Source: Patescibacteria group bacterium
GTDB lineage: Bacteria > Patescibacteriota > Patescibacteriia > UBA9934
Assembly: GCA_049296775.1 (NCBI GenBank)
Contig: JBAQTB010000001.1
Location: forward strand, 224,992 to 288,991
Reading direction: 5' to 3'
DNA length: 64,000 bases
Shown here: positions 1-64,000 of the stretch, piece by piece
How positions within the stretch are numbered: the first letter of the stretch is position 1
How the letters are laid out: the number at the start of each line of letters is the position of its first letter
The notes under the pieces: model-generated
Told to the model about the DNA's origin: nothing
What the model saw: only the letters and a program-made list of their open reading frames with translations
Database searches by the model: none
Position numbers and translations under genes: made by a program

Positions 1-1
1 C

Positions 2-643
2 TTACTCCCGATTTTGACCATGGCTTGGAGTCAAAAGAGACCCAAGGATTTTCAACAGCACTTACAAACTGGTTTTGATATTTTAGCCATCATTTCTGTG
101 CCCTTTGCCTGTGGCGCGATCGTCCTTGGCGTGCCGCTCATGATGGCCGTCAAACCAGATCTGGTTTTAGCTGGTCAAGTCTTGCGTATTTTAGGACCAG
201 CCATAGCGGTGCTGTGTTTCGGCTCGCTCTACGGACATGCGGTAGTGGCCATTAACAAACAAAAACCGATGATGTTGGCGTATGCACTCGTGGCCGTGTT
301 TGCAGTCACCGGCTATGTGCTGTACATCCCGCTTTACGGCGCCTGGGCCGCAGCTTGGATTACCCTGGCCTCAGAAATTTTGATCGGTGTGCTAGCGTAC
401 TTAGTGGTTACCCTGACCGTCAAACAACCTTTGCAACTCAAACAACTCGGCCGCGTGATCATAGCCAGCGTGATTATGACCGTTGCCATTACGTTCATTC
501 CGACCCCCCACGTCGCCCTCAGTGTCCTCATGGGTATGCTGGTCTACGGCATTGTGCTCGCTGGATTAGGTGGCCCAAATCCTAATAGCTTGTTGAAAGT
601 CTTCAAAGCGGATAAGTTGATGCCTCCAACTATCACCGCCTAA
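2..643 (+). CDS. C-terminal part of a polytopic membrane protein, probable polysaccharide/oligosaccharide flippase (MOP/Wzx-like); 5' end lies outside the window
   Basis: ORF track 14..643, but the frame is open back to the window edge. At least 6 predicted TM helices, which are hydrophobic stretches rich in Ala/Gly/Leu/Val. Lies directly upstream of an O-antigen-ligase-like gene. Confidence 0.45.
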   Translation, partial: LLPILTMAWSQKRPKDFQQHLQTGFDILAIISVPFACGAIVLGVPLMMAVKPDLVLAGQVLRILGPAIAVLCFGSLYGHAVVAINKQKPMMLAYALVAVFAVTGYVLYIPLYGAWAAAWITLASEILIGVLAYLVVTLTVKQPLQLKQLGRVIIASVIMTVAITFIPTPHVALSVLMGMLVYGIVLAGLGGPNPNSLLKVFKADKLMPPTITA

Positions 644-644
644 C

Positions 645-1844
645 ATGTCACTTTTACTCATCGCAATTTTACTGGGAGGTTTTGCCTGGCTAGCCTGGCG
701 TGATTTGAAGTTGGCCCTGATGCTGATTGCCTGCACTATGCCTATCTACTTGCTCCGTTTCGACTTGCTGGTGCCGTGGACGGTGCTAGAAGCCTGTATC
801 TTGATCGCGTTTGGCGTGTGGCTAATGAAACATCATGATCTCAGAGTGGCGTGGAAGAGCTTAGGCGTGTTACGAGCACCACTTGCATGCTTAATCATCG
901 TAGCGACCTTGGCGATCCTCTGGGCACCTGACCAGCTGAGTGCGCTTGGAACGTGGAAAGCGTATTTCATCGAACCGCTGTTAGTCTTAGTCATGCTACG
1001 CACCACCCTGACGCAGCCGGAAGATTGGCAGAAGTTATTAAATGGCCTCGGCCTCAGCGTCATCATGATTGCTAGCATAGCGATCTTACAAAAGCTCACC
1101 GGACTTGGCTTACCGATTCCGTGGGACACTGAACGCCGGGTCACGAGCGTCTTTGAGTACCCTAATGCTGTTGGACTATACCTAGCGCCAATTGTCGCGG
1201 CCTTAATTATCAGCAAACAGAAAATTGCTTACGTAGCCGTACCGCTCGGCCTTATTGCAATTTACTTCGCCAAAACTGAAGCCGCTTTAGTGGCGATCCC
1301 AGCCTCCGTCATTTTCAGTTTAGCGATAGCGAACATCAAAGCAAAGTCCAGACTCGTGAGCCTGTTGCTGATCGCCGTACTGGGTGTGGCTACAGCTTTA
1401 GCGATTCCAAGCGTACGCGCTAAACTTTTCTTACAAGATTACTCCGGCGGCGTACGACGTTCACAGTGGACAGAGACTTTACAGCTGCTCAGCGATCGAC
1501 CGTTCCAAGGTGCCGGACTCTCCGGCTACCCTACTGCCCTCGCGCCGTATCATGATTCAATCGTGTATGAAATTTTTCAATACCCACACAACCTGGTGTT
1601 GAACTTCTGGGTAGAACTGGGAATCTTAGGCGTTATCGCTGGCCTGTGGCTAGGCTTAATAAGCTTAAAACTCGGTTGGCAAGGTCGCGATAACTTGTTC
1701 GCCCTAACCGCACTCACCGCTTTAGTGTGCATGGCCGTTCATGGTTTAGTCGATGTACCGTTTTTCAAAAATGACCTATCCGTCCTCACGGCGATTTTTC
1801 TAGCCATGCTTTTAGCCTCAAATAAACTCGAGCAGCACTCATAA
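645..1844 (+). CDS. O-antigen ligase / Wzy-like polymerase family membrane protein
   Basis: 399 aa with about 10 TM helices and a large loop. The region YPHNLVLNFWVELGILGV...AVHGLVDVPFF is typical of Wzy_C/O-antigen ligase proteins. Its start codon sits 1 nt after the preceding stop, so the two genes are probably cotranscribed. Confidence 0.55.
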   Translation: MSLLLIAILLGGFAWLAWRDLKLALMLIACTMPIYLLRFDLLVPWTVLEACILIAFGVWLMKHHDLRVAWKSLGVLRAPLACLIIVATLAILWAPDQLSALGTWKAYFIEPLLVLVMLRTTLTQPEDWQKLLNGLGLSVIMIASIAILQKLTGLGLPIPWDTERRVTSVFEYPNAVGLYLAPIVAALIISKQKIAYVAVPLGLIAIYFAKTEAALVAIPASVIFSLAIANIKAKSRLVSLLLIAVLGVATALAIPSVRAKLFLQDYSGGVRRSQWTETLQLLSDRPFQGAGLSGYPTALAPYHDSIVYEIFQYPHNLVLNFWVELGILGVIAGLWLGLISLKLGWQGRDNLFALTALTALVCMAVHGLVDVPFFKNDLSVLTAIFLAMLLASNKLEQHS

Positions 1845-1922
1845 AAACAAAACGCGGCCGGAAATGTACGCCGTGTAGAGAGACTTTCGATCTCTACACG
1901 TCACATTTCCGACCGCTAATCC

Positions 1923-4073
1923 TCACGAACCTTCCGAACTCGCGTACGTCTGTTGCGACGCGGGACAGGTGCATGGGAACCGACCGCCGGCCATATCACA
2001 GGCCTCGGCCAGCGTCATACCAGCGTCTTCGACCCGCTTCTTGAAGGCCGGCAGCTTCTCTGCGCACATCGCTTCATCCGGCTGAACTAGCACCTCCTGT
2101 GCTTGCGGGCAAGTGCAGGGAAACCTGTCACCAGCCAGCTCACAAGCATCGGTCACGCTCATGCCCGCGTTTTCAACCTTCTGCTTGAAGGCCGGGAACT
2201 TCTCCGCGCAGTTTTGCGCACTGGGCGGGAGGTCAACACCGGCCCAACCAGCGACTGTATCCAACGTGACGTTGAACACGCCCGTGCCGAACTGACTGAC
2301 GCGCTGCGCGTCTTCTTTACCTACGAACATGAAGTAGCCCACTGCCAACACCATGAAGGCGGTCGCAATCGCGCTGGCCCAAGTTGGGAAGCGCTCCAAG
2401 CTCTGTCGGATATATTCAGCCGAGAGCCTGTCGTTATACTTATTGGTGAACTCGGCCATCACGATGATGATCCAAACGCTCACCATAAACAGGGCCGAAC
2501 CAGCATCGTTGATCCAGTCCAGCCCCCAACCCAGGAGCATGGTGCCGAGCCCAACTGCACTCAGAATGAGACGAATAGTCTGAATCCTGGGACGCAGAAG
2601 CTTACCCAATTTTTCGTTGAACAAGAAGATGACTGGCAGAAGCACCAAGGTCAACCAGGCCGTTACCACCCCCTGTTGGATGGTGAGTAGCGTCCAGTTC
2701 ATCGCGTTCGCGAAGAGCTGGTACAGGTGCATGATGCCGTTCTGAACGAAGTCCATGAGCGGCAGCAACAACCCGACCGTAAAGAGGCCAAAGACGTTGA
2801 CCACACACCAGCTCACGACCGAGATCGTCAGCATGCACAACACACCGAGGGGCGACGTGAGCATGTTGAACACTCGTGGCCAAGTGAGACGCTTTAGTGT
2901 TGGCAGGCGCAGATTCAACCTGTCCAGCCAATCTTTACCCTTATTCTCAAGCATTGAGGGCGGATGCATTCCTCGCTGTACCGCCAACAATGTCCGAATG
3001 TAAACCTGAGCCGATTCTGGCAAGACCCGTTTTGGCTTTTTAACCACGGGTGTCTCACCATGAAAGTAAGATGAAAGCTTCTTGAAGAAGCCCTGCTTCA
3101 CCTTTTCCGTCGGTGGCTCAGGTTCAGGATCGGCACCGAGCTCAATTAACCGCTTGGCGTCCTCTAGGCTATCAGGCAGAATCTTTTGAAGACCTTCAGG
3201 GTCTGCCAAAAGTAGTTCGGCCTGTGCTGCCAGGACCTGACTCGCGATACCTTCCAGACCAAGATCATCGTCTACCATAACCTCTTTCGAGGCCAGAGTT
3301 TCGATGCCCGCCAGGAATGTTCGCTGTGCGACAGTTAGCCGTGACAGGACTTCCAAAGCACTCGGCTTTGGCGGGGCCTGTGGCATGGACGAGGCGACAA
3401 CTGCGTCACCGTCCACATCCGCGCTCGAACCAGTGGCGGCACCCGCGTCAGTGTCAGTGTCGGTTGGCATGGGTGCTCCTCCTTCGGCGGTTGGGTTGGC
3501 GAATCCCTGATCAATGGCGGCCTGCAACACCGCAGCAGGATTGCCTTGAAGTTTGTAGAACCAAGACCAGCCCTTGCGGATTTCCGCGTCAATGGCAGGC
3601 AGGGCATCGAGCTCGATTTTACTCGGATCGATCTTCTGATCCTCAATCAGGTTCTCGACAATTTCCGGCACTTTATTCAGTGCCGCAACTGCCAAGAACT
3701 TGGCACCGGAAACAGCAATGGTGGCTACCGGGCTGTTAAGCTTGGGGCCACTCCAGTGCTCGATCGTGGTCGCGAGGCCAAAAAAGAGCAAACGCCGTTG
3801 GTCTTTATTAGACTTAGCAACGAGCCTGGCCAAGAGTCCGACCATCCCTTTGTCCAGGATGTACTTTTCGAACTCATACTTCCTAAGGAAGTCTTTGACC
3901 CAGCCCTCGGTCATACCCAAGGCGAGTTCGGTAGGGGCCGAGGCCCAATTGCCGATGGCGTCCTGTGAGATCTTTTCGAAGTTCGATGCCATGATGGCTC
4001 CTAGACCCGCAATTTGCGGGATTTTGTAGGTTAACACGAATTGTGAGAGAACGCTGTCTGAATGAACTCCCAC
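1923..4073 (-). CDS. hypothetical large membrane protein with soluble N-terminal domain, central polytopic TM region and a C-terminal tandem cysteine-motif repeat
   Basis: 716 aa. The C-terminus carries two ~40-aa repeats C-x-E-K-[FL]-P-A-F-K-x-[KR]-V-E-[ND]-A-G-M-[ST]-x-x-[DE]-A-C-[ED]-[LM]-A-G-[DG]-R-F-P-C-T-C-P. High GC and GC3 compared with the rest of the window. Confidence 0.5.
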   Translation of the reverse strand: MGVHSDSVLSQFVLTYKIPQIAGLGAIMASNFEKISQDAIGNWASAPTELALGMTEGWVKDFLRKYEFEKYILDKGMVGLLARLVAKSNKDQRRLLFFGLATTIEHWSGPKLNSPVATIAVSGAKFLAVAALNKVPEIVENLIEDQKIDPSKIELDALPAIDAEIRKGWSWFYKLQGNPAAVLQAAIDQGFANPTAEGGAPMPTDTDTDAGAATGSSADVDGDAVVASSMPQAPPKPSALEVLSRLTVAQRTFLAGIETLASKEVMVDDDLGLEGIASQVLAAQAELLLADPEGLQKILPDSLEDAKRLIELGADPEPEPPTEKVKQGFFKKLSSYFHGETPVVKKPKRVLPESAQVYIRTLLAVQRGMHPPSMLENKGKDWLDRLNLRLPTLKRLTWPRVFNMLTSPLGVLCMLTISVVSWCVVNVFGLFTVGLLLPLMDFVQNGIMHLYQLFANAMNWTLLTIQQGVVTAWLTLVLLPVIFLFNEKLGKLLRPRIQTIRLILSAVGLGTMLLGWGLDWINDAGSALFMVSVWIIIVMAEFTNKYNDRLSAEYIRQSLERFPTWASAIATAFMVLAVGYFMFVGKEDAQRVSQFGTGVFNVTLDTVAGWAGVDLPPSAQNCAEKFPAFKQKVENAGMSVTDACELAGDRFPCTCPQAQEVLVQPDEAMCAEKLPAFKKRVEDAGMTLAEACDMAGGRFPCTCPASQQTYASSEGS

Positions 4074-4180
4074 AGAAACAGAAATTTCAGACCTTATAGA
4101 GTAGCAGAAAAAAGGGGTTTTGTCAAGGTGATAAACAGATAAATCTAGCTAATATTAGCTATTTTTTACTGATTACTCCC

Positions 4181-4209
4181 TTGACATTTTACCAATTTTA
4201 TGCTATCTT
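4181..4209 (+). promoter_or_regulatory. sigma70-like promoter (TTGACA-17-TATCTT) upstream of 4304 gene; AGGAGG RBS at 4294-4299
   Basis: TTGACA at 4181-4186, a 17-nt spacer, TATCTT at 4204-4209. A strong SD sequence lies 5 nt before the ATG at 4304. Confidence 0.5.
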
Positions 4210-4303
4210 TAGACGTTCGGAGTTGGGTGCGCCAGGGCCTGTCCCAGCCAAAACCAACACGAATATCTGGACTTTCACAAATCAAACCAACTAGGAGGTC
4301 ATC

Positions 4304-5140
4304 ATGACCCGCATGCTGTTCGTCATTGCTTTCGCTGTGCTCGTGACCACGCCCGCCTACGGGCAGGACGCACCGTCACCCACGAAGGCCAAGATCTACC
4401 TTACTGAAGGCTGGGAACAAAACGCTCAGACCTACAACGAGGATGCCCCTCAAACGAGTGACGGCACGGCGGAGGCGCCCAGCGCCGCCGCCACGACCAA
4501 CCAGCACGCCGAGGAGGAATTGTCATTTCTCCGGGAGCAGAACGAGATTCTGCTGCACCGTCTGAAGGACCCCACCGACAACACCTTGTTGCTCGGCCGG
4601 CCGACGGTGTCGACAGCGTCGAACCCGAATGAGCTCAGTGTCTGTGGGTTCGCGATGAACTCTGAGGCGCTGAGCGCACGGCAACAGCGCAAGCTGGCGC
4701 CGTACGTGAGCGGTTGCCTCACGGCTCAGGCTGGGTTGGTGAAAGCCAACAACCAGCTGCCGCTTGGGGCCATGGCCATCCAACACGGCGCACAGCTGTC
4801 GGCCACCGATCGCGGTGTCGCCGTCGGCGAAATGCCAGCCACTGTGCTGGCCAGCGTCAGTGGACAACAAAACTTCCAAAACGGTTGGGGTGGGTACGGC
4901 AGCTCAATGTCGGCACAAGTTGCAAACTTGATGTCAGCGAGCCAACTCACGGGCATGACCATGGGTAGCGGCTGGTCCAATTCTGATCCAGACCCTGACC
5001 CGGAACCCGAAACGGATCCTGAAACGGATCCTGAACCCAAGCCGGTTTCTGCGGCAGAAGCAGCACAACAAGCAGGGCGCGCAGCGGCTGCCGCCAAGAA
5101 GGCGGCGGTGTTGCAAGCGGTTCGTGAGGCGGCAGAGTAG
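4304..5140 (+). CDS. secreted hypothetical protein with C-terminal (Asp/Glu-Pro)n low-complexity linker
   Basis: Signal peptide MTRMLFVIAFAVLVTTPAYGQ. Contains the tract [20 protein letters not shown] and an Ala/Lys-rich tail. GC-rich codon usage. Confidence 0.6.
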   Translation: MTRMLFVIAFAVLVTTPAYGQDAPSPTKAKIYLTEGWEQNAQTYNEDAPQTSDGTAEAPSAAATTNQHAEEELSFLREQNEILLHRLKDPTDNTLLLGRPTVSTASNPNELSVCGFAMNSEALSARQQRKLAPYVSGCLTAQAGLVKANNQLPLGAMAIQHGAQLSATDRGVAVGEMPATVLASVSGQQNFQNGWGGYGSSMSAQVANLMSASQLTGMTMGSGWSNSDPDPDPEPETDPETDPEPKPVSAAEAAQQAGRAAAAAKKAAVLQAVREAAE

Positions 5141-5232
5141 CCGCTCGCATCGACGCCCCCTTTCCCCCTCTTCATAAGAGGGGGTGTCACCTAAGCAATT
5201 CAATCGGGCTATGGCCCAACCTGGAGAACATC

Positions 5233-5847
5233 ATGTTCAAAAGCCTCTTTGCATTCGCAATCACGACCGTCGTCATCCTCAATGTGGGGACGGCGATGGC
5301 CTCACCGCCGACAGCCGGGTCAGACTACCTGGTGCCAGCCGAATGGAGCACCAACCGTGGTCTGTGCGGCGCTGAATGCCGCGCAATCAAAAACAACAGC
5401 AAGCGAGGCAACTGCATCGGCTTTGGCTTTAGTGGTGAGTCGAGAGGACACGTTGAAGGCAATTTGATCATCACCGGCGATGGCAGGCTGCCGCTCGGCG
5501 TCCTCACGCCTGACGGGCCTGACCCCGATACACTGCCGGACTTCAAATACTGCATTCCACCAGGGGAGACAGTATACGGGTCAGTGAATCTGCTGGGACA
5601 AGCACGTGTCCAGCCAAACGGAGAAACGCTACTCTATTTGGTCATGACGAGCACCGCGTATGAAGTCGCGGTGAACATGACGCAGAACGAATATCCGCTA
5701 GGAAAATCGCTACTGCTGATTGTGAACGTACTCAATGAGCTCAGCGGAAGGCCAACTCTCGCCACTGGCAGACGCCTCAACCGCGCATTCATTCCAAAAG
5801 AAAGGCCGATCATCGACCTCAGCCTGAACACAGTGGCTACCAGATAG
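5233..5847 (+). CDS. secreted hypothetical Cys-containing protein
   Basis: Signal peptide MFKSLFAFAITTVVILNVGTAMA; 204 aa; GC-rich like the two neighbouring genes. Confidence 0.55.
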   Translation: MFKSLFAFAITTVVILNVGTAMASPPTAGSDYLVPAEWSTNRGLCGAECRAIKNNSKRGNCIGFGFSGESRGHVEGNLIITGDGRLPLGVLTPDGPDPDTLPDFKYCIPPGETVYGSVNLLGQARVQPNGETLLYLVMTSTAYEVAVNMTQNEYPLGKSLLLIVNVLNELSGRPTLATGRRLNRAFIPKERPIIDLSLNTVATR

Positions 5848-5908
5848 CCACGCTACCTTGCGAGCAATTACTTGAGCCGAGCTCGAGTAATTGCCGCTAA
5901 AACCAAAA

Positions 5909-5941
5909 CTCCCCTCGATCGAAATCGACGGGAGTTTTTTT
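5909..5941. terminator. bidirectional rho-independent terminator (hairpin CTCCCCTCGATCGAAATCGACGGGAG + T7)
   Basis: Perfect stem flanked by an A-tract on one side and a T-tract on the other. It sits between the convergent genes ending at 5847 (+) and 5958 (-). Confidence 0.7.
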
Positions 5942-5957
5942 AATTGCTCTTTTAAAT

Positions 5958-6431
5958 TTAGGTGCCGTCTGTGCCGGTGGCTGAGATCAACTGATCGAGA
6001 ACAAATGAGCTGATAGCGTAAGCGGACAAGAGGATGACCAAGCCGATAACAGCGGTAATAATGATTTGCTTTGCCTTGGCGACGTTCTTTTCATCACCGC
6101 CAGCGGTCATCCACAAGAAACCAGCGTAAATCACGAGTACCAAGAAAATGATACCGAGCAAACCAAGTAACACGTTAATCAAAAGTCCCAAAGTTTCGTC
6201 CAATTCCTTGTTGCCCAAGCCCGTATTAGACTGAACGGCATCTAGATTATCCGTCAAAGCACCAGCTTCGGTAGCAGCGAAAAGCTGCGGCGCGAACACG
6301 CTAAACGGAGTGGCGATCAGCGCTGCACCTAAGATAAAGTTTTTGAATTTGCTCATAAGGTAATGAAATTTTGATGAGATAAGTATAGCACGTTTTAAAC
6401 CACCCCGCCCCACCTGTTCACAACTTCCCAT
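5958..6431 (-). CDS. TrbC/VirB2-like T4SS-pilin family small membrane protein (paralog 6 of 6)
   Basis: Signal peptide plus two TM helices. Conserved core GLLGIIFLVLVIYAGFLWMTAGGDEKNVAKAKQIIITAVIGLVILLSAYAI. Likely true start is the internal Met (MSKFKNF...), about 6356. Confidence 0.7.
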   Translation of the reverse strand: MGSCEQVGRGGLKRAILISSKFHYLMSKFKNFILGAALIATPFSVFAPQLFAATEAGALTDNLDAVQSNTGLGNKELDETLGLLINVLLGLLGIIFLVLVIYAGFLWMTAGGDEKNVAKAKQIIITAVIGLVILLSAYAISSFVLDQLISATGTDGT

Positions 6432-6435
6432 TCAA

Positions 6436-6870
6436 CTAGGTTGCACCCGTTGCAGTGATGAGCTGACTTAGTACAAAATCCGTAATGGAATAAGCTGCTA
6501 AAGCAATAACCAAACCGATCACAGCCGTAGATAAAGTCCCCTTAGCTTGAGCGATCTTCTTCTCTTCACCCCCAGCCGTCATCCAGGTGATGCCAGCGTA
6601 AATCGTCAACACTAGGAAAATTACTCCTAACAAGCCAATCACGACCTTGATCAGACTGCCAACGAGCTGGGGTAGTTGCTGGCTAATATTATAACCAGCT
6701 CCAATGTCACCAGCAGCAGAGTCTAAGCCACTATCTAAAACTAGTGCAAGGGCTGGATGAGCTAAGCTCATAACCAAGAAACCGACGGCCAGTACGATGA
6801 AAAAACGTTTAAACATATTAATCCTATAATTGCTCGGCGACGCTCCCTGGCGTGGCCGAAAGTGCATCAA
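6436..6870 (-). CDS. TrbC/VirB2-like T4SS-pilin family small membrane protein (paralog 5)
   Basis: Same core W-M-T-A-G-G-x-E-K...A-K...A-V-I-G-L-V-I...A-Y. Probable start is the internal Met (MFKRFFIVLAV), about 6816, which removes the overlap with the upstream paralog. Confidence 0.7.
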   Translation of the reverse strand: MMHFRPRQGASPSNYRINMFKRFFIVLAVGFLVMSLAHPALALVLDSGLDSAAGDIGAGYNISQQLPQLVGSLIKVVIGLLGVIFLVLTIYAGITWMTAGGEEKKIAQAKGTLSTAVIGLVIALAAYSITDFVLSQLITATGAT

Positions 6871-7228
6871 TTACGGTACTTGTAATGACATAAGCTGAAG
6901 CAATAATCACTGCTCCGACCACGGAGGCAACCAGAATATTTTTAGCATTTTCAATACGTTTAGAGTCGCCAGCTGAGGTCATCCACATTAACCCAGCATA
7001 AACTGTTAGCACCAAAAATACCACACCGGTCAGTCCGATTAATGGCTGAATAATAAAACCACCTACAAAAGTAGCAATATTGGTACGGGCCGGGTCTTTG
7101 ACCTGTTCACCATACGCCTGACCTCCGGTCTCCACTAGGCCGGAGCCGTCGACGGATAATTGAGCGGACACTAAGCTAGGCAGGGCTAGGCTGGTCACAA
7201 GGGCTAGAACGGCGAGGAGTTTTCGCAT
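6824..7228 (-). CDS. TrbC/VirB2-like T4SS-pilin family small membrane protein (paralog 4)
   Basis: Signal peptide MRKLLAVLALVTSLALPSLVSA. Core LMWMTSAGDSKRIENAKNILVASVVGAVIIASAYVI. Confidence 0.75.
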   Translation of the reverse strand: MRKLLAVLALVTSLALPSLVSAQLSVDGSGLVETGGQAYGEQVKDPARTNIATFVGGFIIQPLIGLTGVVFLVLTVYAGLMWMTSAGDSKRIENAKNILVASVVGAVIIASAYVITSTVIDALSATPGSVAEQL

Positions 7229-7309
7229 AGCGCAGGGCTCGCATGGGCTAACCTACGGCAGGTAGGCGCAAAAGGATGCGAACCGAGCGGCGTGAGAAAA
7301 CGCGAGTGC

Positions 7310-7762
7310 TTAGATACCTGAGTCGGTCGTGGTCGCGTCAATAAGTGACTGCAGTACAAAGGTCGTAATAGCGTAAGCTGACAAGATGATCGCAACACCA
7401 ATGATACCGGCGATTATCAAACGCTTAGCCTCACCGACTTTCTCATCATTACCACCAGCTGTCATCCACTTGAAACCACCGAACAAGATAATGATAACCG
7501 CTACGATACCTAGGAAACCGAGAGCTACGTTAATGAGCTCACCTAGACTTTCCTTCAAGTCTCGCTGACCAAGACCAGTTCGATCACTGAAAGAGGTCGG
7601 AAGAATATCGCTGACGTCATTAATCTCTTGAGCGCGCACCTGAGCTGCAAATGGCAGAGCCAAGGCTGCGCCAAGCATAACACTCATACCGATTCTTATA
7701 AAAGACTTCACCATACGTTTAGTGCGTAAAGTAATGATTAATATCTGAGAGAAGTATAGCAT
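7310..7762 (-). CDS. TrbC/VirB2-like T4SS-pilin family small membrane protein (paralog 3)
   Basis: Core FKWMTAGGNDEKVGEAKRLIIAGIIGVAIILSAYAI. Probable start at the internal Met (MVKSFIRIG), about 7714. Confidence 0.7.
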   Translation of the reverse strand: MLYFSQILIITLRTKRMVKSFIRIGMSVMLGAALALPFAAQVRAQEINDVSDILPTSFSDRTGLGQRDLKESLGELINVALGFLGIVAVIIILFGGFKWMTAGGNDEKVGEAKRLIIAGIIGVAIILSAYAITTFVLQSLIDATTTDSGI

Positions 7763-7782
7763 AGCTCCAGAGCTGTGCTGAA

Positions 7783-8148
7783 CTATGCCTGACCACCGAT
7801 CGCTGAACCAGTTACCAGACCGTTAATCACGGCGTTCACAAGTACATAAGCAGAGGCGATGAGGGCCAAACCGAGCACTGCCCAAGTGATGACCGTTTTA
7901 CCGCGCTCAATCCGTTTAGATTCTCCAAAAGAGGTGATCCACAAGACACCGCCGTACACAAACATTAGCAAGGCCGCCGAACCAACCACAGATAAAATCG
8001 CCTTAATCACGTTACCCACAATAATACGTGGATCTGAAGTGTCGCCAAGTGGATTGACTAGGACCACCTGTGCGGCGACTAAGCGCGGGGCACACACCAG
8101 GCCAAGCGCGAGTAAGCTCCAGCTAAGACGTTTTAATGACAATTGCAT
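7783..8148 (-). CDS. TrbC/VirB2-like T4SS-pilin family small membrane protein (paralog 2)
   Basis: Signal peptide plus core VLWITSFGESKRIERGKTVITWAVLGLALIASAYVL. Confidence 0.7.
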   Translation of the reverse strand: MQLSLKRLSWSLLALGLVCAPRLVAAQVVLVNPLGDTSDPRIIVGNVIKAILSVVGSAALLMFVYGGVLWITSFGESKRIERGKTVITWAVLGLALIASAYVLVNAVINGLVTGSAIGGQA

Positions 8149-8183
8149 ATAGTTTATAAACCTGAGGGACTAGAGCTGATATT

Positions 8184-8714
8184 TTATTGCTGGGCTTCTT
8201 CAATAGTTTCCTGAATAGTCTGGCTCTGTTCATCACCAGCCAAGGCAGAAATCAAGAAGTTGATTAATGAGTAAGACATAATAATGATAACAAAGCCGAT
8301 AGTCGCGTTAATAACTGTTTCTTTGCCTTTCTCAATTCTATCCGGCTGACCAAGTGAGGTGGTCCACAAAAAGCCGCCGTACACGAACATGAGCAAGACC
8401 AGGGAACCACTCACGCCTAAAATCAAAATGGTGACGTTAACAAAAACCTGCAAAATTTGATTGAGCGTACACTGCCCCGCGAGCTTACAGGCCTCAGCTG
8501 AAGTACAGTTACCGTCAACATCGTCATCGGTGATGTTGGCAAAAATGATGCCGTCAATCAAAATCCTATCAAAACCTGCCTCTTGATCAGTAGTCTTGAT
8601 CCCCGAACCCGAACATTCGGCTGCGTAGGCCACAAAATGACTAGGTACACTAAACGCCCCCAGGAGTACGAGGGCGCTCATGAATCCAACTAAGGCTCTG
8701 ACTAGAGAACGCAT
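8184..8714 (-). CDS. TrbC/VirB2-like T4SS-pilin family small membrane protein (paralog 1, longer Cys-containing ectodomain)
   Basis: Signal peptide, a Cys-rich ~80-aa insert, then the core FLWTTSLGQPDRIEKGKETVINATIGFVIIIMSYSLI. Confidence 0.65.
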   Translation of the reverse strand: MRSLVRALVGFMSALVLLGAFSVPSHFVAYAAECSGSGIKTTDQEAGFDRILIDGIIFANITDDDVDGNCTSAEACKLAGQCTLNQILQVFVNVTILILGVSGSLVLLMFVYGGFLWTTSLGQPDRIEKGKETVINATIGFVIIIMSYSLINFLISALAGDEQSQTIQETIEEAQQ

Positions 8715-8737
8715 AACGCTCTCAGTATAGCATGCGA

Positions 8738-10123
8738 CTAATAGGTCTGCCGCACAACCTGTGCCGCTCGGTTCACGGTTTCTTCTGGATCATTGCCGGC
8801 CAAGATTTGATCAGCGAAATCATTCAAAGCTTTCTCCATAGCATCTGCATCTCTACCCCGGTACCAGCTTTGAGCAGTTAAAACTTGCTCCGCAAATGGG
8901 CCCAGCTCCTCACTGTTAAGTTGTGAATTGATCAAACCACGCAAAGCTGTGGGCTTACCGGCTCTAGTTAAATATTTGCTGGCCTGTTCAGCAGAAGTAG
9001 CAAATTGCAAGAAATCCCAAGCGTAGTCTGACTCGTCAGAATTATTCGCCACAACTTCCACCCAGTAGTTAGCGTAATTAACCTGCTTACCCCCGGCAAT
9101 CTGTGGAATCTTGCTCACGGCGTAATTCAACTTAGGGGCTGCGGCTAATAAGTAAGGAATGTGGTAACTGTAGCCAAAGAAAAAGGCAGCTTGGCCGTTA
9201 GCAAAGGCTTCAAAGGAACCAGCGAAATCGCTATTCCAGGTGTAAACCTCCTTGGTAGGGTTAGCGAAATCAGTGTAAAAAACGGCAGCATCGATAGCTG
9301 GAAATAAACCTTCTGGCGTACCCTTGGGCACACTAGCAAACGCAACAGAATTACCCTCTGTCATAACCGTACCGTTTTGCAACATGAGCAATGACAGCAA
9401 ATCGACCGAACGTTCTACGTTATCCGTGGTACCAAGAGCCGCTCCAGCTTGGGTAACTTCACCTTCAGCATTCAGCACTGTCAATTTGATCACGTCGTCC
9501 TGGAAGGTCTCCCAATCTGTGGGTGGCTGGGCGATGCCGGCAGAATTCAATAAATCTTTATTGTAAAACAGGACCAAGCTATCAACAGACATGGGTAAAC
9601 CGTAAATGCGGTTAGCCGGCGCCACACTCGGGCTAGCCTGGTATGGCTTAATCACGTCTGAAGCCACCACATCCACAAACTGTTGTTTCAATGCCTTCTC
9701 ACTCAACGTTGGCTGTTCACGGGCTACAAAGATCGTTTCTTTACGCAACGTACCCACCGTTTCCTGGTAAGCCACGGTCACAGCGGCTGGCATGGGCTGC
9801 ATCAAAGTCTGCATTTCACCAAGCTTACTGTTATGCACGGAAAACATGTCCGGTCCCCTGCCCTCCGCAAAAGCACGAATAAGTTCCGTCTCATATTCTT
9901 CCGTGCGAAGTTTGCGGTAATTGATTCTGACGTTTGGATGCAAAGCAGAATACGCAGCAATAATGCTGTCAAAAGTATCTTCACCATCAAACACCCGCCA
10001 GTAATCCAAAACAACCGGTGCGCCGCCAGTGCTGGCCGTCTTTCCGCCCCCAAAACATCCCGCCCCCAGCGTGAGCAGGAGCGTGAAGGCTAAACCGGCA
10101 CCAAACAAGCGCTTAATCACCAT
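8738..10123 (-). CDS. lipoprotein, extracellular solute-binding protein (ABC transporter substrate-binding, family-1/sugar-type)
   Basis: Lipobox LTLGAGC. About 440-aa periplasmic-binding-protein-like fold. Its stop lies 23 nt upstream of the pilin paralog array and its start 1 nt after the galU stop. Confidence 0.55.
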   Translation of the reverse strand: MVIKRLFGAGLAFTLLLTLGAGCFGGGKTASTGGAPVVLDYWRVFDGEDTFDSIIAAYSALHPNVRINYRKLRTEEYETELIRAFAEGRGPDMFSVHNSKLGEMQTLMQPMPAAVTVAYQETVGTLRKETIFVAREQPTLSEKALKQQFVDVVASDVIKPYQASPSVAPANRIYGLPMSVDSLVLFYNKDLLNSAGIAQPPTDWETFQDDVIKLTVLNAEGEVTQAGAALGTTDNVERSVDLLSLLMLQNGTVMTEGNSVAFASVPKGTPEGLFPAIDAAVFYTDFANPTKEVYTWNSDFAGSFEAFANGQAAFFFGYSYHIPYLLAAAPKLNYAVSKIPQIAGGKQVNYANYWVEVVANNSDESDYAWDFLQFATSAEQASKYLTRAGKPTALRGLINSQLNSEELGPFAEQVLTAQSWYRGRDADAMEKALNDFADQILAGNDPEETVNRAAQVVRQTY

Positions 10124-10124
10124 A

Positions 10125-11027
10125 TTATTTTTTAAGAGCTTTCAAGTAAGCCTTAAGCTCTTTCTTAACTTCATCATGCTCTAGCCCAAGCTCAATTTGC
10201 GCCAAAATAAACTGGAGTTTATTGCCACAGTCATACCGCACGCCCTCAAACTTACAGGCGTACATGGGGCCGTTCTCTTTCAAGAGTGTCTCAAAAGCAT
10301 CAGCCAATCTAATCTCACCGTCTTTGCCGGGCGTCTGTACCTTGAGCAACCTAATTATGTCTGGAGTAATCACATACCGGCCCACTGCCGCCAAATTAGA
10401 TGGCGCGTCTTCCGGCTTGGGCTTTTCTACGAATTTATCGATCTTCCACACCTTAGACCCCACATTCTTACCCGCGATCACGCCGTAACTAGACACCTTA
10501 GCCTTAGGCACGGGCTGAATAGCCACCACTGGAGCGTGATATTTCTCGTAAGTTTCCATGAGCTGCCCAATGGCTGGTTGTTTGCCAGTAATAATGTCAT
10601 CGCCAAACAATACTGCAACTGATTCGTCATCGCCCACAAACGGAGCAGCAGACAAAATAGCATGGCCGTCACCAAGCGGTTTTTGCTGACGCACAAAGGC
10701 GAATTTAGCTAATTTTCCAAGCTCCTGAATCTGCTCTAGCTCTTTATACTTACGCTTCTGTTCTAAGCGATACTCCAACTCAAAGTTACGATCAAAATGA
10801 TCTTCAATGGCGCGTTTACCAATGGCAGTCACGAAAATAATTTCTTCGATCCCAGCGGCCACGGCTTCCTCTACAATATATTGAATCACCGGTTTATCAA
10901 CCACCGGCAACATCTCCTTAGGCTGAGCCTTAGTAGCAGGCAAAAATCTCGTGCCCATACCGGCCACAGGAATGATAGCTTTACGAATAGTCTGAGACAT
11001 AGCTTTTACAGTATAGCAAACATGCAT
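10125..11027 (-). CDS. galU: UTP--glucose-1-phosphate uridylyltransferase
   Basis: Motifs AIIPVAGMGTRFLPATKAQPKEMLPVVDKPVIQYIVEEA and VGRYV. Probable true start at MSQTIRK, about 11000. Confidence 0.9.
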   Translation of the reverse strand: MHVCYTVKAMSQTIRKAIIPVAGMGTRFLPATKAQPKEMLPVVDKPVIQYIVEEAVAAGIEEIIFVTAIGKRAIEDHFDRNFELEYRLEQKRKYKELEQIQELGKLAKFAFVRQQKPLGDGHAILSAAPFVGDDESVAVLFGDDIITGKQPAIGQLMETYEKYHAPVVAIQPVPKAKVSSYGVIAGKNVGSKVWKIDKFVEKPKPEDAPSNLAAVGRYVITPDIIRLLKVQTPGKDGEIRLADAFETLLKENGPMYACKFEGVRYDCGNKLQFILAQIELGLEHDEVKKELKAYLKALKK

Positions 11028-11135
11028 ACGTTGAATACAAAAAACTCCCCGTGGGAGTTTGAAAACGTAATCTGCAAAGAAAAAGCCAACCTTGATGTAA
11101 TCGCTGGTTGGCCATGTTGAGAGTTCCGCGACTTG

Positions 11136-11633
11136 TCATGTCTTATCCGCCAGCAACACCGCGATAGCGAGAAGAACATCGGGATCTGTCAAAGAGTTGT
11201 AATGATCTCCCAGACGCAGATGCACAGGACCCCACGGAAGCTTTCCCTCAAGCTTTTGACCCGTCAACCGAAGCTCGATACGACCCCACGGAAGCTTTCC
11301 AGTGAGTGCGATGTCACTGACGGTAAGGCTTGCACTACCCCACGGCACTCGTCCCGATAGTCGATCATTCGCGTAGGTCAGATCAACACTACCCCACGGT
11401 GATTTGCCGAATATACGAGTCCCTTCTAGTTGAAGTTTTGTGTTGCCACAAGGGAGCTTCCCCTCAATACTGCCGTCTGCAGCTTTTCGCAGCTCGACAC
11501 GCCCCCACGGATCTTGTCCTGCGACAACTAATTGTGGATCTGCGTAGTTAATGGGTGACTGCGATAAAGAGTTACCGCCTCCCGCAAGTAGAGCGAATGG
11601 AAGCAACAAGAACACCATCCCTATTATCAACAT
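11136..11633 (-). CDS. secreted repeat protein with about six ~15-aa G-K-L-P-W-G-x-[VI]-x-L-x-L repeats
   Basis: N-terminal signal or TM segment MLIIGMVFLLLPFALLAGG. Repeats KLPCGNTKLQL / KSPWGSVDLTY / RVPWGSASLTV / KLPWGRIELRL / KLPWGPVHLRL. AGGAGG RBS upstream. Confidence 0.6.
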   Translation of the reverse strand: MLIIGMVFLLLPFALLAGGGNSLSQSPINYADPQLVVAGQDPWGRVELRKAADGSIEGKLPCGNTKLQLEGTRIFGKSPWGSVDLTYANDRLSGRVPWGSASLTVSDIALTGKLPWGRIELRLTGQKLEGKLPWGPVHLRLGDHYNSLTDPDVLLAIAVLLADKT

Positions 11634-11689
11634 CTACATCCTCCTTTTAAAGAACTCTGTGATTCCTTCCGGCAGTATTTCCGGATGAT

Positions 11690-11720
11690 TTAATATAATA
11701 TATTTTTCTATAAAAATCAA
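11690..11720 (-). promoter_or_regulatory. putative promoter (TTGATT-17-TATATT on minus strand) for the LPWG-repeat gene
   Basis: AT-rich region with -35 and -10 elements followed by a strong SD (AAGGAGG). Confidence 0.35.
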
Positions 11721-11797
11721 GAGCCCAGCGATATCCCAACGTAGCCCGACTTGTCCGACATAGCCCGTGGGGCGACGGCGGAAGGGCGAAAATGTCC

Positions 11798-11960
11798 GTC
11801 CTTCGATTAACTCAGGGCATTCGACTCACTTCGTCTTCCCAAGTGGTCGGAGACCATGAGCGAACGAAGCCTGATGGTAAGCCCTTCGATTGACTCAGGG
11901 CATTCGACTCACTTCGTCTTCCCAGCGGTCGGAGACCATGAGCGAACGAAGTGAGTCGAA
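11798..11960. repeat. two tandem direct copies of an ~83-bp unit, each with a 16-19-bp internal inverted repeat, directly abutting the 3' end of tRNA-Ser
   Basis: Copy 1 at ~11798-11880 and copy 2 at ~11881-11960. Unit: CCTTCGATTRACTCAGGGCATTCGACTCACTTCGTCTTCCCA..GGTCGGAGACCATGAGCGAACGAAG. CATTCGACTCACTTCG pairs with CGAAGTGAGTCGAATG. Confidence 0.7.
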
Positions 11961-12050
11961 TGGCGGAAAAGGGGGGATTCGAACCCCCGATACCTTTGCA
12001 GGTATACATGATTTCGAGTCATGCGCATTCGACCACTCTGCCACTTTTCC
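11961..12050 (-). tRNA. tRNA-Ser (anticodon CGA), 90 nt with long variable arm, CCA encoded
   Basis: Reverse complement reads GGAAAAGTGGCAGAGTGGTCGAATGCGCATGACTCGAAATCATG..GGGGGTTCGAATCCCCCCTTTTCCGCCA. Acceptor, D, anticodon (loop CTCGAAA) and T arms all pair. Confidence 0.9.
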
Positions 12051-12105
12051 ACGCACCCCCAGAGCTTACCTATAAATGTCTGGGGAGACAACATTGTTGT
12101 GATGT

Positions 12106-12879
12106 TTACACAAGATTACCGTCTCGACGTTCGCAGAATGTGAGCATAGCGGTGTGCATAAACTGTGCTAAACCTGGGGCGACATTTTCGTAGTTTGCTT
12201 TAAAGCGTGCGTCATTAATGTACGCGTTGGCGAGACCACGATAAATTTCAAGATTGGGCTCATAGAAGGCGCGTAGACCGGCGTAATGTTCGGCAATCAG
12301 CTCCTGAACCTCCGCGCTGGCTGGATCAAGGCCGGACTGCATGGCGGTTGCAATTTTTACGGTCAAGGCACCAGCGGCAGCTAAAACTTTTCGCAAACCA
12401 GCTCTGCCCATCTTTTTGACGCGCTCTTCTGATTGCTTAAAAGCGTCGGTGTGTCCCCATCTGGATTTAGCTTCAGCGGCATAAGCTTGTTCCTCAGTTT
12501 TGCTAAATGACGTGTACAGAGCTTGATCGTCCATAGGTGTTTGGTTAGTTAAGTTATTGATCGTCTGATTAATCGTCTTAATAAGCTTACTTAGTCGTTT
12601 CTGTTTTAATTCCAGGAGTGTCTTTTGATCATTTAAGGCTCGCTGCAGTTCAAAGGTGGGGCTACTCAGAATTTTAATGATGTCGGCCAACGAAAAGTCT
12701 AGTTCCCTAAAAAACATGATCTGCTGGAGTCTCAAGAGATCCGCATCGGAATATGTACGGTAGCCATTCCGCTCTTGCCGGTCTGGTCGCAATAAGCCAA
12801 TGGCATCGTAATGATGCAAAGTTCTGACGCTAATCCCGGCCAATTTGGCTAAGTGCTGAATGGAGTAAGACATAAACAT
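12106..12879 (-). CDS. MerR-family transcriptional regulator with C-terminal TipAS-like effector domain
   Basis: N-terminal HTH YSIQHLAKLAGISVRTLHHYDAIGLLRPDRQERNGYRTY. Probable start at MSYSIQ. Confidence 0.8.
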   Translation of the reverse strand: MFMSYSIQHLAKLAGISVRTLHHYDAIGLLRPDRQERNGYRTYSDADLLRLQQIMFFRELDFSLADIIKILSSPTFELQRALNDQKTLLELKQKRLSKLIKTINQTINNLTNQTPMDDQALYTSFSKTEEQAYAAEAKSRWGHTDAFKQSEERVKKMGRAGLRKVLAAAGALTVKIATAMQSGLDPASAEVQELIAEHYAGLRAFYEPNLEIYRGLANAYINDARFKANYENVAPGLAQFMHTAMLTFCERRDGNLV

Positions 12880-12922
12880 GCTCTTTTTAGTAATCGACCG
12901 TACTGTAACTTAGTCTAAACTA

Positions 12923-12935
12923 TGACGCAACGTCA
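12923..12935. promoter_or_regulatory. perfect palindrome TGACGCAACGTCA in the MerR/ABC divergent promoter region; second dyad ACAAAAGTAAGTTTTTGT at ~12960-12978
   Basis: Inverted repeats lie between the divergent merR-like and ABC transporter genes, consistent with a MerR-type operator. Confidence 0.4.
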
Positions 12936-12985
12936 GAGTCAAGGGCCTCAAAAGACTAGACAAAAGTAAGTTTTTGTGCTAATCT

Positions 12986-13675
12986 TTGCCAGTTATGAAA
13001 ACTCTCATTGAAGCCAAAGCGATTGCTAAAATCTATCCAAGTGGCGGTGAAGACACCGTGGCCCTCAAAGATATCAATGTAAATATTAAGCAGGGTGAAA
13101 GTGTCGCCATTATTGGTAAGTCCGGGAGCGGAAAATCGACCTTAATGCATATTTTAGCCACCTTGGACACCCCAAGTGATGGCGAATTATTGTTTGCCGG
13201 CAGACACGCCCACGCGTTAACACCGGCGCAGATTGATCACGTTAGAAATAAGCGTTTTGGCTTTGTCTTCCAACAGTTCTTCTTGAACGCCAAGAACACC
13301 GTGCTTGAAAACGTAATTTTGCCGCTCGTCATTGCTGGCGTACCGGTTGCGGAACGAAATAGTCGTGGTTTAGCCATGCTAGAAAGCGTCGGACTGTCTG
13401 ATAAAGCTCAGCAACTGGCCGGTAACTTGTCTGGTGGACAGAAGCAGAGAGCCTGTATTGCGCGTGCTTTAGTGACTAAGCCGCTCGTGATCTTTGCAGA
13501 TGAACCAACCGGAAATCTGGACACTGAAAACGGTGAAATTGTGACGGAAATTTTGTTCAAACTACACAAGCAGCACAACATCACTCTAGTTATTGTGACG
13601 CATGATCCTGACTTAGCGAAATTGTGTGATCGCGCCATTGAAATGAAAGACGGCCGCATTACTAACGGTGAATAG
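12986..13675 (+). CDS. ABC transporter ATP-binding protein (LolD/MacB/FtsE-like)
   Basis: Walker A GKSGSGKST, signature LSGGQKQR, Walker B VIFADEPTGNLD. The ATG at ~12995 is the more likely start. Confidence 0.9.
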   Translation: MPVMKTLIEAKAIAKIYPSGGEDTVALKDINVNIKQGESVAIIGKSGSGKSTLMHILATLDTPSDGELLFAGRHAHALTPAQIDHVRNKRFGFVFQQFFLNAKNTVLENVILPLVIAGVPVAERNSRGLAMLESVGLSDKAQQLAGNLSGGQKQRACIARALVTKPLVIFADEPTGNLDTENGEIVTEILFKLHKQHNITLVIVTHDPDLAKLCDRAIEMKDGRITNGE

Positions 13676-13689
13676 CCGCTGCTAAACTT

Positions 13690-14958
13690 ATGAAACTTCT
13701 TGATATCATCAAAATTTCGCAAAAGAACTTGTTGCGCTCTAAATTGCGCACACTGTTAACCGTGGGCGCGGTGTTTATTGGTGCACTGACCTTGTCTTTA
13801 ACCAACGGCCTCGGTAACGGCGTCAAGTCTTACGTCAATGATCAGCTCGGTAACTTGGGCGTGGAACATACGCTCATGGTTCACGTTAAACAGAGTCAAC
13901 AGAATCCGGTCAGCACTGACGTAACCGCCTACAATCCAGATCGAGAAGTGGGTACATTCAATATCGCCCTGTTGAACCAGGAAGATTTTGCTAAAATTGA
14001 ACAGACAGAAGGCGTGATCAAAATTACGCCGGAACGCATGCCGCAATTAGAGTACATTGGGCATGATGCTGAGAAATTTGAAGTGGCGGCTTACCAAAAT
14101 TTGGAAGGGTTGAATTTGACCATTTCAGAAGGTGAACGCGTCCGTGAAGATCTCCCAAACGGGATCACCATCCCTCACAAGTACGTGGAGCCACTCGGTT
14201 TTAGCGACGATCATGACAGCTTGGGTAAAACAGTGACCCTGGCCTACAAAAACGCCGCTCAAGTCACACAAACAGCGGATGTGACGATTATCGGTGTGCA
14301 GGAACCGTCTATCCTTGGCAACACTAACATCGTTATCAGCCAGGCCTTGGCTAAGTTGATCGTGGATGATCAAACTAAGGGTGTACCGGCCCTGGAAGGC
14401 AAGTACATGAATGCCGTGGTCAAGTTCGATGCCAGCTATTCTGATGAAGATATTGCCGCGCTCAAACAGCGCTTTGAAGACCAAGGCTATGCCGCTCAGA
14501 CCATCCAAGATCAGATTGGCATTATCAGCACCGTGATCGACACGATTTTGATTGTGCTAAATGTCTTTGGTGTTATCACGTTGATCGCCGCGGCCTTCGG
14601 TATCGTCAACACTCAACTCATGTCAGTCAATGAACGTACGAGTGAAATTGGCTTAATGAAAGCGCTTGGCGCCAGCCGCAGAAATATCTTCACGATGTTT
14701 TCCATTGAAGCCGCCAGTATCGGTTTCTGGGGAGCGGCACTCGGCACACTCGTCAGTATCGTGATCGGCACCTTAGTGAGTGGTTATGCTACTAACAATT
14801 TCTTGAAAGATTTTGTCGGGTTCCAGTTACTGTCATTTCCGATCGTCTCCACAGCCGGCGTCGTCCTAGCCATTATGTGTTTATCCTTCTTGGCCGGAGC
14901 GCTGCCGTCACTCAAGGCTAGTCGTTTAGACCCAATCAAGGCCTTACGCCACGAATAA
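13690..14958 (+). CDS. ABC transporter permease, FtsX/MacB-like (N-terminal TM, large extracytoplasmic domain, C-terminal 3-TM FtsX domain)
   Basis: 422 aa with MacB-like topology and a C-terminal FtsX-type TM bundle. Cotranscribed with the ATPase. Confidence 0.8.
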   Translation: MKLLDIIKISQKNLLRSKLRTLLTVGAVFIGALTLSLTNGLGNGVKSYVNDQLGNLGVEHTLMVHVKQSQQNPVSTDVTAYNPDREVGTFNIALLNQEDFAKIEQTEGVIKITPERMPQLEYIGHDAEKFEVAAYQNLEGLNLTISEGERVREDLPNGITIPHKYVEPLGFSDDHDSLGKTVTLAYKNAAQVTQTADVTIIGVQEPSILGNTNIVISQALAKLIVDDQTKGVPALEGKYMNAVVKFDASYSDEDIAALKQRFEDQGYAAQTIQDQIGIISTVIDTILIVLNVFGVITLIAAAFGIVNTQLMSVNERTSEIGLMKALGASRRNIFTMFSIEAASIGFWGAALGTLVSIVIGTLVSGYATNNFLKDFVGFQLLSFPIVSTAGVVLAIMCLSFLAGALPSLKASRLDPIKALRHE

Positions 14959-15016
14959 ACTTTTGACTACCAAAAACCCTCGCACTGGCGAGGGTTTTTA
15001 GTTATTTTCGTGTGAC

Positions 15017-16084
15017 TTAACTTTTAGCCATGCGCTTCTTAAGAGCGTCTACGAATTTAATGTCGGTCGTCACCATCTTATTCTCCATGGCCAAGTACCA
15101 AGCCACGTAGCTACCAAATTGTAGCACTTCTCCAACCTCATCTAGCCTAGTGTGACCGGCTGCCACATACTCGACCACGGACAAGTGTTGATCTTCAAAA
15201 AGATCAGCCGTGATGTCATAACGTTTTTGCGTACGTTCGTGATACAAGCTAGAACGCAGCATCACCGCAACGCTCTGCTTAGCAAAAGTCTTGGGGTACG
15301 TCAGACCTTCTAGCAAATGATGGTTGAGTTCCGGTAATTGAAAGTTAGTCGCGAACTGTTTGCCGTTTTCATTGATGCTGTTCTGCAAAATATGTGCATT
15401 CCCCGTGAGGTGCTCGGATGACACAATTAGCACGCTCTTACCCGCAATCGCCTTGGCGATCATCTTGGCTGGATTGTCAGCTGATTTCACATCTACGGCG
15501 CAAGAGTCGATAACTTCATTCATGCACGTCATCATGCTGTTTAACTCGGCCTCTTTGATTTTTATCAGGCCAGCCCGATCTAAAAGTCCCAAAATCCCAA
15601 CCAACAAAAAACCACCACCAAATCTAGGCTGCTTGGCCAAATCACCCGGCGTAAAAATATAGGCTGGCAATTTATGCTCTTTAGCAAATTGCGCCAACGG
15701 ACCACCGGTACAAATCACCATGAGTTTAGCCTTGCGACTCCGTGCTTCAGCCGCAGCAGCAAGCACTTCTTCTGTGGTTCCAGAAAAACTGGATAAAATT
15801 ACGAGTGTCTTAGAGTTCACTGAAGCTGGGAGCACGTAATCTCGTACTACTGACGCAGGCAATTTCAATTTATCACTACAAGCCGCAATCAACATCTCCG
15901 GCCCCAGGGCGGAGCCGCCCATGCCACACATCACTATGTGGTTAACTTGTTGATAGCTCTTAGGTACTACGATTTCACGCGTATCGTGCCAAGCGCAACG
16001 CACTTGATCCGGTAAACGTTCGATCCCAAAGCCAACATCAGCTGGGTCGTAAGTCTTGTAAGTGGTAGACGTGTCTAAGTTCAT
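15017..16084 (-). CDS. bifunctional phosphoglucose/phosphomannose isomerase (SIS-domain, PGI/PMI family)
   Basis: SIS-domain motifs HIVMCGMGGSALGPEM and VILSSFSGTTEE, with length and architecture of archaeal-type PGI/PMI. Confidence 0.7.
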   Translation of the reverse strand: MNLDTSTTYKTYDPADVGFGIERLPDQVRCAWHDTREIVVPKSYQQVNHIVMCGMGGSALGPEMLIAACSDKLKLPASVVRDYVLPASVNSKTLVILSSFSGTTEEVLAAAAEARSRKAKLMVICTGGPLAQFAKEHKLPAYIFTPGDLAKQPRFGGGFLLVGILGLLDRAGLIKIKEAELNSMMTCMNEVIDSCAVDVKSADNPAKMIAKAIAGKSVLIVSSEHLTGNAHILQNSINENGKQFATNFQLPELNHHLLEGLTYPKTFAKQSVAVMLRSSLYHERTQKRYDITADLFEDQHLSVVEYVAAGHTRLDEVGEVLQFGSYVAWYLAMENKMVTTDIKFVDALKKRMAKS

Positions 16085-17286
16085 AAGCTTTTACCTATGC
16101 TGTGTGTCAAAACGGCTCTGGCCGTTACGTCTCCAATCATGACCGCTCCAACCAGCTTACCACTCCTGAAAAAGAGTTCCTGGGAAGCGTCTGGCTTAGC
16201 AATACCTGCTCTAACCTCATCGGCATGCTCGCGGCTGACATCGCCCAAGAAGACAATGTGCATCCCGAGCAAATTAGTCGAGTAAGATGACACCAGCTTA
16301 AAGGCCGTCCGCTCACCCGCCATGGTTGCGCCCACTACCCTACCCTGCATTTGAGCATTCATCCAGTTACCGTATTTTACCTGACGATTAACCTGTGTAT
16401 CCAGGAACTGGGCCACGTCCCCCGCAGCATACACGTTTGGCAGGCTGGTTTCCAAAAATTCGTTGGTTAACACGCCCTGATCCATAGGGATTTTAGCGGT
16501 TTTCAACAAGTGATGATCAGACTTGGCGCCAATACCCACGCCTAACAGTCGAGCCGGCAATTCGGTGCCGTCTTGAAGCTTAAGACCCGTCAACTCCTGT
16601 TCTCCGATCAGCTCAGGCATCGGCTCGTTGGTATGCACGGTTACGCCGTTTGATTCCGCTTGATGACGCAACACGGCCTGACTGTGAGCTGACAAAATCT
16701 GTGACCAGAAGCCTGAGCCACGCATTATGATGCGCGTTGGTAACTCGAAGTGTTGGAAAGCGTTGGCGTATTCGCAGGCAATAAAACCACCACCGTAAAT
16801 CGCTGTCTGACGTTCAGCTGGCTTCAAGGATCGCACTTCATTCAGCAAAACTTTCAAATGGTCAGCGTCATCAACCGTATGCAAATACGACACCCCGCGG
16901 AGATCGTCATGAAACAAAGAAATTTCGCCACCGGTTGTAATGAGTAATTTATCAAACGGCAGCTCACGCTCTTCAGAAGTTTTAACAAATTGATTCTCAA
17001 TATTTATACTCAACGCTCTCACGCCGGGCATGAACTCTAGATTATGATCGTAATACCAAGCAGCCGTACGCAAAAAAACTTTGTCTCTGATAACCTTATC
17101 CTTCACGTAATGCGGCAATAAAACTCTGGAGTAGCAGACATGCTGCTCTTCAGACAAAATTGTGATGCGCGCCTTAGGGTCACGCTTCCTAATTTCTTCG
17201 GCCGCCGTGGTGCCGGCAATGCCACCGCCAATGATCAGGATATCCATGTTAAAAACTTGGGTAAAGCTGATTACCCTCTTCATCAA
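16081..17286 (-). CDS. FAD-dependent pyridine nucleotide-disulfide oxidoreductase (ferredoxin/rubredoxin-NAD(P)+ reductase-like)
   Basis: N-terminal FAD motif ILIIGGGIAGTTAAEE, a second Rossmann motif IYGGGFIACE, and a C-terminal dimerisation domain. The start at MDILIIGGG (~17247) would abut the ferredoxin stop. Confidence 0.75.
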   Translation of the reverse strand: MMKRVISFTQVFNMDILIIGGGIAGTTAAEEIRKRDPKARITILSEEQHVCYSRVLLPHYVKDKVIRDKVFLRTAAWYYDHNLEFMPGVRALSINIENQFVKTSEERELPFDKLLITTGGEISLFHDDLRGVSYLHTVDDADHLKVLLNEVRSLKPAERQTAIYGGGFIACEYANAFQHFELPTRIIMRGSGFWSQILSAHSQAVLRHQAESNGVTVHTNEPMPELIGEQELTGLKLQDGTELPARLLGVGIGAKSDHHLLKTAKIPMDQGVLTNEFLETSLPNVYAAGDVAQFLDTQVNRQVKYGNWMNAQMQGRVVGATMAGERTAFKLVSSYSTNLLGMHIVFLGDVSREHADEVRAGIAKPDASQELFFRSGKLVGAVMIGDVTARAVLTHSIGKSL

Positions 17287-17515
17287 AGATGAGAATGGCT
17301 AAAGTCGGGCAAGACTGCGCAGCGACGATGATGTTATCTTTTTCCGCTTCAGTCACTTCAACTGTACGTTCGTACTGAGGGCCATCCGGAGCCTCACCTT
17401 TATCTAAAACCTCAGCTTTATTCTCAACATTCAACACAAAACTTTCCGGCGCGACCGTTACACAACTGGCCGCCCCAATACACAAATCTGGATCCACCAC
17501 GATACGAAGCTTCAT
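17249..17515 (-). CDS. small [4Fe-4S] ferredoxin
   Basis: 88 aa with DPDLCIGAASC...C and a C-terminal AAQSCP motif, the single-cluster ferredoxin pattern. Lies immediately upstream of the reductase. Confidence 0.7.
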   Translation of the reverse strand: MKLRIVVDPDLCIGAASCVTVAPESFVLNVENKAEVLDKGEAPDGPQYERTVEVTEAEKDNIIVAAQSCPTLAILIFDEEGNQLYPSF

Positions 17516-17532
17516 ACAGCCCTAGAATACGT

Positions 17533-18699
17533 TTAGGAACTCAACTGGTCAACACATTTAGCCACTAATTGCGCCGCGCGCTTGGCCTCTGCCGCACTCG
17601 TCTGACGCCCAAAAGAGAACCTTACTGTAGCACGAATCTCCGCTTCGGGTAGCCCAATGGCCCGTAAAACGTGGCTCGGGAAGTCAGATGACTTACATGC
17701 CGCCGCGGTAGAGCACGCAATCCCGAGCGCATCTAATCGTAACACCAGCTCTTCCCCATCCAGCCCTACAAAGGTTAGGTTCAAAATGTGCGGTGCCCTA
17801 GCCTGACTATCACCGTTCACTCTGACCTGCGGACACTCAGCCTGCAGGACTTTCAAGAAAGTCGCTCTGACTGAGTCTAAATGGGCTCGATGTTTACCAA
17901 GATGAACGGTGGCCAATTGAGCGGCCAAACCAAAACCGACGATAGCGGGCACGTTCTCTGTGCCTGGCCTGTAGCCAAATTCATGGTTACCGCCCGCCAT
18001 GATCTGACGTAATTTAGTGCCGGTGCGCAAATACATAGCACCAATACCTTTGGGGCCATACATTTTAGCCGCCGACAACGTCATGAGATCAACATGAAGC
18101 TGCTCAACGTCCAACTCAATCACACCGTTAGCCTGTGCGGCATCAGTGTGGAGCAAGGCTTGATGCTTCAGCAAACCTTTACCAATGTCTGCGACGGGTG
18201 CGAGTACACCAAGTTCATTATTGACCAACATGACCGAGACTAAAATCGTGTCTGGTCTGACCGCGGCTAAAACTTGGGCAGCCGTCACCTGACCGTGCGC
18301 ATTGACCGGCACAAGTGTGATCTCAAAACCCTCCAGCTCTAAAGCGCGTAAAGTCGCCTTGTGCTCAGTAGTAACGGACACGATGTGTTTACCTAAGTGC
18401 GCGTTGGCTCGAGCAGCTCCTAAAATGGCTAAGTTGATTGACTCCGTAGCACCACTTGTAAAGATAATTTCAGTAGGTCGCGCTTTGATGAGTTTAGCTA
18501 CTTGCACTCTAGCTTCATCAATCGCGCGCCTAGCCCGCACACCCCCAGCATGAATACTCGACGGGTTCGCAAAGTCAGTTTTCAAAAACGGCAACATCAC
18601 CTTCAAGACCTGGGGGTCAAGCGGCGTAGCAGCGGCGTAATCAAGATAAATACGTTTAATCATCACAACCCCGGAAGGTAAAGGCAAACAACTGCACAT
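17533..18699 (-). CDS. cysteine desulfurase (NifS/IscS class V aminotransferase)
   Basis: YLDYAAATPLDP and FTSGATESINLAI near the N-terminus, a PLP-lysine region and an active-site Cys loop. Start probably at MIKRIYLDY (~18663). Confidence 0.85.
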   Translation of the reverse strand: MCSCLPLPSGVVMIKRIYLDYAAATPLDPQVLKVMLPFLKTDFANPSSIHAGGVRARRAIDEARVQVAKLIKARPTEIIFTSGATESINLAILGAARANAHLGKHIVSVTTEHKATLRALELEGFEITLVPVNAHGQVTAAQVLAAVRPDTILVSVMLVNNELGVLAPVADIGKGLLKHQALLHTDAAQANGVIELDVEQLHVDLMTLSAAKMYGPKGIGAMYLRTGTKLRQIMAGGNHEFGYRPGTENVPAIVGFGLAAQLATVHLGKHRAHLDSVRATFLKVLQAECPQVRVNGDSQARAPHILNLTFVGLDGEELVLRLDALGIACSTAAACKSSDFPSHVLRAIGLPEAEIRATVRFSFGRQTSAAEAKRAAQLVAKCVDQLSS

Positions 18700-19660
18700 T
18701 ACCCGAAGCCGTCTTTATTTTCAATGTTGCCCGGTGGTACATGGCGGCATTCACCAGCTGATAAAGCCTATGTTCCTTCACCGTCACCGTGGCGCGACCG
18801 TCACGGGTAATTCTGACATCTTCCCCCGCCAAGTCCTTAGGCAAGGGTTTACCGTCTAACTCAAGCTCAATCACAGCCGTACGGCCATCACTGGTGCCTA
18901 AAATTAAATTCACCGCAAAGGCGCTGTATTTCAGCAGCAAATACTCGTTGGCAACCGACAATTTTCTGGAATGTTCAATGAATTCAGACCTAACAGTCCA
19001 GTGTCCGTACACATACGGCCGATCTTCAGCGTGTTTAGCAACATCGGCAAAGATTTGCTCAGCATCAGGCAAATAGTTTTCTCGATTTCCCAACTCACCC
19101 CGCAAAAAACCTAAATAAACCTCGGGCGTAGTCCGGTAACACACCGCCCCACCCACAGCCTCATCAGGCGGCACTAACGGCAAATTCTTAGCGCCCGTAG
19201 CAATCAAAGCTTTCTGTAACGCCATCTCCGTCTCAGCATAGCCGCCTTCACCAATATGATCGTAAACAATGTAACCTTCGTGATCGACAACGTACTTGCG
19301 TGGCCAGTATTGGTTGCCGTACGCGTGCCACAACTCGTAATCTGGATCCAGTACCACCGGATAGTCAATCTCAGCCACCAACATGGCGCGCTCAACATTC
19401 TTAGGCTCTTTTTCAAAGGCAAATTCCGGCGTGTGGACACCAACAATGACTAAGCCGTGCTCAGCGTACAGTTTATGCCAACGATTCAGCATAGCCTGAG
19501 TCCGAATACAGTTCACGCAAGAATACGTCCAAAAATCGACCAACACCACTTTACCGCGCAACTTACGCAAACTTAACGGCCCGCCCTGCAGCCACTCGAG
19601 CTTATTAGGAAATTCTGGCGCTTTAGCGTGTGATAAGCGGTGTAAAAACATACTAGTCAA
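18656..19660 (-). CDS. thioredoxin-fold redoxin family protein (CxxC = CVNC) with extra C-terminal domain
   Basis: VVLVDFWTYSCVNCIRTQAMLNRWHKLYAEHGLVIVGVHTPEF is typical of TlpA/ResA/DipZ-like redoxins. Confidence 0.7.
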   Translation of the reverse strand: MTSMFLHRLSHAKAPEFPNKLEWLQGGPLSLRKLRGKVVLVDFWTYSCVNCIRTQAMLNRWHKLYAEHGLVIVGVHTPEFAFEKEPKNVERAMLVAEIDYPVVLDPDYELWHAYGNQYWPRKYVVDHEGYIVYDHIGEGGYAETEMALQKALIATGAKNLPLVPPDEAVGGAVCYRTTPEVYLGFLRGELGNRENYLPDAEQIFADVAKHAEDRPYVYGHWTVRSEFIEHSRKLSVANEYLLLKYSAFAVNLILGTSDGRTAVIELELDGKPLPKDLAGEDVRITRDGRATVTVKEHRLYQLVNAAMYHRATLKIKTASGNVQLFAFTFRGCDD

Positions 19661-20381
19661 ACCAGACTGAGGTCGACATGCCAGATAACAGTCTGCCGAT
19701 CAAAATTCCCACCAAAGCTGCCGCCAAAGAGATGGTCAGCATTTCAATCCCGCTTTTAACTTTAGGCGTACCCGTTAGATTCGCTTTCCAAACACCCAAG
19801 AAGAACAAAGCGACGACTGTCACGCCAACTGCGACCGGTAAGGCCCAAGCCAAGGGCAAAAAGAGGTAAGAGGCGAGTACCAGACAGCCCCCAAGAATAT
19901 AAAATAGTCCCATCACCAAGCCTGCCAAAGCTGGCGAACCAGACGTAGCTGGTGAAAATCTATACTCACACCGGCGTACCTCATCCAGCCACAACTTACG
20001 TTCTTTACCAATAGCCTGCATGGCCACCTGAATGTCCGCCGCTGACAAACCTTTGCGGGTGAACATGTCCTTCAGTGACTCATCATCAGAAATGCGTTCT
20101 GCCAGGACACGAGTAGCATCCTGCCTTGCACGCTCATCATACAGTTGCTGGGTCGATTTAGACGATAAGTAACTGCCAGCCGCCATGGATAAGGCTTCTA
20201 CAAATACAAGGACCACGCCAGAGAGAATGACGATATACCGGTCTCCGCTCCCCACCGCGACACCACTAACGGCGCCCAAAGTAGACACGAGACTGTCCTC
20301 CAGTCCAAACACGACTTCACGAAGGCTCGCGCTGAGCTTTTCGCGTAGTGTTCCTCCTTTCATACCCTCAAATTGTAACAC
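19653..20381 (-). CDS. VIT1/CCC1-family iron/manganese transporter
   Basis: GLEDSLVSTLGAVSGVA motif and a 5-TM C-terminal half with a cytoplasmic helical metal-binding domain. Confidence 0.7.
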   Translation of the reverse strand: MLQFEGMKGGTLREKLSASLREVVFGLEDSLVSTLGAVSGVAVGSGDRYIVILSGVVLVFVEALSMAAGSYLSSKSTQQLYDERARQDATRVLAERISDDESLKDMFTRKGLSAADIQVAMQAIGKERKLWLDEVRRCEYRFSPATSGSPALAGLVMGLFYILGGCLVLASYLFLPLAWALPVAVGVTVVALFFLGVWKANLTGTPKVKSGIEMLTISLAAALVGILIGRLLSGMSTSVWFD

Positions 20382-20383
20382 GC

Positions 20384-20938
20384 TTACGCCCCCATCTGAT
20401 CATTCTTGCGTGAATCTTGGCTTTCCTCATCTTTAGCAGCCCGATCTTCTTCCACCGCGACCATCAACTTTTCGTTCGCCTCTCGCAACGCACGTCTATC
20501 AGCAGCGAAGCGTTTATCTTTTTGCGCTTCTTCACGAGCAACTACAGCAACACGATCGGCCTCTAGATCTCTAGCCGCCATACCTTTCAAATCTCCACCA
20601 AGAGCTCCCAAATTAGTTGAAATTTCATTTAAAGTGTAAATGCGCTGATCAACAGCTTCCCTAAACTCCTCCCCTTCTTGGGTTTCAACTAAATCTTTGA
20701 TCGCGAAAAGATCATTATTCGCAGCAGAAAAATCTCGGTATAAATTCATGACGTCAGCATGCTTCATACTTTTTAGCTTATCGACCGTAGGCACCGCCAT
20801 CATGGGATAAGTGTTAAAATATGCCTCAATTTTAGCTTTTGGGCCAAGCTCAGCAGTCTCGACAACGTTCTTTTTAGACTCGACCTGTTCTGCGCCTTTT
20901 CTAAAGAATGAGGCGGCGCGTTCCATTAAACCGGACAT
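20384..20938 (-). CDS. hypothetical coiled-coil/charged protein
   Basis: 184 aa, Glu/Lys/Arg/Asp-rich, with no recognisable motif. Confidence 0.4.
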   Translation of the reverse strand: MSGLMERAASFFRKGAEQVESKKNVVETAELGPKAKIEAYFNTYPMMAVPTVDKLKSMKHADVMNLYRDFSAANNDLFAIKDLVETQEGEEFREAVDQRIYTLNEISTNLGALGGDLKGMAARDLEADRVAVVAREEAQKDKRFAADRRALREANEKLMVAVEEDRAAKDEESQDSRKNDQMGA

Positions 20939-21011
20939 AGATATAAACTAAGGATTTGCTCATAGCATACACAAGTCTGAAAAAATGCTAAACTAAGTTC
21001 AACTTAAGCCT

Positions 21012-21428
21012 ATGCAAATCTCAGACCATTATCGCGCCTTTGAAGGTAAGTTGGTGATTGCAGTCACCAACAATGAAAAAGCTCGGCTCATTTGCGCAGA
21101 AGGCCGTGAAGTTGAGGAAATTGAACTCATTGCCCTGCCAGAAACTGCTACAGAGGAAAGATCCGGGGTGCCTGGTCCTAATCCAAATTTTGATGCCCTC
21201 AAAGAACAGCGCCTAAAACAGCTTTACACAGCTCTCGGCGACCGGCTGCAAGATATGTTGGTGCATGAAGGTTATGACAAGGCCATTGTCTGCGTGCCAG
21301 AAGTTAACAAAAACTTTTTCAACGAATACCTACCAACCGATGTCCAAAAACGCATCTCAGAAGTGATCCCCAAAAACCTGGCTTCCATGGACATTCCTCA
21401 CATAATTAGAATTCTCCTAGAAGGCTAG
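21012..21428 (+). CDS. hypothetical protein
   Basis: 138-aa ORF with good coding look and no recognisable motif. Confidence 0.4.
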   Translation: MQISDHYRAFEGKLVIAVTNNEKARLICAEGREVEEIELIALPETATEERSGVPGPNPNFDALKEQRLKQLYTALGDRLQDMLVHEGYDKAIVCVPEVNKNFFNEYLPTDVQKRISEVIPKNLASMDIPHIIRILLEG

Positions 21429-21491
21429 CTCCAGCCCAACCCCGCTCTTGTAACACTCCAGTTTTTCTGCTAATCTGCCTCTGTTCATTAG

Positions 21492-21566
21492 GGCCACATG
21501 GCGAAGTGGGAACGCTGGGGTCTGCAAAACCTCCATGAGCCGGTTCGATCCCGGCTGTGGCCTCCA
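21492..21566 (+). tRNA. tRNA-Cys (anticodon GCA), CCA encoded
   Basis: GGCCACA acceptor pairs with TGTGGCC, D arm GCG..CGC, anticodon loop CTGCAAA, T arm GCCGGTTCGATCCCGGC. Confidence 0.85.
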
Positions 21567-21588
21567 AACATTTCATGTCTACAAAAAA

Positions 21589-21618
21589 ATCACTCCGCCA
21601 AATGCGGGGTGATTTTTT
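21589..21618. terminator. rho-independent terminator after tRNA-Cys (hairpin ATCACTCCGCCAAATGCGGGGTGAT + T6)
   Basis: Stem-loop followed by TTTTTT. Probably bidirectional with the convergent lipoprotein gene. Confidence 0.6.
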
Positions 21619-21623
21619 GATAG

Positions 21624-22208
21624 TTATTCTTGTGAATCGAGAGTGACGAGTTTGGAAGATAAGATGATCTTTTCGGCGGCGGTAATGTCTTGGCCGTAAA
21701 CGATAAACTTGTAGTTGGCGTCATCAGTCTTGAGGTAGTAGTCGTAATTGTAACGACCACTCAACTGACAGTCGCCACCGTCTTCACATAACATCAATTT
21801 GTAAAAATCGTCACCGAGTGACTCAGCCTCAGACGGCACAACACGGCGAGGGTCTAGGCGACTGACACGAACTTGGGTGTGTTCGTTAATACTGACGTAA
21901 GACTCTGCTGGAACATCTACCTCTGGAGCAGCGCCAGCACTAACGATAGGTTTATCGCTAGTCTGCAGGAAAATCTCGTTCAAATCCCGAGTAATTGTTT
22001 TAACGGTGTCGACAGCCTTAGTATCTGGTTCTTGATACGGCGCTAAGGTCAACCAACCAACTGGGAGACTAAAGGTCAGATACCAATCACCTTCCACGGT
22101 CTTTTGTCCGCCACCTTTACCAAGAGACAAACAGCCACCACCAACGATTAAGAGTGCACCCAAGACTACGAGTAACTTTTTCATACGTTTGTGGTTAGAG
22201 ATTAGCAC
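21624..22208 (-). CDS. hypothetical lipoprotein
   Basis: Internal Met start MKKLLVVLGALLIVGGGC carries a lipobox (~22184). Confidence 0.5.
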   Translation of the reverse strand: MLISNHKRMKKLLVVLGALLIVGGGCLSLGKGGGQKTVEGDWYLTFSLPVGWLTLAPYQEPDTKAVDTVKTITRDLNEIFLQTSDKPIVSAGAAPEVDVPAESYVSINEHTQVRVSRLDPRRVVPSEAESLGDDFYKLMLCEDGGDCQLSGRYNYDYYLKTDDANYKFIVYGQDITAAEKIILSSKLVTLDSQE

Positions 22209-22239
22209 CTGATCATTGTACCGCGTTTACAAGATCTGG

Positions 22240-22764
22240 CTAGCCACCGGTGTACACGTGAATCTTAACGGCTCGTCTACCAAAACGCTTAGCGTCCGTG
22301 ACGCTTTCCATCCAAATATCAATCGTGTTGGTGTAGCGAGCGTTCATGCGGTCTTCAACTACGAAAATTTGATCACCATAATAATCAGGAATCGTGATCA
22401 AGGTTCCGATCGGTAAAAAATTGGCGGCAATCACGCCGTGACGCACCGTGGTACCGGAAGCGGTAGTAAATGGCGTGTCATCTGTCTGTTCAGGCACGCT
22501 GTTATACGCCGAAGCCGTAACCACTTTGGTATAAAACGGTCCGCGCAAAGAAGCCTGGGGCAAAGTCCCAAACGGCACCGTCTGGTTCTGCATCGCAGCC
22601 ACTGACAGTGCTACAGAATGATCTTCTGTGATCTCGGCGGTCACAATATCGGCCGACTGTAAAACCAACACGTAACCCAAGACCGCTGCCAAAGCTACAA
22701 TCAAAAATGTCTCAAGCGGAGACCGACGAACTAACGCTGGTAGAGCCTTAATTTGCTGAAACAT
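22240..22764 (-). CDS. 3D-domain (MltA/RlpA-like double-psi beta-barrel) cell-wall protein
   Basis: N-terminal TM anchor and a C-terminal TASAYNSVPEQTDDTPFTTASGTTVRHGVIAAN...IWM region typical of 3D domains. Confidence 0.7.
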   Translation of the reverse strand: MFQQIKALPALVRRSPLETFLIVALAAVLGYVLVLQSADIVTAEITEDHSVALSVAAMQNQTVPFGTLPQASLRGPFYTKVVTASAYNSVPEQTDDTPFTTASGTTVRHGVIAANFLPIGTLITIPDYYGDQIFVVEDRMNARYTNTIDIWMESVTDAKRFGRRAVKIHVYTGG

Positions 22765-22851
22765 AGAATATAAAAATCTCGGAATCCTCCGAGATCTTGG
22801 ACAAGAGTATACGCCATTTTGCTTAAAATGTCAATGTAAAATCCCATTTTT

Positions 22852-25803
22852 TTGCGATTTATAGCCAGATTCAGTATGATTCAAGTATCTATGTATCGAT
22901 ATTCTCAAGGGCGACGGGAGCGTAAAGCGATTTTCAGTCTCGCTGGACTAAAACAACGCTTAAAAAACCTCAAAAAGGGGTCGATTATCAAAAATCTGAT
23001 TCTCCTGTGTTTGGCGGTTGGCCTAGGCGGCGCCTTATTGCTCTTGAGTCTGTTTGCTTGGTACTCCCAGGGGTTGCCAGATCCAGGCACCATCCTCAAC
23101 CGTGAGGTTGCGCAATCTACCAAAATTTACGACCGGACTGGTACGCATTTGTTGTATGAAATTGCACCAGACCAAAAACGTACGCTCGTGACCATTGAGC
23201 AGATCCCGCTGTCGGTTCAGCAAGCGACGATTACGGCTGAGGATCGTAATTTTTATGAGCACGACGGCATTAGCATCAAGGGCATTATCCGCTCCGTGCT
23301 GTCAAACGTGATTTCGCTTGACCCCACCGGACAAGGTGCGTCGACTATTACTCAGCAGTTCATCAAAAAAGCTTTCTTGACTGATGATCAAACGTACTCC
23401 AGAAAGATCAAAGAGATCATGATCGCCTTAGCTTTGGAGAAGAAGTTTGAAAAAAATGAAATTCTCCAGCTTTATTTGAATGAGATCCCTTACGGTGGCA
23501 CAAACTACGGCATTGAATCCGCAGCACAGGCGTATTTCAAAAAACCAGTCACAGATGTCAGCTTAGCTGAAGCTGCAACCTTAGCCGCCCTCCCCAACCG
23601 CCCCTCAACGTTCTTGAACAATCCCGAGCTCTTAAAAGCACGCCGTGATTGGATTTTAAACGGCATGGTGGAAGAAGGTTACGTCAGCCGCGAAGAAGCT
23701 GATGTAGCTTTGGCTCAAGAAACACCAGTCGTCGTGTCATTACGCAACATTGAAGCGCCGCACTTTGTGCTGTGGGTCAAAGAACAGTTAGAAGAAAAGT
23801 ATGGCGCTAGAACCACAGAAACTGGTGGTCTAAAAGTCATTACCACCCTCGACTACGATAAACAATTGATTGCGGAAGAGGCGGTCACTAATGGCGTCAC
23901 GGCCAAAAGTGCCACTTACGCTTTTGATGACGCCGGCCTAGTAGCCCTCGACCCTAAAACCGGTCAGATTTTATCTATGGTCGGTTCGCCGGACTACTGG
24001 AATGATGAAGCTGACGGACAGGTGAACGTCACCTTACGCCCGCTCCAACCAGGCTCAAGCATTAAACCCATGGTTTATGCGGCTGCCTTTGAACGTGGCT
24101 ATACTCCCAACACCATTGTTTGGGACGTAAAAACTACTTTCCCAACTACCACCGGTAACTACTCGCCTAACAACTATGACGGCGGTGAACATGGTTTTGT
24201 CACACTGCGCAAAGCGTTACAAGGCTCACTGAACATTCCAGCCGTAAAAACGTTGTACTTAGCCGGCATTGAAAACGCGCTGAACCTCGGCAAGCGCCTA
24301 GGCTACACCACACTGGAAGATGAGTACGTTGGCTTGTCTATGGTGCTTGGTGGCGTTCGTGTGACTCCGCTAGAACATGCCGCCGCCTTTGCGACCTTTG
24401 CCAACAACGGCGTCCGTCACGACACAGTAGCGATTTTAAGCGTACAGAGCCCAGACGGAACCATGCTAGAAGAATGGAGGGCAGAAGAACACACGGGTAC
24501 CCAAGCTACAGACAAGAACATTGCCGCCATGTTGTCTAACGTGTTGTCAGATAACGTTGCGCGCTCTTACATTTTTGGAGCCAACAATTACCTCACCCTA
24601 AGCGGCCGACCAGCGGCCTCAAAAACCGGTACCACCAACGAATACAAAGACGCCTGGACAGCTGGCTACACGCCATCCCTAGTAAGCGTGGTGTGGGTCG
24701 GTAACGCTGACGGAACGCTCATGAAAACCAGAGCGGACGGCTCAGTGGTAGCGGCGCCAATTTGGAAAGAGTACATGGACAGATCCCTAAAGGGCACGCC
24801 CGCCGAAGCTTTCCCAATTCCAGCGATTCCAATGACTGGGAAAGATATCTTAGACGGCAAAATGCCATCCACAACCGTTGTCATTGATAGCGCTTCCGGT
24901 AAATTAGCCACGGAACTCACACCGGAACGCTTCAGAGTAGAAAAAGTTTGTGGCGATTATCACAACATCTTGACCTACATCAATCGTGAAGATCCGTTAG
25001 GCGCAGCACCAAAAGATCCAGCCAAAGCGGACGTCATGTATGGCCCGTGGGAAAGTGGCGTGGTAGCTTACCTGGCCCAAACAGGTGAAGACGGGCAACC
25101 AAAGTTGGAGGCCTGTGAAGTTCCCACCGAAAGTGATGACGTGCACACTCAAAGAAACAAGCCAGATATTAACTTCGACCAACCAAACAGCAATGAGAGT
25201 GTCGGCAGAAGCTTCACAACCAGCCTAGATATCGACACTCGTCGCGCCTTTAACCGCGTGGATTACAGTGTCGATGGCGCCTATATCCTGACGTCATTTA
25301 GCGCTTCGGGAGCAAGCATTACGCTGCCAGCTTGGGTGTCGTCCGGTCAGCACACCCTGACCGCCACGGTTTACGACGACGTCGACAACAGCGCGCAAGA
25401 TAGCGTGCAGATCAACGTCACTGAGACCGGCTCACAAGGCAGCTTCCGGATTACCAACCCTTTCCAGAATCAAACGATCATAAAAACTGGGGCCAACTAT
25501 GATATTGCCATAGAAGTCCCGAACGCTAGCGATCTTTCCAGCCTCAAAATTACCGCCCAGAATCTCTGGACTGGAGAAACGCTTCTAGTGGGAGAAACCA
25601 GCTCACCGAGTGCTATCACCACGATTAGCTGGAATCTACCTGCAGTCGCTCAATACGCCCTCACAGCCACGGCTACAAGCAAAACTGGCAGCACCGACCC
25701 GCTCGCCTCTCCACCGGTGGTGGTCTTCGTCAAAGACGCCTCACCCGTTAATACCATCACACTCCTCAGTAACGACGATATACCTTTAGTCACAGCAGAA
25801 TAA
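22852..25803 (+). CDS. class A penicillin-binding protein (PBP1A-type transglycosylase/transpeptidase) with C-terminal Ig-like extension
   Basis: GT51 motifs EDRNFYEHDGIS and GASTITQQ; transpeptidase motifs SSIKP, SxN and KTGT. Confidence 0.9.
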   Translation: MRFIARFSMIQVSMYRYSQGRRERKAIFSLAGLKQRLKNLKKGSIIKNLILLCLAVGLGGALLLLSLFAWYSQGLPDPGTILNREVAQSTKIYDRTGTHLLYEIAPDQKRTLVTIEQIPLSVQQATITAEDRNFYEHDGISIKGIIRSVLSNVISLDPTGQGASTITQQFIKKAFLTDDQTYSRKIKEIMIALALEKKFEKNEILQLYLNEIPYGGTNYGIESAAQAYFKKPVTDVSLAEAATLAALPNRPSTFLNNPELLKARRDWILNGMVEEGYVSREEADVALAQETPVVVSLRNIEAPHFVLWVKEQLEEKYGARTTETGGLKVITTLDYDKQLIAEEAVTNGVTAKSATYAFDDAGLVALDPKTGQILSMVGSPDYWNDEADGQVNVTLRPLQPGSSIKPMVYAAAFERGYTPNTIVWDVKTTFPTTTGNYSPNNYDGGEHGFVTLRKALQGSLNIPAVKTLYLAGIENALNLGKRLGYTTLEDEYVGLSMVLGGVRVTPLEHAAAFATFANNGVRHDTVAILSVQSPDGTMLEEWRAEEHTGTQATDKNIAAMLSNVLSDNVARSYIFGANNYLTLSGRPAASKTGTTNEYKDAWTAGYTPSLVSVVWVGNADGTLMKTRADGSVVAAPIWKEYMDRSLKGTPAEAFPIPAIPMTGKDILDGKMPSTTVVIDSASGKLATELTPERFRVEKVCGDYHNILTYINREDPLGAAPKDPAKADVMYGPWESGVVAYLAQTGEDGQPKLEACEVPTESDDVHTQRNKPDINFDQPNSNESVGRSFTTSLDIDTRRAFNRVDYSVDGAYILTSFSASGASITLPAWVSSGQHTLTATVYDDVDNSAQDSVQINVTETGSQGSFRITNPFQNQTIIKTGANYDIAIEVPNASDLSSLKITAQNLWTGETLLVGETSSPSAITTISWNLPAVAQYALTATATSKTGSTDPLASPPVVVFVKDASPVNTITLLSNDDIPLVTAE

Positions 25804-25820
25804 TCACCATCAACTAAAAA

Positions 25821-25843
25821 ACGAGCCTGAGGCTCGTTTTTTT
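25821..25843. terminator. bidirectional terminator (AAAAAACGAGCCTGAGGCTCGTTTTTTT)
   Basis: Perfect 7-bp stem with a 3-nt loop, flanked by A6 and T7. Sits between the PBP1A gene (+) and dnaN (-). Confidence 0.8.
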
Positions 25844-25853
25844 AGTTCAATAC

Positions 25854-26987
25854 TTACTGTCTAATGGGCATGACGATATACACGTATGGTTGACCAGCTT
25901 CTTCTTTAGGCACTACCACACACGGGCTCACGGCATCAATGAGTTTGAGCACGACCTTCTCTGAGCCAATAGCGCCAACGCCGTCGAGTAAGTAGCGGTA
26001 GTTGAGGGTAGCAATGTTATCTTCACCCGTAATTTCCGCATCCACGGCCACGCTGTTCTCGCCCCGGCCAGCATCTGTAGCTGACAGCTCAACTTGGTTA
26101 CCGCCAGCCTTTACTTCCAATCTGACATCGAATAATCCGGCCTTAGAAAACAAGCTCGTCCGCTTCACCGCCTGCATAAACGCAACGCGGTTAACCGTGA
26201 TCTCAGTCTTAGCGTGCTTGGGGATAATCTCTTGATAAGGTGGATAAACTCCATCCAAAGTTCTTGATAGCAATTCGGCACTGCCGTACCTGAACGCCAC
26301 TTGGTTATCCGTCAGTTCAACCTCAAGTTCAGCGGGCATTTCCGCGCTATCTTTAAGGACGCCAATAATCCGTCTGAGCTCGGCCATGGTTCTAGCTGGA
26401 ATAATCACCCGGCGCTCACCCATGACTTCACCCTTCAAACTAATTACGCTCTCACCCAAACGATAACTATCGGTCGCGGCCACCGTTAAGCTCTTGGTCT
26501 CCCCAACAAAATTCATGAAGACACCGGTCAAAACCTGTCTAGCCTCGCTCGTGGCGACCGCAAACAGCGTCCTAGACAACGCAATTTCTAGAGCCGCCAC
26601 TGGAATCATGAACTTTGTGCCCCCAGAGATCTGCGGAACCAACGGAAATTCGCCTGAAGACATGCCGTTAATCTTGGTCTTAGAGGCACCACACACCACC
26701 GACAGGGCCGTGTCGAGTAAATCCAGGTCAACCCGCTCGTCTGGCAATAAGCTGACGTAATCTGAAAATAAACGAGAAGGCAAAGTGTATTCACCTGGTT
26801 GATCGACCTTACCCCGTACCTGACAAGTAACCGTTAAATCTAAATTTGTCGCCGTTAGCCGTACTCCACCTACATCTGCTCTCAATAAAACGTTATTCAG
26901 AATAGGTAGGTTGGCATTCTTAGCACTTAAATGACTGACAACCGCGAGTCCTTGGTGCAGATTCTCTTTCGTACAGGAAAGCTTCAC
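25854..26987 (-). CDS. dnaN: DNA polymerase III beta sliding clamp
   Basis: 377 aa with three-domain clamp architecture. N-terminus MKLSCTKENLHQGLAVVSHLSAKNANLPILNNVLL. Directly downstream of dnaA. Confidence 0.9.
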   Translation of the reverse strand: MKLSCTKENLHQGLAVVSHLSAKNANLPILNNVLLRADVGGVRLTATNLDLTVTCQVRGKVDQPGEYTLPSRLFSDYVSLLPDERVDLDLLDTALSVVCGASKTKINGMSSGEFPLVPQISGGTKFMIPVAALEIALSRTLFAVATSEARQVLTGVFMNFVGETKSLTVAATDSYRLGESVISLKGEVMGERRVIIPARTMAELRRIIGVLKDSAEMPAELEVELTDNQVAFRYGSAELLSRTLDGVYPPYQEIIPKHAKTEITVNRVAFMQAVKRTSLFSKAGLFDVRLEVKAGGNQVELSATDAGRGENSVAVDAEITGEDNIATLNYRYLLDGVGAIGSEKVVLKLIDAVSPCVVVPKEEAGQPYVYIVMPIRQ

Positions 26988-27325
26988 AGGGCGGGAATTT
27001 AATTTTAATTTCTAAAAAGTAACTATAGTAAGGCTGTGGATAGTGTGGACAGATGCGTTGCGAGGCTATTTTACTTGAGATCCGCGGAGTTGGCTTGTGG
27101 ATGAAAACTGCATGGAGGTGTTCATGGGGTGTGGGGAAAAGAACTTCCCAGGTCTGGGTCAGGGTTTACTCGCTGTTTGTCCCCTGGTCTATCCCCCTAC
27201 TTATCCGGGGGTCTGTCCACGGCCTTGTCCACACTTTATACCCGATTCCGGGTTATCCGCTAGGTATCAACACTGTGTACACAGCATGGATAAGTTACTC
27301 GGTTTATACAGAGGTTATCCGCAGT
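26988..27325. promoter_or_regulatory. candidate oriC: dnaA-dnaN intergenic region with at least 8 DnaA-box-like 9-mers and an AT-rich DUE
   Basis: Boxes TGTGGATAG 27035, TGTGGACAG 27044, TGTGGATGA 27096, TTGTCCACA 27225, TTATCCGCT 27253, TGGATAAGT 27287, TTATCCGCA 27314. AT-rich stretch AATTTAATTTTAATTTCTAAAAAGTAACTATAGTAA at 26995-27030. Confidence 0.7.
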
Positions 27326-28810
27326 CTAAGAGCCAACGTACAGACGTTGTTTGATTAATTCCAAGTCTTTTTGGAGCTTTTCATCCGTATCGACCATGCC
27401 GGCGATTTTGGTGTGAGCGTGCATAGCGGTGGTGTGATCGCGGCCGCCGAGTTCTGTGCCAATGGTTGGATATGAACTCTTCATCTCTTCTCTTAGAAGG
27501 TACATGATGATTTGGCGTGGGAAGGCTAAACGCTTTTCTCGACTTTTACCCAGAACTTCTTCCAGACTGATATCGAAATATTCAGCGACCACCTGAATAA
27601 CTTGTTTGGGAGTAACGGTTTTCTTGATATTTTCCGCTTCAAAGCTAGCAACGATGGGCTTGATGCTTTCAAGAGTCGGTTCCATGTTGCGGAATTGGTG
27701 GATCGCCGAAATTTTATTCAGAGCACCTTCTAGCTCACGCACATTAGAAGAGATGCTAGAGGCAATGTACTGGAGGATCTCGCGACTCAAATTAAAGCCA
27801 CGTTCTAGACATTTCTTTTGCAAAATCGCAATCCTGGTTTCTAGGTCTGGTGTACCGACGTCGACTAACATGCCCCACTCCAGGCGTGATTGTAAGCGTT
27901 TTTCCAGTCCCGCAATTGATTTTGGGGGTCGGTCAGAAGAAATCACGATTTGGCGATTTTCTTGATGTAAAGAATTGAAAGTATGGAAGAACTCCTCTTG
28001 AGTCCCCTCTTTACCGGTAATAAATTGAATGTCATCAATGAGTAAAAGGTCGACGTTGCGATAACGATCTTTAAATTCTTTACCTTTTCCAGCTCTAACG
28101 GAATGGATGAAGTCATTCGTGAAGTGTTCACAAGTGACGTACATGATACGAGCGGAAGACCAGCGGCGTTTAATTTCATTAGCAATGGCGTGGAGCAGGT
28201 GAGTTTTACCCAGTCCGACTCCACCGTAAATGAACAAGGGGTTATACGTGCCACCGGGTTGAGCAGCGACGGCTTGGGCCGCAGCGTGAGCGAGTTCATT
28301 TTGCTTACCCACGACAAAAGTTTGGAAAGTGTAATTGGGATTAATTGTAATGTTGCCAGATGGTGGCGCCATTTCTACCGCGCCGGTTTGGACAAAGCCG
28401 TAGTCTTCTTGAGTTGAGCCGCCGGCGTGGGCTGGCATTTTCGATTCAATGACGAGTGGTTGTGGGTCAATGGGTTTAGTTTCTACGCGGCAAGTCAGGC
28501 TGCGGACGGGTTGATCAGTAATGTTTTGTACGGCTTCCACGATATCGCGGAAAAACTTCTTCTCAAGCCAAGACTGCGCTAATGAATTGGGAACGGCAAT
28601 GACGATCTCTCCACTGCGGTATTCGCTAACAAAAGTATTGCGAAACCAGGTGGTGAAATTGGCCTTGCTCATTTTGAGCTCGAGCTGTCCGAGTACGGCT
28701 TCCCAAAGTTCATGAGTGTTCATAGTTGGGGCGAAGAAGCTAATCACCTGGGTGGACCGACAACAAGGTTCGGCGTAGACGATTTGCCACATCATAACCA
28801 ATTTGTCCAC
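27326..28810 (-). CDS. dnaA: chromosomal replication initiator protein DnaA
   Basis: AAA+ Walker A GGVGLGKTHLL, box VII and a C-terminal HTH. Probable true start at MNTHELWEAVL (~28722). Confidence 0.95.
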   Translation of the reverse strand: MDKLVMMWQIVYAEPCCRSTQVISFFAPTMNTHELWEAVLGQLELKMSKANFTTWFRNTFVSEYRSGEIVIAVPNSLAQSWLEKKFFRDIVEAVQNITDQPVRSLTCRVETKPIDPQPLVIESKMPAHAGGSTQEDYGFVQTGAVEMAPPSGNITINPNYTFQTFVVGKQNELAHAAAQAVAAQPGGTYNPLFIYGGVGLGKTHLLHAIANEIKRRWSSARIMYVTCEHFTNDFIHSVRAGKGKEFKDRYRNVDLLLIDDIQFITGKEGTQEEFFHTFNSLHQENRQIVISSDRPPKSIAGLEKRLQSRLEWGMLVDVGTPDLETRIAILQKKCLERGFNLSREILQYIASSISSNVRELEGALNKISAIHQFRNMEPTLESIKPIVASFEAENIKKTVTPKQVIQVVAEYFDISLEEVLGKSREKRLAFPRQIIMYLLREEMKSSYPTIGTELGGRDHTTAMHAHTKIAGMVDTDEKLQKDLELIKQRLYVGS

Positions 28811-29089
28811 AGCCTACAAACAGGCAAAAGTGAATGAATGGTGGATGGAAATGGGGATAAGTAGGCAATATCTGGGGATAAGACCGGAAGTTATGCACAT
28901 TTTCACTGTAAAAGCTGTCAAGAATCGTGGTTTAATAGATGATGTAATTGTGACCCTGTTTAGACGTAGGCCGGGTATGGCCGTCGGCTAAAACTAGTCA
29001 CTAGAGCCCTAAGAGGCTAAAAGTCCGCCCAGTCAGGAGCGAATATTTGACATTTTTCAACGGGAGCCTTATGCTCTCAGCACTTTTCT

Positions 29090-29242
29090 ATGCCTAAGCG
29101 CACATATCAACCTAAAAAGCGCAGACGCGCCAAGGTACAAGGCTTTCGCCAGCGCATGAAGACCAAAGACGGCCGAGCCGTTCTGAAGCGTCGTCGTGCA
29201 AAGGGCCGCAAGCGTCTAACTTTGACCGCCCGTCCCCGCTAG
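29090..29242 (+). CDS. rpmH: 50S ribosomal protein L34 (not in supplied ORF track; <60 aa)
   Basis: Translates to [50 protein letters not shown]. Divergent from dnaA and immediately upstream of rnpA. Confidence 0.9.
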
Positions 29243-29300
29243 AACATTGATAAATCCTGGCAGCAATGCTGGGATTTATTATTTGCAGTACACTATACGT

Positions 29301-29657
29301 ATGTTTTCTGATAAGCACAGATTGCGTCACGATCAAGACATTGCCAGAGTTCTTAAGTCTAAGAAGAGCGTTTTTGATGCTGCCGCTGGACTTAAGTACG
29401 CGGTTAACGAAAAAGCTCACAATCGCGTCACGGTGGTGGTGGGGATTAAGGTAAGTAAGAATGCTACAGACAGAAACAGAGTTAAACGTCAGTATCGGGA
29501 AATCGTCCGGTTATTGATGCCTGACTTGAAGACTGGCTTTGATATTATCATTTTAGTCTCAAAACCAGCTCTGGCTTTAGATTATGAACAAAAGCGGACA
29601 CGCCTTACGCAAGTTTTCAAAAAATCCGGTTTACTCCAAGCTTCAGCAAGAAGTTAG
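29301..29657 (+). CDS. rnpA: ribonuclease P protein component
   Basis: KVSKNATDRNRVKRQYREIVR motif. The ORF track begins at TTG 29247, but the ATG at 29301 (MFSDKHRLRH) fits the family length. Confidence 0.8.
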   Translation: MFSDKHRLRHDQDIARVLKSKKSVFDAAAGLKYAVNEKAHNRVTVVVGIKVSKNATDRNRVKRQYREIVRLLMPDLKTGFDIIILVSKPALALDYEQKRTRLTQVFKKSGLLQASARS

Positions 29658-29661
29658 GAAG

Positions 29662-29883
29662 GTGGCGGTTTTACCGATTGTAGCGTATCAACATACGCTA
29701 TCTTTCGATCACGGCCCGTTAAAAGGTTTATATCCGTACGGGTACTGCAAGTTTTATCCTAGCTGTTCGGAATATTGTCGCCAGGCGGTGTTAAAAGATG
29801 GGATTCTAAAGGGCTATTCCAAAGGCGCCTGGAGAATCGTACGCTGTAATCCCCTATCACAAGGCGGGATCGACAAGCCGTAA
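29662..29883 (+). CDS. yidD: membrane protein insertion efficiency factor YidD
   Basis: YQHTLS...CKFYPSCSEYCRQAV...GAWRIVRCNPLSQGGID matches the YidD signature. The ORF track start 29584 overlaps rnpA by 74 nt. The GTG at 29662 gives a typical 73-aa product, but the start is uncertain. Confidence 0.7.
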   Translation: MAVLPIVAYQHTLSFDHGPLKGLYPYGYCKFYPSCSEYCRQAVLKDGILKGYSKGAWRIVRCNPLSQGGIDKP

Positions 29884-30117
29884 CAGATCGATGCTATCCG
29901 GGACTTCAAGATGTTTGACGCGGCTGTTATGGCCGCGTTTGAGGTTGATAAAGGTTTTGGCGAGGTTGAGTTTTTCAGAGAGAAACTCAACGAGTTCTTC
30001 GTTGGCACGACCTTCCGTAGCTGGGGCATGCAGGGTGATAACAAAAGTATGCTCGTCCAGTTTAGAGACGACTTTGGTGAGTTTGGCGTTGGGTTTAACG
30101 TGAATGATGAGCAACAT
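29857..30117 (-). CDS. DUF167/YggU-family small protein
   Basis: VKPNAKLTKVV...ITLHAPATEGRANEELVEFLSEKLNLAKTFINLKRGHNSRVK matches the YggU pattern. Convergent with yidD, overlapping it by 27 nt. Confidence 0.65.
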   Translation of the reverse strand: MLLIIHVKPNAKLTKVVSKLDEHTFVITLHAPATEGRANEELVEFLSEKLNLAKTFINLKRGHNSRVKHLEVPDSIDLLRLVDPAL

Positions 30118-30120
30118 GGG

Positions 30121-30972
30121 CTAGCCGCGGAATTTTTTCAGTAGCTCTAAGTCGGCCAGACGCGGGTCATTAGCCACACCTTCTTTTTCGTACGGAGTTT
30201 CTAGAATGAGGTCGAGATGTTGGAGATCTGGGTGTTGGACGATAAATTTAAAAGCGTCTTGCCCCATGGTGCCGTGGCCTAAGTGCTCGTGTCGGTCTTT
30301 ATGTGAGCCAAATTCAACCTTGGAGTCATTGCAATGACTTGCTACGAGTTTATTTAAGCCGATGGTTTTATCGAAAAGTTTGAAAGTGTTATTGACTCCC
30401 TCTTTAGTACGCAAATCGTAACCAGAGGCAAAGGCGTGCTGCGTATCAAAACAAATACCAATGTCTTTACCACGCTCAGCGCCGTCGACAAAGGCCGCCA
30501 GCTCTTCAAAAGTATCGCCCATGACCGCGCCGGCCCCCGCTGAGATCTCAATCAGTAGCTGACAGGAGCCGGTATAGCCATCCATAATGCGGTTTAGACC
30601 CTCAATGACCTTGTCTACACCTGCGGCTTGCCCAAGCTCTTTGGCAGAACCTGGGTGAAACATCATGGCAGTGACCCCAAGCTGACTACAGCGATCTAGC
30701 TCATCTTTGAGCATAGAGACTGAGCCGTGACGGGTGCGGTTATTGCCAGAAGCTAGGTTAATCAAATACGGAGCATGCACATATGCTCGCTGTATGCCTT
30801 GTTCTTTCAGGGTGAGTTTGAATTTCTCCGCATCGTCTGGAGTGATGGGCTTAGCACTCCAGCTTTGCGGTGGTCGACTAAAAAATTGGATCACCTCACA
30901 GCCTAGCGCAGCCCCGTGAATAGGTGCGTTCCAAGGTCCCCCAGCCGCAGATACATGAGCTCCAAATAACAT
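30121..30972 (-). CDS. nfo: deoxyribonuclease IV (endonuclease IV, AP endonuclease family 2)
   Basis: MLFGAHVSAAGG, HAPYLINL, FHPGS and CFDTQHAFASGYD are metal-ligand motifs of Nfo. Confidence 0.9.
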   Translation of the reverse strand: MLFGAHVSAAGGPWNAPIHGAALGCEVIQFFSRPPQSWSAKPITPDDAEKFKLTLKEQGIQRAYVHAPYLINLASGNNRTRHGSVSMLKDELDRCSQLGVTAMMFHPGSAKELGQAAGVDKVIEGLNRIMDGYTGSCQLLIEISAGAGAVMGDTFEELAAFVDGAERGKDIGICFDTQHAFASGYDLRTKEGVNNTFKLFDKTIGLNKLVASHCNDSKVEFGSHKDRHEHLGHGTMGQDAFKFIVQHPDLQHLDLILETPYEKEGVANDPRLADLELLKKFRG

Positions 30973-31022
30973 ATAATTTTAGTCTAAATGAGAAAGTTGA
31001 AAATGGAAAGAGCTATAACCTA

Positions 31023-31541
31023 TCATTTCTTACGATTTATCTTGTAGCCGATTTCGGGTTTTTGGTCTTCTTCGATCGTTAGTACTTTTCTAAGTGCATC
31101 GAAAACAATTTTGAATTGGTCGTTGTAGTGTTTCTCGAGGAACTCGATTTTGTGATTAAGGTCGCTGTTGCTCGTGGCTAGATCGCGAAGCGTGATGAAT
31201 GTTCGGATGATTTGAATGTTGATAGCAATAGCTTCTTCGCTTTTTAATACGCTAGATAGCATTGCAACTCCGTGTTCTGTGAAGGCGAACGGCTGATGAC
31301 GTAAACCCATTTTATCTGAATTGGAGGTCACAAATTGTGACCTCCAATTTGCGAGTTCATCTTTTGTTAGTTGAAACATGAAATCCTTAGGAAATCGATC
31401 AGCATTGCGCCTAATGGTTTGTTTAAAGACTTTTGTGCTTACTTTATAAAGTCTAGCTAAATCTCGATCTAACATGACTTTTAGACCTCGGATGACAAAT
31501 ATTTTATTTTCAATTAACTCAGCCGGCATCAGACTCTCCAT
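31023..31541 (-). CDS. ORF6N-domain (KilA-N-like) protein
   Basis: The stretch IFVIRGLKVMLDRDLARLYKVSTKVFKQTIRRNADRFPKDFMFQLT is a canonical ORF6N domain. Confidence 0.7.
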   Translation of the reverse strand: MESLMPAELIENKIFVIRGLKVMLDRDLARLYKVSTKVFKQTIRRNADRFPKDFMFQLTKDELANWRSQFVTSNSDKMGLRHQPFAFTEHGVAMLSSVLKSEEAIAINIQIIRTFITLRDLATSNSDLNHKIEFLEKHYNDQFKIVFDALRKVLTIEEDQKPEIGYKINRKK

Positions 31542-31629
31542 ATATCTTCGAGGTCACAAATTATGAACTCAGCTTCATGCCTTTAAGTGTAGCCTTGCTT
31601 AACTGAAAAAACAACGCGTCTGCCCTTAA

Positions 31630-31660
31630 AACAAAACGAGCCTTGCGGCTCGTGTTTTGC
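31630..31660 (-). terminator. rho-independent terminator downstream of tig (hairpin ACGAGCC-GCAA-GGCTCGT followed by TTTTGTTTT on minus strand)
   Basis: Perfect 7-bp stem with a GNRA loop and a U-rich tail. Confidence 0.7.
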
Positions 31661-32950
31661 TTACTTCACCATTTTAGCTTTTAAGAAATCGACGGTTTTG
31701 CGGTTTCTTAATTGTGCTTCAATGCGGTCGCGATACTCTGGGCTAAAGATATGTTCCTTAGCGGCTGGATCTTTGGCTACGGCGGCTCCGATGCGATCAA
31801 CTTCGGCATCAATCTCTGTTTCAGTTGGAGCGATCTTTTCTTCTTTGGCGACAGTCTCCAGAATCAGCGCGACTTTGATGCGGATCAGGGCCTGTTTAGC
31901 AAAATCGAGTTTAAGATCAGGGACGGATTTCTTAACGGATTGAAGATATTCGTCGAACTCCATGCCATTTTGGGTCACCCACTGGCGGAGTTCAAAGATC
32001 ATCTTGTCGATTTCTTGGTTTAATAAGAGGTCGCTAATGACTGGAAAACTGGATTTTTCTGCTAAAAGTTCTAGCACGGCCTTTTCTTGGCGACGATTTT
32101 CTTGCTCAGTTTTCTCGTCTTGGAGATTTTCACGGAGCTTAGTCTCAAGTTCGGCGAGATTTTTAAAGCCGAGGGCGGTGGCAAAAGTTTCATCGTAGGC
32201 TGGTGCTTCTAGGGTATGGATCTCATTGATTTTAACAGTGAAATCTACAGCCTCACCGGCAAGATGTTTCTGATAATGATCCTTAGGGAATTTGAGAGCA
32301 AAGGCTCGCTCCTCCCCTTCTTTGGCGCCAAGAATTTGCTCAATGAAACCAGCGATGTAATATTCTTCGCCGGTGTAGATGCCATGGTTTTGAGCTTCGC
32401 CACCTTCCAGGGTGACACCGTTACGTTTCATGGTCATGTTGACCACGGTTTTATCACCCTTTTTGAGAGCCTGATCCGCCACGGCCCGAACTTCAGTGGT
32501 CCGCATGCGCAGCAGATCTTTTTTGGCTTGTTCAAAAATTTCATCGTTGGCATTAGCACTTTCTGCTGAAACGGACAGGTTATTGTAATCGGCGAGTTTG
32601 GTCACTTCTGGCATGAGGGCGATTTCGGCAGAGTAGATGAGCTCGTTGCCAGGCACCATTTTCTCCATGGTGAAGTATGGTTGGCCAACAATGTTTAAAT
32701 CTTCTTCAATCAAAGCAGCAGATAAAGTGGCCCTGATAATCTCTTCCGCGGCGTGTTCTAAAAGTTTCATTTCACCAATGCGCTCTTTGATAACTTCATA
32801 AGAGGCCTTGCCTGGGCGGAAGCCTGGGATTTTGGTGTCTTCTGTCATGTGCTCAGCGGCGTGGCGCATGCCGCGTTCGACTTGTTCGACGGGTACAGTG
32901 ACCGTAATCTTAACTTGACCTTCGTTTAAGCGCTCGAGTTTGTGAGACAT
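31661..32950 (-). CDS. tig: trigger factor
   Basis: 429 aa with a ribosome-binding N-terminal domain, a central PPIase-like domain and a C-terminal arm. Confidence 0.85.
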   Translation of the reverse strand: MSHKLERLNEGQVKITVTVPVEQVERGMRHAAEHMTEDTKIPGFRPGKASYEVIKERIGEMKLLEHAAEEIIRATLSAALIEEDLNIVGQPYFTMEKMVPGNELIYSAEIALMPEVTKLADYNNLSVSAESANANDEIFEQAKKDLLRMRTTEVRAVADQALKKGDKTVVNMTMKRNGVTLEGGEAQNHGIYTGEEYYIAGFIEQILGAKEGEERAFALKFPKDHYQKHLAGEAVDFTVKINEIHTLEAPAYDETFATALGFKNLAELETKLRENLQDEKTEQENRRQEKAVLELLAEKSSFPVISDLLLNQEIDKMIFELRQWVTQNGMEFDEYLQSVKKSVPDLKLDFAKQALIRIKVALILETVAKEEKIAPTETEIDAEVDRIGAAVAKDPAAKEHIFSPEYRDRIEAQLRNRKTVDFLKAKMVK

Positions 32951-33047
32951 AACGATACAGAAAAATGAGTTTGCAGAGTGTAGGCTATTTGGCTAACTAC
33001 GTCAACGCTTTTGTCTAAAGTTGGCCAAATTGTTGTTTATATCTTTT

Positions 33048-33076
33048 GACCACTAGGGTAAAATGCGGTACACTGA
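33048..33076 (+). promoter_or_regulatory. putative promoter TTGACC-17-TACACT upstream of the M23 peptidase gene
   Basis: The sequence TTGACCACTAGGGTAAAATGCGGTACACT carries -35 and -10 elements. Confidence 0.4.
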
Positions 33077-33187
33077 CTAATGCACATTGTAGTTATGGTC
33101 GGTCGTGCTTAGTTTTAAAAAGCCCATATTCCAAATACACGAACGCCTCTCTATGTCCGCGTAGGTCTCGAGCTGATTCGTGGCCTA

Positions 33188-34498
33188 GTGCGTCTCAAAG
33201 CCATTGTGATTACTTTGGTTGGTTTAGTGTTGGCCTTATTTAGACCGCTTGGTAGGTCTGTGATTCGACACTTGATTTTGCCAGTTTACGGCGTAATTTA
33301 CGGTTTACGGAGGCGCATGGGGAATTTTTACCGACCGGCTAAGAACCGGGTCATGTTTTTGTTGACTAATCGTTACGCTGTACATGTGGTGGTGATTGGC
33401 GTGGCCTGTGTGGCCGGAACAGTCAATTTTGGTTTAGGTAAAGTGCGCGCTGAATCGGATTCATTTGGACAGCGGAGTATTTTGTACAGCATTGTGACTA
33501 ACCAAGAGTTGGAAGTGATTGAAGAGTACGCCACTTTTGGTACGGCCAGTGACTATATCGCAGTCAGTTCTTATGGCGACGACGGTTTGCGCGCGCCAAT
33601 TGGTGGCAGTGTGGCCATTGACCCAACTACGTCTATGCCTGGTTTGAGTCAGAGTGGTTTGGCGTTGTCTCCGATTACTACTGCTGAACCTTTGGCAACA
33701 CCAGCGGCGCCACGTACGGAGATTGAGAAATACGTGGTTGATACTGGTGATACGTTGTCTACCATCTCTCAGCACTTTGGGATTTCTTTGAATACCTTAT
33801 TGTGGGCGAATAACTTAACGGTTAGATCGGTCATTAAGCCAGGTATGGAATTGACGATTTTGCCGGTAACTGGCGTGCAGCATGCGGTTAAGAACGGTGA
33901 AACGTTGTCTGCGATTGCTAAGAAGTACGGCGTGGGTACAGACGTAATTTTGACCGCGAATAACTTGGAAAGTGCCAACGCCTTGAAGATTGGCCAGAGT
34001 TTATTAGTGCCAGGCGGACAGGTTATTGCACCGGCGCCAAGTAGTCGTCCAGTAGCGGTACGAGATATTTTCACCACAGCCCCCGTGGGTTCAGGCGGCT
34101 CTACGATTACTAATCCAGGCGCTAAAATGGTGTGGCCCACGGACTTACGTTACATTGTGCGCGGTTTGAGCTACGTGCACACGGGTGTAGACATTGACTG
34201 TAACGGACGCGCCAACGGTACGTCTACCAATGACAACTACGCTGCTATGGACGGGATTGTGCAGTTTTCTGGTTCAAAATCTGGTTACGGTTATGCCGTT
34301 GAGATTGACCACGGCAATGGTCTCGTGACACGTTACGGCCACTTCCATACTCTGTACGTGAGTAAAGGAGCGGTGGTGACAGCAGGTACGCCACTTGGCC
34401 GCTGTGGTTCAACAGGAAATTCCACCGGTACCCACTTGCACTTTGAAGTTATCGCTAACGGTAGCTTCAAGAACCCGGCTAACTATCTAGGTTACTAA
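33188..34498 (+). CDS. M23-family metallopeptidase with two LysM domains and N-terminal membrane anchor
   Basis: LysM motifs YVVDTGDTLSTISQHFGISLNTLLWANNL and AVKNGETLSAIAKKYGVGTDVILTANNL. M23 motifs HTGVDID and GSTGNSTGTHLHFEV. Confidence 0.9.
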   Translation: MRLKAIVITLVGLVLALFRPLGRSVIRHLILPVYGVIYGLRRRMGNFYRPAKNRVMFLLTNRYAVHVVVIGVACVAGTVNFGLGKVRAESDSFGQRSILYSIVTNQELEVIEEYATFGTASDYIAVSSYGDDGLRAPIGGSVAIDPTTSMPGLSQSGLALSPITTAEPLATPAAPRTEIEKYVVDTGDTLSTISQHFGISLNTLLWANNLTVRSVIKPGMELTILPVTGVQHAVKNGETLSAIAKKYGVGTDVILTANNLESANALKIGQSLLVPGGQVIAPAPSSRPVAVRDIFTTAPVGSGGSTITNPGAKMVWPTDLRYIVRGLSYVHTGVDIDCNGRANGTSTNDNYAAMDGIVQFSGSKSGYGYAVEIDHGNGLVTRYGHFHTLYVSKGAVVTAGTPLGRCGSTGNSTGTHLHFEVIANGSFKNPANYLGY

Positions 34499-34505
34499 GT
34501 CCTGC

Positions 34506-34535
34506 AAACACCGTGCCAGAGCACGGTGTTTGTGT
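34506..34535. terminator. bidirectional terminator hairpin (AAACACCGTGC-CAGA-GCACGGTGTTT)
   Basis: Perfect 11-bp stem between convergent genes. Confidence 0.7.
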
Positions 34536-36125
34536 TTACGTGCGTAAATCTTTCGGCCTGTATTGTAAGGCTTCGGCCAAGTGGTTAGAGTTCAGAGTCT
34601 CGGATTCGGCCAGATCAGCAATGGTTCTCGCGACCTTGAGTACGCGTGTATAAGCTCTAGCTGATAAAGCTAATTTGTTAACGGCGCTAGTCATGAGGGC
34701 TTGGCCGGCTTCATCAAGCTGACAGTATTGCCGTAGTTCAGGTGATTGTAATTCAGAATTAGTGTCGATATTCAGCTCGTGATAGCGGTGTGATTGTAAC
34801 TGTCTTGCGGCCAGAACGCGGGCACGGATTGCTGCAGAAGATTCACCTAGTGCAGCTTGTGAGAGTTTTTCAATGTCTATCCGTGGTACTTCCGTAATAA
34901 TATCGATCCTGTCTAATAATGGTCCGGAAATTTTGTTTTGATACTTGATGATTTGTTGTGGATTGCAGCTGCAATGACGTTTTTGATCGTGCAGATAGCC
35001 GCAGGGACATGGATTCATGGCTGCGACCAACATAAAGCGGGCCGGATACTCAAAGGTGCCGTGCGCGCGTGACACAGTAATAATCCCATCTTCAAGGGGT
35101 TGCCGGAGATTTTCTAAAACTTGTCTAGAAAATTCTGGGAATTCATCCAGAAACAGAATGCCACGATGCGCTAAGCTAATTTCGCCTGGCTTTGCCCAGG
35201 CACCACCGCCAACCAGAGCGACACCGCTGGCGGTATGGTGCGGAGTGCGGAACGGTCGATCGGTGATCAAAGAATTTTGTTCATGCAGCTGGCCAGCCAC
35301 AGAGTGAATGGCCGTGACTTCCAGCATGTCTTCAAAGCTGAGGGCGGGTAAGAGTGACGGCAAAGCTCTGGCGAGCATGGTTTTGCCGCTCCCAGGTGAG
35401 CCGTACATGAGGAGATTGTGATTGCCGGCTGCGGCAATTTCTAAAGCCCGTTTGACCTGTTCTTGGCCGTGGATGTGGGCCATGTCATGATCTTCGTTTG
35501 GTTTGAATTGGAGGGTGCTAGGCGCTTGGGGCGTGAGTTTGTGGCCGTTTAGATAGGCTACGACTTCGTTCAAATGATTGGCGGCATACACCAGGAGATT
35601 TTTGACTAATGCGGCTTCTGCGGCATTACCAGCAGCCACAATGATGCAACTGTAACCTTGCGCTTTGGCCATGAGTGCAGTGAGCAAAATGCCGCGCACT
35701 GGTCTAACCGAGCCATCTAAGGCTAACTCACCAAGAAACAAGATATTTTGGCTATCAACCACGTTGTTTAGCTGATCACTAGCTCCAAGCAGGCTGATGG
35801 CAATGGCTAGATCATACATGGGGCCCTGCTTTTTGACGTCGGCCGGGGCCAGATTGACGGTGATAGCGGTACGCGGGAAGGCGAGGCCACTATTTTTGAT
35901 GGCCGCCCTCACCCGTTCTCTCGATTCACTGACGGCCGCATCTGGTAAGCCGACAACGGTGAAACGCGGTAAACCGTTACTAATATCGGTTTCAACTCTG
36001 ACAGGTACGGCTTTAAGGCCAACCAAAGTGGAGGCGTAAACAAAAGAAAAACCCATAACACAAAAATGTTTGGGGAGTTTTGGAATTAAGTTTGCCTCTG
36101 GCTGGGGATGCGTTGATCGTACCAA
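34536..36125 (-). CDS. comM: YifB/ComM-family Mg-chelatase-like AAA+ ATPase
   Basis: N-terminal Lon-like domain, Walker A GSPGSGKTM, and the MCM/chelatase fold. Probable start at MGFSFVYAST (~36056). Confidence 0.85.
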   Translation of the reverse strand: MVRSTHPQPEANLIPKLPKHFCVMGFSFVYASTLVGLKAVPVRVETDISNGLPRFTVVGLPDAAVSESRERVRAAIKNSGLAFPRTAITVNLAPADVKKQGPMYDLAIAISLLGASDQLNNVVDSQNILFLGELALDGSVRPVRGILLTALMAKAQGYSCIIVAAGNAAEAALVKNLLVYAANHLNEVVAYLNGHKLTPQAPSTLQFKPNEDHDMAHIHGQEQVKRALEIAAAGNHNLLMYGSPGSGKTMLARALPSLLPALSFEDMLEVTAIHSVAGQLHEQNSLITDRPFRTPHHTASGVALVGGGAWAKPGEISLAHRGILFLDEFPEFSRQVLENLRQPLEDGIITVSRAHGTFEYPARFMLVAAMNPCPCGYLHDQKRHCSCNPQQIIKYQNKISGPLLDRIDIITEVPRIDIEKLSQAALGESSAAIRARVLAARQLQSHRYHELNIDTNSELQSPELRQYCQLDEAGQALMTSAVNKLALSARAYTRVLKVARTIADLAESETLNSNHLAEALQYRPKDLRT

Positions 36126-36580
36126 AGTATACCGATGATGCCTACTAAGATAAGCACATCTGACAAATTGATAGCTGAAGTTCTAAATAAAATAATGTAA
36201 TCCGTGGTGAAATTATGGAGAATGCGGTCGATGCCGTTGCCGAGAGCTCCAACCACTGCGGTTAAAGCGGCCAGCGATTGCTTGGGCTTAGTCCCCCACT
36301 GTTTGTAGGCAATACGGGCAAAGATTAAGCAGATGAGGCCGGTAATCGGAATGACGACGCCGAGCGGAACGGGGATGTTAAAGGCGATGCCGAGATTTTT
36401 ATGCACGGCAAAATCCAAAATAGGCTGGAGTGGCGCGGCTTGTTCATCTGGCAGGTGACGCAGCGCGTAGCTTTTGAAGCCAGCGTCGAGAGCAGCAATT
36501 ACCAGCAAAAAGATCGGAATAATTAGCTTGAGCCCTTTCAAGCGTGAATTCTCGATCTGTGATGGCGCATCAAGCCTCAT
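36086..36580 (-). CDS. lspA: lipoprotein signal peptidase II
   Basis: Four TM helices. Motifs HKNLGIAFN, VVGALGNGIDR and INLSDVLILVG match LspA conserved boxes. Confidence 0.8.
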   Translation of the reverse strand: MRLDAPSQIENSRLKGLKLIIPIFLLVIAALDAGFKSYALRHLPDEQAAPLQPILDFAVHKNLGIAFNIPVPLGVVIPITGLICLIFARIAYKQWGTKPKQSLAALTAVVGALGNGIDRILHNFTTDYIILFRTSAINLSDVLILVGIIGILWYDQRIPSQRQT

Positions 36581-36581
36581 G

Positions 36582-36959
36582 CTAAACCTCTTGAGTCAAA
36601 GTTTTTTTACAGGCAATACAAGAAGTGGAAGTCGGGCGTGCGCGGAGTCTGTCTTCGGCAATATTTTGCTTGCAGTACTTACATACGCCGTAAGTGCCAG
36701 CATCGACAGCTTTTAAAGCAGATTCTACGTCTTTGAGGCCAGATTCAAGTTCTTGTTCAAGAGAAAGATTATCACCAAACTGAGCAATTTCAGAAGCATT
36801 TTCATCTTCTGAGGAGCCAAAATTATCATCCTGGACGGCAAAAGCATCATTTTGACCAGTTTGAGGTTTGCGGTGAGAAAGACCAGCTAATTCCGCTTCT
36901 AGTTTACTTTTTTCTACGGCTAGAGCAGTTTTCATCTCTTCGAAAAATCGAGTCTTCAT
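36582..36959 (-). CDS. DksA/TraR-family C4 zinc-finger protein
   Basis: Coiled-coil N-terminus and C-terminal CKYC...CIAC. Confidence 0.7.
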   Translation of the reverse strand: MKTRFFEEMKTALAVEKSKLEAELAGLSHRKPQTGQNDAFAVQDDNFGSSEDENASEIAQFGDNLSLEQELESGLKDVESALKAVDAGTYGVCKYCKQNIAEDRLRARPTSTSCIACKKTLTQEV

Positions 36960-37534
36960 ACAAAAGGGCGATTATAGAGACTGTGAGCTAATTTATGTCG
37001 GTACGATACGGGAATAATGAGAAAAAGAAAAGGGGTACTGAGACGTCAGGCGGTAAAAATATATGCCTGCGTGGCAGAACCCCGGGTAGCTTATGCGTAG
37101 AACTGGTGTCGTTGGGCTTTAAAGTGATGATGAGATCACTGCAAGGCTCAACGCTCCAGATAATACTGAATTAAGCTGTCAAATGACCTGCTTTACCCCG
37201 CTCTGGGTTTGCTCGCTTGCAGATTACATACCTAAACTCAGCAATTGGTCCCGAATGCTTTAAAAAGCTAGTACAGCAGTGAGGTATCTCCCGAAGACGT
37301 TTGTGGGGCTTCGGGAAACTTCCCCTAAGTCATTTCTCGGAATAGGTACCGAGAAAAAGGATAATGAGAAAGAACGATTACCTATAAATAATAGACCCCC
37401 TGAACACTAAATGTAAACACCTATATGACTCAATAAACATAAGGCGTTTATTGGCTTGTGGATAAAATAAACTACTATTGTATTCAGCTGCCTGTGGACA
37501 AGTAAGCTGATTTTGCGGAGTTACACACAGGTTA

Positions 37535-38788
37535 TCACCAGCAGATTTTGAGGGTATTTTTGCGGTAGGCAACTTGGCTAGCTAACTGCAGATGGGTAAC
37601 GAGATCGTGATTATTGAGATTGATTGGCGCTAACAGTAGTTGTTTTAAGGCTTGGGGTGCGATGAACCCTTGTGGATGTTTCAGACAACTAGCTGGATAT
37701 TCGGTTGTGGCGGCATCTATAATGGAAGGTCTGTTACTAAAAATGAGTTGATTATTGGCTTGGGTTAGCCTAAACATCTCGCCGGTTGGGGCAGTGGCTG
37801 TGGCGGTTGTAATGCCGTCGCTGGTGTTGAGTTCAGTGATGACGTTGGGATTGGCACGGATCTCTAAACTGTCGGGTAAACCTTCAATTGTCAACCCTGA
37901 TGTAGACAAACTTTGTAAATTAGCGGCTTCGGTGGCGAGTGCGCCAAGTTCCTCTAGGCTCAGGTTAGGGCTCGTCAGTGCCAGCACGAAGGCGGGGCCA
38001 AGACTGTCTTGGCCGATCATGACATCCAAATCTTGGTTAGCAGTAATGTGCTTAAGAATTTGCAGGCCTGGGAAATTGCTAGGGATAACGGCTAGTGAAT
38101 TGTTGGAAAATACGCGTGCAGGCACTCGGAAAGCACCTAAAAGTTCCGTGCTGGCAGCGAGAGCCGGCGCGCGCGGAGCGATGAACGGAGTCGAGTTTAG
38201 CGGGAAGATTAAATCATTATGTTTAGAGAATCTGAATGGCAGGCGTCTGATGCGCTCATCGTTACTGCTTTTTATAGCTACACTGCCGTCAAAGCGTGGA
38301 AAGAGTAACCATGGGTCTAAGTGACGTTCATTTTGGTCTAAAACTGGTGTTTCAGCTGAAGTGATTAAAGTTTTATTTGCAAAAGAGGTGGTTTTTAGAT
38401 TCCAAAGCTTAAGATTTGCGCTGACGTTGGTTGGGACTTCCCCATCAACCGTAAAGCCAATGATACGGTTACCGTCTGAATATAAAAGAAATTCTCGTTT
38501 AGACCAGGTTATGGCCTCGGCCAGGTCCCAAGGAGTGGCCGCGATGGCTGGGACACCTGCAAACGTTTGTTCAACTATGCTGGTGATTCTATCCGTGGTG
38601 ATCAAGCGAATTTCTGAGGTGGCTGTGGTTGGCCAAATGGATGCGCTCGTCCTGAAGTGCCAGGCCCGATCGAGAATGAGTCCGGTGAGCACACTTAAAA
38701 TTAAGCTACTAGATAAGCCAATGGCCCGCCAAAGTTGTTGGCGGGCCGGGTTAACCGATAACGGAATGGCTAAACGATCAATTGGCAT
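37535..38788 (-). CDS. hypothetical membrane-anchored extracytoplasmic protein
   Basis: 417 aa with an N-terminal TM helix and no recognisable domain. Confidence 0.45.
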   Translation of the reverse strand: MPIDRLAIPLSVNPARQQLWRAIGLSSSLILSVLTGLILDRAWHFRTSASIWPTTATSEIRLITTDRITSIVEQTFAGVPAIAATPWDLAEAITWSKREFLLYSDGNRIIGFTVDGEVPTNVSANLKLWNLKTTSFANKTLITSAETPVLDQNERHLDPWLLFPRFDGSVAIKSSNDERIRRLPFRFSKHNDLIFPLNSTPFIAPRAPALAASTELLGAFRVPARVFSNNSLAVIPSNFPGLQILKHITANQDLDVMIGQDSLGPAFVLALTSPNLSLEELGALATEAANLQSLSTSGLTIEGLPDSLEIRANPNVITELNTSDGITTATATAPTGEMFRLTQANNQLIFSNRPSIIDAATTEYPASCLKHPQGFIAPQALKQLLLAPINLNNHDLVTHLQLASQVAYRKNTLKICW

Positions 38789-38789
38789 G

Positions 38790-41045
38790 TTAGGCGCGTG
38801 GTTTTGGGGCTGAACTGCTAGGCTTTTGCACCTTAGCTTTCATAGCGTCAGTATACACGTTGCCTTCTGCTTGTTTCATGGACAGATTGATGCGGCCTTT
38901 TTCATCAATTTCGATCACTTTGACTTTGACCATGTCCCCTACTTTGACGATATCGGTGACCTGGTCAACGCGCCAAGGAGCGAGTTCAGATACGTGGACT
39001 AGACCATCTTTGCCAGGTAGTACTTGCACGAAAGCTCCAAAATCCATGAGTCTCACCACTTCACCATTGAAGAGTTCTCCAGGTTGAATTTCGCGGGTAA
39101 GGTTATTGACCCAGTCGTAAGCAGCTTGTCCGGATACGCCGTCAACGGCAGTGATTAGAACTAAGCCGTCTTGCTCGATATCAATTCCGGTAACTCCAGT
39201 TTTCGCGATGATTTCGTTAATCATTTTGCCACCAGGACCAATAACTTCACGAATCTTGTCTGGGTTGATCTTGAGCTTGAGGATACGTGGCGCATTGGGT
39301 GATAATTCAGCGCGTGGGGCGGCAATAGTCGCGGTCATGACATCGAGGAGCTTAAGTCTGGCCTCACGTGACTTAGTAATCGCCTCGGTTACTACAGAGT
39401 GGGGTACGCCATCAGTTTTAGTGTCCAACTGAATGGCGGTAATACCGGTGTGGCTACCAGTGATTTTGAAGTCCATGCCACCAACGCCGTCTTCTAGATC
39501 TTGAATATCGGTAATGACCTGGTAATTTTCACCGTCACTCGCCAGTCCCATGGCAATACCAGCAATCGGAGCTTTGATAGGCACGCCGGCGTCCATTAAG
39601 GCCAAAGTCGTGGCGCAAGTTGACGCCATGGAGCTGGAACCATTGGACATGAGGGTTTCTGAAACGACTCTGATAGCGTAAGGGAACTCCTCTGGTTCTG
39701 GGATCATGAAAGCGAGCGCTTTTTCTGCTAACGCACCGTGACCAATTTCGCGGCGACCGGCGCCACGCAATGGTTTGGCCTCGCCCACCGAGAACGGAGG
39801 AAAGTTGTAATGATGCATGAAGCGTCTTTCACCTACGATCTCCATGCCATCCAGGGTTTGTTTGTCACCAGGGGCGCCAAGGGTACAAACGGACAGAACC
39901 TGAGTTTCACCACGGGTGAAGTAGCCGCTGCCATGAACGCAAGGCAAAAGTGCGACTTCAGCGGTGAGCTGACGAATGTCATTCAAACCACGACCGTCAA
40001 CGCGTTGTTTGCGGTCAATAATGGCACGTGTAATGGCGGAATCGATAAACTCGCCCAACATGCCTAGGCCGAGTTTAATACTCTCATCATCGAGGTTTTG
40101 AGTTTTGAGGAATTCAGCTGATAGTGTTTTGAGTTCAGACTTGGCAGATGCCCGTTCTGCTTTGGTAGCCTGAGGTGCGCCGAAAAAGAGTGTTTCAATG
40201 GTTTTATCAGCGAACGGCTTGAGAATAGCTTTGACTTCAGTAGCTTTGGCGAGTTTAGCCGTGTCTTCAGGAGTTTTTGGATCAAGAAGATTGACTTTAG
40301 CTTTGCCGTGATCATCACGCACCTCTTCAATTAAGGCGATAACTGGACCAAGGCTGGCTTGGCCAAATTCAATCGCCTCAAGTACCTGGCTCTCTGGAGC
40401 TTCATCGCAGCCAGCTTCAAGCATGATGACTTTGTCTGGTGTGCCGGCAACGTCAACGTCAAACTTGGTTTGCTCACGCTCAGCGTAGGTTCCGTTTAAA
40501 ATTAGCTGTTCGTTGAGGCGATTAACTCGGGCTGCGGCAATTGGGCCGTTCCAAGGAATATCAGACATGTGCAGAGCGCAAGAAGCGGCGATGAGTCCAG
40601 GAACATCAGCGTCATTCACGCCATCAAAGGCCAGGACGGAGATGATGATCTGAACGTCGTTCTTGATCCGCTGATCAAAGAGTGGACGAATGGCGCGATC
40701 GATAAAACGTGCTGCGAGCACAGCCTCATCAGTTGGGCGACCTTCGCGCTTAATGAAACGAGAGCCCTTGATTCTGCCCGCGGCGTAAAGTTTTTCTTCA
40801 AAATCCACCATGAGTGGGAAGAAATCCATGCCTCCGCGCACGTCTTTTGACAAGACGGCCGTGGCGAGTACGACGGTGTCACCGTATCTAACGGTACAAG
40901 TGCCGTTGGCGGCTTGGGCGAATTTACCAACTTCAATGGTGAGTGGCTTGCCTCCAAACTCTAATGCGTAGCTGGTCTTGGTCATAGACATAAAGATAAT
41001 CGGCCAGAGGTGAAAGGGCGCGTAAGGAATTACACGCCGTTTCAC
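38790..41045 (-). CDS. pnp: polyribonucleotide nucleotidyltransferase (PNPase)
   Basis: Two RNase PH domains, a KH domain and a C-terminal S1 domain (GEVVRLMDFGAFVQV). Probable start at MSMTKTSYAL (~40991). Confidence 0.95.
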   Translation of the reverse strand: MKRRVIPYAPFHLWPIIFMSMTKTSYALEFGGKPLTIEVGKFAQAANGTCTVRYGDTVVLATAVLSKDVRGGMDFFPLMVDFEEKLYAAGRIKGSRFIKREGRPTDEAVLAARFIDRAIRPLFDQRIKNDVQIIISVLAFDGVNDADVPGLIAASCALHMSDIPWNGPIAAARVNRLNEQLILNGTYAEREQTKFDVDVAGTPDKVIMLEAGCDEAPESQVLEAIEFGQASLGPVIALIEEVRDDHGKAKVNLLDPKTPEDTAKLAKATEVKAILKPFADKTIETLFFGAPQATKAERASAKSELKTLSAEFLKTQNLDDESIKLGLGMLGEFIDSAITRAIIDRKQRVDGRGLNDIRQLTAEVALLPCVHGSGYFTRGETQVLSVCTLGAPGDKQTLDGMEIVGERRFMHHYNFPPFSVGEAKPLRGAGRREIGHGALAEKALAFMIPEPEEFPYAIRVVSETLMSNGSSSMASTCATTLALMDAGVPIKAPIAGIAMGLASDGENYQVITDIQDLEDGVGGMDFKITGSHTGITAIQLDTKTDGVPHSVVTEAITKSREARLKLLDVMTATIAAPRAELSPNAPRILKLKINPDKIREVIGPGGKMINEIIAKTGVTGIDIEQDGLVLITAVDGVSGQAAYDWVNNLTREIQPGELFNGEVVRLMDFGAFVQVLPGKDGLVHVSELAPWRVDQVTDIVKVGDMVKVKVIEIDEKGRINLSMKQAEGNVYTDAMKAKVQKPSSSAPKPRA

Positions 41046-41132
41046 CTAAAGTGTCCGGCCGAAGATTAAGTTAATCATGAAGGAACGATGACGGTGGCTC
41101 ACTTGAATCAAGTGGGCCACCGAGCATCGGGA

Positions 41133-41795
41133 CTACACGGCAGCGTTTGGAGTGGCTTTACGGCGGCGGCGTGGGCGTTCTGATTGAGCGGCAGGCGCAA
41201 CGGGCTCAGAGTGCTCTTTCTGTTGCTGCTCGGCGATGACATCATCAAAGGTGTCTACAGCCGATGATTTAGTGTTGGGCGTTGGTCGATATTTTGGATC
41301 GTTGATAAGGAAGCTGCCGAGATCATCAGAAAAGTTGGTGTAAATATCGGCGCATTCCACCAGCTTAGATGAAGTTGATTCGCGGAAGGAGGCCACGTGG
41401 AAGATGCGGCCGCGATTTTTTACGTACTCACCAAGAGGCACGTAGTCTCCATCACCGGAAACGATGATGACGACGTCCAGCATGTCGATCATGCGAATGA
41501 TATCCACGGTGATACCTACGTCCCAGTCCCCTTTCTTATGGCCTGAATCGTATTCTAGCAATTCTTTTGTGTTCACTTCAATGCCCATCTTGTGCAGGGC
41601 TTCAAAGAATGGGAGCTCCTCACCGGTTTTGGTAGAAACGGTGTAAGCAATAGCGCGTACCAAGCGTTGATCGCCTAAAGTTTTCAGGACGATGTTTCCA
41701 AAGTTGACCTTACTGCCATAAATATTTCTGGCACTGTAGTACATGTTTTGCACGTCGATGAAAACTCCGACGCGTCTGTGGCTCAAATCGAGCAT
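41133..41795 (-). CDS. NYN/LabA-like PIN-fold domain protein
   Basis: GVFIDVQNMYYSARN...IIVSGDGDYVPL is the NYN signature. Basic C-terminal tail. Confidence 0.7.
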   Translation of the reverse strand: MLDLSHRRVGVFIDVQNMYYSARNIYGSKVNFGNIVLKTLGDQRLVRAIAYTVSTKTGEELPFFEALHKMGIEVNTKELLEYDSGHKKGDWDVGITVDIIRMIDMLDVVIIVSGDGDYVPLGEYVKNRGRIFHVASFRESTSSKLVECADIYTNFSDDLGSFLINDPKYRPTPNTKSSAVDTFDDVIAEQQQKEHSEPVAPAAQSERPRRRRKATPNAAV

Positions 41796-41935
41796 AGCGT
41801 TTTTAAAATAGACTTAGAGATTAGATATTAGCAGACTTTAGCAGCGCTGTGCGCGAACTAAGTTCTACTAATGACTGACCTCTAGATAATGTGTAAAGAC
41901 CCCAAGCCGACTGGCCCGGGGTCTTTGGGGAATAG

Positions 41936-42217
41936 TTACTTCTTTAGGCCGAGCTCGGCAATGATGTCTGCGTAGGCCTTAGCGTCTTCACGCTCAAGGT
42001 ACTGCAATAAGCTGCGGCGCTCAGAGACCATCTTGATCAGACCACGGCGTGAGCTGACGTCCTTACGGTGAGTTTTCAAGTGCTTAGTTAACTCTTCAAT
42101 TTCTTTGGTGAGAAGAGCAATTTGCACCTGAGGTGAACCGGTGTCTTTCTCATGGATACGGAACTTTTTGATGATCTTATCCTTTTTTGACTTGTCGAGC
42201 ATAAAACATGATTTCAT
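41936..42217 (-). CDS. rpsO: 30S ribosomal protein S15
   Basis: MLDKSKKDKIIKKFRIHEKDTGSPQVQIALLTKEIEELTKHLKTHRKDVSSRRGLIKMVSERRSLLQYL. The start at MLDK (~42202) gives an 88-aa product. Confidence 0.9.
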   Translation of the reverse strand: MKSCFMLDKSKKDKIIKKFRIHEKDTGSPQVQIALLTKEIEELTKHLKTHRKDVSSRRGLIKMVSERRSLLQYLEREDAKAYADIIAELGLKK

Positions 42218-42671
42218 CCGTATAGTCGTAGTGAGAGGGACTCAAGCCTCAAACCATGGCTATCGGCAGGTTATTTATGGGAGAAGTCTAGCTAAAAAAG
42301 CGCTAAACGTCAAGTTTTGAGCCTTAAAGAAAAACCGTCGCCTCCAGGGGAAGCGACGGCCGCGTGACAAGCGTCACAAGTCTGCAAGTGGAGTGCCTAC
42401 GAGGGGCACTCTGTAAACGGGTTTATGCCGAGCGTTGCTCGGCGTCAGTGGGTATCGTCAGAAGGTGGGGGCCCGGATGCCGAGGGGAAGGACCGGCGGC
42501 TCTCTGAGCGCTTCATGGCGTACCTCAAGCCAGTTTTACCTGGCTAGGAGTTGGGGGCTGGCTGAATCGCCATCTTTGCGACTCCAACACAAAGACAAGA
42601 CTATTCATGCCTGGTTTGGTAGGATTCGTCAATGCGCATGGTACAATTTACGACACATAAAGCTTCCGAAT

Positions 42672-43595
42672 ATGGAGAATGTTTTTGGCAAGTACTTAAA
42701 AGAATTTTTGGAGTATTTGGAAATTGAGCGGGGTCGTTCCGACAAGACGGTTCGTAACTACCATTTTTATTTAAAACGATTTTCGGATTGGGCGAATAAT
42801 CCTAACCCAGCTGAAATCAGTGGTGAATTAGTGCGTAAGTATCGCTTGCATTTGAATCGCAATGTCGCGGGGAGAGAAGAAGCGCAACTCAAAAAGAACA
42901 CTCAGAATTATCACTTGATTGCGCTAAGAGCCTTTTTGAAATATTTAGCTAAGCGTGATGTGCAGACACTGGCGCCAGAAAAGATCGAGTTATCCAAACA
43001 AGGGAGTCGACATGTGTCTTTTCTTGAGGCTGAGGAGTTAAAACGCTTTCTAGAGGCACCTGTGGGGGACCCAAGTATTGTTGGTGCCAGAGACAAAGCG
43101 ATTTTGGAGTTATTATTTTCTACCGGCCTACGTGTTTCTGAGATTGCGAACTTACGTATTGACGCGATCAATTTGAAATTGGACGAATTTACGGTGTTAG
43201 GCAAAGGCAGTAAGCACCGCGTAGTGTTTCTAGCTAATCCAGCCAGAATTGCGATTAAGACTTATTTGGAACGTCGTCGAGATGTGTCACCGTATTTGTT
43301 TGTGCGGCATGACAGAGCGCGTAAGTTTACCCCCGGCGCTCACCCCCTCACCCCACGATCAATTCAAAGAATCGTAGACAGATACGCGCGCATGGCCGGC
43401 ATCACCAAGCGCGTCACGCCGCATACTTTGCGGCATACTTACGCGACTGATTTATTGCGTAATGGTGCGGATATTCGTTCCGTACAATCTTTACTAGGTC
43501 ATGAGTCAATTACGACCACGCAGGTGTACACCCATATTACAGATAAAGAATTAAAACGGGTTTATCATCAATTTCATGATAAGACCGGAGAATAA
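42672..43595 (+). CDS. tyrosine site-specific recombinase, XerC/XerD family
   Basis: R..HxxR...Y catalytic set (HTLRHTYATDLL, LLGHESITTTQVYTHI). The ORF track starts at 42435, but that extension is GC-rich and non-coding-looking. MENVFGKYLKEF at 42672 is the likely start, with TGGTACAAT extended -10 upstream. Confidence 0.85.
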   Translation: MENVFGKYLKEFLEYLEIERGRSDKTVRNYHFYLKRFSDWANNPNPAEISGELVRKYRLHLNRNVAGREEAQLKKNTQNYHLIALRAFLKYLAKRDVQTLAPEKIELSKQGSRHVSFLEAEELKRFLEAPVGDPSIVGARDKAILELLFSTGLRVSEIANLRIDAINLKLDEFTVLGKGSKHRVVFLANPARIAIKTYLERRRDVSPYLFVRHDRARKFTPGAHPLTPRSIQRIVDRYARMAGITKRVTPHTLRHTYATDLLRNGADIRSVQSLLGHESITTTQVYTHITDKELKRVYHQFHDKTGE

Positions 43596-43703
43596 TTTGA
43601 TATTTTGTGAATTTTCTGCTAATATCCGTCCTGCAAGTCTGGGGGCTTAGTAAAATTTGAGCCGTAATGTTGCGGGTCGAGATTTCACCGGATTTACATT
43701 GAT

Positions 43704-43780
43704 GCCTCGATAGCTCAGTTGGATAGAGCAAGGGACTTCTAAGCCCGAGGTCGCAGGTTCGAACCCTGCTCGAGGCACCA
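43704..43780 (+). tRNA. tRNA-Arg (anticodon TCT), CCA encoded; anticodon stem has only 3 G-C pairs flanked by A/G mismatches
   Basis: GCCTCGATAGCTCAGTTGGATAGAGCAAGGGACTTCTAAGCCCGAGGTCGCAGGTTCGAACCCTGCTCGAGGCACCA. Acceptor, D and T arms are perfect. Confidence 0.8.
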
Positions 43781-43785
43781 AAAAA

Positions 43786-43812
43786 ACAGAAGCAAAATGC
43801 TTCTGTTTTTTT
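43786..43812. terminator. bidirectional terminator (ACAGAAGC-AAAAT-GCTTCTGT + T7)
   Basis: Perfect 8-bp stem flanked by A7 and T7, between tRNA-Arg and the convergent gene. Confidence 0.8.
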
Positions 43813-43822
43813 ATGTGTGGTC

Positions 43823-44530
43823 TTAGGCGTTTTTAAATTGTTCTAAAAGTGGATGATCGGGCATGAGCTCTTTGAGAAGTTGCGGTGTTTGGTTGTACCA
43901 CTCTGTGACGACATCGGTATGTGACATGCCTTGAGCTTGGCGTTCACGGAAGAAGGTGAATTTACGTGCAAAGAATTCATGGTGCAGCTCTAGACGTTCT
44001 GGTTTTTCTAGCGTCCACAATGATTCTAGGAGCGCAGCCTGTTCTTTGCGGCGAATAATTTTAGGATCGAGATATCTATTTTTTGAAATGTCGAAATCAA
44101 TTGATTCAACCTTGATATCTGAGCCTAGGATGGCATGTGCTGTAGCCAGAATACGTTCTTGACGTGATTCCTCGCAAAACACCGTGACTGGTCCGCGCAG
44201 CTGTTGCTGTTCAATGATGCGTTTGGCGAAGAGTAGATTTTCAAGGGTTGAGAGTGATTCATCTTCTAAAACGATCTGCCATTGCTCGGTAGCGTTTTCA
44301 AGTTCAGCCCGTGACATGAATTCTTGTATGTATGCACCAATTGCAGCGGCTTCCGTTCCCTCGTATGGAGGCTCTGTGGCTGTTGAACCGCCGCACGGAA
44401 TAATTACCGCTTCTTTTTCAAGTGCATGCGAATATATACGATTGAATGCAATATTCAAATACGTCCGATAATTTTCATCGGTTTTAATGTCCTTTGGAAT
44501 CCCGTATCCGCAAACAATAAAGATGTTCAT
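43823..44530 (-). CDS. DUF218 (YdcF/ElyC-like) domain protein
   Basis: NIFIVCGYG...VIIPCGG Rossmann-like core typical of DUF218. Confidence 0.5.
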   Translation of the reverse strand: MNIFIVCGYGIPKDIKTDENYRTYLNIAFNRIYSHALEKEAVIIPCGGSTATEPPYEGTEAAAIGAYIQEFMSRAELENATEQWQIVLEDESLSTLENLLFAKRIIEQQQLRGPVTVFCEESRQERILATAHAILGSDIKVESIDFDISKNRYLDPKIIRRKEQAALLESLWTLEKPERLELHHEFFARKFTFFRERQAQGMSHTDVVTEWYNQTPQLLKELMPDHPLLEQFKNA

Positions 44531-44589
44531 ATCATTTCACAGTATGCCCGAATAATTGTGAGGTTTCAATGATGACGGCATTAGGATAG

Positions 44590-44882
44590 CAGATCTGTTT
44601 ATACGTAACGAGTTTGAGCGAAACGGATGTTTCTATCGGGTGTCAGTGGTAGTCAGCTAAGACGGAATGACTCAAACAAAAAACCGTTTTATTTGTGACG
44701 AGTTTGGGTGACCGGGGAGAAAATCTTGAGGCGTAGGTTGAGCTTACGGTAAACAGAAAACCAGTTTATTCGTGACGAATTTGGATGAACGGGAAAGAAA
44801 TTTTCGAGGCGTAGGCAATCCTACGGAGAGAAAATTTTAGGGACCCGTGAGTCCGAAGTCGGCCGAATAAACTGGTTTTCCA
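44590..44882. repeat. three degenerate ~72-75-bp tandem repeats plus a 16-bp inverted repeat (GAAAACCAGTTTATTC 44756-44771 / GAATAAACTGGTTTTC 44865-44880) abutting the 3' end of tRNA-His
   Basis: Units begin GTTTATNCGTRACGARTTTG and end with the hairpin CGTAGG..CCTACG. The last unit's head is repeated inverted 2 nt from the tRNA. Confidence 0.6.
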
Positions 44883-44958
44883 TGGGGTGGCTAACGGGAA
44901 TTGAACCCGTACTAGAGGTACCACAAACCTCTGTGATAACCATTTCACCATAGCCACC
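44883..44958 (-). tRNA. tRNA-His (anticodon GTG) with genomically encoded G-1 and CCA
   Basis: Reverse complement reads G-GTGGCTA-TG-GTGAAATGGTTATCAC-A-GAGGTTTGTGGTACCTC-TAGT-ACGGGTTCAATTCCCGT-TAGCCAC-C-CCA. Confidence 0.9.
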
Positions 44959-45132
44959 ATGCGGCTAGGAATTAAGGGTCTTACCAACAAAGTGGCAGTA
45001 AGGGCTTAATTTCTGGGCGTGGGCCTGAATTGTCTTTAGAAGGTCCATTGCGAGGCGTAGTTTAGCAGCTTTTTAAGAAAAAGGCAACTTTTAAGGGTCT
45101 GGGCCGTATTTGGCTAATACAAAGGTAAAAGA

Positions 45133-45519
45133 CTTGACTGGATTTAGATTTTATGCTAATCTACTTCCCTCGCAGCGCTCTTTGCCGCGAGACGGAGGTT
45201 CCTTTGAAACTCGATCACGTTCCGAAGCCGCAAGGCTCTACAAAAGTAAAAACAAACCCATTGGACATCGAGTTCAACGCCGACACCGACGCCATCGACA
45301 ACTGCTGACACCCGCGACGGCCTGGAGAGTGAAGGTCTGGACGGAGGGCTCCTCTTCCGTCCAAGCCTTCAACGGCTGCCGTGAAACTGGTCCTCGGACT
45401 GGTGGAACGGCAGCATAAGTCTGGTGACCTGCCTTTGGTCCCAGCGAGTAAACATCAGCTTCGGCTGACGCGTGCTCAGGCACTTGCACCCAACAGTTCG
45501 CTGTTGGGTGTATTTTTTT
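45133..45519 (+). ncRNA. candidate ~350-nt structured non-coding RNA (promoter TTGACT-17-TGcTAATCT at 45133-45161; intrinsic terminator 45487-45519), identity unknown
   Basis: No credible ORF; the only one is a TTG-start Arg-rich artefact. GC-rich and contains several perfect hairpins with GNRA/UUCG tetraloops (GGACGGA..TCCGTCC, CAGC-TTCG-GCTG, CACCCAACAG-TTCG-CTGTTGGGTG+T8). Lies 41 nt upstream of polA. Confidence 0.4.
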
Positions 45520-48199
45520 GCTTTTGCTTTTAGCGGGCATCAGCTACACTTCCGGGTATATGGAATCTCATGACAAAACATTTATCATTCTAGACGGTAA
45601 CGCCTTGTTGCACAGAGCTTGGCACGCTATTCCCCCACTCACTACTAAAGATGGCTTGGTAGTGAATGCAGCTTACGGCTTTACTAATGTAGTTGAGAAA
45701 ATGCTACAAACGTATAAACCGGATTACATGGCGGTGGCCTGGGACTTGCCCGGTGGAACGTTTAGACATGAGGAGTACGCTCCATACAAGGCTACACGTG
45801 AGAAGAAAGCGGATGAATTGTATGCGCAGATCCCAATTATTCAGGAGATTTTGGCTGCTTACGGTTTGCCGTCCTTCTCAGTAAAGGGTTTTGAGGCTGA
45901 TGACATTTTAGGTACGGTGGCGAGGTTGAATGAAGAACATGGCGGGATTGAAACTCTGATTGTGACGGGTGATTTGGATAGTTTGCAGTTGGTAAGCGAT
46001 AAAACTAAAGTCGTCTTTTTTGTTAAAGGTTTGTCAGAAGTCAAAATTTACGATGCCGCTGCTATTCACGAGCGTTATGGCTTGAGTCCGCTGCAGTTGA
46101 TCGATCTTAAGACGTTGTTGGGAGATACTTCTGACAATTTGCCGGGAGTAGCCGGGATTGGTGCTAAAAGTGCCTCAGAATTGTTGCAGACTTACGGAAC
46201 TTTGGAGAAGTTGCTAGAAGCGATGCAAGCTGGCACGTTGCCGGACAAGTACGCTAAGAAATTGAAGGATCAAGAAAAAACTATCGAACTCATGCGTCAT
46301 TTAGTGACGATTGTGAAAGATGTCCCGCTCAAGGAATTTGATTTGGAACAAACAGTTACTAGCAGTCCAGATGTGGAGAAGCTGTTGGGCTTGTTCAAAA
46401 CTTACGAGTTTAAGCAGTTAATTAAGAAATACGAAGGCAAATTAAGCGGTGAGGGTGTAGTGGCGGAGGTGCCGGTCAAGCAGATCAAAACTACTAAACT
46501 CAAAGGAGCGACAAGTTTGACTGAGGTGTCGAGTTTGCAGGCTTTAGACGCGCATATGTTGATGTTTTGGGTCGAGGTTAAGGCGACGGATTTATTTGGC
46601 GGCGGGATCGCGAGAATTTTAGTCAGCGATGGCACGAAAGTGTATGTGAAGTCTGAGCCGCAGACGGAGGATTTGCAGGCGGCGGTAGAGTTTGTGATGA
46701 CGGCTAAGGTGGTGGTGATGCATGACAGTAAGGCCATTTTGCACGCCCTTGCTCAGGCCGAAGTAGATTTTAGTGCGGTGTTTGCCGGATCAGAGGTAGT
46801 CGACACCATGTTGGCAGCGTATTTGATCGCCTCAAGTGTGCGTGACTTTGGTTTTAATGAAGTGGTGGCAGATCATTTGAACCTGACCGTGACTGAGACT
46901 TCTTCTGCAGTAGAACTCATGAGTGCCTTGGCGCAGTTAGCGGATAAACTAGTGACAAGATTGCAGACAGATGGCATGGCGGCGCTGTATAGGGATATCG
47001 AAGTCCCATTAGTGCCGGTGTTGTTTGGCATGGAGCGAGCCGGCATTGCAGTAGATAAACGTAAGTTAGAACAGTTATCTCAGGATTTTGCGACTACTTT
47101 AGAGGCTTTGACCAAGAAAATTTATAAGTTAGCTGGCAAGGAATTTAATATTAACTCCCCTGCCCAACTGGCTGAAATTTTGTTTACAACTTTAGGCTTG
47201 CCAACCAAGGGCATCAAAAAGACCAAGAGCGGTTACTCAACCGCGGCACCTGAGCTAGAAAAACTTGCTGAGACTAGTCCGATTATTGCCATGATTGAGG
47301 AATATCGCGAGGTCGCCAAACTTAAGTCAACGTATGCGGATTCATTGCCTTTGCTCGTGGCGGCTGATGGCAGAATTCATACTACGTTTAGTCAGGTTGT
47401 TGCGGCTACGGGTAGATTATCTTCTGCTAATCCTAACGTTCAGAATATTCCGATTCGGAGTGAATTAGGCTTAGAGATCAGAAAAGCGTTTATTGCGGAC
47501 AAGGGACGAGTGTTATTATCCGCTGACTATTCGCAGATTGAATTACGGTTAGCCGCACATATTGCTCATGATGAATCGTTTATCACCGCGTTTAAGTCTG
47601 GCACAGACATTCACAGGCTGACGGCGGCTGAAGTGTGGGAAGTGGCAGAAGATGCAGTTACCAAGCAGCAGCGTGCTGCCGCTAAAGCAATTAACTTCAG
47701 TATTTTGTACGGTGTGGGCGCACGTTCATTGGGACGAGCGACCGGACTTAGCTTTGCGGACGCTAAGCAATTTATCGCCAAATATTTTGAAGCACATCCA
47801 GCCATTTTGCAATACATGGACGCGATGAAGTTAAAGGCGCGCACGGATGGCTTTGTGGAGACTTTGTTTGGAAGACGTCGCTATTTGCCAGATGCGCAGT
47901 CAGGTATGCCGCAATTAGTGGCTGGCGCTGAACGGATGGCTGTGAACATGCCCATTCAGGGCACGCAGGCCGATATTCTGAAGATCGCCATGATTAGGAT
48001 TGCAGATTGGCTGAAAACCAGTAAGCTAGAGGCTAAGATGCTGTTGCAAGTGCACGATGAATTAGTGTTTGAAGTTTTAGAGTCTGAAGTTGAGGAGTTA
48101 GCCAAGAAAGTTCAGGAGTTAATGGCGGCAGTGATTGATTTGTCCGTGCCGTTAGTGGTGGACGTGGGATCAGCTAAGCGTTGGGGTGAGATTGATTAG
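45518..48199 (+). CDS. polA: DNA polymerase I
   Basis: 5'-3' exonuclease N-terminus (FIILDGNALLHRAWHA); polymerase motifs A (LLSADYSQIELR), B (RRAAKAINFSILYG) and C (QVHDELVFE). Start probably at MESHDKTF (~45560). Confidence 0.95.
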   Translation: MLLLLAGISYTSGYMESHDKTFIILDGNALLHRAWHAIPPLTTKDGLVVNAAYGFTNVVEKMLQTYKPDYMAVAWDLPGGTFRHEEYAPYKATREKKADELYAQIPIIQEILAAYGLPSFSVKGFEADDILGTVARLNEEHGGIETLIVTGDLDSLQLVSDKTKVVFFVKGLSEVKIYDAAAIHERYGLSPLQLIDLKTLLGDTSDNLPGVAGIGAKSASELLQTYGTLEKLLEAMQAGTLPDKYAKKLKDQEKTIELMRHLVTIVKDVPLKEFDLEQTVTSSPDVEKLLGLFKTYEFKQLIKKYEGKLSGEGVVAEVPVKQIKTTKLKGATSLTEVSSLQALDAHMLMFWVEVKATDLFGGGIARILVSDGTKVYVKSEPQTEDLQAAVEFVMTAKVVVMHDSKAILHALAQAEVDFSAVFAGSEVVDTMLAAYLIASSVRDFGFNEVVADHLNLTVTETSSAVELMSALAQLADKLVTRLQTDGMAALYRDIEVPLVPVLFGMERAGIAVDKRKLEQLSQDFATTLEALTKKIYKLAGKEFNINSPAQLAEILFTTLGLPTKGIKKTKSGYSTAAPELEKLAETSPIIAMIEEYREVAKLKSTYADSLPLLVAADGRIHTTFSQVVAATGRLSSANPNVQNIPIRSELGLEIRKAFIADKGRVLLSADYSQIELRLAAHIAHDESFITAFKSGTDIHRLTAAEVWEVAEDAVTKQQRAAAKAINFSILYGVGARSLGRATGLSFADAKQFIAKYFEAHPAILQYMDAMKLKARTDGFVETLFGRRRYLPDAQSGMPQLVAGAERMAVNMPIQGTQADILKIAMIRIADWLKTSKLEAKMLLQVHDELVFEVLESEVEELAKKVQELMAAVIDLSVPLVVDVGSAKRWGEID

Positions 48200-49190
48200 C
48201 GTTAGGTTGTGTATGATCATCTTTATTTACGGCGATGATGCTTTGCGTGTCAAAGAACGCGTGGCCGAGATGCGTCAGAAATTTGTAGATAAATTTGATG
48301 TCTCGGGCATGAACGTGGATGAATTGGTGTCACGAGACGGCTTGCATGTTGAACGCGGAGCTATGATTGGCGCGGCTCAGGCTTCCCCGTTTCTGTCTGA
48401 GAAACGCATGGTTGTGATTAGAAATTTAGCCTCATCTTTGAAGAAAGCTGAGGCTAAGGCTTGGGTAGACGGTTTTTCTAGAACACCAGAATCTACAATT
48501 TTGGTGTTTGCAGATGCAGTACCGGCGGCAACGCTAGAGAAATCAGAGTTATTTAAAGCGCTGAAGGCTTTACCGGACGTGCATGCGTATCCTTTGCCAC
48601 AGTTAGAGGGCGCTGAATTGTCGGCCTGGGCTTTGAGCCGGGCTGGAGTGCACGGCGCGAGTGTGTCGCCATCTGTGTTGAGTGTATTGCTAAATCGAAC
48701 GGGTAATGACAGTTGGAAGATTGATGCTGAGTTGCAGAAGCTGTCTGCTTACGCGCACGGTGAGGCCATTACCGGCGCTATGATCACTGAACTGGTGCGA
48801 GTTGAGTCTCACGCTGATATCTTTGGTTTCATGGATGCCTTGGCTTCAGGCCAGCCAGCACGAGCTTTGCGACAATTAGCTGAGGAGCGTGAAGCCGGCG
48901 CCGATGAATTCCAGCTGTTCGGCATGCTGTTGCGACAGATTAGGTTATTGATTCAGGCTAGAGATGTGCTAGACGGTAATCCGAGGGCGCAGAAACAAGA
49001 CTTGGCGGATAACCTAGGCATTCATCCGTTTGTAGCTCAAAAACTCTTAACTGAAGTCCGGTCTTGGCCCGCTGAAAAGCTAGAAAAATTACACGGATTA
49101 GCGTTTGGATTAGATAAATCGATGAAATTGGGGCTGACCTCTGGAATTGCCGTAGATAGGCTGGTTTCTGGCTTCCTCAAGGTTTCTTGA
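48186..49190 (+). CDS. holA: DNA polymerase III delta subunit
   Basis: IIFIYGDDALRVKERV N-terminus and a clamp-loader delta fold. Start probably at MIIFIYG (~48213). Confidence 0.75.
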   Translation: MRLISVRLCMIIFIYGDDALRVKERVAEMRQKFVDKFDVSGMNVDELVSRDGLHVERGAMIGAAQASPFLSEKRMVVIRNLASSLKKAEAKAWVDGFSRTPESTILVFADAVPAATLEKSELFKALKALPDVHAYPLPQLEGAELSAWALSRAGVHGASVSPSVLSVLLNRTGNDSWKIDAELQKLSAYAHGEAITGAMITELVRVESHADIFGFMDALASGQPARALRQLAEEREAGADEFQLFGMLLRQIRLLIQARDVLDGNPRAQKQDLADNLGIHPFVAQKLLTEVRSWPAEKLEKLHGLAFGLDKSMKLGLTSGIAVDRLVSGFLKVS

Positions 49191-49229
49191 CGATTTTAAA
49201 GTTCTCCGCTATCCTTTGCCCACTTTCCT

Positions 49230-49499
49230 ATGCCAAATCTACAAAATGCAAAAAAGGCTTTGCGTCAAAGCATTGTCCGCGCTGGTCGTAATAAGCTCAT
49301 GCGTGAGCGTATTGACTATATGCGCCGCAGCTTCCGCAAGCTTTTAACTGCGAATAAGCTCGATGAAGCTAAGACGTTGATCAAGGATCTCGTCCAAGCT
49401 CTGGATAAAGCCGCAGGCAAAAATCTTATCAAAAAGAACACAGCCGCTCGCGTTAAGAGCCGCGCTATGGCTCAGTTGAATAAGATCACCAAAAAGTAA
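49230..49499 (+). CDS. rpsT: 30S ribosomal protein S20
   Basis: MPNLQNAKKALRQSIVRAGRNKLMRERIDYMRRSFRKLL is typical of S20. Confidence 0.9.
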   Translation: MPNLQNAKKALRQSIVRAGRNKLMRERIDYMRRSFRKLLTANKLDEAKTLIKDLVQALDKAAGKNLIKKNTAARVKSRAMAQLNKITKK

Positions 49500-49504
49500 G
49501 CCTA

Positions 49505-49542
49505 CAAAAAATACTCTGAGTAATATGCTCAGAGTATTTTAA
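49505..49542. terminator. bidirectional terminator (TACTCTGAG-TAATATG-CTCAGAGTA + T4)
   Basis: Perfect 9-bp stem between rpsT (+) and rmuC (-). Confidence 0.65.
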
Positions 49543-49551
49543 TTTACCGCT

Positions 49552-50658
49552 TTAATTCTCAATCACCGGTGAGTCGACGAGTTCTAGGTCTAGGACTTCT
49601 CCGCCTTTGCCAGCGGTGATTTTGTTGACGTCTTTGCTGATTTTACGTAATTCGCTGGATGATTGATTGAACTGGCTCACGGTGGTGTTGAGGTGTTTGC
49701 CGACCTTGCTGTGGTAATCGGCGTAAGCTCTGACGTGTTTGCCGAGTTCTTCCACCTGTTTTTGGATCATGACAGCATTTTCTTCGATCTTTAAAGCGCG
49801 GAGACCTTGTAAAACGGTTTGTAAAAAGGCAAAAAATGAAGTTGGTGATACAACAATAACTTTGTATTTTGAGGCGGCTCTGGCGATTAGGCTGTCGGTT
49901 TCATCAGATACTACGCCGATTTTATTGACGAGGAGATCGTAATACACGGCCTCATGTGGAATGAACATGAAAGCAAAGTCCATAGTGCCCTCTTCTGGCC
50001 GGATGTATTTTGAGGTTTCTTGAATTCTGAGTTTTAGGTCATTTAAAAAGGTCTTTTCTAGTTTTTCGCGGGCATCTGGATTCTGTTCAACGGCGAGTCG
50101 GTTGTAATTTTCCAGACTAAACTTGGAGTCGATCGGAATAACTTTGTTGTCTAACAAAATCGCAGCATCAACGATTTCACCATTATTGAATTTGTATTGC
50201 ATCTTGTAATGTTCAGGCGCGAGCACGTTCTTGAGCGCGGTTTCAAGGAAATATTCGCCTAAAATCCCACGTCCTTTAGGATTTTTCAGCACATCTTGGA
50301 GGCTTTGTAGCTGTGAAGAGAAATCCAGAACCTGTTTATTAGTAGCATCGAGGGTGGTTAGTCTTAAAGTAATATCCTCAATAATCTTGGAGGTTTGGGC
50401 AAACTGGGTTTGCATGGCCTTTTGGGAGTCGCTCATGCCTTTATAAACTTGATCGTTGACACGCCCTAACTGAGACTGCATCTCTACCCTACCTTTATCC
50501 TGGACCTCATAGAGCTCTTTGCGCATGGTGTTTAACTGCTCGAGTAATGCCAGGGTTGGATCTGCAGTTTTTTGGCTAACTAAACGGTAAAAAATGGCAC
50601 CTACGGCCACTAGAGTGAAGATTAGTAAACAGATAACGATCAAAAATTCGGTTTGCAT
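49552..50658 (-). CDS. rmuC: DNA recombination protein RmuC
   Basis: N-terminal TM, coiled coil, and a C-terminal RmuC nuclease-like domain (HYKMQYKFNNGEIVDAAILLDNKVIPIDSKF). Confidence 0.8.
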   Translation of the reverse strand: MQTEFLIVICLLIFTLVAVGAIFYRLVSQKTADPTLALLEQLNTMRKELYEVQDKGRVEMQSQLGRVNDQVYKGMSDSQKAMQTQFAQTSKIIEDITLRLTTLDATNKQVLDFSSQLQSLQDVLKNPKGRGILGEYFLETALKNVLAPEHYKMQYKFNNGEIVDAAILLDNKVIPIDSKFSLENYNRLAVEQNPDAREKLEKTFLNDLKLRIQETSKYIRPEEGTMDFAFMFIPHEAVYYDLLVNKIGVVSDETDSLIARAASKYKVIVVSPTSFFAFLQTVLQGLRALKIEENAVMIQKQVEELGKHVRAYADYHSKVGKHLNTTVSQFNQSSSELRKISKDVNKITAGKGGEVLDLELVDSPVIEN

Positions 50659-50754
50659 ATTTGACCTTTGGGGATTATGAAGACTATAATGTGTTCGCTT
50701 AGTGTTCGTAGTATAGCATATGCGGAGACGCTAGTTTTACGACTCTATGAGCCT

Positions 50755-50830
50755 GTCCCTATAGTTCAACTGGATAGAACATGGGCGTCCTAAGCCTGGG
50801 ATCTTGGTTCAAGTCCAAGTGGGGGCACCA
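50755..50830 (+). tRNA. tRNA-Arg (anticodon CCT), CCA encoded, two G-U pairs in acceptor stem
   Basis: GTCCCTATAGTTCAACTGGATAGAACATGGGCGTCCTAAGCCTGGGATCTTGGTTCAAGTCCAAGTGGGGGCACCA. Confidence 0.75.
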
Positions 50831-50869
50831 CAAGAAAATGGCTAAAGTTAGCCAAATAACAATGAAAAC

Positions 50870-51215
50870 GTTTCACGTGAAACATTCACTTTCAGAATGT
50901 TCCATATGAAACGTTTTTGTTTTTAGCGATATAATTCCGTACTCACATCGTCTATTCTCGTACCTCATGTTTCACGTGAAGCGTGTAGATCGAGATCCTG
51001 GGTGTCGACCAAGAACTGACGTTGCTAGTCGTGTAGATTGCGATGGCGTCGACAGGACGACCTCTGAATCCAAAGTATCAATTGAGACGCAGATGTTTTA
51101 CGTGAAACATTGCTAATTAAAGTATCGAAATAATAAATTTGAGTGTCCGGGTCGACCGATTGAGAAGTTATCAACTGTTGTGGACTAAAGGGGGATAAGA
51201 TTTGGCCACGTGAAG
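50870..51215. promoter_or_regulatory. three copies of a 12-14-bp palindrome (G)TTTCACGTGAAA(C) plus a fourth half-like site, upstream of the surface-protein operon; TATAAT at 50930-50935
   Basis: GTTTCACGTGAAAC 50870-50883 is a perfect 14-mer. GTTTCACGTGAAG at 50969-50981, GTTTTACGTGAAAC at 51095-51108 and CCACGTGAAG at 51206-51215. Confidence 0.5.
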
Positions 51216-51329
51216 AACTACGAATAATTGTCAACGCTAGTGTAGACAAAGTTACTAACAATCTATACCCAAGTTATCCACAAAGTTATCCCCTTTTTGC
51301 GCTTGTGGGATATTTGCTGACGACATATT

Positions 51330-52265
51330 GTGTTCAGAGGGAATATGTTGAAGTTTTTTAAAGGCCTGGTTGTTTACTTTTCGCTTGGATTAGCGATTTT
51401 TTTGCCTTCCCTCGTAAATGCGGCCATGAGCTCAACGAATTATCGCATCCAGTTTGATTCTGTGGGTGTTGGGGGACTCGATAATCCGTCCTCGGCCTCC
51501 TACGGGCTCAGAGACACTTTGGAGTTTATTCAGGGGATCGGAACTTCAGCATCTTATAGGGTAGATGAGGGTTATAGAGGCGGGATTTACGACCCAATTG
51601 TGCATTTTACGGTGATTGCACAAGATACGGCGTCGCAAGTAGCAGCGACCGCAATTACGAGCACCTCGGTTTCAGTGACGTTGGCTACCGGTTACGTGAC
51701 CGGTGATTATATAGCCGTCATTCAAAATGAGGGGCTTAGTCAAATAGCGGCGATTGGTAGGATTACGAGTGTTGCGGGCGCTACCCTGAATATCGATTTC
51801 TTTACTGACGGCGGCACCTTTCCGGTGATCGATAGTGTCAATGATTATGTGTATGAGCTGACGGACACGGGTATCCCACTTAGTTCTTTAACACCGAGTA
51901 CGGCCCAGACCGGTATTTTGGCTTGGGATGTTGATGCTAGTGTGCCGGAAGGCTACAGCGTATATGTGTTTGAAGATCATGATCTGTGGGTTAGCTCTGG
52001 TACGGCGATTAATGATGTCGAGGACGGCGCTGTGACCACGAGTAATGAGGAGTATGGCGGCAGATCATCGGATACGACCTTGTCAGGCTCAACATTTGAT
52101 ACTGCGGATACGTCTTTCACGACTAGCTTACAGCAAGTAGCCAGTCGGAATGTTTCAACTTTGAAATCACGGGATTTTTTGACGCTGAAAGTGGCCGCCG
52201 CGGAGACCACGGTGGACGGCGCTTACTCGCATACGCTGACAGTAGTGTTCGTGGGTGATTATTAG
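51330..52265 (+). CDS. secreted protein with N-terminal S-x-N-Y-R-[IL]..V-G-V-G-G...S-S-A-S-Y-G-L motif domain, Thr/Ser-rich
   Basis: Signal peptide LKFFKGLVVYFSLGLAIFLPSLVNA. First gene of a same-strand cluster with 0-10-nt gaps and overlaps. Confidence 0.55.
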   Translation: MFRGNMLKFFKGLVVYFSLGLAIFLPSLVNAAMSSTNYRIQFDSVGVGGLDNPSSASYGLRDTLEFIQGIGTSASYRVDEGYRGGIYDPIVHFTVIAQDTASQVAATAITSTSVSVTLATGYVTGDYIAVIQNEGLSQIAAIGRITSVAGATLNIDFFTDGGTFPVIDSVNDYVYELTDTGIPLSSLTPSTAQTGILAWDVDASVPEGYSVYVFEDHDLWVSSGTAINDVEDGAVTTSNEEYGGRSSDTTLSGSTFDTADTSFTTSLQQVASRNVSTLKSRDFLTLKVAAAETTVDGAYSHTLTVVFVGDY

Positions 52266-53133
52266 TATGCGTAAGTTTTGGATGTTTACAGGGTGTTTGC
52301 TAATTTTTGGTCTGAGCTGCCACCGCTCGGCCTTAGCGCTTGTAGCCACGCCGTCAGCAGCGACACTTCAGGTTGAAATTGGGGAGCAGGCCATTCAGAG
52401 CTTGAATTACGAGAACGATGCGGGGGTTACGGAAGAGTTTCAATTGAGTTTAATGGAGGTGGAGTTTGGTGAATCAGCGGACGATCTCCGTTTTTTGCCA
52501 TTATCCGAGTCTAAACGAGCGGCAGTTAGCCTCAGCGCGGAGACTTTACATTTAGAGCCAGGTACCAGTCAGGCTGTCGAAGTGCGTATCAACGCTGGGC
52601 AGATATCAGAAAATTACGCATTAGCAGTGTTGGCGATGGGAGTCGCCCAAGGTGGGGCTGGAGTGAATGTAGCGAGTGCGCAGGCGAATTTGGTGTTTGT
52701 GAATGTGGGTGCTGTGGCGCCAGTAACTTTAAATATCGATTCATTTTCGACCATTCCAGAACAGGACCACGCTTCTCCAATCAAATTTGCAGTTTTACTG
52801 AGTAATCAAGGGGATGGCGTAGCGCAACCAAAAGTTGGCGTGCAGATCAAGAATATGTGGGGCAAGGAAGTTGAAGTGGTGCCGCTTAACCCTACCGGGC
52901 GTCGTATTCCGGGTCAGACAAGCCGGATTTTTTCTGCAGATTGGCAGGCGAGTAAATTTCAAACTGGCGTGTACCGGGCGACTGTTTACGTTTATCCGGA
53001 CGATTCCGAGCAAGTGCTCACGCAAGAATTGCGCGTGGTACTATTTAGCTGGCGATTGCTTTGCATTTTAGCTGGCGCGGGCGTGCTTTTGATAGCGTCA
53101 GGACTAATTTTAAGGCGAGCAATGAGTCGATAA
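52255..53133 (+). CDS. exported beta-rich protein with C-terminal TM anchor and basic tail
   Basis: Signal peptide, then a C-terminal [27 protein letters not shown]. The start overlaps the upstream stop by 11 nt. Confidence 0.55.
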
Positions 53134-53134
53134 T

Positions 53135-55591
53135 GTGAGTTTAAGGCAGCGAGTTTATTTTAGATTAGTTGGGATATTTTTGACGATCATTGTTTCAATG
53201 TCGCCATTTTTTGGTGGGTTACAAGTGGCGAAAGCAAGTACGGTAAATGATTTAACGGATCAACCTTCGAGTTTATTGATCTCGACGGATTCGAATCACA
53301 AATTCACCTTCACGTTAACTTCTGATATTGCTGAAGGTGAAACGTTTACATTCGATTTTCCAGCGGCTTTTGATACTGCCGCAATCACAGAAAATGATGT
53401 TGACGTGACTTCGGATGGCATTGATCTAGTCACAGATAGTACCTGTAGTTTGGGGACCGAAATGAGTATCGCGATGGCGGCGGACAGTTTGACTTTGACG
53501 AGTTGCGCGGGCTCGGGAGGGCTGAGTATTGGACGTGTTTTGCAGGTAGAAGTGGGGACTAACGCTTCGGCATCAGGTTCTGGAACGGAAAAAATTACTA
53601 ATCCAAGTACAGAAGGTACGTATTCTATTGGGATTGCAGGGACATCTGGCAATTTAGGTGCGATTCCGTTACCAATTGGGACGCGGAGCGGAGCGGGAGT
53701 ATCGGTCAATTTCAGCGGCGGATCTTCTGGAGGAGGGCCGACAGGTGGTGGCGGAGGGGGTGGAGGTGGCGGTGGGCTTCCCGATCCTGATCCAGACCCT
53801 GATCCTGAACCTGAACCGGAGCCCGAGCCTGAACCAGAGCCTGAACCGGAACCAACTCCTGACCCTGAACCGGAACCTGAGCCAACACCGGATCCTGATC
53901 CTGAGCCAGAACCTGACCCGGAGCCCGAGCCTCCAATTGAGCCTGAGCCTGATGAACCGGTGGAAGATGAGGATGAACCAACTGACACTCAAGTGAATGA
54001 TCCGGCGGTAAGAATACGGATTTTTGGAGCACCAGGCTTGCAATTAAGCGTGGGAGAGGCGAGTGTGGACGTGATTGCGGGCACAAGGGTGCGCGTCAAT
54101 ATCGAAGTCGATTCTGCGCCGGATATCCGTGCAGTACTTTTGATCATTGGTGACGATCAGTACGTTTTGTCAGATGACGGTACGGGTAAATTTACTGGTA
54201 GCCTGACGATTCCAGCATCGGATGAAGTCATCAGCGGCTTAGTTTTGTTAGCTGACGGCGCGCAGTTATCGACTAATTTGGCGCTTCACATAGTCTCTGC
54301 GGGCTCAGTTTATGTTGTGATTGACGGACAGCGGCAAAATTTGAGTGACAGTGTGATTACGGCGTATACGCAGGCTCAAGGACGTGAAGCGGCTTGGGGG
54401 GCGTCTGGTTACGGTCAAGCCAACCCGGTTCTTTCAGCCTCGGGGAGTTTTTACTGGTACGTGCCGAACGGTGGTTATGTGGTTTATGCCAGTCACGACG
54501 GGTATGGAGAAGGGAGACAAACGGTGCAGGTGAGAAACAATATTTTGGCACCGAGCATGCAATTGTTTGTGCCGGTTGTTGAGGTTCAAGATTCGATTTT
54601 GCCGTTGCCGGCGGCTGAGGCCATAGCCGCAATTCAGGACATTTTAGCGACCCCAGAGGCGCAAACGGTGGCTAAAGTGGCTTTACCGACCACGATCGCA
54701 CTGACCGTTGGTTTGATTACGCTCTTGGCGTTTGGGTTCAATTTATTGCCGTATCTTCAATACTTTTTAACGTCACCATTCCTATTTTTCGGTCGTAAAC
54801 GCCGGAACGCATACGGGGTAGTTTATAACTCGATTAGTAAGATTCCGATTGAATTAGCAACAGTACGTTTGTACAACTGGGCGGATAATCGACTAGTCAA
54901 AAGTGTGGTCACAAGTCCGGATGGTAGGTATTCGATGATCGTTAATCCGGGTGAGTATCGTCTGCTGGTGGTGAAACCTGGTTTTGAGTGTCCGAGTCAA
55001 TACGTGGGAGAAGTGAAGACTGATGGGAAATATCTTGATGTCTACACCGGTCAGATGTTGAAAGTGACGGAGACAGAGGCTTTAGTGGCCGCAAATATTC
55101 CGATTGATCCGTCTCAAGCGGATGCTCATCATGCCCCACGATTATTGGCATTGAAACGTTTCGCTAGAACGCTACAGCAGATTTTGGCTCCAATTGGCGT
55201 GTTATTGTCGGTAATTGTTTACATAATTTCTCCGTCGACCTTTGCTTTGGTGATGGCGATCGCGCAATTTGTGGTTTGGTTACTTGTGATCAGATTGGTG
55301 AAGCCGACCAAGCCGCAAGGTTGGGGGATTGTGTATGACGAAAAGAGTCAACAGCCTGTGGGCAATACTGTCATTCGGGTGTTTGAACCGAAGTATAATA
55401 AGTTAGTCGAGACTGCTCTCACTGACAGTCGCGGTAGGTACTCGTTCATACTCGGGCCGAACGAATATTTTGTGACTTACAACAAGCCCGGATACACGGA
55501 AAAGATTGTGCGCCCAATCGATTACACTAATAAGCCGGAGCCAACGCCCGTGGCGATGAACGTTGCGTTGCAACATGTATCGGGGGAGTAG
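53135..55591 (+). CDS. large membrane protein with poly-Gly/(Asp-Pro, Glu-Pro)n spacer and two C-terminal carboxypeptidase-regulatory-like beta-sandwich domains
   Basis: N-terminal TM; tract G4-G15 followed by [36 protein letters not shown]...; central TM helices; motifs [27 protein letters not shown] and [27 protein letters not shown]. Confidence 0.6.
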
Positions 55592-55592
55592 C

Positions 55593-58500
55593 ATGTTCCA
55601 GATCGGAAAATACAGCTTTAAACGAACACTCGCCAGAGTGCTACTGGTGGGTATTTGTGTTTTGCAAGGGTTGAGTGCGGTGACTCCGGTGAGTCCTGTC
55701 TTGGCTGCTTCGGCTCCAAATATTTTGAATTATCAAGGACGCGTTTTAAATGCGAATGGTATTCCAGTGACGGATACTTCCTTGACCATGATCTTTGAGT
55801 TTTACACCTCGTTGGCTGGTGGCACGTGTGTGTGGTCAAACAGTTCAGCGACTTGTGCATCAGCAACAGGCAAGGCTGTGACTTTGACGGATGGATTGTT
55901 TACCCAGAGTCTGGGTGACACAACGGACTCATTTGCGGCAATCGGTGATGATATTTTTGGAGATAACGCGGCTTTGTTTTTGCAGGTCACTATTGCTGGT
56001 GAAGTTTTAACGCCAAGAAAGCAGATGGTAGCCGCACCGTACGCTTTGAATTCTGAAACTTTGGATGGCTTGAATGCGGATACAGATGGAGCCACGAGTA
56101 GCGCGATCGTAGCTTTGAGTTCAGCAGGAAATGTTATTTTTACCGGTGATTCAACGGGCGCTACGGTTGATGCGGGTGTGGCGTATATCAATCCAGCTGC
56201 GGCTGGAGCTAATGAAACCTTGTTAGGAATTGGTGATAACGGAACGGAGAGATTTAGGATCGATAAAGAGGGGGACGTGTTTATTAAGTCGATTGAATTA
56301 GACGGTGTAGGTACGAACAACGTCACTTCTGGTGCTTCTCTGATAGGTACATTTAACGAATTTAGTTTGTCGGCGGGCACTACTGTTCAGGATGTTTTGG
56401 ACGATCTCGACCAGGCCATTGATGATATTGTAACGGGTGGAGCGGTTTCCAAATGGACTGATGATGGCACGTTTACGTATTTAACTTCCGTCACGGATGA
56501 CTTTGTGTTAGGTGACAGCACGATTGCTGGAGCTTCACTGTATTTCGATGTTGGTACTGGTCAGCTGGACCTTGGTACCGACGAAGCGCTAGGCGGTATT
56601 TTGCGCTTGTATAGCGTAACAGCTGCGACAGCTGATCCTACTTTAGCTGCGGATGCCAGTGGAAATTTGGATATTACGACTGCGACCGTAGAGATTTCTG
56701 GTGATTTAGAAGTGTCTGGTGGTGACATTACAACTGCGGCTGCGACCTTGAACTTGGCTGCGACGAACGCTACCACGGTCAACGCCTTCGCTGCGGCTAC
56801 GACGCTGAACATTAATGACGCCGCGGTTACCTCTACCATCGACATTGGTGGCGTGACATCGAGCGGTACGAACACCGTTAACATTGCGACTAACGCGACA
56901 GCTGCTGACGGTATTACCATCGGTAACAGTCACGCTTCGACAACTCTTGCTCTGACTGGAGGTGATGACTGGTCAATTGCAGCCACCGGCGTCATGACAT
57001 TGTCAGCTTCTGCTGCGGCAACTACCGCCATCGTCATCACTGACACCGATTACACCAACTCCTTGTCGATCGGCGACAACAACATTACCGGTACTACTTA
57101 CTCATTAATTGGTACGACATCAACGATTGACTTTACGAATTTTGACGTCGCCTCGACTGGAGCTATCACTGTCGCAGCTGGCACAGGGCTAGACACGAAC
57201 GGTGCTGGTGCTCTCGCCCTTGGTAACACGAATGCTACTTCAGTCTCAGTTTGTAACTCAGCCGCTTGTGACACGATTTCTATTGGTACCAACGCTGATG
57301 CTGACGCCATTACGATTGGTGACTCGAGCGACACTGTAATCATCAACGGTACGGCACTCTCTCTAGTTATCGGCGCTACCACCGTTGCTGGAGCTGAGAT
57401 CACTATCTTAGACGGTGGCATCGCTCTGTCAGAATTAACCGACTCCGGCACATTGACCGCTACTACTGTCGACATCAACGGAGGTGCCATTGATGGCACG
57501 GCCATTGGAGCTTCTTCGCCCTCAACCGGAGCCTTCACGACTCTGTCTAGCACTGGCGTCACGGCTCTCGGTAACAACTCGGCCACGGTCGCGATCAACT
57601 CCTCTGACTGGGACATCTCAGCTACGGGTGCTATGACAGGGATTGGGGCTATTACAGCTGATGGCTTGATCACTGGCTCAGCCGGCCTGACAGTTTCTGG
57701 CGGTAACATCACGACTTCAGCTGCTCAGATCCTAGGAGCTTCTCCATTTGTATTCGAAGGTGCGACTGATGATGATGTCACTACGACATTCGCCATTACT
57801 GATCCAACCGGAGCTAGAACGATCACTTTCCAGAACGCTTCAGGCACTGTCGCTTTCTTGACTGATACTGTTTCTCCGACACTGACAGATAACGTGGCTG
57901 ATGCGCTAGATATCCAAGAGGGCACTAACAACTACATCAACATTAATACTACGGATGCTTCAGAGAGCATCGCTTTTGGTAATGCCACGACTAACCCTAG
58001 TTTCTCTTTCTTGGGTAGTGGTACGGTGACCACTGCCGGAGACATCGCCCTGAACGGAGGAGATCTCACGAGTTCATCGGCGACCTTCAACCTGTTAGCT
58101 ACGGCCTCAACGACAGTCAACGCCTTCGCCGCTGCCACGACGCTTAACATTAATGACGCCGCGGTTACTTCTACCATCGACATTGGCGGTGTTACTTCTA
58201 GCGGCACTAACACCGTTAACATTGCGACTAATGCTACGGCCGCTGACGTGATTACCATCGGTAACAGTCACGTCTCGACGACTGTAGCTCTAACAGGTGG
58301 TGACGACTGGTCAATCGCTGCGACCGGTGTCATGACCCTGTCAGCTTCTGCTTCTGCGACAACTGCCATCGTCATTACTGACACCGACTACACCAACTCC
58401 TTGTCGATTGGCGATAACAACATTACCGGTACTACTTACTCACTGATTGGTACGACTTCTACCATCGACTTTACTAACTTTGACGTCGCCTCTACTGGAG

Positions 58501-61500
58501 CAATTACTGTCGCCGCCGGTACAGGCCTCGACACGAACGGTGCTGGTGCTCTAGCCCTCGGTAACACGAATGCTACTTCAGTCTCAGTGTGTAACTCAGC
58601 CGCTTGTGACACGATTTCTATCGGTACAAACACCGATGCTGACGCTATAAACATCGGTGACACTAATGACACCGTGACCATTAGCGGTACTTCACTGTCT
58701 CTAGTTATCGGCGCTACGACTGTCTCCGACGGTGAGATTACTATTCTTGATGGCGGCATCGCTCTCTCTGAACTGACTGACTCGGGCACTCTTACTGCTA
58801 CCACCGTCGACATCAACGGTGGCGCTATTGATGGTACTGCCATTGGTGCTAACTCTCCTTCATCTGGTGCCTTCACCACACTATCGAGTACTGGCGTCAC
58901 GGCTCTTGGTAATAACTCGGCTACAGTTGCGATTAACTCAAGTGACTGGGACATCTCAGCCACTGGAGCCATGACAGGGATTGGAGCTATTACTGCTGAT
59001 GGCTTGATCACTGGCTCAGCCGGCCTGACAGTTTCTGGCGGTAACATCACGACTTCAGCTGCTCAGATCCTGGGCGCTTCTCCATTTGTTTTTGAGGGCG
59101 CTACTGATGATGATGTAACTACTACTTTTGCGATTACTGATCCAACCGGAGCTAGAACGATCACTTTCCAGAACGCATCTGGCACTGTCGCTTTCTTAAC
59201 TGACACTCTGTCGTCGACATTAACAGATAACATCACTGACTCATTAGACATCCAAGAGGGTACTAACAATTACATCAACATTAATACTACGGATGCTTCC
59301 GAGAGCATCGCTTTTGGTAATGCCACCACTAACCCAAGTTTCTCGTTCCTTGGAAGCGGCACAGTTACTACTGCTGGAGACATCGCCCTGAACGGTGGCG
59401 ACTTAACGAGTTCATCCGCGACCTTCAACCTGTTAGCTACCGCTTCTACCACAGTTAACGCCTTCGCTGCGGCGACGACGCTTAACATTAACGATGCGGC
59501 GGTCACCTCTACCATCGACATTGGTGGCGTTGACTCGAGTGGCACTAACACGGTTAACATTGCGACTAACAGCACAGCAGCCGATGTAATTACGATCGGC
59601 AACACCAACGCCTCAACAACTCTCGCTCTGACTGGAGGTGATGACTGGTCAATTGCAGCAACGGGAGTCATGACTCTCTCTGCTAGCGCTGCCGCAACTA
59701 CAGCCATCGTCATTACTGACACCGACTACACCAACTCCTTGTCGATTGGCGATAACAACATTACCGGTACTACTTACTCACTGATCGGTACGACCTCGAC
59801 TATTAACTTCACTAACTTTGATGTCGCTTCAACTGGAGCTATTACTGTAGCGGCTGGTACAGGTTTAGACACTAATGGAGCCGGAGCCCTCGCACTCGGA
59901 AACACTAATGCTACCTCGGTCTCTGTCTGTAACTCAGCCGCTTGCGATACGATTAGTATTGGTACGAATGCTGATGCGGATGCCATTACGATCGGTGACT
60001 CGAGTGACACGGTGATCATTAACGGTACGGCACTCTCTCTCGTCATCGGAGCTACAACGGTCGCTGGAGCTGAGATCACTATCCTAGACGGTGGCATTGC
60101 TCTGTCCGAATTAACCGATTCTGGCACTCTGACTGCTACCACCGTCGACATCAATGGAGGTGCCATTGACGGCACGGCCATTGGCGCTGCTTCACCATCG
60201 ACGGGAGCTTTTACAACTTTATCGAGCACCGGTAACGTTACTTTGTCTAGTGCTCAGATCCTAGGAGCTTCTCCATTGGTATTCGAAGGAGTGACTGATG
60301 ACAACGTCACTACCACTTTTGCCATTACCGATCCAACCGGAGCTAGGACTATAACTTTTCAGAATGCGTCAGGTACAGTAGCTTTTCTAACGGATACCAT
60401 TTCTCCTACGCTGACGGATAACACTTCCGATGCTCTGGATATTCAGGAGGGAACGAATAATTACATCAACATTAATACCACCAATACCTCTGAGAATATT
60501 GCTTTTGGTAATGCCACCACCAACCCCAGCTTTTCTTTCCTGGGTAGTGGTACGGTGACCACTGCCGGAGACATCGCCCTGAACGGTGGCGACTTAACGA
60601 GCTCATCCGCAACTTTCAACCTGTTAGCTACGGCATCGACTACTGTCAACGCCTTCGCGGCTGCCACCACGCTTAACATTAATGACGCTGCAGTTACCTC
60701 GACCATCGACATCGGTGGTGTGACATCAAGTGGTACTAACACCATTAACATTGCGACTAACGCTACGGCCGCTGATGCTATCACGATTGGTAACACTCAC
60801 GTGGATACAGCTTTGGAGCTTAGAGGTGGTGATGACTGGTCGATTGCATCGAGTGGAGTTATGACTCTGTCAGCTAGTGCATCCGCGACTACAGCTATAG
60901 TCGTTACTGACACTGACTACACTAATGCTCTATCAATTGGAGACAATAACATCACGGGTACTACTTACTCATTAGTAGGTACAACAGCAACCATCAATTT
61001 TACCAACTTTGATCTATCCGGCACTGGAGACATTACGGTTGCTGCTAACGGTGGTCTGGATACGAATGGTGCTGGCTCATTGCTGTTAGGCGGAACTAAT
61101 GCCACCACTGTCTCAGTGTGTAACTCTGCCGCTTGCGATAATTTTAATCTTGCCACTAACGCTGATGCAGATATAATTTCAATTGGTGATTCAATGGATA
61201 GTCTAGCCTTATCATCAGCTAACTGGTCGATCACGACTGCTGGTTTGATTACGACTGCCGACGACCTCGCCTTGAACGGAGGGGATCTAACTAGCTCATC
61301 TGCCACCTTCAACTTGCTAGCTACTGCCTCGACCACCGTCAACGCCTTCGCCGCAGCCACGACACTCAACCTCAATGATGCAGCAGTGACGTCCACTATT
61401 CATATTGGTGGTGTGACTTCTAGCGGGACTAATACCGTGAATATCGCTACCAACGGTACAGCTGAAGATGAGATTAACATTGGTAATACTAATGCGGCTA

Positions 61501-64000
61501 CATCTTTGGAGCTGATTGGCGGTGATGATTGGTCGATTGCGAATACCGGAGTTATGACCCTGTCTACCAGCTCTACCCCCGCAACGGCGATTGTAGCTAC
61601 GGATACGGGTTACACTAATGCGCTCTCAATTGGAGATAACAATATTACCGGTACCACCTACTCATTGGTTGGTACTACGTCAACAATCGATTTTACTAAC
61701 TTTGACGTAGCCTCGACCGGAGCTATCACTGTCGCTGCGGGTACTGGACTAGACACTAACGGCGCAGGAGCTTTAGCTATCGGTAACACGAACGCTACTT
61801 CAGTCTCAGTCTGTAACTCAGCGGCTTGTGACACAATTACGATTGGTACTAACGCTGACGCCGATGCGATTACGATTGGTGACTCAAGTGATTCAGTATC
61901 AGCAGTTTCGGCTAACTGGTCGATTACGACGGCTGGTTTAATCACGACAGCCGACGATCTCGCCTTGAATGGAGGGGATCTCACTAGCTCATCCGCGACC
62001 TTTAACCTGCTTGCTACCGCCTCGACTACCGTTAACACCTTTGCCGCAGCCACTACGCTTAACATTAATGACGCTGCGGTTACTTCCACAATCGACATTG
62101 GAGGTGTTACCTCAAGCGGTACTAACACCGTCAACATTGCCACTAACTCGACTGCCGCTGATGTCATCACGATTGGTAACACGAATGCTTCGACCACTCT
62201 AGCTCTGACAGGTGGTGATGATTGGTCAATTGCAGCAACCGGTGTCATGACCCTGTCTGCTTCTGCTTCCGCGACAACCGCCATCGTTATCACGGACACC
62301 GATTACACCAACTCCTTGTCGATCGGCGACAATAACATCACCGGTACCACTTATTCACTGATTGGTACGACGTCAACGATTAATTTTACCAACTTTGACG
62401 TAGCCTCGACTGGAGCTATCACTGTCGCTGCGGGTACTGGACTAGACACAAATGGAGCTGGAGCATTGGCACTCGGTAACACTAACGCTACTTCAGTCTC
62501 AGTGTGTAACTCAGCTGCTTGTGACACGATTTCTATCGGTACCAATACAGACGCTGACGCTATAAGTATTGGTGATGCTAATGACACTTTGGCGATCGAT
62601 ACCTCGACGTGGTCAGTAACTACCGCTGGAGCTGCGTCATTTAGCACCCTTGCTACCAATAGCGATGTTAATTTCAACTTCACTACTGCCAGTAGTGGCA
62701 CGGAAAACTTCGTGATCGCCAGTACGCATGCGACTGACGCCACTTTGGTAGTCCAGCAAATTGGCATGACCAATACGGCCGCAGCCGACACCGGCACCAA
62801 TTACTTGCTCGCCCTAACTAATGAAAATGATGGCGGTGCTACCGGTACGCCTGATGCCTTATTGTTCATCTCCCAAGACGATACTAACGAAGCCGTGGCT
62901 AGCGGTATTCTTTTCGATGCTGCTGGCGGTGGCTTAACCACCGCGATCATGGCTACCGATGCACAAATTGATACCGCCCTCAGCGTGGGAGCTAATGACA
63001 TCGTGGGTACCACAGGTTTAATTAACTACACCAACTTCGATGTTGCCTCAACTGGGGCTATTACTGTCGCTGCAGGTACGGGGCTAGACACTAATGGCGC
63101 AGGCGCCCTCGCCCTTGGTAATACCAACGCTACTTCAGTCTCAGTCTGTAACTCTGCCGCCTGCGACACGTTTACGATTGGTACAAATACAGATGCCGAC
63201 GCTATCACCATCGGCGATACTAACGATACCCTCACCATCGGCGCCCTTACCTCAATCACCAACAACTCCGCGACCACATCCGAGGCAGTTACCATTACTA
63301 CTAATGGGCTTACATCGGGTAGATCGTTAATTGTGGCGAGTACAGGCGAAGCAGCGACAACGGGCACGGGAGCTCTTATTTATGTTAGTGGCACTAGAAC
63401 GTCTACCGGTACTATTTCCGGCCATGTTCTAGATGTTACGAGGCAAATGAATAATAGTTCAGGTGGTTTACTTTCTGTCACCGGAGATCTTCTGAGTATT
63501 TTAAGTAATAATTCCAATACTTCAGGCACTTTGACAGATTCTGCGACTTTGCTGAATGTCGAGCAAAGTAATACCGGCGCGACTGGCAGCGTTTTGAACA
63601 TTGGCAACAACGGCACTGGTTCCGCAATATTTGTTACTCAAGATAATGCTACTGGCACGACGGTTGACACGACTGCTGGTGGGGCTATTCATGTTGATAA
63701 TACCGGTAACGATAACTACGGACTCACGGTTTATAGCGATAATTCAGCAGCTTCGTCGCCTTTAGCTTACTTTTTCGCTGATCACACTACCTTTGCTAGT
63801 GATGTTGTTGCCATTCGGAATGATTCTTCCGCTTCTGCTTTGGTAATTACTCAAAATACTGTGGCGAATGCGACGGTGGGAGCGAATTCCCAAGCATTGG
63901 TGATTAATGTAAATGAAGCCGCAAACAGTGAGGAGGTGATTGTTATTATTTCAGATGCAGATGGGACGCCTGATTTAGAGTTTAGGTTCGAGAATGATGG
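55593..64000 (+). CDS. giant repetitive cell-surface fibre/adhesin-like protein (>2,800 aa within window; 3' end beyond window)
   Basis: ATG 2 nt after the upstream stop. Signal or TM segment FKRTLARVLLVGICVLQGLSAV. N-terminal domain with NILNYQGRVLNANGIPV...PRKQMVAAPYALNSETLDG. The frame is then uninterrupted to the window end, encoding Thr/Ala/Gly/Asn/Ser-rich repeats. Not in the ORF track because no stop codon occurs in-window. Confidence 0.8.
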   Translation, partial: MFQIGKYSFKRTLARVLLVGICVLQGLSAVTPVSPVLAASAPNILNYQGRVLNANGIPVTDTSLTMIFEFYTSLAGGTCVWSNSSATCASATGKAVTLTDGLFTQSLGDTTDSFAAIGDDIFGDNAALFLQVTIAGEVLTPRKQMVAAPYALNSETLDGLNADTDGATSSAIVALSSAGNVIFTGDSTGATVDAGVAYINPAAAGANETLLGIGDNGTERFRIDKEGDVFIKSIELDGVGTNNVTSGASLIGTFNEFSLSAGTTVQDVLDDLDQAIDDIVTGGAVSKWTDDGTFTYLTSVTDDFVLGDSTIAGASLYFDVGTGQLDLGTDEALGGILRLYSVTAATADPTLAADASGNLDITTATVEISGDLEVSGGDITTAAATLNLAATNATTVNAFAAATTLNINDAAVTSTIDIGGVTSSGTNTVNIATNATAADGITIGNSHASTTLALTGGDDWSIAATGVMTLSASAAATTAIVITDTDYTNSLSIGDNNITGTTYSLIGTTSTIDFTNFDVASTGAITVAAGTGLDTNGAGALALGNTNATSVSVCNSAACDTISIGTNADADAITIGDSSDTVIINGTALSLVIGATTVAGAEITILDGGIALSELTDSGTLTATTVDINGGAIDGTAIGASSPSTGAFTTLSSTGVTALGNNSATVAINSSDWDISATGAMTGIGAITADGLITGSAGLTVSGGNITTSAAQILGASPFVFEGATDDDVTTTFAITDPTGARTITFQNASGTVAFLTDTVSPTLTDNVADALDIQEGTNNYININTTDASESIAFGNATTNPSFSFLGSGTVTTAGDIALNGGDLTSSSATFNLLATASTTVNAFAAATTLNINDAAVTSTIDIGGVTSSGTNTVNIATNATAADVITIGNSHVSTTVALTGGDDWSIAATGVMTLSASASATTAIVITDTDYTNSLSIGDNNITGTTYSLIGTTSTIDFTNFDVASTGAITVAAGTGLDTNGAGALALGNTNATSVSVCNSAACDTISIGTNTDADAINIGDTNDTVTISGTSLSLVIGATTVSDGEITILDGGIALSELTDSGTLTATTVDINGGAIDGTAIGANSPSSGAFTTLSSTGVTALGNNSATVAINSSDWDISATGAMTGIGAITADGLITGSAGLTVSGGNITTSAAQILGASPFVFEGATDDDVTTTFAITDPTGARTITFQNASGTVAFLTDTLSSTLTDNITDSLDIQEGTNNYININTTDASESIAFGNATTNPSFSFLGSGTVTTAGDIALNGGDLTSSSATFNLLATASTTVNAFAAATTLNINDAAVTSTIDIGGVDSSGTNTVNIATNSTAADVITIGNTNASTTLALTGGDDWSIAATGVMTLSASAAATTAIVITDTDYTNSLSIGDNNITGTTYSLIGTTSTINFTNFDVASTGAITVAAGTGLDTNGAGALALGNTNATSVSVCNSAACDTISIGTNADADAITIGDSSDTVIINGTALSLVIGATTVAGAEITILDGGIALSELTDSGTLTATTVDINGGAIDGTAIGAASPSTGAFTTLSSTGNVTLSSAQILGASPLVFEGVTDDNVTTTFAITDPTGARTITFQNASGTVAFLTDTISPTLTDNTSDALDIQEGTNNYININTTNTSENIAFGNATTNPSFSFLGSGTVTTAGDIALNGGDLTSSSATFNLLATASTTVNAFAAATTLNINDAAVTSTIDIGGVTSSGTNTINIATNATAADAITIGNTHVDTALELRGGDDWSIASSGVMTLSASASATTAIVVTDTDYTNALSIGDNNITGTTYSLVGTTATINFTNFDLSGTGDITVAANGGLDTNGAGSLLLGGTNATTVSVCNSAACDNFNLATNADADIISIGDSMDSLALSSANWSITTAGLITTADDLALNGGDLTSSSATFNLLATASTTVNAFAAATTLNLNDAAVTSTIHIGGVTSSGTNTVNIATNGTAEDEINIGNTNAATSLELIGGDDWSIANTGVMTLSTSSTPATAIVATDTGYTNALSIGDNNITGTTYSLVGTTSTIDFTNFDVASTGAITVAAGTGLDTNGAGALAIGNTNATSVSVCNSAACDTITIGTNADADAITIGDSSDSVSAVSANWSITTAGLITTADDLALNGGDLTSSSATFNLLATASTTVNTFAAATTLNINDAAVTSTIDIGGVTSSGTNTVNIATNSTAADVITIGNTNASTTLALTGGDDWSIAATGVMTLSASASATTAIVITDTDYTNSLSIGDNNITGTTYSLIGTTSTINFTNFDVASTGAITVAAGTGLDTNGAGALALGNTNATSVSVCNSAACDTISIGTNTDADAISIGDANDTLAIDTSTWSVTTAGAASFSTLATNSDVNFNFTTASSGTENFVIASTHATDATLVVQQIGMTNTAAADTGTNYLLALTNENDGGATGTPDALLFISQDDTNEAVASGILFDAAGGGLTTAIMATDAQIDTALSVGANDIVGTTGLINYTNFDVASTGAITVAAGTGLDTNGAGALALGNTNATSVSVCNSAACDTFTIGTNTDADAITIGDTNDTLTIGALTSITNNSATTSEAVTITTNGLTSGRSLIVASTGEAATTGTGALIYVSGTRTSTGTISGHVLDVTRQMNNSSGGLLSVTGDLLSILSNNSNTSGTLTDSATLLNVEQSNTGATGSVLNIGNNGTGSAIFVTQDNATGTTVDTTAGGAIHVDNTGNDNYGLTVYSDNSAASSPLAYFFADHTTFASDVVAIRNDSSASALVITQNTVANATVGANSQALVINVNEAANSEEVIVIISDADGTPDLEFRFEND
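56746..63200 (+). repeat. tandem coding repeats inside the giant gene: three ~1,339-bp units (56746, 58086, 59425), then units of ~1,190, ~691, ~695 and ~650 bp; each carries the V-C-N-S-A-A-C-D motif
   Basis: Copies are about 85-90% identical at the nucleotide level, with differences concentrated at synonymous third positions. Confidence 0.8.

Follow-up and report, generated by a model that had tools for sequence, protein, structure and literature searches.

An array of six VirB2-like pilin genes conserved slot by slot in ABY1-class Patescibacteria, with predicted internal promoters and a covarying hairpin

A 64-kb stretch of DNA (the window) was analysed around an array of small membrane protein genes. 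The source genome is labelled "Patescibacteria group bacterium"; its nearest relatives are Candidatus Uhrbacteria, and it comes from an Uhrbacteria-like patescibacterium of class ABY1. Six minus-strand ORFs, hereafter g1 to g6, lie side by side at positions 5958–8714, each encoding a signal peptide and a two-helix hydrophobic hairpin (Table 1). All six were present where an earlier note on this DNA had placed them, and so was the 23-bp gap that it had described between a substrate-binding lipoprotein gene (SBP, stop codon at 8738) and g1 (ATG at 8714). The same note had ascribed an extra Cys-rich ectodomain to g1, its "paralog 1"; g1 does possess a four-Cys ectodomain, and at least four cysteines are retained in 34 of 35 g1 sequences (the window plus 34 orthologs). 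In the NCBI annotation g1 is already labelled "pilin". Three of the ORFs extend upstream of the starts used here. The g3 ORF reaches 7762, with a likely true start at M17 (7714), at the equivalent of which its orthologs begin; the g5 ORF reaches 6870 (gene-caller start 6816) and the g6 ORF reaches 6431 (NCBI start 6356).

Table 1. Features of the pilin locus and its surroundings (positions count from the first letter of the window; promoters, terminators and the hairpin are predictions)
Feature	Position	Strand	Remarks
Wzx-type flippase, C-terminal part	14-643	+	Full-length copy in related locus L001 annotated PF01943; conserved further neighbour
Wzy_C-domain protein	645-1844	+	PF04932, 3.2e-15; conserved further neighbour
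Three fast-evolving Pfam-orphan genes downstream of array	1923..5847		Position conserved; 55% GC stretch
Orphan multi-TM protein	1923-3992	-	~690 aa; C-terminal Cys-rich repeat
Orphan secreted protein	4304-5140	+	278 aa
Orphan secreted protein	5233-5847	+	204 aa
Intrinsic terminator after g6	5899..5938	-	14-bp interrupted stem, then U-tract; A-tract before stem
g6, VirB2-like pilin	5958..6356	-	132 aa; PF18895 39.9 bits; own promoter and own terminator
TGCTATACT promoter-like element	6382..6390	-	25 nt upstream of g6 ATG
g5, VirB2-like pilin	6436..6816	-	126 aa; PF18895 37.9 bits; TrbC 18.1 bits (sub-threshold)
g4, VirB2-like pilin	6824..7228	-	134 aa; PF18895 30.1 bits
Conserved covarying RNA hairpin	7231..7289	-	g3–g4 spacer; ends 2 nt before g4 ATG
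g3, VirB2-like pilin	7310..7714	-	134 aa from M17; PF18895 39.1 bits; TrbC 18.6 bits (sub-threshold)
TGCTATACT promoter-like element	7753..7761	-	Upstream of g3
g2, VirB2-like pilin	7783..8148	-	121 aa; PF18895 37.1 bits
g1, VirB2-like pilin	8184..8714	-	176 aa; Cys-rich N-terminal ectodomain; PF18895 36.6 bits
TGCTATACT extended -10-like element	8724..8732	-	9 nt before g1 ATG, within SBP–g1 spacer
SBP lipoprotein (SBP_bac_1)	8738..10123	-	PF01547, 5.5e-25; carbohydrate type; without adjacent permease
galU, UTP-glucose-1-phosphate uridylyltransferase	10125..11000	-	TIGR01099 351.8 bits (cutoff 326.8)
TGCTATACT element of galU	11010-11018	-	9 nt before galU ATG
Terminator-like hairpin of gene preceding galU	11042-11060

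Pairwise identity among the six proteins is 21–51%. The core motif previously read from them is real: their alignment contains 11 invariant columns, including G..W.T..G..K..G..Y. All six pass the gathering score of the Pfam T4SS_pilin family (PF18895; 30–40 bits against a cutoff of 26.6), a similarity far beyond chance, and the same annotation is precomputed on the database copies of these proteins. The gathering score of Pfam TrbC (PF04956), 27.9 bits, was reached by none; g3 and g5 gave sub-threshold matches and the other four no match. In the T4SS-pilin/TrbC profile search that the earlier note had proposed, T4SS-pilin recovers the whole array and TrbC stays below its threshold. A family profile of 62 sequences was also aligned by hhalign with a profile of eight bona fide VirB2/TrbC proteins, each encoded between VirB1 and VirB3. 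The alignment covers the helix-loop-helix (probability 86.3%, E 4.8e-6, score 38.7 over 66 columns). The reversed profile scored 13.3, and full and local-block shuffles gave means of 12–14 with a maximum of 24; none of 90 reached 38.6. These matches bear out the note's assignment of the proteins to the TrbC/VirB2-like T4SS-pilin family that is expanded in CPR bacteria.

The six proteins likewise all matched NF045849, the NCBIfam model of the Mycoplasma-ICE pilin-like conjugal transfer protein Mbov_0395, with scores of 39.6 (g6, E 3e-10), 34.6, 31.3, 22.8, 20.0 and 16.0 bits. Mbov_0395 is a monoderm T4SS component and shares with the six the helix-loop-helix core, but it is a mobile-element-encoded protein of ~80 aa. 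None of the six attained the equivalog cutoff of 40 bits, which g6 narrowly missed; they are related to this family without belonging to it. A profile search for solved pilin structures matched none. PrgF of pCF10 (MPF_FATA) was considered as a further relative and rejected: phmmer gave ~1e-4 on g3-type pilins, the HMM score was cancelled by bias correction, and the hhalign score of 16.7 was no better than that of shuffles (block-shuffle maximum 18.6, reversed 15.3). A PHROGs search for holin or lysis families gave no match of any kind for five of the six pilins, and for g1 one weak match to a family of unknown function.

An AlphaFold2 model of g6 consists of a helical hairpin (helices 52–84 and 89–127), with mean pLDDT of 89–95 in the 10-residue blocks from 61 to 120. 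The fold is plain and matches thousands of unrelated structures in a structure search. Signal peptides were read from the sequence and cleavage sites (AxA, often followed by Q) were judged by eye. Each pilin would thus be made with a Sec-type signal peptide, and the mature protein would be a membrane-inserted hairpin of helix 1, a W-[MI]-T-x-x-G loop with a conserved Lys, and helix 2, with the variable N-terminal segment and a short Ser/Thr/Gly-rich C-terminal tail facing outward. Column conservation is 0.6–0.9 in the core and 0.25–0.5 at the termini; the g3 core is the most conserved of the six (0.88–0.92). Proteins of the VirB2/TrbC family are the major subunits of conjugative and T pili. 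Agrobacterium VirB2/TrbC (PF04956) resembles the six in its signal peptide, two-helix hydrophobic hairpin, similar length and short polar loop, and the hhalign match extends over the whole mature domain. The array differs from it in its monoderm host, in six paralogs instead of one, in the absence of adjacent VirB1, VirB3 or VirB4, and in the sub-threshold TrbC score.

The 9-mer TGCTATACT occurs five times in the window, compared with 0.29 copies expected, and four of these copies lie in the galU–pilin locus. Among 19 related arrays, the motif TGnTAYAHT was found upstream of slot 1 in 14, slot 3 in 14 and slot 6 in 12, of slot 2 in two, and of slots 4 and 5 in none. One relative has a terminator-like hairpin between SBP and g1. 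This hairpin, together with the conserved extended -10 elements before g1, g3 and g6, suggests that the pilin genes have promoters of their own. Three expression units, g1-g2, g3-g4-g5 and g6, would result, each with its extended -10 promoter; promoters and near-leaderless starts alike are predicted from sequence conservation. The earlier note had taken the pilin genes to be cotranscribed with galU and SBP. The adjacency on which it relied is real and deeply conserved, but the separate motifs before g1, g3 and g6 weaken the case for the transcript as proposed; read-through from SBP into the pilin genes could occur in this genome. The promoter motif is shared and the galU/SBP neighbourhood is deeply conserved; galU and SBP are probably co-regulated and functionally coupled with the pilins, one shared transcript not being demonstrable.

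The G-rich 3' arm of the g3–g4 hairpin spans the place where the g4 ribosome-binding site would sit, and the hairpin may occlude the g4 start region. Its median dG over 34 genomes is -20.9 kcal/mol (z -3.6), compared with z of ~0.1 for the other spacers. Compensatory changes were found in 11 of the 13 pairs, and 91.5% of alignment cells are paired versus 64.5% in shuffles, none of 500 of which reached the observed value. A covariance model of the hairpin matched the window at 7226–7295 (42.6 bits). It found a single site in each array and no other in 1.27 Mb, and Rfam gave no match to the hairpin. In the pap and fim chaperone-usher operons, intercistronic stem-loops set the ratios of major to minor subunits. 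There, too, a stable hairpin directly follows a pilin gene within the pilin operon, in a different pilus system. The g3–g4 hairpin has no U-tract and lies directly against the start codon of the next gene, so masking of translation is no less likely than stabilisation of an mRNA 3' end. The terminator after g6 has a dG of -22.5 kcal/mol (z -4.9), and none of 200 shuffles folded as well; the A-tract ahead of its stem makes it possibly bidirectional. Analogous hairpins follow g6 in the related loci L002 and L005. From the internal promoters, the g3–g4 hairpin and the post-g6 terminator we propose unequal subunit doses, high for g3 and g6 and low for g4 and g5, the part of the hairpin in such dosing being suggested by its conservation.

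The reading that we favour, with moderate confidence, is that the locus encodes six non-redundant VirB2-like pilins, subunits of a T4SS-linked surface structure, in three dosed units. The pilus-like surface structure that has been attributed to the patescibacterial VirB4-type T4SS would be built from the six, as its major and minor subunits. The T4SS itself would be encoded elsewhere in the genome and would serve a host-dependent (epibiotic) lifestyle rather than conjugation. We know of no report of a pilus on a monoderm T4SS. Neither Pfam nor phmmer searches with pTi and pCF10 T4SS proteins revealed VirB4, VirB11, VirB6, VirB3 or VirD4 among the ORFs of the window, in agreement with the earlier statement that it contains no VirB4 or VirB11 ATPase. 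In 80 related loci no VirB4, VirB3, VirB6 or VirD4 was found within 10 kb on either side of the pilin match, and the only match to the T4SS references was one VirB11-like ATPase (locus L072). Genomic linkage to a VirB4-type T4SS was thus found neither in the window nor in these 80 loci. Pilins can be genomically uncoupled from VirB4, and an unlinked T4SS would assemble the filament. Four genomes with this type of array are listed as ABY1 and VirB4-positive in Table S1 of a published survey (PMC12102498).

An array that has close links to galU, SBP, the surface orphans and the Wzy/Wzx genes but none to VirB4 could also encode proteins that do not polymerise: the hairpin might anchor them in the membrane or serve for display, or it might be an integral part of a channel or stalk. 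We consider this unlikely, though far from negligible. On this reading, all six would stay in the cytoplasmic membrane with short (g2–g6) or larger (g1) ectodomains, perhaps together with the surface orphans and glycan genes. The same genomes also encode a ~600-aa protein in which the domain is joined to Ig-like Big_5 repeats, and the HMM of the domain matches an adjacent ORF of >2,850 aa. The best curated relative outside Pfam is the Mycoplasma ICE protein, and we know of no conjugative pilus in Mycoplasma, a wall-less monoderm. However, the known role of the homologs is polymerisation, and five of the six pilins expose only 20–45 residues, which leaves little to display. Both pilin termini face outward in the F- and T-pilus structures, so the domain fusions would fit decorated minor pilins equally well.

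For every slot from g1 to g6, at least 34 other genomes carry a separate ortholog. In 47 arrays compared, the best match lay on the diagonal (same slot) in 37 for g1, 36 for g2, 37 for g3, 35 for g4, 40 for g5 and 26 for g6, and at least five of the six slots were on the diagonal in 34 arrays. The same six slots recur in the same order, with median identities of 38–59% between 1:1 orthologs versus 21–51% between paralogs. Slot-specific signatures, such as the Cys-rich domain of g1 and the nearly invariant loop of g3, are kept, and the ortholog and paralog comparisons revealed no recent duplication, gene conversion or pseudogene cassettes. The duplications are, by this orthology in dozens of genomes, old. 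An own ortholog for each slot in so many genomes points to a fixed set of non-redundant parts and away from rapid antigenic turnover. The earlier note had left the choice between a heteropolymeric filament and antigenic diversification; a multi-component filament is now favoured and fast turnover of paralogs disfavoured.

The fixed set, conserved in order and signature, is also what makes it improbable that a single major pilin exists here in six alternative forms, used one or a few at a time for antigenic or host-range variation. That option is named in the published interpretation of such arrays (PMC12102498). It would suit the position of the variable regions in the exposed N-terminal part and C-terminal tail, three separate promoters that could permit differential expression, and arrays enlarged to 7–12 genes in more distant ABY1 lineages. 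VirB2 arrays of the animal pathogens Bartonella and Anaplasma phagocytophilum, cited in the same survey (PMC12102498), are read as antigenic variation; they too are tandem divergent VirB2 copies in host-associated bacteria. The pilin copies described here differ in keeping stable orthologs in many species, and this favours a division of labour.

In most related loci whose upstream flank is readable, the galU–SBP pair immediately precedes the array; NCBIfam carbohydrate-SBP models match SBP weakly. The three downstream orphans matched no Pfam or NCBIfam family. Their homologs occur in close relatives only, at the same place, and orf716 of this region is 32.5% identical to its L002 counterpart, compared with 84% for galU and 69% for SBP. 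Iterated searches with the orphans drew in neither VirB6 nor PrgH. Wzy_C and Wzx genes are linked to the array in ~20 relatives, and in locus L054 they have moved upstream with their adjacency kept. The Wzy_C family includes the pilin O-oligosaccharyltransferases PglL and PilO. A doubtful, speculative extension is that galU–SBP, pilins, surface orphans and Wzy_C/Wzx form one conserved ABY1 "surface filament plus sugar" module that operates separately from the T4SS core locus. In it, the Wzy_C enzyme would glycosylate the Ser/Thr-rich pilin tails or surface proteins with UDP-glucose-derived glycans, the orphan SBP would capture or sense host sugar at the filament base, and the g3–g4 hairpin, as a new cis-regulatory RNA specific to the clade, would set pilin stoichiometry.

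It is very improbable, and already largely refuted, that these are a generic two-TM family (holin-like or otherwise foreign to secretion) bearing a "pilin" label through hydrophobic composition: the plain fold, the lack of a solved pilin match and the failed PrgF likeness would allow it, but the VirB2 match survives reversal and both kinds of shuffling, two curated pilin models match independently, the holin likeness that the earlier note had named as a refuting outcome finds no match in PHROGs, and published experiments tie the family to the Southlakia epibionticum T4SS cluster (PMC10633639, PMC12857230).

Six pilins as parts of one T4SS-linked structure, the reading preferred here, have published parallels. 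Quinonero-Coronel et al. (2025, PMC12102498) reported 441 VirB2-like arrays of 2–11 genes in 383 Patescibacteria assemblies (identity mean 25%, maximum 54%), an array being at least two PF18895/PF04956 genes in tandem or one gene apart in a patescibacterial genome. In the terms of the part of that survey used here, g1–g6 are tandem pilins of high divergence, within the same range, and like those arrays they are chromosomal and not far from dnaA (~19 kb here). The emphasis in that part is on Microgenomatia, Saccharimonadia and proximity to virB4; it does not contain the ABY1-wide galU–SBP linkage, slot orthology, internal promoters and g3–g4 hairpin found here. In S. epibionticum ML1 (Saccharimonadia) the pilins of the T4SS cluster are essential (Wang et al. 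2023, PMC10633639), and a review gives their number as six (PMC12857230). Both loci have a patescibacterial host and six tandem VirB2-like pilins of divergent sequence and similar structure. The S. epibionticum pilins are encoded inside the T4SS cluster SEML1_0006-0019, whereas the array described here belongs to class ABY1, sits between galU–SBP and surface-protein/glycan genes, has no VirB4 closer than 10 kb in any relative, and is known from its genes alone. Given the published divergent arrays, the essential six-pilin one included, this kind of locus is already known; the new details are slot orthology, galU–SBP linkage, own promoters, the covarying g3–g4 hairpin and the lack of a VirB4 gene in the window and within 10 kb in the 80 related loci.

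Among Patescibacteria, which are thought to be epibionts on other microbes, a single case is open to genetics, and there an unusual T4SS and its pilin array are essential. The present analysis adds comparative constraints from class ABY1, where a fixed six-member 1:1 kit fits a multi-component structure better than decoy variation. A UDP-glucose enzyme and an orphan sugar-type binding protein persistently accompany the pilins, whose doses seem to be set by internal promoters and a covarying hairpin. The findings refine a published phenomenon rather than define a new system, and they yield testable hypotheses for groundwater communities.

The six minus-strand genes that an earlier note on this DNA had described as an array of TrbC/VirB2-like pilins were all found at the positions it gave, and are numbered g1 to g6 in the order of transcription. 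When aligned, they share a core in which 11 columns are invariant, and their pairwise identities are 21-51%, in agreement with the divergent paralogs described there. The additional Cys-rich ectodomain of the first paralog is also present, and at least four Cys are kept in 34 of 35 g1 sequences; NCBI annotation already names g1 a 'pilin'.

Features of the pilin array, its upstream neighbours and other landmarks, in window positions
Feature	Position	Strand	Remarks
dnaN	25854-26987
dnaA	27326-28810
galU	10125-11000	-	TIGR01099 351.8 bits, cutoff 326.8
SBP (SBP_bac_1 lipoprotein)	8738-10123	-	directly 5' of array; 23 bp to g1
g1	8184-8714	-	176 aa; Cys-rich ectodomain
g2	7783-8148	-	121 aa
g3	7310-7714	-	134 aa; ORF up to 7762; ortholog starts correspond to M17
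g4	6824-7228	-	134 aa
g5	6436-6816	-	126 aa
g6	5958-6356	-	132 aa; start as in NCBI
Giant ORF	~55575-64000, past window end	+	at least 2,808 aa; signal peptide

Profile searches supported the assignment of the six proteins to the T4SS_pilin/VirB2-like family, as the earlier note had read them. All six exceed the gathering score of PF18895 T4SS_pilin (30-40 bits against 26.6), two of the six have sub-threshold matches to Pfam TrbC (about 18 bits), and all six match the NCBIfam model NF045849, 'Mbov_0395 pilin-like conjugal transfer protein' of Mycoplasma ICEs, g6 with 39.6 bits (E 3e-10), just under the cutoff of 40. A 62-sequence alignment of the family was then compared by hhalign with a reference of eight annotated VirB2/TrbC proteins of MPF_T plasmids whose genes each lie between virB1 and virB3. 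The match (probability 86%, E 4.8e-6, score 38.7) covers 66 columns spanning helix 1, the loop and helix 2. The reversed reference scored 13.3, and 90 column shuffles, some of them done in blocks of 6 or 12 columns to preserve the hydrophobic layout, had mean scores of 12-14 with none above 24. The relationship to VirB2 is thus more than shared composition, and membership in a generic two-TM family is essentially excluded. A holin-like identity, the alternative that the note itself had raised, found no support in PHROGs, where a search with the six pilins returned no holin match. The pCF10 protein PrgF was considered as a monoderm counterpart and rejected, since its phmmer matches to g3-type pilins failed both the hhalign shuffle controls and the HMMER bias correction.

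AlphaFold2 modelling with the family alignment confidently predicted a hairpin of two helices, at residues 52-84 and 89-127; 10-residue blocks from 61 to 120 average pLDDT 89-95, and the N-terminal part is of low confidence. Structure search was uninformative, since thousands of unrelated chains match a helical hairpin, and so was a search of PDB sequences with the family profile, whose only matches were artefactual multi-repeat ones to designed 'Pizza' propellers.

Relatives were collected in a genome scan queried with g6 orthologs. Most of the closest genomes belong to Candidatus Uhrbacteria, assigned to GTDB class ABY1 in the published dataset of PMC12102498. Patescibacteria-type arrays, mostly linked to galU and the SBP gene, also occur in numerous TPA MAG records under the title 'uncultured Gammaproteobacteria bacterium' (L017, L022, L024, L028 and many others) and in single records under the titles Planctomycetota and Kapaibacterium; these titles are evidently wrong taxonomic labels.

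Each gene of 47 six-gene arrays from other genomes was compared with the six genes of the window and its best match scored. The best match fell in the same slot in 37/47, 36/47, 37/47, 35/47, 40/47 and 26/47 arrays for g1 to g6, respectively, the off-diagonal g6 cases matching g5, its closest paralog; at least five of the six slots lie on the diagonal in 34 arrays. The six-slot orthologous organisation is therefore an old, fixed kit. Within slots, column conservation of the helix-loop-helix core is 0.6-0.9 (0.88-0.92 in g3), and that of the N-terminal segment and the short S/T/G-rich C-tail is 0.25-0.5. The reading of the six proteins as alternative major pilins for surface variation, which the earlier note had offered as antigenic diversification, is disfavoured because orthology is fixed slot by slot.

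Where the upstream flank of a related locus can be read, galU and the SBP gene in most cases directly precede the array, and this linkage extends to distant arrays of 7-12 pilin genes in Buchananbacteria, Magasanikbacteria and Parcubacteria-group MAGs. Seven distant ABY1 loci (L046, L057, L059, L067, L087, L092, L093) have a galU-SBP-linked array of 10-12 pilin genes without the hairpin motif found between g3 and g4, so that array size has changed over deep time while the upstream neighbours were kept. Synteny is lost upstream of galU. After the array, loci of the Uhrbacteria-like set encode two small secreted orphans, a ~700-aa orphan membrane protein, and then Wzy_C, a Wzx flippase and SpoIID. 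The three orphans evolve rapidly: the membrane protein orf716 shares 32.5% identity with the ortholog in L002, compared to 84% for galU and 69% for SBP. Its gene (window 1923-4073, minus strand; L002:12323-14407; L005:12493-14565) has a GC content of 55% vs 48% and long antisense ORFs; automatic gene prediction picked the wrong strand in L002 and placed genes on both strands in L005. The pilin strand carries the true ortholog; an apparent strand inversion in relatives was rejected as an artefact of a long antisense ORF chosen in GC-rich DNA.

Neither Pfam nor phmmer with T4SS proteins of pTi and pCF10 detected a VirB4, VirB11, VirB6 or VirD4 among the window ORFs, which bears out the note's remark that the window has no obvious T4SS ATPase. 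Likewise, none of the 80 related loci (+/-10 kb) yielded a homolog of VirB4, VirB6, VirB3 or VirD4 with pTi or pCF10 queries. By the calls in Table S1 of PMC12102498, four genomes with this pilin family are VirB4-positive, and three of them carry the galU-SBP-linked array. The downstream membrane protein (~690-716 aa) was considered as a VirB6/PrgH-like platform, a proposal that found no support: it has no Pfam or NCBIfam match, a search against 5.8 billion proteins returned only itself, and local jackhmmer recovered same-slot relatives only and no T4SS reference protein.

The surroundings of the array are ordinary chromosome, with polA, pnp, PBP and tRNA genes. The presence of dnaN, dnaA and rnpA within 25854-29657, together with a sign change of GC skew at ~28 kb, places the replication origin there, and some 19 kb separate the pilin array from dnaA, which agrees with a published note that T4SS-related genes of Patescibacteria are often close to the origin. 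A tyrosine recombinase/integrase gene (42435-43595, +) adjoins tRNA-Arg(tct) (43704-43780), with an NYN-domain gene (41133-41795) nearby; 42435-43780 may mark the border of an integrated element.

The earlier note had proposed cotranscription of the array with galU and the SBP gene. The adjacency stands, since both genes are on the pilin strand, the SBP gene ends 23 bp before g1 and the linkage recurs in most related loci; cotranscription itself is weakened by a promoter-like motif before g1 and by a terminator-like hairpin between SBP and g1 in L005. An extended -10-like 9-mer, TGCTATACT, occurs five times in the window (0.29 expected), and four copies are in the pilin locus: 9 nt 5' of the galU ATG, 9 nt 5' of the g1 ATG, upstream of g3 and upstream of g6. 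That galU and g1 share the motif at equal spacing points to co-regulation, and not obligatory cotranscription, of galU-SBP with the pilins. The fifth copy (50710-50718, minus strand), 51 nt upstream of rmuC (49552-50658), is the sole copy between genes anywhere else than in the pilin locus, and suggests that a small gene set shares this promoter type. In related arrays the motif TGnTAYAHT (background 1 per 6.4 kb) precedes slots 1, 3 and 6 in 14/19, 14/19 and 12/19 cases, and slots 2, 4 and 5 in 2/19, 0/19 and 0/19. A terminator-like site lies just 5' of the galU promoter, and a strong hairpin followed by a U-tract lies 3' of g6 (dG -22.5 kcal/mol, z -4.9).

The g3-g4 spacer forms a stable hairpin over 34 genomes (median dG -20.9, z -3.6); the g2-g3 and g5-g6 spacers have no stable fold (z ~0.1). 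In a 23-sequence alignment compensatory changes affect 11 of 13 pairs, 91.5% of cells are paired compared to 64.5% in shuffles (0/500 reach the observed value), and the covariation score is 0.711 compared to 0.236; slid registers are 38-53% paired. A covariance model gave one match per Uhrbacteria-type array, always at the g3-g4 junction, and recovered held-out cases in the window (7226-7295, 42.6 bits), L005, L024, L030 and L032. It had no other match in 1.27 Mb and none in the 7-12-gene arrays, and Rfam contains no match to the hairpin. The hairpin itself is very likely real. Its helix stops 2-5 nt before the g4 ATG and the 3' arm is G-rich, which places this arm at the position of a ribosome-binding site; no U-tract follows the helix. 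The layout of promoters, hairpin and terminator would give high levels of g3 and g6 and low levels of g4 and g5, which would fit major and minor subunits.

Alongside the observed family assignment, old six-slot organisation, conserved neighbourhood, motifs and RNA structure, a mechanism can be proposed. The pilins would be exported by Sec, processed and held as membrane hairpins; an unlinked VirB4-type T4SS would then extract and polymerise them into a pilus- or stalk-like structure for host contact, with g1, given its ectodomain, a candidate specialised or tip-like subunit. We infer the polymerisation step from the analogy with VirB2 and from the essential array of S. epibionticum, whose predicted pilin series within the T4SS cluster was found essential by Wang et al. 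2023 (PMC10633639). That the hairpins serve instead as membrane anchor or display, without polymerisation, seems unlikely to us, but is kept in play by pilin domains fused to Ig-like repeats and by giant ORFs matching the pilin HMM in the same genomes.

Several genomes with six-gene arrays have a second conserved locus (L043:9872-11674 (+) and downstream; L034, L041, L048, L068). It encodes a ~600-aa protein with an N-terminal T4SS_pilin domain and Big_5 Ig-like repeats, followed by an ORF of >2,850 aa that also matches the pilin HMM, among housekeeping genes (HflX, HisRS). These proteins could be minor pilins that bear adhesins, or else adhesins anchored by a pilin. The giant ORF at the end of the window has no match to the pilin HMM. 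It contains Thr/Ala/Gly/Ser/Asn-rich repeats of ~440 aa, is preceded by an 818-aa CarboxypepD_reg/SdrD_B protein (53135-55591) and is probably a giant surface adhesin; Tandem Repeats Finder detected nothing at 55-64 kb. At 55.8-63.4 kb the giant ORF casts antisense shadows, seen as many minus-strand ORFs with GTG starts.

For the combined picture, in which pilins and glycan/sugar genes form one conserved module and the hairpin is a new cis-regulatory element, we see only a slim chance of its holding as a whole. The array type is already published: Quinonero-Coronel et al. 2025 (PMC12102498) counted 441 VirB2-like arrays across 383 patescibacterial assemblies, each array having 2-11 genes and identities averaging 25% with a maximum of 54%, and a 2025 review (PMC12857230) describes six pilins in S. 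epibionticum and speculates on a pilus for monoderm T4SS. The present case comes from the less-discussed class ABY1, and the comparative detail that it adds is useful, yet incremental to the published phenomenon.

Follow-up and report, generated by a model that had tools for sequence, protein, structure and literature searches.

Here we describe a promoter-to-terminator unit of about 350 nt, lodged between tRNA-His and polA in a 64,000-nt stretch of a Patescibacteria genome (hereafter the window), that we tentatively read, at slightly less than even confidence, as a stand-alone, lineage-specific non-coding RNA (ncRNA) gene, a candidate drawn from one genome and from its sequence. The element carries the marks of a stand-alone sRNA, namely a promoter matching the host consensus and an intrinsic terminator at its 3' end. 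Part of the original prediction of a novel sRNA holds up, in that the unit is self-contained, belongs to no known family and has a fold specific to the plus strand, whereas no conservation was found. We infer that the element is transcribed, that its product is an RNA rather than a peptide and that this RNA has some function.

The locus and its relatives

The host PolA is annotated as that of a Patescibacteria MAG whose closest named relatives are Candidatus Uhrbacteria. Its 90% cluster is a singleton, with the nearest relatives 78% identical by BLASTP; in the alignment made here, the closest relative, L008, has a PolA 79% identical. Our comparison set comprised the polA neighbourhoods of nine relatives at 73-79% PolA identity together with more distant ones (L001-L017 and L019). 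Only one other copy of the locus is public, in Logan SRR28012402, and it shows no difference across 6,156 nt.

Within the window the element is a compositional outlier, with a GC content of 0.564 overall and 0.60 at 45300-45499, where polA has 0.467 and the whole window 0.487; the other listed intergenic regions range from 0.39 to 0.52, all below the element, which speaks for the ncRNA reading. The claim of a GC-rich segment bracketed by a promoter and a terminator is borne out. The features of the element, of its flanks and of the corresponding interval in relatives are collected in Table 1.

Table 1. Positions of features in the window and, where a genome handle is given, in relatives of the host.
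Feature	Position	Strand	Remarks
tRNA-His	44883-44957	-	ARAGORN
Divergent tRNA-His promoter, TTGCCT-N14-TGCTAAACT	45059-45087	-	Left border of the variable slot
Upstream TAAAAGAC and -35 hexamer TTGACT (45134-45139)	45126-45139	+	TTGACA matched at 5/6
Extended -10, TGCTAATCT	45154-45162	+	Genome-specific -10 motif TGCTAnnCT
Examples of TGCTAnnCT	8724-8732, 11010-11018	-	
Examples of TGCTAnnCT	12977-12985, 21468-21476, 45542-45550	+	
51-aa ORF, ATG at 45153	45153-45308	+	Called by one public pipeline
Element, predicted transcript of ~350 nt	45169-45519	+	Predicted start 7-9 nt past the -10, end in the T-run
5'-terminal hairpin, CUCGC...GCGAG	45169-45191	+	MFE and centroid
GGAGG (45194-45198), 5 nt, TTG (45204), 34-codon ORF, TGA (45306-45308)	45194-45308	+	Sequence
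Candidate peptide of the element's small ORF (putative), MKLDHVPKPQGSTKVKTNPLDIEFNADTDAIDNC			
Long-range 9-bp stem, GAACUCGAU (45207-45215) / AUCGAGUUC (45267-45275)	45207-45275	+	MFE and centroid
AGCC-GCAA-GGCU hairpin	45226-45237	+	Within the long-range stem
A-rich unpaired stretch	45238-45262	+	Within the long-range stem
Hairpin c, 17-position stem, one C/A mismatch, loop GCUCCU	45331-45370	+	MFE and centroid
Hairpin d, 8 bp, symmetric 3x3 internal loop GAA/GGA, 7 bp, CUCG loop	45375-45414	+	MFE and centroid
Hairpin f	45421-45444	+	MFE and centroid
Hairpin e, UUCG loop	45446-45477	+	MFE and centroid
Intrinsic terminator, 12-bp stem, UUCG loop, T7	stem 45485-45512, T-run 45513-45519	+	-18.8 kcal/mol
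polA promoter block, GCTTTTGCTTTT...AGCTACACT (45542-45550), 9 nt, ATG	45520-45559	+	Outside the element
Slot empty	L008, L013, L015, L019		
Slot with a terminator stub only	L009		
Slot with an unrelated, poorly folding ~230-nt insert, GGAGG-ATG-14 codons	L011:4815-5040		z -1.9
Slot with TTGACA-type promoter, 5' hairpin, ~275-aa ORF and terminator	L012, L014, L016/L017, P0122 contig, distant L001		
~275-aa slot gene	L012:3098-3928, L014:2056-2928, L016:259-1092, L001:3077-3887		
tRNA-His leader hairpins	L012:2796-2925, L011:4612-4742, L008:4753-4882, L013:2625-2760 and 2766-2890, L015:2679-2954	-	

The promoter and its class

The promoter of the element has the layout TTGACT-N14-TGCTAATCT (45134-45162); the TTGACT hexamer and the extended -10 are present as predicted, though one base to the right of where they had been placed. 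Since TAATCT agrees with TATAAT at no more than 3 of 6 positions, the promoter escaped a generic sigma-70 scan. The genome has a -10 motif of its own, TGCTAnnCT, with 16 copies in the window versus 7.2 +/- 2.5 expected, a count reached in 0 of 100 shuffles, and the element's copy is identical to the -10 of tRNA-Cys (21468) and one mismatch from that of tRNA-His (45059-45067, minus strand). The fuller pattern TTGNC-N15-TGCTANNCT has three matches in 64 kb where 0.02 would be expected, these being the element, the divergent tRNA-His promoter and 4098-4126. Furthermore, the TAAAAGAC region aligns with AAAAGACTAGACA of the 12950-12985 promoter and with TTAAAAG-TTGCCT of the tRNA-His promoter, and the AAAAGAC upstream of the element promoter is common to two other promoters. 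Taken together, the genome's own -10 motif, the full-pattern matches and the shared AAAAGAC make the predicted promoter credible and place it in the strongest class in the window, the one to which the genome's tRNA promoters belong.

Many genes carry their ATG 9-10 nt after a TGCTAnnCT -10 and are therefore leaderless; a Shine-Dalgarno motif is absent before all eleven window genes checked, including those for S15, S20, polA and RmuC. No leaderless start codon follows the element promoter, a further point in favor of an ncRNA.

The predicted fold

The plus strand of the element folds with an MFE of -144.9 kcal/mol (z -4.9, terminator included). With the terminator left out, z is -3.8 on the plus strand (0 of 100 shuffles) versus -1.8 on the minus strand, a strand specificity owed to ten G-U pairs; hairpin c has two G-U pairs, at 45336/45365 and 45346/45355. 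The A-rich stretch within the long-range stem is 82% complementary to the U-tail region (duplex -5.1 kcal/mol), and the centroid fold offers another closing stem, which unites hairpins c, d and f in one junction. The plus strand has three stable tetraloop hairpins, closed by UNCG or CUYG loops on stems of 5 bp or more, where the window-wide rate predicts 0.21; the minus strand has none. The prediction of a segment rich in perfect tetraloop hairpins is sustained by these three; a fourth, AGCC-GCAA-GGCU, has a stem of just 4 bp. The strand-specific fold and the three hairpins speak for an ncRNA.

Several comparisons count against the ncRNA reading. Among the 806 windows of a GC-corrected scan the element comes 3rd and 6th, and this only with the terminator included. 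Its helices are long, serial and near-perfect, and it shows none of the short helices and junctions that characterize ribozymes and riboswitches. In 316-nt windows, the coding sequence of a gene that occupies the same interval in some relatives (see below) spans z +1.5 to -3.5, versus -4.1 for the element with the same script, and individual protein-coding genes there reach z -2.9 and -3.5, so that folding alone does not decide the matter. In light of the scan and of these controls, the fold signal is real without being overwhelming.

Elsewhere in the window, 16544-16896 (+) is the only fixed 352-nt bin with three stable-tetraloop hairpins on the plus strand, the element's own three straddling a bin boundary, and the best GC-corrected folding energy (z -3.7) is found at 40982-41297 (+), around a PNPase-like/NYN-domain gene junction.

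A variable slot, and the possibility of a decayed gene

In all relatives the interval has a common frame, a tRNA-His promoter block and a polA-proximal block with a variable slot between them. The tRNA-His block GCGAGGCGTAGTYTAGCAG contains TGCTAAACT and TTGCCT/TTGCAA (minus strand), and the polA-proximal block ends in TACACT, followed after about 9 nt by the ATG. One of the slot states listed in Table 1 is a fast-evolving gene for a protein of ~275 aa, its GC content ~10 percentage points above that of its host's polA, for which no Pfam, PHROG, PADLOC or NCBIfam family was found. Its presence in L012, L014, L016/L017, P0122 and L001 makes it probably ancestral, and a neighbour-joining tree of PolA scatters the slot states, implying repeated loss or exchange. 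The L011 insert is probably a decayed remnant, unrelated both to the element and to this slot gene.

Two relatives have tRNA-His inverted onto the polA strand (L019:793-864; L014:1850-1924), and in L019 an IS200-like Y1 transposase (L019:243-737, Pfam E = 3.5e-7) sits beside it; mobile elements and inversions thus shape the region.

The slot gene is like the element in its position and orientation, its TTGACA-type promoter, its 5' hairpin, its terminator before the polA -10 and its GC excess of ~10 percentage points over the host. It differs in that the two share no detectable DNA or protein similarity, the element being 350 nt without a long ORF. No homologue of the element itself was found in any locus of the comparison set, the nine relatives and the more distant ones, by blastn, nhmmer or a covariance model of the 3' domain. 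Concatenated translations of its ORFs gave no protein match, degenerate peptide scans and exact DNA patterns drew a blank in contigs of metagenomes and viruses, and in the phage and plasmid collections blastn met only chance matches of 28-44 nt; the literature yielded nothing on sRNAs of Candidate Phyla Radiation (CPR) bacteria at a tRNA-His/polA locus. The failure of all these searches to find a homologue, and with it any conservation or covariation, counts against the ncRNA reading. Absence of conservation had been named beforehand as an outcome that would refute the idea, and absence is what the nine relatives and the scanned public collections return. This rules out a widely conserved RNA, whereas a lineage-specific one would still be compatible, the nearest genome lying at 79% PolA identity.

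Perhaps the element is a transcribed relic, a former protein gene of the slot (e.g., the ~275-aa orphan) or other cargo that has decayed so that an inert RNA is still made; this is the main rival reading, somewhat less probable than an ncRNA gene. What deletion and decay would leave behind, namely a promoter and a terminator around a start-codon region and part of a GC-rich interior, resembles what is seen, and the terminator-only slot of L009 and the L011 insert of ~230 nt with its GGAGG-ATG-14 codons show decay of this sort at this very place, although the L011 insert folds no better than chance. The probable ancestry of the slot gene fits as well, as do the GC excess that the element and the slot genes each have over host polA, the GGAGG-5 nt-TTG of the element, its coding-like composition over 35 codons, a marginal 3-periodicity in its 3' half and the fact that slot coding sequence folds nearly as well. 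However, an HMM of the slot-gene family gives negative bits in all six frames of the element, tblastn with the slot gene reaches a best E of 0.24 (2-kb database), and blastn and nhmmer find no similarity to slot content; a pseudogene of the ~275-aa gene was rejected, no residual protein similarity being found in any frame. Neither a perfect consensus promoter nor a perfect terminator is expected of decaying DNA in a streamlined genome, and both the folding signal and the tetraloop hairpins are features of the plus strand only. In support of an ncRNA, the host genome is small and has kept both promoter and terminator intact, where its relatives L008, L009, L013 and L015 have cleanly deleted the content of the slot.

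Coding potential

The segment had been predicted to contain no ORF. No convincing coding frame is indeed present; nevertheless, a 51-aa ORF was called, a 34-aa version opened by GGAGG-5 nt-TTG can be read, and neither has relatives. It is improbable that the element is the mRNA of either protein (34 aa from TTG 45204 or 51 aa from ATG 45153) with a long structured 3' UTR. The GGAGG lies 5 nt ahead of the TTG, the longer ORF was picked by a public gene caller, and the 34-codon ORF resembles real genes in its GC by codon position (0.49/0.34/0.66, compared with 0.53/0.37/0.50) and in its purine share at position 1 (0.66, compared with 0.67), which makes the first 105 nt of the element coding-like in composition and weighs against an ncRNA. 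On the other hand, a Shine-Dalgarno start would be foreign to the eleven checked window genes, many of them leaderless, and by our own estimate a GGAGG with a start codon arises by chance about once per eight such sequences. The ATG of the 51-aa ORF lies inside the promoter spacer, directly before the -10 and upstream of the predicted transcription start.

Nor do protein collections lend these ORFs any kin. An exact look-up of eight ORFs placed the 51-aa one in a singleton cluster from the same sample and left the other seven unmatched, no credible relative came from HMMER or from metagenome or viral contigs, and Pfam, PHROG, PADLOC and NCBIfam hold no family for it. With the 51-aa ORF as query, exhaustive HMMER searching recovered just the ORF itself and one Ig-repeat protein (E = 2.7e-6). 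The latter match was rejected, as its score sums four correlated repeats, its best single alignment reaches 30 bits and no Pfam Ig domain matches the ORF; we take it as chance, since 30 bits is far below significance for a search of 1.8 billion proteins (2.4e11 residues). Protein relatives were found for no translation frame of the element, in favor of an ncRNA. Neither a conserved ORF nor a host-typical translation start was found, which makes a small-protein gene unlikely, and the 34-codon ORF is probably not translated.

The terminator and polA

The intrinsic terminator was correctly predicted as a UUCG hairpin, of 12 pairs and -18.8 kcal/mol, and is followed by seven T residues rather than eight; likewise, polA does begin close behind it, with its ATG (45560) 40 nt after the T-run rather than 41. 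The terminator of the element is directional because no A-tract lies upstream, and its strength speaks for the ncRNA reading.

It had also been suggested that the element is a long cis-acting leader or attenuator that tunes polA through regulated termination. The element is co-oriented with polA, the terminator ends shortly ahead of the polA start codon and some read-through into polA is possible, yet this option is very improbable and did not survive the comparison. polA keeps a promoter block of its own, GCTTTTGCTTTT...AGCTACACT-9 nt-ATG, which is also retained in L008, L013, L015 and L019, all without the element, and whose spacing from -10 to ATG is the same as in the host's other leaderless genes; nine relatives express polA without such a leader. 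For the 5' arm of the terminator the best alternative pairing reaches -8.2 versus -18.8 kcal/mol for the hairpin, i.e., there is no antiterminator, and no riboswitch, T-box or other cis-regulatory Rfam family matches above noise at E <= 10. A riboswitch, T-box or attenuator leader was rejected on these three counts.

Known RNA families and repeats

At gathering thresholds, Rfam 15 reports five tRNAs and nothing else across the whole window, and at E <= 10 it returns noise only on 44950-45650, in line with the expectation that the element is neither tmRNA, RNase P RNA nor SRP RNA. Each of the housekeeping candidates was rejected: tmRNA, as ARAGORN finds none in the window, no Rfam match appears at E <= 10 and a tRNA-like end is absent; RNase P RNA of types A and B, unmatched in Rfam under either cut-off; bacterial SRP RNA, small or large, unmatched at E <= 10; and 6S RNA, with no Rfam match and MFE and centroid folds that form serial hairpins or a multibranch rather than a rod with a central bubble. 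A MITE, an IS200/IS605-derived element or a REP was set aside for want of terminal inverted repeats, a flanking duplication or a second copy in 64 kb. Direct or tandem repeats are absent inside the element, excluding a CRISPR, TIGR or other repeat array, and a DGR template was rejected on finding no repeats, no second copy and neither a reverse transcriptase nor a nuclease close by.

CPR RNAs can be divergent, the length would fit tmRNA or RNase P RNA, and an IS200-like Y1 transposase does occur in the same region of L019, but that the element is an over-divergent housekeeping RNA (tmRNA, RNase P, SRP or 6S) or a non-autonomous mobile element (a MITE or IS200/IS605 derivative) is the least probable reading of all, given that ARAGORN and cmscan (E <= 10) give no match, that neither a tRNA-like end nor a rod is seen, that a housekeeping RNA would not vanish from a syntenic locus without detectable similarity in any relative, and that terminal inverted repeats, a target duplication and a second copy in 64 kb are all absent.

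Other structures near tRNA-His and elsewhere in the window

In the relatives, the 5' leader of tRNA-His holds a long hairpin of ~115-130 nt, single or as two copies in tandem (Table 1), with the closing stem UAUUAAAUUU/AAAUUUAAUA and direct GCGAGC flanks. RNAalifold predicts 40 pairs for it, 21 with compensatory changes, in an alignment of only six sequences, and Rfam has no match; both a conserved leader RNA and a MITE-like insertion are possible identities. The leader of tRNA-His in the window (44966-45015) keeps only a 45-nt version. Downstream of tRNA-His, at 44674-44826, a 77-nt unit stands twice in tandem at 77% identity, each copy with a GAGGCGTAGG...CCTACGG hairpin, and the GAGGCGTAG motif is found again at the tRNA-His promoter (45050-45060).

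Between rpsO (S15) and a XerC-like integrase gene lies an intergenic region (42218-42671) of ~450 nt, with a GC content of 0.60 at 42300-42600 and several hairpins; it measures ~160 nt in L013 and L015 and has no Rfam match. Tandem repeats are also reported at 56650-63220, 53769-53963 and 4977-5057. The long ones, repeating every 1338, 1191 and 693 nt in 6-7 copies that are 65-89% identical, suggest repeated-domain surface proteins, and separate short Pro/Glu/Asp-rich repeats of 12-18 nt occur in the window.

Interpretation

If the element is an ncRNA gene, RNA polymerase would begin from a strong promoter of housekeeping type, in the class that also serves the host tRNA genes. The resulting RNA of ~350 nt would open with a 5' hairpin, continue with a domain that has an unpaired A-rich stretch and with three to four long GC-rich, tetraloop-capped hairpins, and end at a strong constitutive intrinsic terminator. 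Such an RNA would most likely act in trans, perhaps by binding a protein or by pairing with another RNA through the A-rich stretch.

Several known systems invite comparison. Like the CsrB/RsmZ sponges, the element is ~350 nt of serial hairpins between a strong promoter and a terminator, and such sponges are likewise poorly conserved between genera. It differs in holding 7 GGA motifs versus an estimated ~6 expected, mostly outside loops; with no enrichment of GGA, a CsrB-like sponge was rejected. Island-encoded and other lineage-specific bacterial sRNA genes are typically built from a sigma-70 promoter and an intrinsic terminator. The element shares with them its own promoter, a Rho-independent terminator, the absence of conservation outside a narrow lineage and an intergenic site close to tRNA genes and to a variable region that bears an integrase. 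It exceeds most of them in length, consists largely of long, near-perfect helices and is known from sequence alone. The intergenic-region approach of the Breaker laboratory is said to recover structured ncRNAs from long, GC-rich intergenic regions in AT-richer genomes. As a GC outlier (0.56-0.60) in a window of 0.49 GC with a well-folded prediction, the element resembles such candidates, though those gain acceptance only once many representatives show covariation, whereas the element is a single sequence.

With distinct reserve, we go a step further and propose that a highly expressed, structured RNA of ~350 nt may have replaced the orphan protein gene of a hypervariable slot in one Uhrbacteria-like (CPR) lineage. 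If true, protein and RNA cargoes would be interchangeable in one niche, and the element would found a new RNA family. For now, the value of the element is that of a flagged single-sequence orphan candidate, not of a discovery. To our knowledge, almost nothing is known of the regulatory and structural RNAs of CPR bacteria, whose sRNAs are poorly studied; an RNA confined to one lineage, strongly promoted and well folded, would give work on this group a concrete candidate. The locus shows, moreover, a small, symbiont-type genome swapping cargo in a fixed slot beside an essential gene.

Follow-up and report, generated by a model that had tools for sequence, protein, structure and literature searches.

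The window, which is the whole stretch of Patescibacteria DNA analysed here (64,000 nt), contains an origin of replication that is marked by dnaN, dnaA, eight near-consensus DnaA boxes flanking dnaA (27035–27323 and 28803–28899; two of them read TGGGGATAA) and a change in the sign of the GC skew at around 27.0 kb, with a cumulative curve that forms a clean V (Table 1). The rnpA gene is found at 29247–29657. On the right arm, around 22 kb from oriC, lies an array of short palindromes, which is preceded by polA, holA, rpsT, rmuC and tRNA-Arg(CCT) and followed by a four-gene operon. The first two genes of the operon encode proteins of 306 aa and 292 aa that have no Pfam matches; the operon also encodes an 818-aa protein, in which CarboxypepD_reg domains are combined with a Pro-rich linker, and its fourth frame, which is still open at the end of the window, comprises at least 2,813 aa. 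The sequence-only reading, an earlier annotation made from the letters of this DNA, had labelled it an adhesin operon; we looked for an adhesin domain and found none.

Table 1 Coordinates of the origin, the palindrome array and the neighbouring elements (window positions)
Feature	Position	Strand	Description
Candidate additional parS	13877–13892		TGGTTCACGTTAAACA, 14/16; core CACGTT, not CACGTG
Origin region	25854–28899		dnaN, dnaA, DnaA boxes, GC-skew switch
dnaN	25854–26987	−	
dnaA	27326–28810	−	
tRNA-Arg(CCT)	50755–50830	+	Conserved 5′ boundary of the spacer with the putative parS sites
Long hairpin	50857–50925	+	Site 1 and degenerate site, then T run TTTTTGTTTTT
Putative parS site 1	50869–50884		CGTTTCACGTGAAACA, 15/16 to consensus; encloses perfect 14-bp palindrome
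Degenerate parS-like site	50898–50913		TGTTCCATATGAAACG; core CACGTG changed to CATATG
Putative parS site 2	50968–50983		TGTTTCACGTGAAGCG, 14/16
Putative parS site 3	51094–51109		TGTTTTACGTGAAACA, 15/16
Weak half-site (fourth copy)	51202–51217		TTGGCCACGTGAAGAA; CAYGTG element at equal position in relatives
DnaA-box cluster	51168–51294		TTATCAACT 51168, TGTGGACTA 51179, GGGGGATAA 51190, TTATCCACA 51274, TTATCCCCT 51286
Conserved palindrome	51228–51249		TTGTCAAC-N6-GTAGACAA; TGTCnAC-N6-GTnGACA
Promoter-like block	51303–51339	+	TTGTGG (51303), 17 nt, TATTGT (51326); from alignments

Four copies of the palindrome had been reported in the spacer between tRNA-Arg(CCT) and the first operon gene (start codon ATG 51345 or GTG 51330), and all four are present there: GTTTCACGTGAAAC at 50870–50883, GTTTCACGTGAAG at 50969–50981, GTTTTACGTGAAAC at 51095–51108 and CCACGTGAAG at 51206–51215, with centre-to-centre spacings of 99, 126 and 108 bp. 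The 14-bp palindrome at 50870 is indeed perfect and is contained in a longer, 16-bp site (site 1). The fourth copy does begin at 51206, but it is only a weak half-site, in which five of the 14 positions that the 16-mer specifies are mismatched, and its membership of the array is uncertain; the same position in one relative (L007) reads TTTTCCACGTGGAAAA. A degenerate fifth copy, GTTCCATATGAAAC at 50899, lies 29 bp past the first and forms with site 1 an inverted repeat whose 31-nt arms are 81% complementary. This copy is probably a decayed site, its distance from site 1 matching the 29–34-bp gap that separates sites 1 and 2 in relatives.

The motif is enriched well beyond chance in this spacer. 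With up to three mismatches allowed, the 16-mer TGTTTCACGTGAAACA has four matches in the 64-kb window, against 0.37 expected, and none of 100 shuffled sequences reached four; three of the four matches fall within 241 bp, in the array. The shorter motif TTCACGTGAA, with up to one mismatch, is matched seven times in the window (2.7 expected), and ACGTGAA occurs on the plus strand four times within 334 bp, out of seven occurrences in 64 kb. The 10 kb that adjoin the window on its left contain no parS-like 16-mer. Inside a gene for an FtsX-type permease, around 14 kb to the left of oriC and thus on the opposite side from the array, lies one additional candidate, TGGTTCACGTTAAACA; the calculated chance expectation for a match this good is around 0.02 per window, and judging by its sequence it is a possible second centromere site.

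We aligned the leader with those of relatives in which gene 1 is 59–73% identical (L003, L007, L009, L010, L012 and L015), and this extended the conserved palindrome to 16–18 bp, with the consensus aTGTTTCACGTGAAACAt. We compared 44 half-sites drawn from seven genomes: every one of them has G2 and T4 (44/44 each), and T3, C6, A7 and C8 are nearly invariant, whereas position 5 is free (T in 30, C in 9, A in 2 and G in 3). The consensus is that of parS, published as TGTTTCAC–GTGAAACA (10.1101/724823), with TGTTNCACGTGAAACA as the form given for Bacillus subtilis (PMC7022226). The variable position 5/12 coincides with the N of the Bacillus consensus, so the degeneracy, too, fits parS. The three good sites of the window match the consensus at 15, 14 and 15 of 16 positions, and perfect copies of TGTTTCACGTGAAACA occur in relatives, up to six of them in a single locus (L060). 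Site 1 corresponds in position to the invariant first site of the aligned relatives, TGTTTCACGTGGAACA, the other strand of which carries the half-site GTTCCAC, a variant that has also been reported to be bound by ParB (PMC7022226). Variation among the sites is one-sided and uncompensated, and the CACGTG centre is the best conserved part, a pattern that fits a degenerate protein site rather than an RNA helix. It is almost certain that a dimeric helix-turn-helix protein binds the palindromes and acts cooperatively over the array.

We scanned metagenomes with the gene-1 alignment and obtained 80 further loci, at 38–69% identity. The gene order polA-holA-rpsT-rmuC (minus strand)-tRNA-Arg(CCT)-operon is kept throughout, down to around 40% identity of gene 1. 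In 75 distinct loci, sites with no more than two mismatches over the 14 specified positions of the 16-mer were counted as parS-like. Up to 2 kb upstream of gene 1, these loci contain 103 such sites, against 0.37 expected; in their remaining 696 kb, there are only two, against 2.2 expected. Among the loci with full upstream sequence, 38 of 51 (75%) carry one to six sites and the other 13 carry none, despite having the same operon. Two loci without parS-like sites (L002 and L014) retain the operon, the tRNA genes and the leader elements proximal to gene 1.

The arrangement of the sites is fluid. Most of those in relatives lie between tRNA-Arg and a tRNA-Ala gene, and some lie beyond tRNA-Ala; most of the relatives' sites are thus set apart from the operon by a tRNA gene as well as by a terminator-like hairpin that has a T run. 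In L060, two perfect sites are located between the two tRNA genes and four follow the T-run terminator-like hairpin 3′ of tRNA-Ala. The intervening gene is tRNA-Ala(CGC) in L007, L012, L015, L089 and others, and has a UGC anticodon in L060; it has decayed to a pseudogene in L003 (around 9618–9680) and L009 (around 1792–1851). In the window, tRNA-Ala(CGC) is nearly unrecognisable, with a faint similarity (GATTGCGATGGCGTCGAC) left at around 50985–51075, and its decay explains why the spacing here is unlike that in relatives. The regular spacing of around 100–125 bp that had been read from the window is not kept: the first four sites are 29–34 bp apart in the closest relatives, and distances range from 29 to more than 280 bp across all of them. 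Because the spacing differs among genomes, helical phasing is ruled out as its basis. The counterpart of site 3 lies around 250–300 bp before the start of the operon in many relatives.

Two further elements were seen in this part of the spacer. Directly 5′ of the first putative parS site, at 50839–50854, is a palindrome, TGGCTAAAGTTAGCCA, that is conserved in the closer relatives, has a similar counterpart in L002 and scores as a terminator-like hairpin on the minus strand. Several relatives (L003, at around 9228–9360, and L007, L009 and L012) have, right after tRNA-Arg, a conserved element of around 130 nt, the long termini of which are inverted (GAAACTTATTTAAA...TTTAAATAAGTTTC). The window lacks this element, which may represent either a small RNA or a miniature mobile element.

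In the sequence available, then, we see a 16-bp inverted repeat that tolerates variation at position 5/12, is proximal to the origin and occurs as a few sites. Given the canonical sequence with its canonical degeneracy, the origin-proximal clustering, the rarity elsewhere and the conservation of the sites as DNA without being locked to a promoter, we put at about 0.85 the probability that the palindromes are chromosomal parS sites; that is, 16-bp centromere-like TGTTTCACGTGAAACA elements at which dimers of ParB (Spo0J) would nucleate. The cluster would thus belong to a well-known kind of site that is undescribed in Patescibacteria in the literature we searched, which held nothing on either ParB or parS in this phylum.

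The sequence-only reading had instead taken the palindromes as operators, at which a dedicated dimeric transcription factor would control the surface-protein operon by binding cooperatively or by looping the DNA. The sites are indeed palindromic and clustered, they lie always upstream of one operon across deep divergence, one of them is found around 200–300 bp before the start codon in many relatives, and, for a genome this compact, the conserved leader is of unusual length. Nevertheless, the sequence is identical to canonical parS down to the tolerated degeneracy, and in relatives a tRNA-Ala gene and a terminator-like hairpin intervene between most of the sites and the operon. Loci have anywhere from zero to six sites, which are between 29 and more than 280 bp apart and hold no fixed position, 13 of 51 loci have the operon without any site, no regulator gene is conserved nearby, and it is the DnaA boxes and a TGTCnAC palindrome that are more strictly conserved beside the promoter. 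We therefore consider a dedicated operator array unlikely. What stands of that proposal is an array for a dimeric DNA-binding protein; what does not is its assignment as an operator for this operon, the sequence being that of canonical parS. The linkage to one region does not discriminate here: a regulatory role predicts it too, and owing to the conserved synteny, parS in an operon leader and parS in one long origin-proximal intergenic region are not separable by it.

Control of the operon probably lies with proximal elements of its own. The 200 bp before the start codon are conserved independently of parS. These candidate elements are the DnaA boxes, the TGTCnAC palindrome and the TTGTGG-17-TATTGT block. 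The DnaA-box cluster consists of one perfect box and four with two mismatches each, two of the box-like 9-mers (51179–51198) being in reverse orientation; the TTATCCCC variant among the mismatched boxes is also used beside dnaA. In the 80 relatives, the 400-bp segments upstream of gene 1, which add up to 30 kb, contain 97 copies of the perfect box TTATCCACA, whereas the other 809 kb contain 8, so that its density differs 325-fold; one lineage (L066, L069 (6140–6430) and L070) has ten perfect boxes in 364 bp. We ruled out that the leader is oriC, an option considered because of TTATCCACA: there is no GC-skew switch at 51 kb or at the corresponding place in relatives, including L070, and oriC is located at dnaA. 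Rather, the boxes may belong to a DnaA-regulated promoter or to a datA/DBC-like titration locus beside the putative centromere. The only other perfect DnaA box in the window, TGTGGATAA, is accompanied by a one-mismatch box, TGTGGACAA, 36 bp away (37457–37501), in the intergenic region 36960–37534.

The TGTCnAC palindrome, which follows the pattern TGTCnAn-N4-8-nTnGACA across the family, is found in relatives at 39 places upstream of gene 1 and at four elsewhere, and it is retained even in L002 and L014, which lack parS-like sites. From its sequence and conservation, it is a likelier candidate for the operator of the operon than the putative parS sites are. Immediately before the start codon, the block CTGACGACATATTGTGTTCAGAG (51317–51339) is conserved, and its part CTGACGAC–TATTGTGTTCA (51317–51336) is invariant but for one position in six aligned sequences. 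TTGTGG-17-TATTGT can be read as a putative promoter, in which case the leader would be around 9 nt long including the Shine–Dalgarno sequence. A TATAAT that had been pointed out earlier is present at 50930–50935, with ATGAAA 18 nt upstream; we rejected it as the operon promoter because it is not conserved (relatives have a parS-like site there) and because promoter-like matches are not above the expectation from shuffled sequences.

Could the palindromes instead act at the RNA level, as hairpins in a tRNA or leader transcript that serve as terminators or processing signals? In favour of this, the long hairpin formed by site 1 and the degenerate site is very stable (predicted energy −32.6 kcal/mol, z = −6.2), lies right after tRNA-Arg and is followed by a T run. 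The hairpin is A+T-rich and was not called by a terminator scan, and its T run is not conserved in relatives; a hairpin also arises automatically from two adjacent palindromic copies. The one-sided variation argues against an RNA helix, as does the best conserved segment, CACGTG, which would form the loop, and the sites fall in at least two different transcription units. Searching Rfam (E-value ≤ 1) for a known RNA family returned only tRNA and meaningless microRNA-like matches from the hairpin. We regard RNA-level elements as very improbable, although in the genome of the window the 50857–50925 hairpin may double as the tRNA-Arg terminator. Least probable of all is that the sites are what is left of a mobile element, such as a plasmid or phage partition site integrated beside a tRNA gene: the tRNA-adjacent location is typical of integration sites and relatives have the ~130-nt element with inverted termini after tRNA-Arg, but neither an integrase gene nor any other gene of a mobile element is found next to the sites, synteny of the region (polA-holA-rpsT-rmuC-tRNA-operon) holds to around 40% gene-1 identity and the sequence is that of the chromosomal parS consensus.

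In ParABS systems, ParB nucleates at parS and forms CTP-dependent sliding clamps, which leads to SMC loading and ParA-driven segregation. If the palindromes are parS, established ParABS biology predicts that ParB dimers would bind each 16-mer through their helix-turn-helix domains, take up CTP and form closed clamps, which would slide onto the flanking DNA. The resulting partition complex would load SMC and, if ParA is present, would be pulled apart after replication. Several sites within around 250 bp would raise the local rate of ParB loading, and any effect on the operon would be secondary, through spreading. A cognate ParB (PF02195 plus HTH_ParB) is assumed to be encoded in the same genome. 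No ParB was found in the window, in the adjoining 10 kb on its left or within around 10 kb of the site cluster in any of 88 related loci, either by Pfam scans, which covered 40 window ORFs as well as the giant gene's open end, or by a ParB HMM, which was applied to all six-frame ORFs from 95 loci and the window; a six-frame search for the GERRxRA motif was negative too. A consensus ParB query against a protein database retrieved Firmicutes-type proteins only.

With the chromosomal parS sites of B. subtilis, at which Spo0J binds TGTTNCACGTGAAACA, the array shares the 16-bp palindrome, the variable position 5/12, the origin-proximal location, the presence of several copies and the half-site-like variants. 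Unlike in typical parS loci, the cluster is unusually tight (three to five sites in around 250–350 bp here, and six perfect sites in around 650 bp in L060), and the sites lie in a tRNA spacer and not near or inside parB, with no parB within around 10 kb in relatives. The parS1–4 sites of Pseudomonas aeruginosa also form an origin-proximal cluster, some of them in promoter-bearing intergenic DNA, and by analogy, silencing by ParB is plausible at the present locus. There, the intergenic sites parS3 and parS4 repress neighbouring genes (PMC7022226). At the present locus, by contrast, the nearest good site is around 250 bp from the start codon with other conserved elements in between. By this analogy, ParB spreading may have a side effect on expression of the operon.

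In Caulobacter crescentus, the locus that combines parS with DnaA boxes lies around 8 kb from oriC. Similarly, the locus described here brings together putative parS sites and DnaA boxes outside oriC, at a distance of around 22 kb. The Caulobacter boxes are in the parS region, and binding of DnaA to them enables segregation, according to the account of Mera et al. 2014 that is given in PMC6399470. Here, in contrast, the DnaA boxes adjoin the operon promoter and may simply regulate transcription. The sda promoter of B. subtilis is regulated by DnaA in this way, and by analogy, a DnaA-regulated promoter of that kind and a Caulobacter-like role in segregation are equally good accounts of the boxes.

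These comparisons allow a broader and more speculative picture, in which the region between rmuC and the operon is a conserved cell-cycle hub, with a centromere and a DnaA-box cluster placed deliberately at the promoter of the surface-protein operon. The linkage of parS-like sites to this leader persists to around 40% gene-1 identity and perfect DnaA boxes are 325-fold enriched in it, but conserved synteny by itself could give the same pattern, and we think it doubtful that such a hub exists. If it did, ParB spreading and occupancy by DnaA-ATP would gate production of the surface or attachment apparatus according to the state of replication and segregation; alternatively or additionally, segregation would be licensed by DnaA bound at the centromere, much as happens in Caulobacter. 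In either case, the parS-like array, the DnaA boxes and the palindrome are conserved together before a giant surface-protein operon, which makes a possible link between the cell cycle and the expression of surface proteins directly testable in these episymbiotic bacteria.

As an element, parS is an ordinary and well-understood type of site. The value of recognising it here is that it corrects the tempting reading of a centromere as an operator array, and that it would provide a concrete centromere for an uncultivated and poorly understood phylum; the 16-mer could serve as a landmark for orienting and checking Patescibacteria assemblies and for predicting dependence on ParB.

The Noc-binding sites (NBS) of Firmicutes are dispersed along the chromosome, but not near the terminus. 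They are 16-bp palindromes, as are the sites described here, and are bound by a member of the ParB family, but they read TATTTCCCGGGAAATA, with a CCCGGG core (10.1101/724823). We ruled out this identity because all of the good sites have a CACGTG core; they also have G/C rather than A/T at positions 2/15, and they are clustered. As a separate observation, the parS-like sites of L069 (5990–6020 and 6125–6145), which belongs to the lineage with ten DnaA boxes, read ATTTCACGTGAAAT and have A/T at positions 2/15, and are thus intermediate between parS and the Firmicutes Noc site. Elsewhere in the window, six tandem small paralogous genes (121–176 aa) occupy 5958–8714 on the minus strand; the matching Logan contig has them annotated as T4SS_pilin (PF18895).

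Follow-up and report, generated by a model that had tools for sequence, protein, structure and literature searches.

Among the closest described systems is the Pam pilus, reported from Candidatus Mycosynbacter amalyticus, a CPR bacterium (Troman et al., 2026 preprint, bioRxiv 10.64898/2026.03.03.709456). According to that study, the pilus is found in CPR bacteria only and is served by PapD-like chaperones that carry a C-terminal TM helix and operate without an usher. Its anchor, PamR, has an RbmA-like fold of two FnIII domains, PamT is proposed as a non-polymerising tip, and a tail-fibre-like gene consistently co-localises with pam operons (10.64898/2026.03.03.709456). The M. amalyticus accessions are WP_260763277.1 for PamC, WP_260763284.1 for PamD, WP_260763282.1 for PamR and WP_260763289.1 for PamT. 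WxLIP proteins, with the plan DUF916-DUF3324-TM, belong to the WxL/Csc cell-surface complexes of Firmicutes (Hassan et al. 2023, PMC10599100; PDB 9i1y, 9i25). The mosaic adhesive trimer (MAT) fibres of Bdellovibrio possess an N-terminal domain that must bind a surface element, itself unidentified (Caulton et al. 2024, PMC10769870), while TLP-1 fibrils are homopolymers formed by N-terminal strand exchange (PMC11494351).

We analysed a window of 64,000 nt, by which we mean the whole stretch of DNA, from an uncultured, ultra-small CPR bacterium (Uhrbacteria), and focused on four + strand ORFs, here termed g1 to g4 (Table 1). A sequence-only reading of this DNA had described four consecutive, tightly spaced + strand genes encoding exported proteins, and our results agree. 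All four ORFs are present, no extra gene lies between g1 and g4, and each of the four proteins begins with a hydrophobic, signal-peptide-like segment. With corrected starts, all three junctions consist of a stop codon, 1 nt and a start codon, an arrangement that suggests translational coupling of g1-g4. Of the starts given earlier, GTG 53135 for g3 is correct because the signal peptide arises from this start only, but those of g1 and g2 were probably placed too far upstream. For g1 the likeliest start is ATG 51345, which has the RBS AGAGGGA in front of it, GTG 51330 being less likely; for g2 it is ATG 52267 instead of 52255. The g1 protein is 100% identical to WAZ14_01405 of a Patescibacteria MAG, and for g2 and g3 in their longer ORF versions an exact database look-up returned no identical record. 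An independent short-read contig matches window positions 39230-56978 with 0 mismatches and covers the initial 1.4 kb of g4. It stops at the onset of the g4 repeats, so the number of repeat copies is supported by the source assembly only.

Table 1. Features of the cassette and its leader (nucleotide positions refer to the window).
Feature	Position	Strand	Remarks
Palindrome TTTCACGTGAAA, three copies	50871-50882, 50970-50981, 51096-51107	.	500-nt leader upstream of g1
g1: PamT-like pilin/adaptor subunit	51345..52265	+	306 aa; alternative GTG start 51330
g1 N-terminal extension, mature residues ~1-58	51423..51599	+	triple S-S-x-N/S-Y-x-L/I motif
g1 inserted middle beta-domain	51600..51854	+	missing from short PamT-like relatives
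g1 C-terminal pilin-type Ig-like domain (Pam pilin C-domain superfamily)	51855..52262	+	conserved G-x-Y C-terminus
g2: membrane-anchored two-Ig-domain chaperone-like protein	52267..53133	+	288 aa
g2 plan		+	signal peptide; domain 1 aa 25-125; domain 2 aa 138-259; AF2 model
g2 TM helix	53050-53127	+	aa 262-287; basic tail after it
g3: stalk/anchor membrane protein	53135..55591	+	818 aa
g3 distal domain I and beta-strand GVSVNF	53237..53713	+	domain I aa 35-187; strand aa 188-193 (53696-53713)
g3 poly-Gly run and (D/E-P)n spacer	53714..54004	+	read from sequence
g3 conserved C-terminal membrane module	54662..55534	+	Pfam PF13620; conservation in 52 orthologues
g3 membrane-module parts			hydrophobic block aa 510-553; CarboxypepD_reg 1 aa ~558-645
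g3 membrane-module parts, continued			TM hairpin aa 682-722; CarboxypepD_reg 2 aa ~730-800
g4: giant MAT-like / tail-fibre-like protein	55593..64000	+	>2,802 aa; truncated by window end
g4 N-terminal docking domain (putative)	55710..56072	+	A-S-P-P-N-I-x-x-Y-Q-G-R-L..., two Cys
g4 repeat region	56655..63218	+	three 446-aa super-repeats (module A + B), then A at 231-aa spacing

When the four-gene synteny was checked in relatives, the order proved to be conserved: the cassette is kept in about 60 Candidatus Uhrbacteria species, and the order is maintained in essentially every locus that is long enough. The arrangement is not due to chance. Conservation across these species is vertical, and in the relatives inspected in detail the cassette occupies a fixed chromosomal position beside polA-holA-rpsT-rmuC. 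Orthologues of g3, 647-1316 aa in length, stand at the matching position in about 50 loci, and complete g4 orthologues measure 984-2,190 aa. Downstream of the cassette, a gene for a protein with 12-13 TM segments plus TPR is expected. Shorter relatives of g1 also stand first in the same cassette on many metagenomic contigs. Loci of g1 relatives were sought in metagenomes with a tightened alignment as query, the broad alignment having no conserved stretch. Around the distant relatives of ~230 aa (P), the commonest full arrangement is P > g2 > g3C > g4N, and g2 is adjacent in 48 of the 51 metagenomic loci that span 6 kb or more. A literature search on surface structures of Uhrbacteria found nothing relevant.

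Profile matches make g1 a probable remote relative within the CPR Pam-pilin superfamily. The NCBIfam PamT model (NF058579) matches g1 with 29.5 bits (E 4.5e-7), short of its equivalog cutoff of 240 bits. The same model matches all 21 sampled members of the g1 family (best 1.1e-13), each below the curated cutoff, which indicates homology and not orthology. Pam_pilin_C matches 10 of these 21, again below the curated cutoff in every case, and g1 itself scores 15.8 bits against a cutoff of 55. Intermediate relatives of ~230 aa match both models more strongly than g1 does, and an exhaustive profile search for g1 relatives yielded 1,230 representatives. The sequence-only reading had also drawn attention to an S-x-N-Y / S-S-A-S-Y motif in g1. 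The motif is real, and alignments show that it forms the most conserved segment of the family. It lies in the N-terminal extension, which is common to the ~230-aa PamT-like family, has the alternating hydrophobic pattern N-Y-x-I-x-W-D-x-V, and over 55 residues is unfolded in the monomer model (pLDDT ~40 vs >90 elsewhere). The predicted fold of the middle domain resembles the N-terminal, particle-anchoring domains of phage tailspikes. Foldseek of the g1 model gave no pilin match at E <= 1e-3, and structural likeness to pilins is weak; among known structures, TLP-1b fits the C-domain best. When g1 and g2 were each searched singly against PDB sequences nothing was returned, only profiles and predicted folds being informative, and a profile comparison of the g1 and g4 N-termini was not significant (probability 3%).

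The AF2 model of g2 (pLDDT 92.4) predicts two Ig domains folded as in the pilus chaperones CfaA, CsuC and EcpB, to which a C-terminal TM helix is added. This helix and its basic tail, both noted earlier, are present here and in 57/57 positional orthologues. Foldseek matched g2 to CfaA (4.6e-11), E. faecium WxLIP (1.3e-10), CsuC, EcpB (TMt 0.64) and Caf1M, with WxLIP matched both alone and bound to long WxL. Such a fold does not support the earlier statement that the locus is not of the chaperone-usher type. Its companion statement, that the locus is not a sortase/LPXTG system, still stands: no LPXTG precedes the g2 TM helix, and no sortase family matched among g1-g4 and the ten other large window ORFs scanned. 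By profile comparison, g2 also appears to be related to the Firmicutes WxL-interacting protein. The family profile matches EfmWxLIP1 (E 1.6e-8, first domain only), the sole significant sequence-level relative of g2 among solved structures. Pfam WxLIP_PGBD matches 18 of 61 family members, all sub-threshold, and does not match the window g2 by itself; DUF3324, the second WxLIP domain, has no match in the g2 family. No NCBIfam model was found for the Pam chaperones, and the likeness of g2 to PamC/PamD is one of fold and architecture only. Since g2 also resembles RbmA (Foldseek) and the homologous WxLIP does not let go of its partner, a role for g2 as anchor or holder, and not as transient chaperone, is conceivable.

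The poly-Gly run, the (D/E-P)n spacer and the two CarboxypepD_reg domains previously ascribed to g3 were all found, the domains as two stretches matching Pfam PF13620 (E 1.1e-20). Across 52 orthologues the membrane module is highly conserved, as are the basic clusters RRKRK, K..KR.LR and RRLAKPRKPK that flank its TM blocks. Under the positive-inside rule these clusters place both CarboxypepD_reg domains in the cytoplasm, which makes the earlier claim that they are exported doubtful. The sequence favours an N-out topology with 3 TM segments and both domains cytoplasmic, with 4 TM segments as a less favoured alternative. The Pro-rich spacer occurs in about two thirds of g3 orthologues, and those without it are mostly among the longest (>1,100 aa). 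In related loci, proteins of ~360 aa consist of a signal peptide, the full g3N domain (HMM 2-163 of 164) and a pilin C-domain; the representative P0322, for example, is g3N + Pam_pilin_C. The junction strand reads DQVTVSATVDP in these hybrid pilins and VGVSATVP in g3 orthologues. This comparison identifies domain I of g3 and its linker strand as homologues of the N-terminal domain and linker of two-domain pilins. Where those pilins have the acceptor domain, g3 has its Gly/(D/E-P) spacer and polytopic anchor. Homology of domain I to g1 was considered and rejected (hhalign E 0.14), domain I had no match among PDB sequences, and the profile comparison of g3N with g4N was not significant.

The description of g4 as a giant repeat protein of more than 2,800 aa holds true, with 446-aa super-repeats and 231-aa modules. 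Its frame runs from 55593 for 2,802 codons without a stop to position 64000, with a composition of T 18%, A 14%, G 10.5% and S 10%. Seven A modules are present in total, each with one C-x4-C pair, at start-to-start spacings of 1338, 1338, 1191, 693, 693 and 642 nt. Repeat copies are 65-89% identical at the DNA level (repeat search plus motif anchors), and the longest exact repeat is 83 nt. TRF reported no tandem repeats for g4, since periods of 693 and 1338 nt are longer than it can handle. The N-terminal domain is conserved across orthologues. NCBIfam Bdello_MAT_N (NF053851) matches the window g4 with 32.4 bits (E 7.1e-8; cutoff 60 bits) and matches 48/48 orthologues (best 2.2e-11), all below cutoff. 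Peptidase_G2 (IMC) matches five of eight complete orthologues, three of them above the Pfam gathering score, and a weak Pfam ORF_12_N match was seen in g4. The MAT N-domain matches, together with those of g1 to PamT and Pam_pilin_C, argue against the earlier view that no named system resembles the locus.

The cassette and the Pam pilus share a CPR host, subunits exported by Sec (predicted here), a truncated Ig-like C-domain, a membrane-anchored terminal subunit (proposed) and a tail-fibre-like gene close by. By fold and architecture, g2 matches the PamC/PamD plan of a PapD/FimC-like protein with a C-terminal TM helix. For donor-strand exchange as in Pam, the indirect signs are the unfolded, conserved N-terminus of g1 and the linker strand retained in g3. 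Two-domain shaft pilins of the PamA/PamB/PamE type (N-domain, linker strand, C-domain) are missing from the window operon; the hybrid g3N + C-domain pilins occur in related metagenomic loci. The cassette has one chaperone only, g1 carries an additional inserted domain, the giant fibre gene belongs to the operon itself, and there is no ATP synthase neighbourhood. g3 is not an RbmA-like PamR of two FnIII domains but at most a functional analogue, composed of a pilin N-domain, linker strand, spacer, Ig-like domains and a polytopic anchor with two CarboxypepD_reg domains. In addition, Uhrbacteria (Parcubacteria group) are not named in the Pam preprint, and the matches of g1 and g4 to the Pam and MAT models lie far below the curated or equivalog cutoffs.

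Likeness to chaperone-usher pili (Pap/Fim, CFA/I, Csu) resides in the chaperone fold of g2, shared with CfaA, CsuC, EcpB and Caf1M, in the pilin-like fold of the g1 C-domain, and in the general build of g1, which recalls the two-domain tips FimH and PapG in having one or more extra domains ahead of a C-terminal pilin domain. In contrast to those pili, the cassette has neither an usher nor an outer membrane to work with, and its subunits are larger. No outer-membrane usher family matched g1-g4 in Pfam or NCBIfam, and sequence homology between the cassette and chaperone-usher pili was not detectable. The PapD-like chaperones of those pili are soluble and periplasmic, whereas g2 is membrane-tethered in the window and in all of its 57 positional orthologues. 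g4, like the MAT fibres, has a signal peptide followed directly by a conserved beta-rich N-terminal domain and then a long, variable fibre, with an intramolecular-chaperone-type domain in some orthologues. It differs in being 2-3 times longer, in its super-repeats, in belonging to a monoderm-like CPR bacterium, and in sharing an operon with a candidate docking apparatus. MAT fibres are trimers that end in an S74 or tip domain; the C-terminus of g4 falls beyond the window.

Taken together, these comparisons point to a Pam-like variant in reduced form, lacking an usher, as the best description of the cassette. More specifically, and with confidence slightly better than even, we propose a reduced, usher-less, chaperone-assisted appendage system of the Pam superfamily that mounts a giant adhesive fibre by way of a putative donor-strand-type socket. 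The idea of a dedicated surface module built from anchor, spacer and fibre was already part of the sequence-only reading, and it gains from the conserved gene order, the exported appearance of the products and the tail-fibre/MAT-type domain of g4. In the proposed mechanism, g1-g4 would be exported by Sec, in keeping with their signal-peptide-like N-termini. The membrane-held g2, of PapD/WxLIP type by fold and family, would then bind the incomplete C-terminal Ig-like domain of g1. Because g3 has a pilin N-domain and linker, with an anchor replacing the acceptor domain, it would act as the terminal membrane-anchored subunit; domain homology suggests that the g1 C-domain receives the g3 linker strand GVSVNF and that g3 keeps g1 clear of the membrane. 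g4 would be a MAT/tail-fibre-like fibre, probably trimeric and roughly 3,400-3,500 aa long, whose conserved N-terminal domain may dock on the g1 tip and which may serve as a host or surface adhesin. The docking site may comprise the g1 N-terminal extension and the inserted tailspike-anchor-like domain. A conserved palindromic operator upstream would govern expression.

The role of g1 could be quite different. If it were a major pilin whose conserved N-terminal extension served as donor strand, g1 would homopolymerise into a long filament, as subunits of classical chaperone-usher pili and of the TLP-1 fibrils do, with g2 as chaperone, g3 as terminator and anchor, and g4 as an independent adhesin or a decoration of the filament tip or side. 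The alternating hydrophobic, highly conserved N-terminal segment, unfolded in the monomer model, speaks for this, and TLP-1b, the best structural fit to the C-domain, is itself a homopolymer assembled by N-terminal strand exchange (PMC11494351). We consider this unlikely. The closest named relative of g1, PamT, is a proposed non-polymerising tip, and related loci with shaft-type two-domain pilins employ another subunit, g3N + C-domain, which the Uhrbacteria cassette does not have; g3 itself provides a long spacer. The protomer of the TLP-1a/b pond-water fibrils (CryoSeek, PDB 9ikj, 9ikk) has 237 aa and lacks the extra inserted domain of g1. A sequence link of g1 or its short relatives to TLP-1 was rejected, as no similarity was found and the likeness is at fold level only.

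A static complex of the WxL/Csc type appears improbable, even though g2 provides several arguments for it. Here the WxLIP homologue g2 would hold g1 and/or g4 by beta-strand insertion, and g3 would be a separate wall-spanning scaffold. The profile match to EfmWxLIP1, the WxLIP_PGBD matches and the Foldseek matches to free and WxL-bound WxLIP all fit, as does the shared plan of signal peptide, two Ig-like domains and C-terminal TM helix. WxL clusters also join a small and a large exported partner to one WxLIP, a combination seen in the cassette, and the homologous WxLIP remains bound to its partner. However, the WxL domain, at least two proteins with which typify a WxL cluster, has no match in g1, g3 or g4. 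DUF3324 is unmatched, there is no LPXTG partner, and the partners are instead a Pam-type pilin and a MAT-like fibre, g3 having a pilin N-domain with its linker strand. Very improbable is a reading of the cassette as a phage tail-fibre module that was domesticated or has degenerated, or as a set of S-layer-like envelope proteins; g4 would then be an envelope structure or a fibre of phage descent with no relation to pili. The MAT_N domain of g4, the Peptidase_G2 IMC of its orthologues, the weak ORF_12_N match and the tailspike-like middle domain of g1 would agree with it. The fixed chromosomal position, the Sec signal peptides on g1-g4, the membrane anchors of g2 and g3 and the vertical conservation in about 60 species all speak against it, and no phage genes were seen near the cassette. 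A phage origin was rejected because of this genomic context.

To our knowledge, host attachment in CPR/Patescibacteria is largely unknown, and we know of no cultured member of the Uhrbacteria. If the preferred Pam-like reading is right, the cassette supplies a concrete candidate for the attachment apparatus of an entire candidate phylum, being conserved in ~60 species and having relatives on many metagenomic contigs, and it carries the Pam pilus family, in reduced form, into the Parcubacteria group. PamT-like subunits may then serve as adaptors for the tail-fibre-like genes found alongside pam operons, g3 would represent a novel kind of terminator and anchor for a pilus, and Bdellovibrio MAT-type fibres would gain a testable candidate for the structure to which they attach. 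That g2 is linked by sequence to Firmicutes WxLIP hints that tethering chaperone-like proteins to the membrane is an old solution in bacteria lacking an outer membrane. A more detailed version, which we put forward tentatively and regard as rather unlikely to hold in full, is a widespread, hitherto unrecognised CPR 'fibre socket' in which g2-loaded g1 is locked by donor-strand exchange onto g3 and holds a giant trimeric MAT-like g4. The triple motif and tailspike-anchor-like domain of g1 would grip g4, and the beta-sandwich domains of g3 would lie in the cytoplasm. If true, the type of surface element anchoring MAT and tail-fibre-like adhesins would be identified, and WxL complexes, chaperone-usher pili and CPR Pam pili would form one ancient strand-complementation family. 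An adhesin outside the cell would also have a mechanical or signalling connection with the cytoplasm of an episymbiont.

With regard to regulation, the three leader copies of TTTCACGTGAAA are its sole matches in the 64-kb window. Across 62 Uhrbacteria loci, 75 palindrome sites lie within 1.5 kb upstream of g1 vs 4 in the other 851 kb. This distribution makes the palindromes candidate operator sites, and their conservation provides a handle on regulation. The palindrome upstream of g1 is also given as ATGTTTCACGTGAAACAT. Rfam matched only tRNA on the leader, the miRNA-like matches merely mirroring a hairpin, and scanning for promoters and terminators did no better on it than on shuffled sequence. 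Among distant metagenomic loci the palindrome was found in 17 of 79. In the distant examples compared with pilin-gene coordinates it lies upstream of the pilin gene, and three distant loci have a second site downstream of that gene.

Our analysis has shown that the four plus-strand frames proposed in the sequence-only reading are all present in the window. Each of g1 (PamT-like subunit), g2 (chaperone-like protein), g3 (stalk/anchor) and g4 (giant fibre) opens with a hydrophobic signal-like segment, which agrees with the proposal that all four are exported, and the g4 frame indeed runs from its start through 2,802 codons to the window end without a stop. Start codons were refined by inspecting the junctions and by comparison with genes called separately on a short-read contig from this organism; as a result, g2, g3 and g4 each begin 1 nt past the preceding stop. 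The reading of this cassette that the data support best is a Pam-superfamily assembly that works with a chaperone but no usher, pared down to a tip and an anchor, whose task is to display a giant fibre. What the analysis shows is the gene order, the export signals, the folds, the family relationships, the shuffling of domains between g3 and the pilins, and a conserved candidate operator.

Features of the cassette, its relatives and its surroundings (window coordinates unless a locus is named)
Feature	Position	Strand	Remarks
Palindrome TTTCACGTGAAA, three copies	50871-50882, 50970-50981, 51096-51107		500-nt leader upstream of g1
Imperfect hairpin	50861-50923		~60 nt
g1	51345-52265	+	ATG; 306 aa; AGAGGGA precedes start
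g2	52267-53133	+	ATG; 288 aa
g3	53135-55591	+	GTG, sole start yielding a signal peptide; 818 aa
g3 through spacer, in order	domain I aa 35-187; strand GVSVNF aa 188-193		signal peptide; domain I; strand; poly-Gly run and (D/E-P)n spacer
g3 after spacer, in order	hydrophobic block aa 510-553; TM hairpin aa 682-722		Ig-like domains; hydrophobic block; CarboxypepD_reg 1; TM hairpin; CarboxypepD_reg 2
g4	55593 to beyond window	+	ATG; GGGGGAG precedes start; >2,802 aa
Two-domain proteins (g3-N and pilin C-domain), ~360 aa	L074 10683-11771, L077 10712-11791, L084 10659-11729, L090, L108
Giant proteins ending in pilin C-domain	L093 1341-9260, L126 5282-10408, L097 1-3507, L085 3-2264		beside pilin-like and g2-like genes
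Fifth gene	L003 17477-19816; also L012, L018, L021, L055, L059, L060, others	same as g4
Antisense ORFs	56561-63367	-	108-213 aa
dnaA	27326-28810	-
ORFs	1923-4073; 37535-38788; 4304-5140	-; -; +	715; 416; 278 aa

A Pfam scan of g1 found nothing, and its matches to the NCBIfam models 'CPR-type pilus protein PamT' and 'Pam pilus system pilin subunit' were sub-threshold. The PamT model was nevertheless matched by all 21 sampled members of the g1 family (best 1.1e-13), and the pilin C-domain by 10 of the 21. An exhaustive profile search with the family returned 1,230 cluster representatives, many of them about 215-240 aa long and covering only the N-terminal segment and C-terminal domain of g1. These short relatives score higher on both Pam models (up to 64 and 46 bits). 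Their coverage and stronger scores suggest that g1 is a distant Pam-superfamily subunit bearing an inserted domain of about 80 aa. The AF2 model (pLDDT 83.9) has a confident core; Foldseek matches to it were weak, none at E <= 1e-3, with chaperone-usher pilins over-represented among them. Among solved folds, the g1 C-domain is closest to PDB 9ikk (TLP-1b). TLP-1, a pond-water fibril whose source organism is unknown, assembles via N-terminal strand exchange and was modelled on UniProt A0A2M8AA21 (PMC11494351). A search for a sequence link between g1 and TLP-1 found none. This CPR pilin superfamily may be the source of TLP-1-type fibrils; the accession range of A0A2M8AA21 presumably includes metagenome-derived CPR entries.

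The origin of g3 is indicated by related metagenomic loci. These encode proteins of about 360 aa, absent from the window operon, that combine a signal peptide, the full g3-N domain (HMM 2-163 of 164) and a pilin C-domain; one representative, P0322, matches Pam_pilin_C at 1.6e-10. They are probably counterparts of the PamA/B/E shaft pilins. Their domain junction carries the alternating strand DQVTVSATVDP, and g3 orthologues retain an equivalent strand right before the spacer (VGVSATVP; GVSVNF in the window). Based upon these hybrids and the retained strand, g3 is a pilin N-domain joined to its linker strand, with a stalk and membrane anchor in place of the acceptor domain. This is how a chain terminator and anchor would be built, by analogy with PamR or PapH. 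Domain I is very conserved and has no Pfam match and no PDB sequence match; kinship with g1 was considered and rejected, as comparison showed no relation. Across 52 orthologues, g3 is best conserved in its C-terminal module, where the TM blocks are bordered by three conserved basic clusters. Under the positive-inside rule, these clusters predict a cytoplasmic location for both CarboxypepD_reg domains; a topology with four TM segments is the alternative.

All 57 positional orthologues of g2 share a signal peptide, a conserved mature N-terminus (x-V-x-P-x-x-x-D/E-L...G-E...V-x-N), a C-terminal TM helix, usually preceded by P-W, and a basic tail. The family profile matches the solved WxL-interacting protein (WxLIP) of E. 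faecium at E 1.6e-8, and Pfam detects WxLIP_PGBD in 18 of 61 members and fn3_5 in 31. In the AF2 model (pLDDT 92.4), two beta-sandwich domains are followed by a TM helix at aa 262-287. The preprint on the Pam pilus describes its chaperones PamC and PamD as FimC/PapD-like proteins that bear a TM helix at the C-terminus and operate without an usher (10.64898/2026.03.03.709456). Compared by that description, g2 has the same architecture; no NCBIfam model for Pam chaperones was found.

In every g4 orthologue the signal peptide is followed directly by a conserved domain with two Cys (A-S/P-P-N-I-x-x-Y-Q-G-R-L-L-N-x-N-G-V-P...), and all 48 orthologues match the N-terminal domain model of the Bdellovibrio mosaic adhesive trimer (MAT) fibres, with a sub-threshold best of 2.2e-11. 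According to the MAT study, all 21 MATs have that domain after the signal peptide, and it would 'presumably tightly bind' a surface element still to be identified (PMC10769870). The T/A/G/S-rich window copy contains three 446-aa super-repeats (modules A and B) and then module A alone at 231-aa spacing, giving seven A modules with one C-x4-C pair apiece. Complete orthologues terminate in an acidic P/E/V/T-rich tail, and five of the eight scanned carry a Peptidase_G2-type intramolecular-chaperone domain (three above the Pfam gathering score; best E 3e-11). When the last 240 residues in the window were aligned to the L008 orthologue, about 650-700 residues were apparently still missing, so the full protein would reach roughly 3,400-3,500 aa. 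The short-read contig is identical to window 39230-56978 (0 mismatches) and ends exactly at the onset of the repeats; their copy number is thus known from the source assembly alone. The DNA copies are 65-89% identical and the longest exact repeat is 83 nt, indicating that the modules have truly diverged. The antisense ORFs recurring with these modules are not genes but shadow ORFs, a product of a coding strand rich in repeats and poor in stops.

With regard to mechanism, we infer that g2 caps the C-domain of g1. Its top Foldseek matches are the pilus chaperones CfaA (4.6e-11), CsuC, EcpB (TMt 0.64) and Caf1M; RbmA and other PapD-like/ASH domains rank lower, with poorer superposition. WxLIP, free and in complex with a long WxL protein, is also among the best matches, and a second rival makes g2 a permanent WxLIP-like holder. 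In the main rival the components are unchanged, but g1 forms a polymer by way of its own N-terminal extension. No part of the family is more conserved than these ~55 residues, which carry three S-S-x-N/S-Y-x-L/I motifs and are unfolded in the AF2 model (pLDDT about 40). In the tip-and-anchor reading that we prefer, g3 would instead donate its linker strand to g1 and anchor it, while docking of g4 on g1 via the MAT-type N-terminal domain is speculative. A phage-derived or S-layer cassette is unlikely, given its fixed chromosomal position, the lack of phage genes nearby and the housekeeping genes surrounding it.

The g1 product is 100% identical to WAZ14_01405 from a Patescibacteria MAG (455-kb contig). 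A g1-alignment scan of species-representative genomes yielded 60 loci, all from Patescibacteria and mostly from Candidatus Uhrbacteria (Parcubacteria group). Many MAG records with this CPR-specific cassette (L009, L011, L014, L024, L027 and others) bear the title 'uncultured Gammaproteobacteria bacterium', and one bears 'Methylococcaceae'; such labels are probably placeholders or mistaken. The order g1-g2-g3-g4, whose conservation the sequence-only reading had proposed to check, is kept in essentially every long-enough locus, and polA-holA-rpsT-rmuC adjoins the cassette in relatives inspected in detail. Identity across these loci is 38-73% for g1 and about 20-47% for the fast-evolving g2; g3 ranges from 647 to 1,316 aa and complete g4 orthologues from 984 to 2,190 aa, the window copy being the longest seen. 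Where g4 is complete and the 3′ sequence long enough (20 loci), a fifth same-strand gene follows in 17; here it would lie past the window's 3′ edge. Its product (about 780 aa, 12-13 TM helices, C-terminal TPR domain) has a G-S-G-A-G-T-Y-G motif, which we take to resemble O-antigen-ligase/PglL-type proteins, a likeness that no HMM backs. Glycosylation of the Thr/Ser-rich fibre is one possible role for it.

When metagenomes were scanned with the short PamT-like family as seed, 79 loci were recovered, and their neighbours were typed with HMMs built in this analysis. The commonest full arrangement is pilin-like, g2-like, g3 C-module and MAT-N fibre. Of 51 loci spanning 6 kb or more, 48 have g2 adjacent, 29 contain the g3 C-module and 24 the g4 N-domain; the smaller numbers arise because contigs end. 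Some variants also encode one or two hybrid pilins of the shaft type. Others replace the fibre with giant proteins of 2,640, 1,709, 1,169 and 754 aa with a terminal pilin C-domain, which look like adhesin-pilin fusions in the manner of FimH/PapG and suggest that this domain is a general attachment module of the superfamily.

The palindrome TTTCACGTGAAA (extended consensus about ATGTTTCACGTGAAACAT) occurs nowhere else in the 64-kb window than in the 500-nt leader. Allowing one mismatch, 62 Uhrbacteria loci hold 75 sites in the 1.5 kb ahead of g1 (homologues in L006-L144) and four in the remaining 851 kb, an enrichment of about 190-fold; the favoured position is 190-270 nt ahead of the start codon. 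Of the 79 distant loci, 17 carry the motif too, upstream of the pilin gene in the examples compared with gene coordinates, and three loci add a second site downstream. This makes TTTCACGTGAAA a strong candidate operator, probably of an as yet unnamed regulator. The leader matched no known RNA family. The hairpin just past tRNA-Arg(CCT), which encloses the first copy and yields spurious miRNA-precursor matches in Rfam, could be the tRNA terminator or part of a regulatory leader.

The Pam pilus has been described only in a 2026 preprint (10.64898/2026.03.03.709456), and together with the existing NCBIfam models this means that the kind of system is already known. What appears unreported is the Uhrbacteria variant without shaft pilins, the g3-type anchor derived from the N-domain of a pilin with its linker, the giant MAT-like fibre inside the operon, the sequence link between g2 and the Firmicutes WxLIP, and the conserved palindrome.

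Elsewhere in the window, the three ORFs of 715, 416 and 278 aa had no Pfam match at 1e-5. A Gly/Pro-rich stretch of the last (4898-5044) cross-matches the g3 spacer in tblastn, a low-complexity similarity only. Finally, dnaA lies where cumulative GC skew bottoms out (about 26-28 kb), so the replication origin is probably within the window; the operon is ~23 kb from this putative origin and co-oriented with replication.
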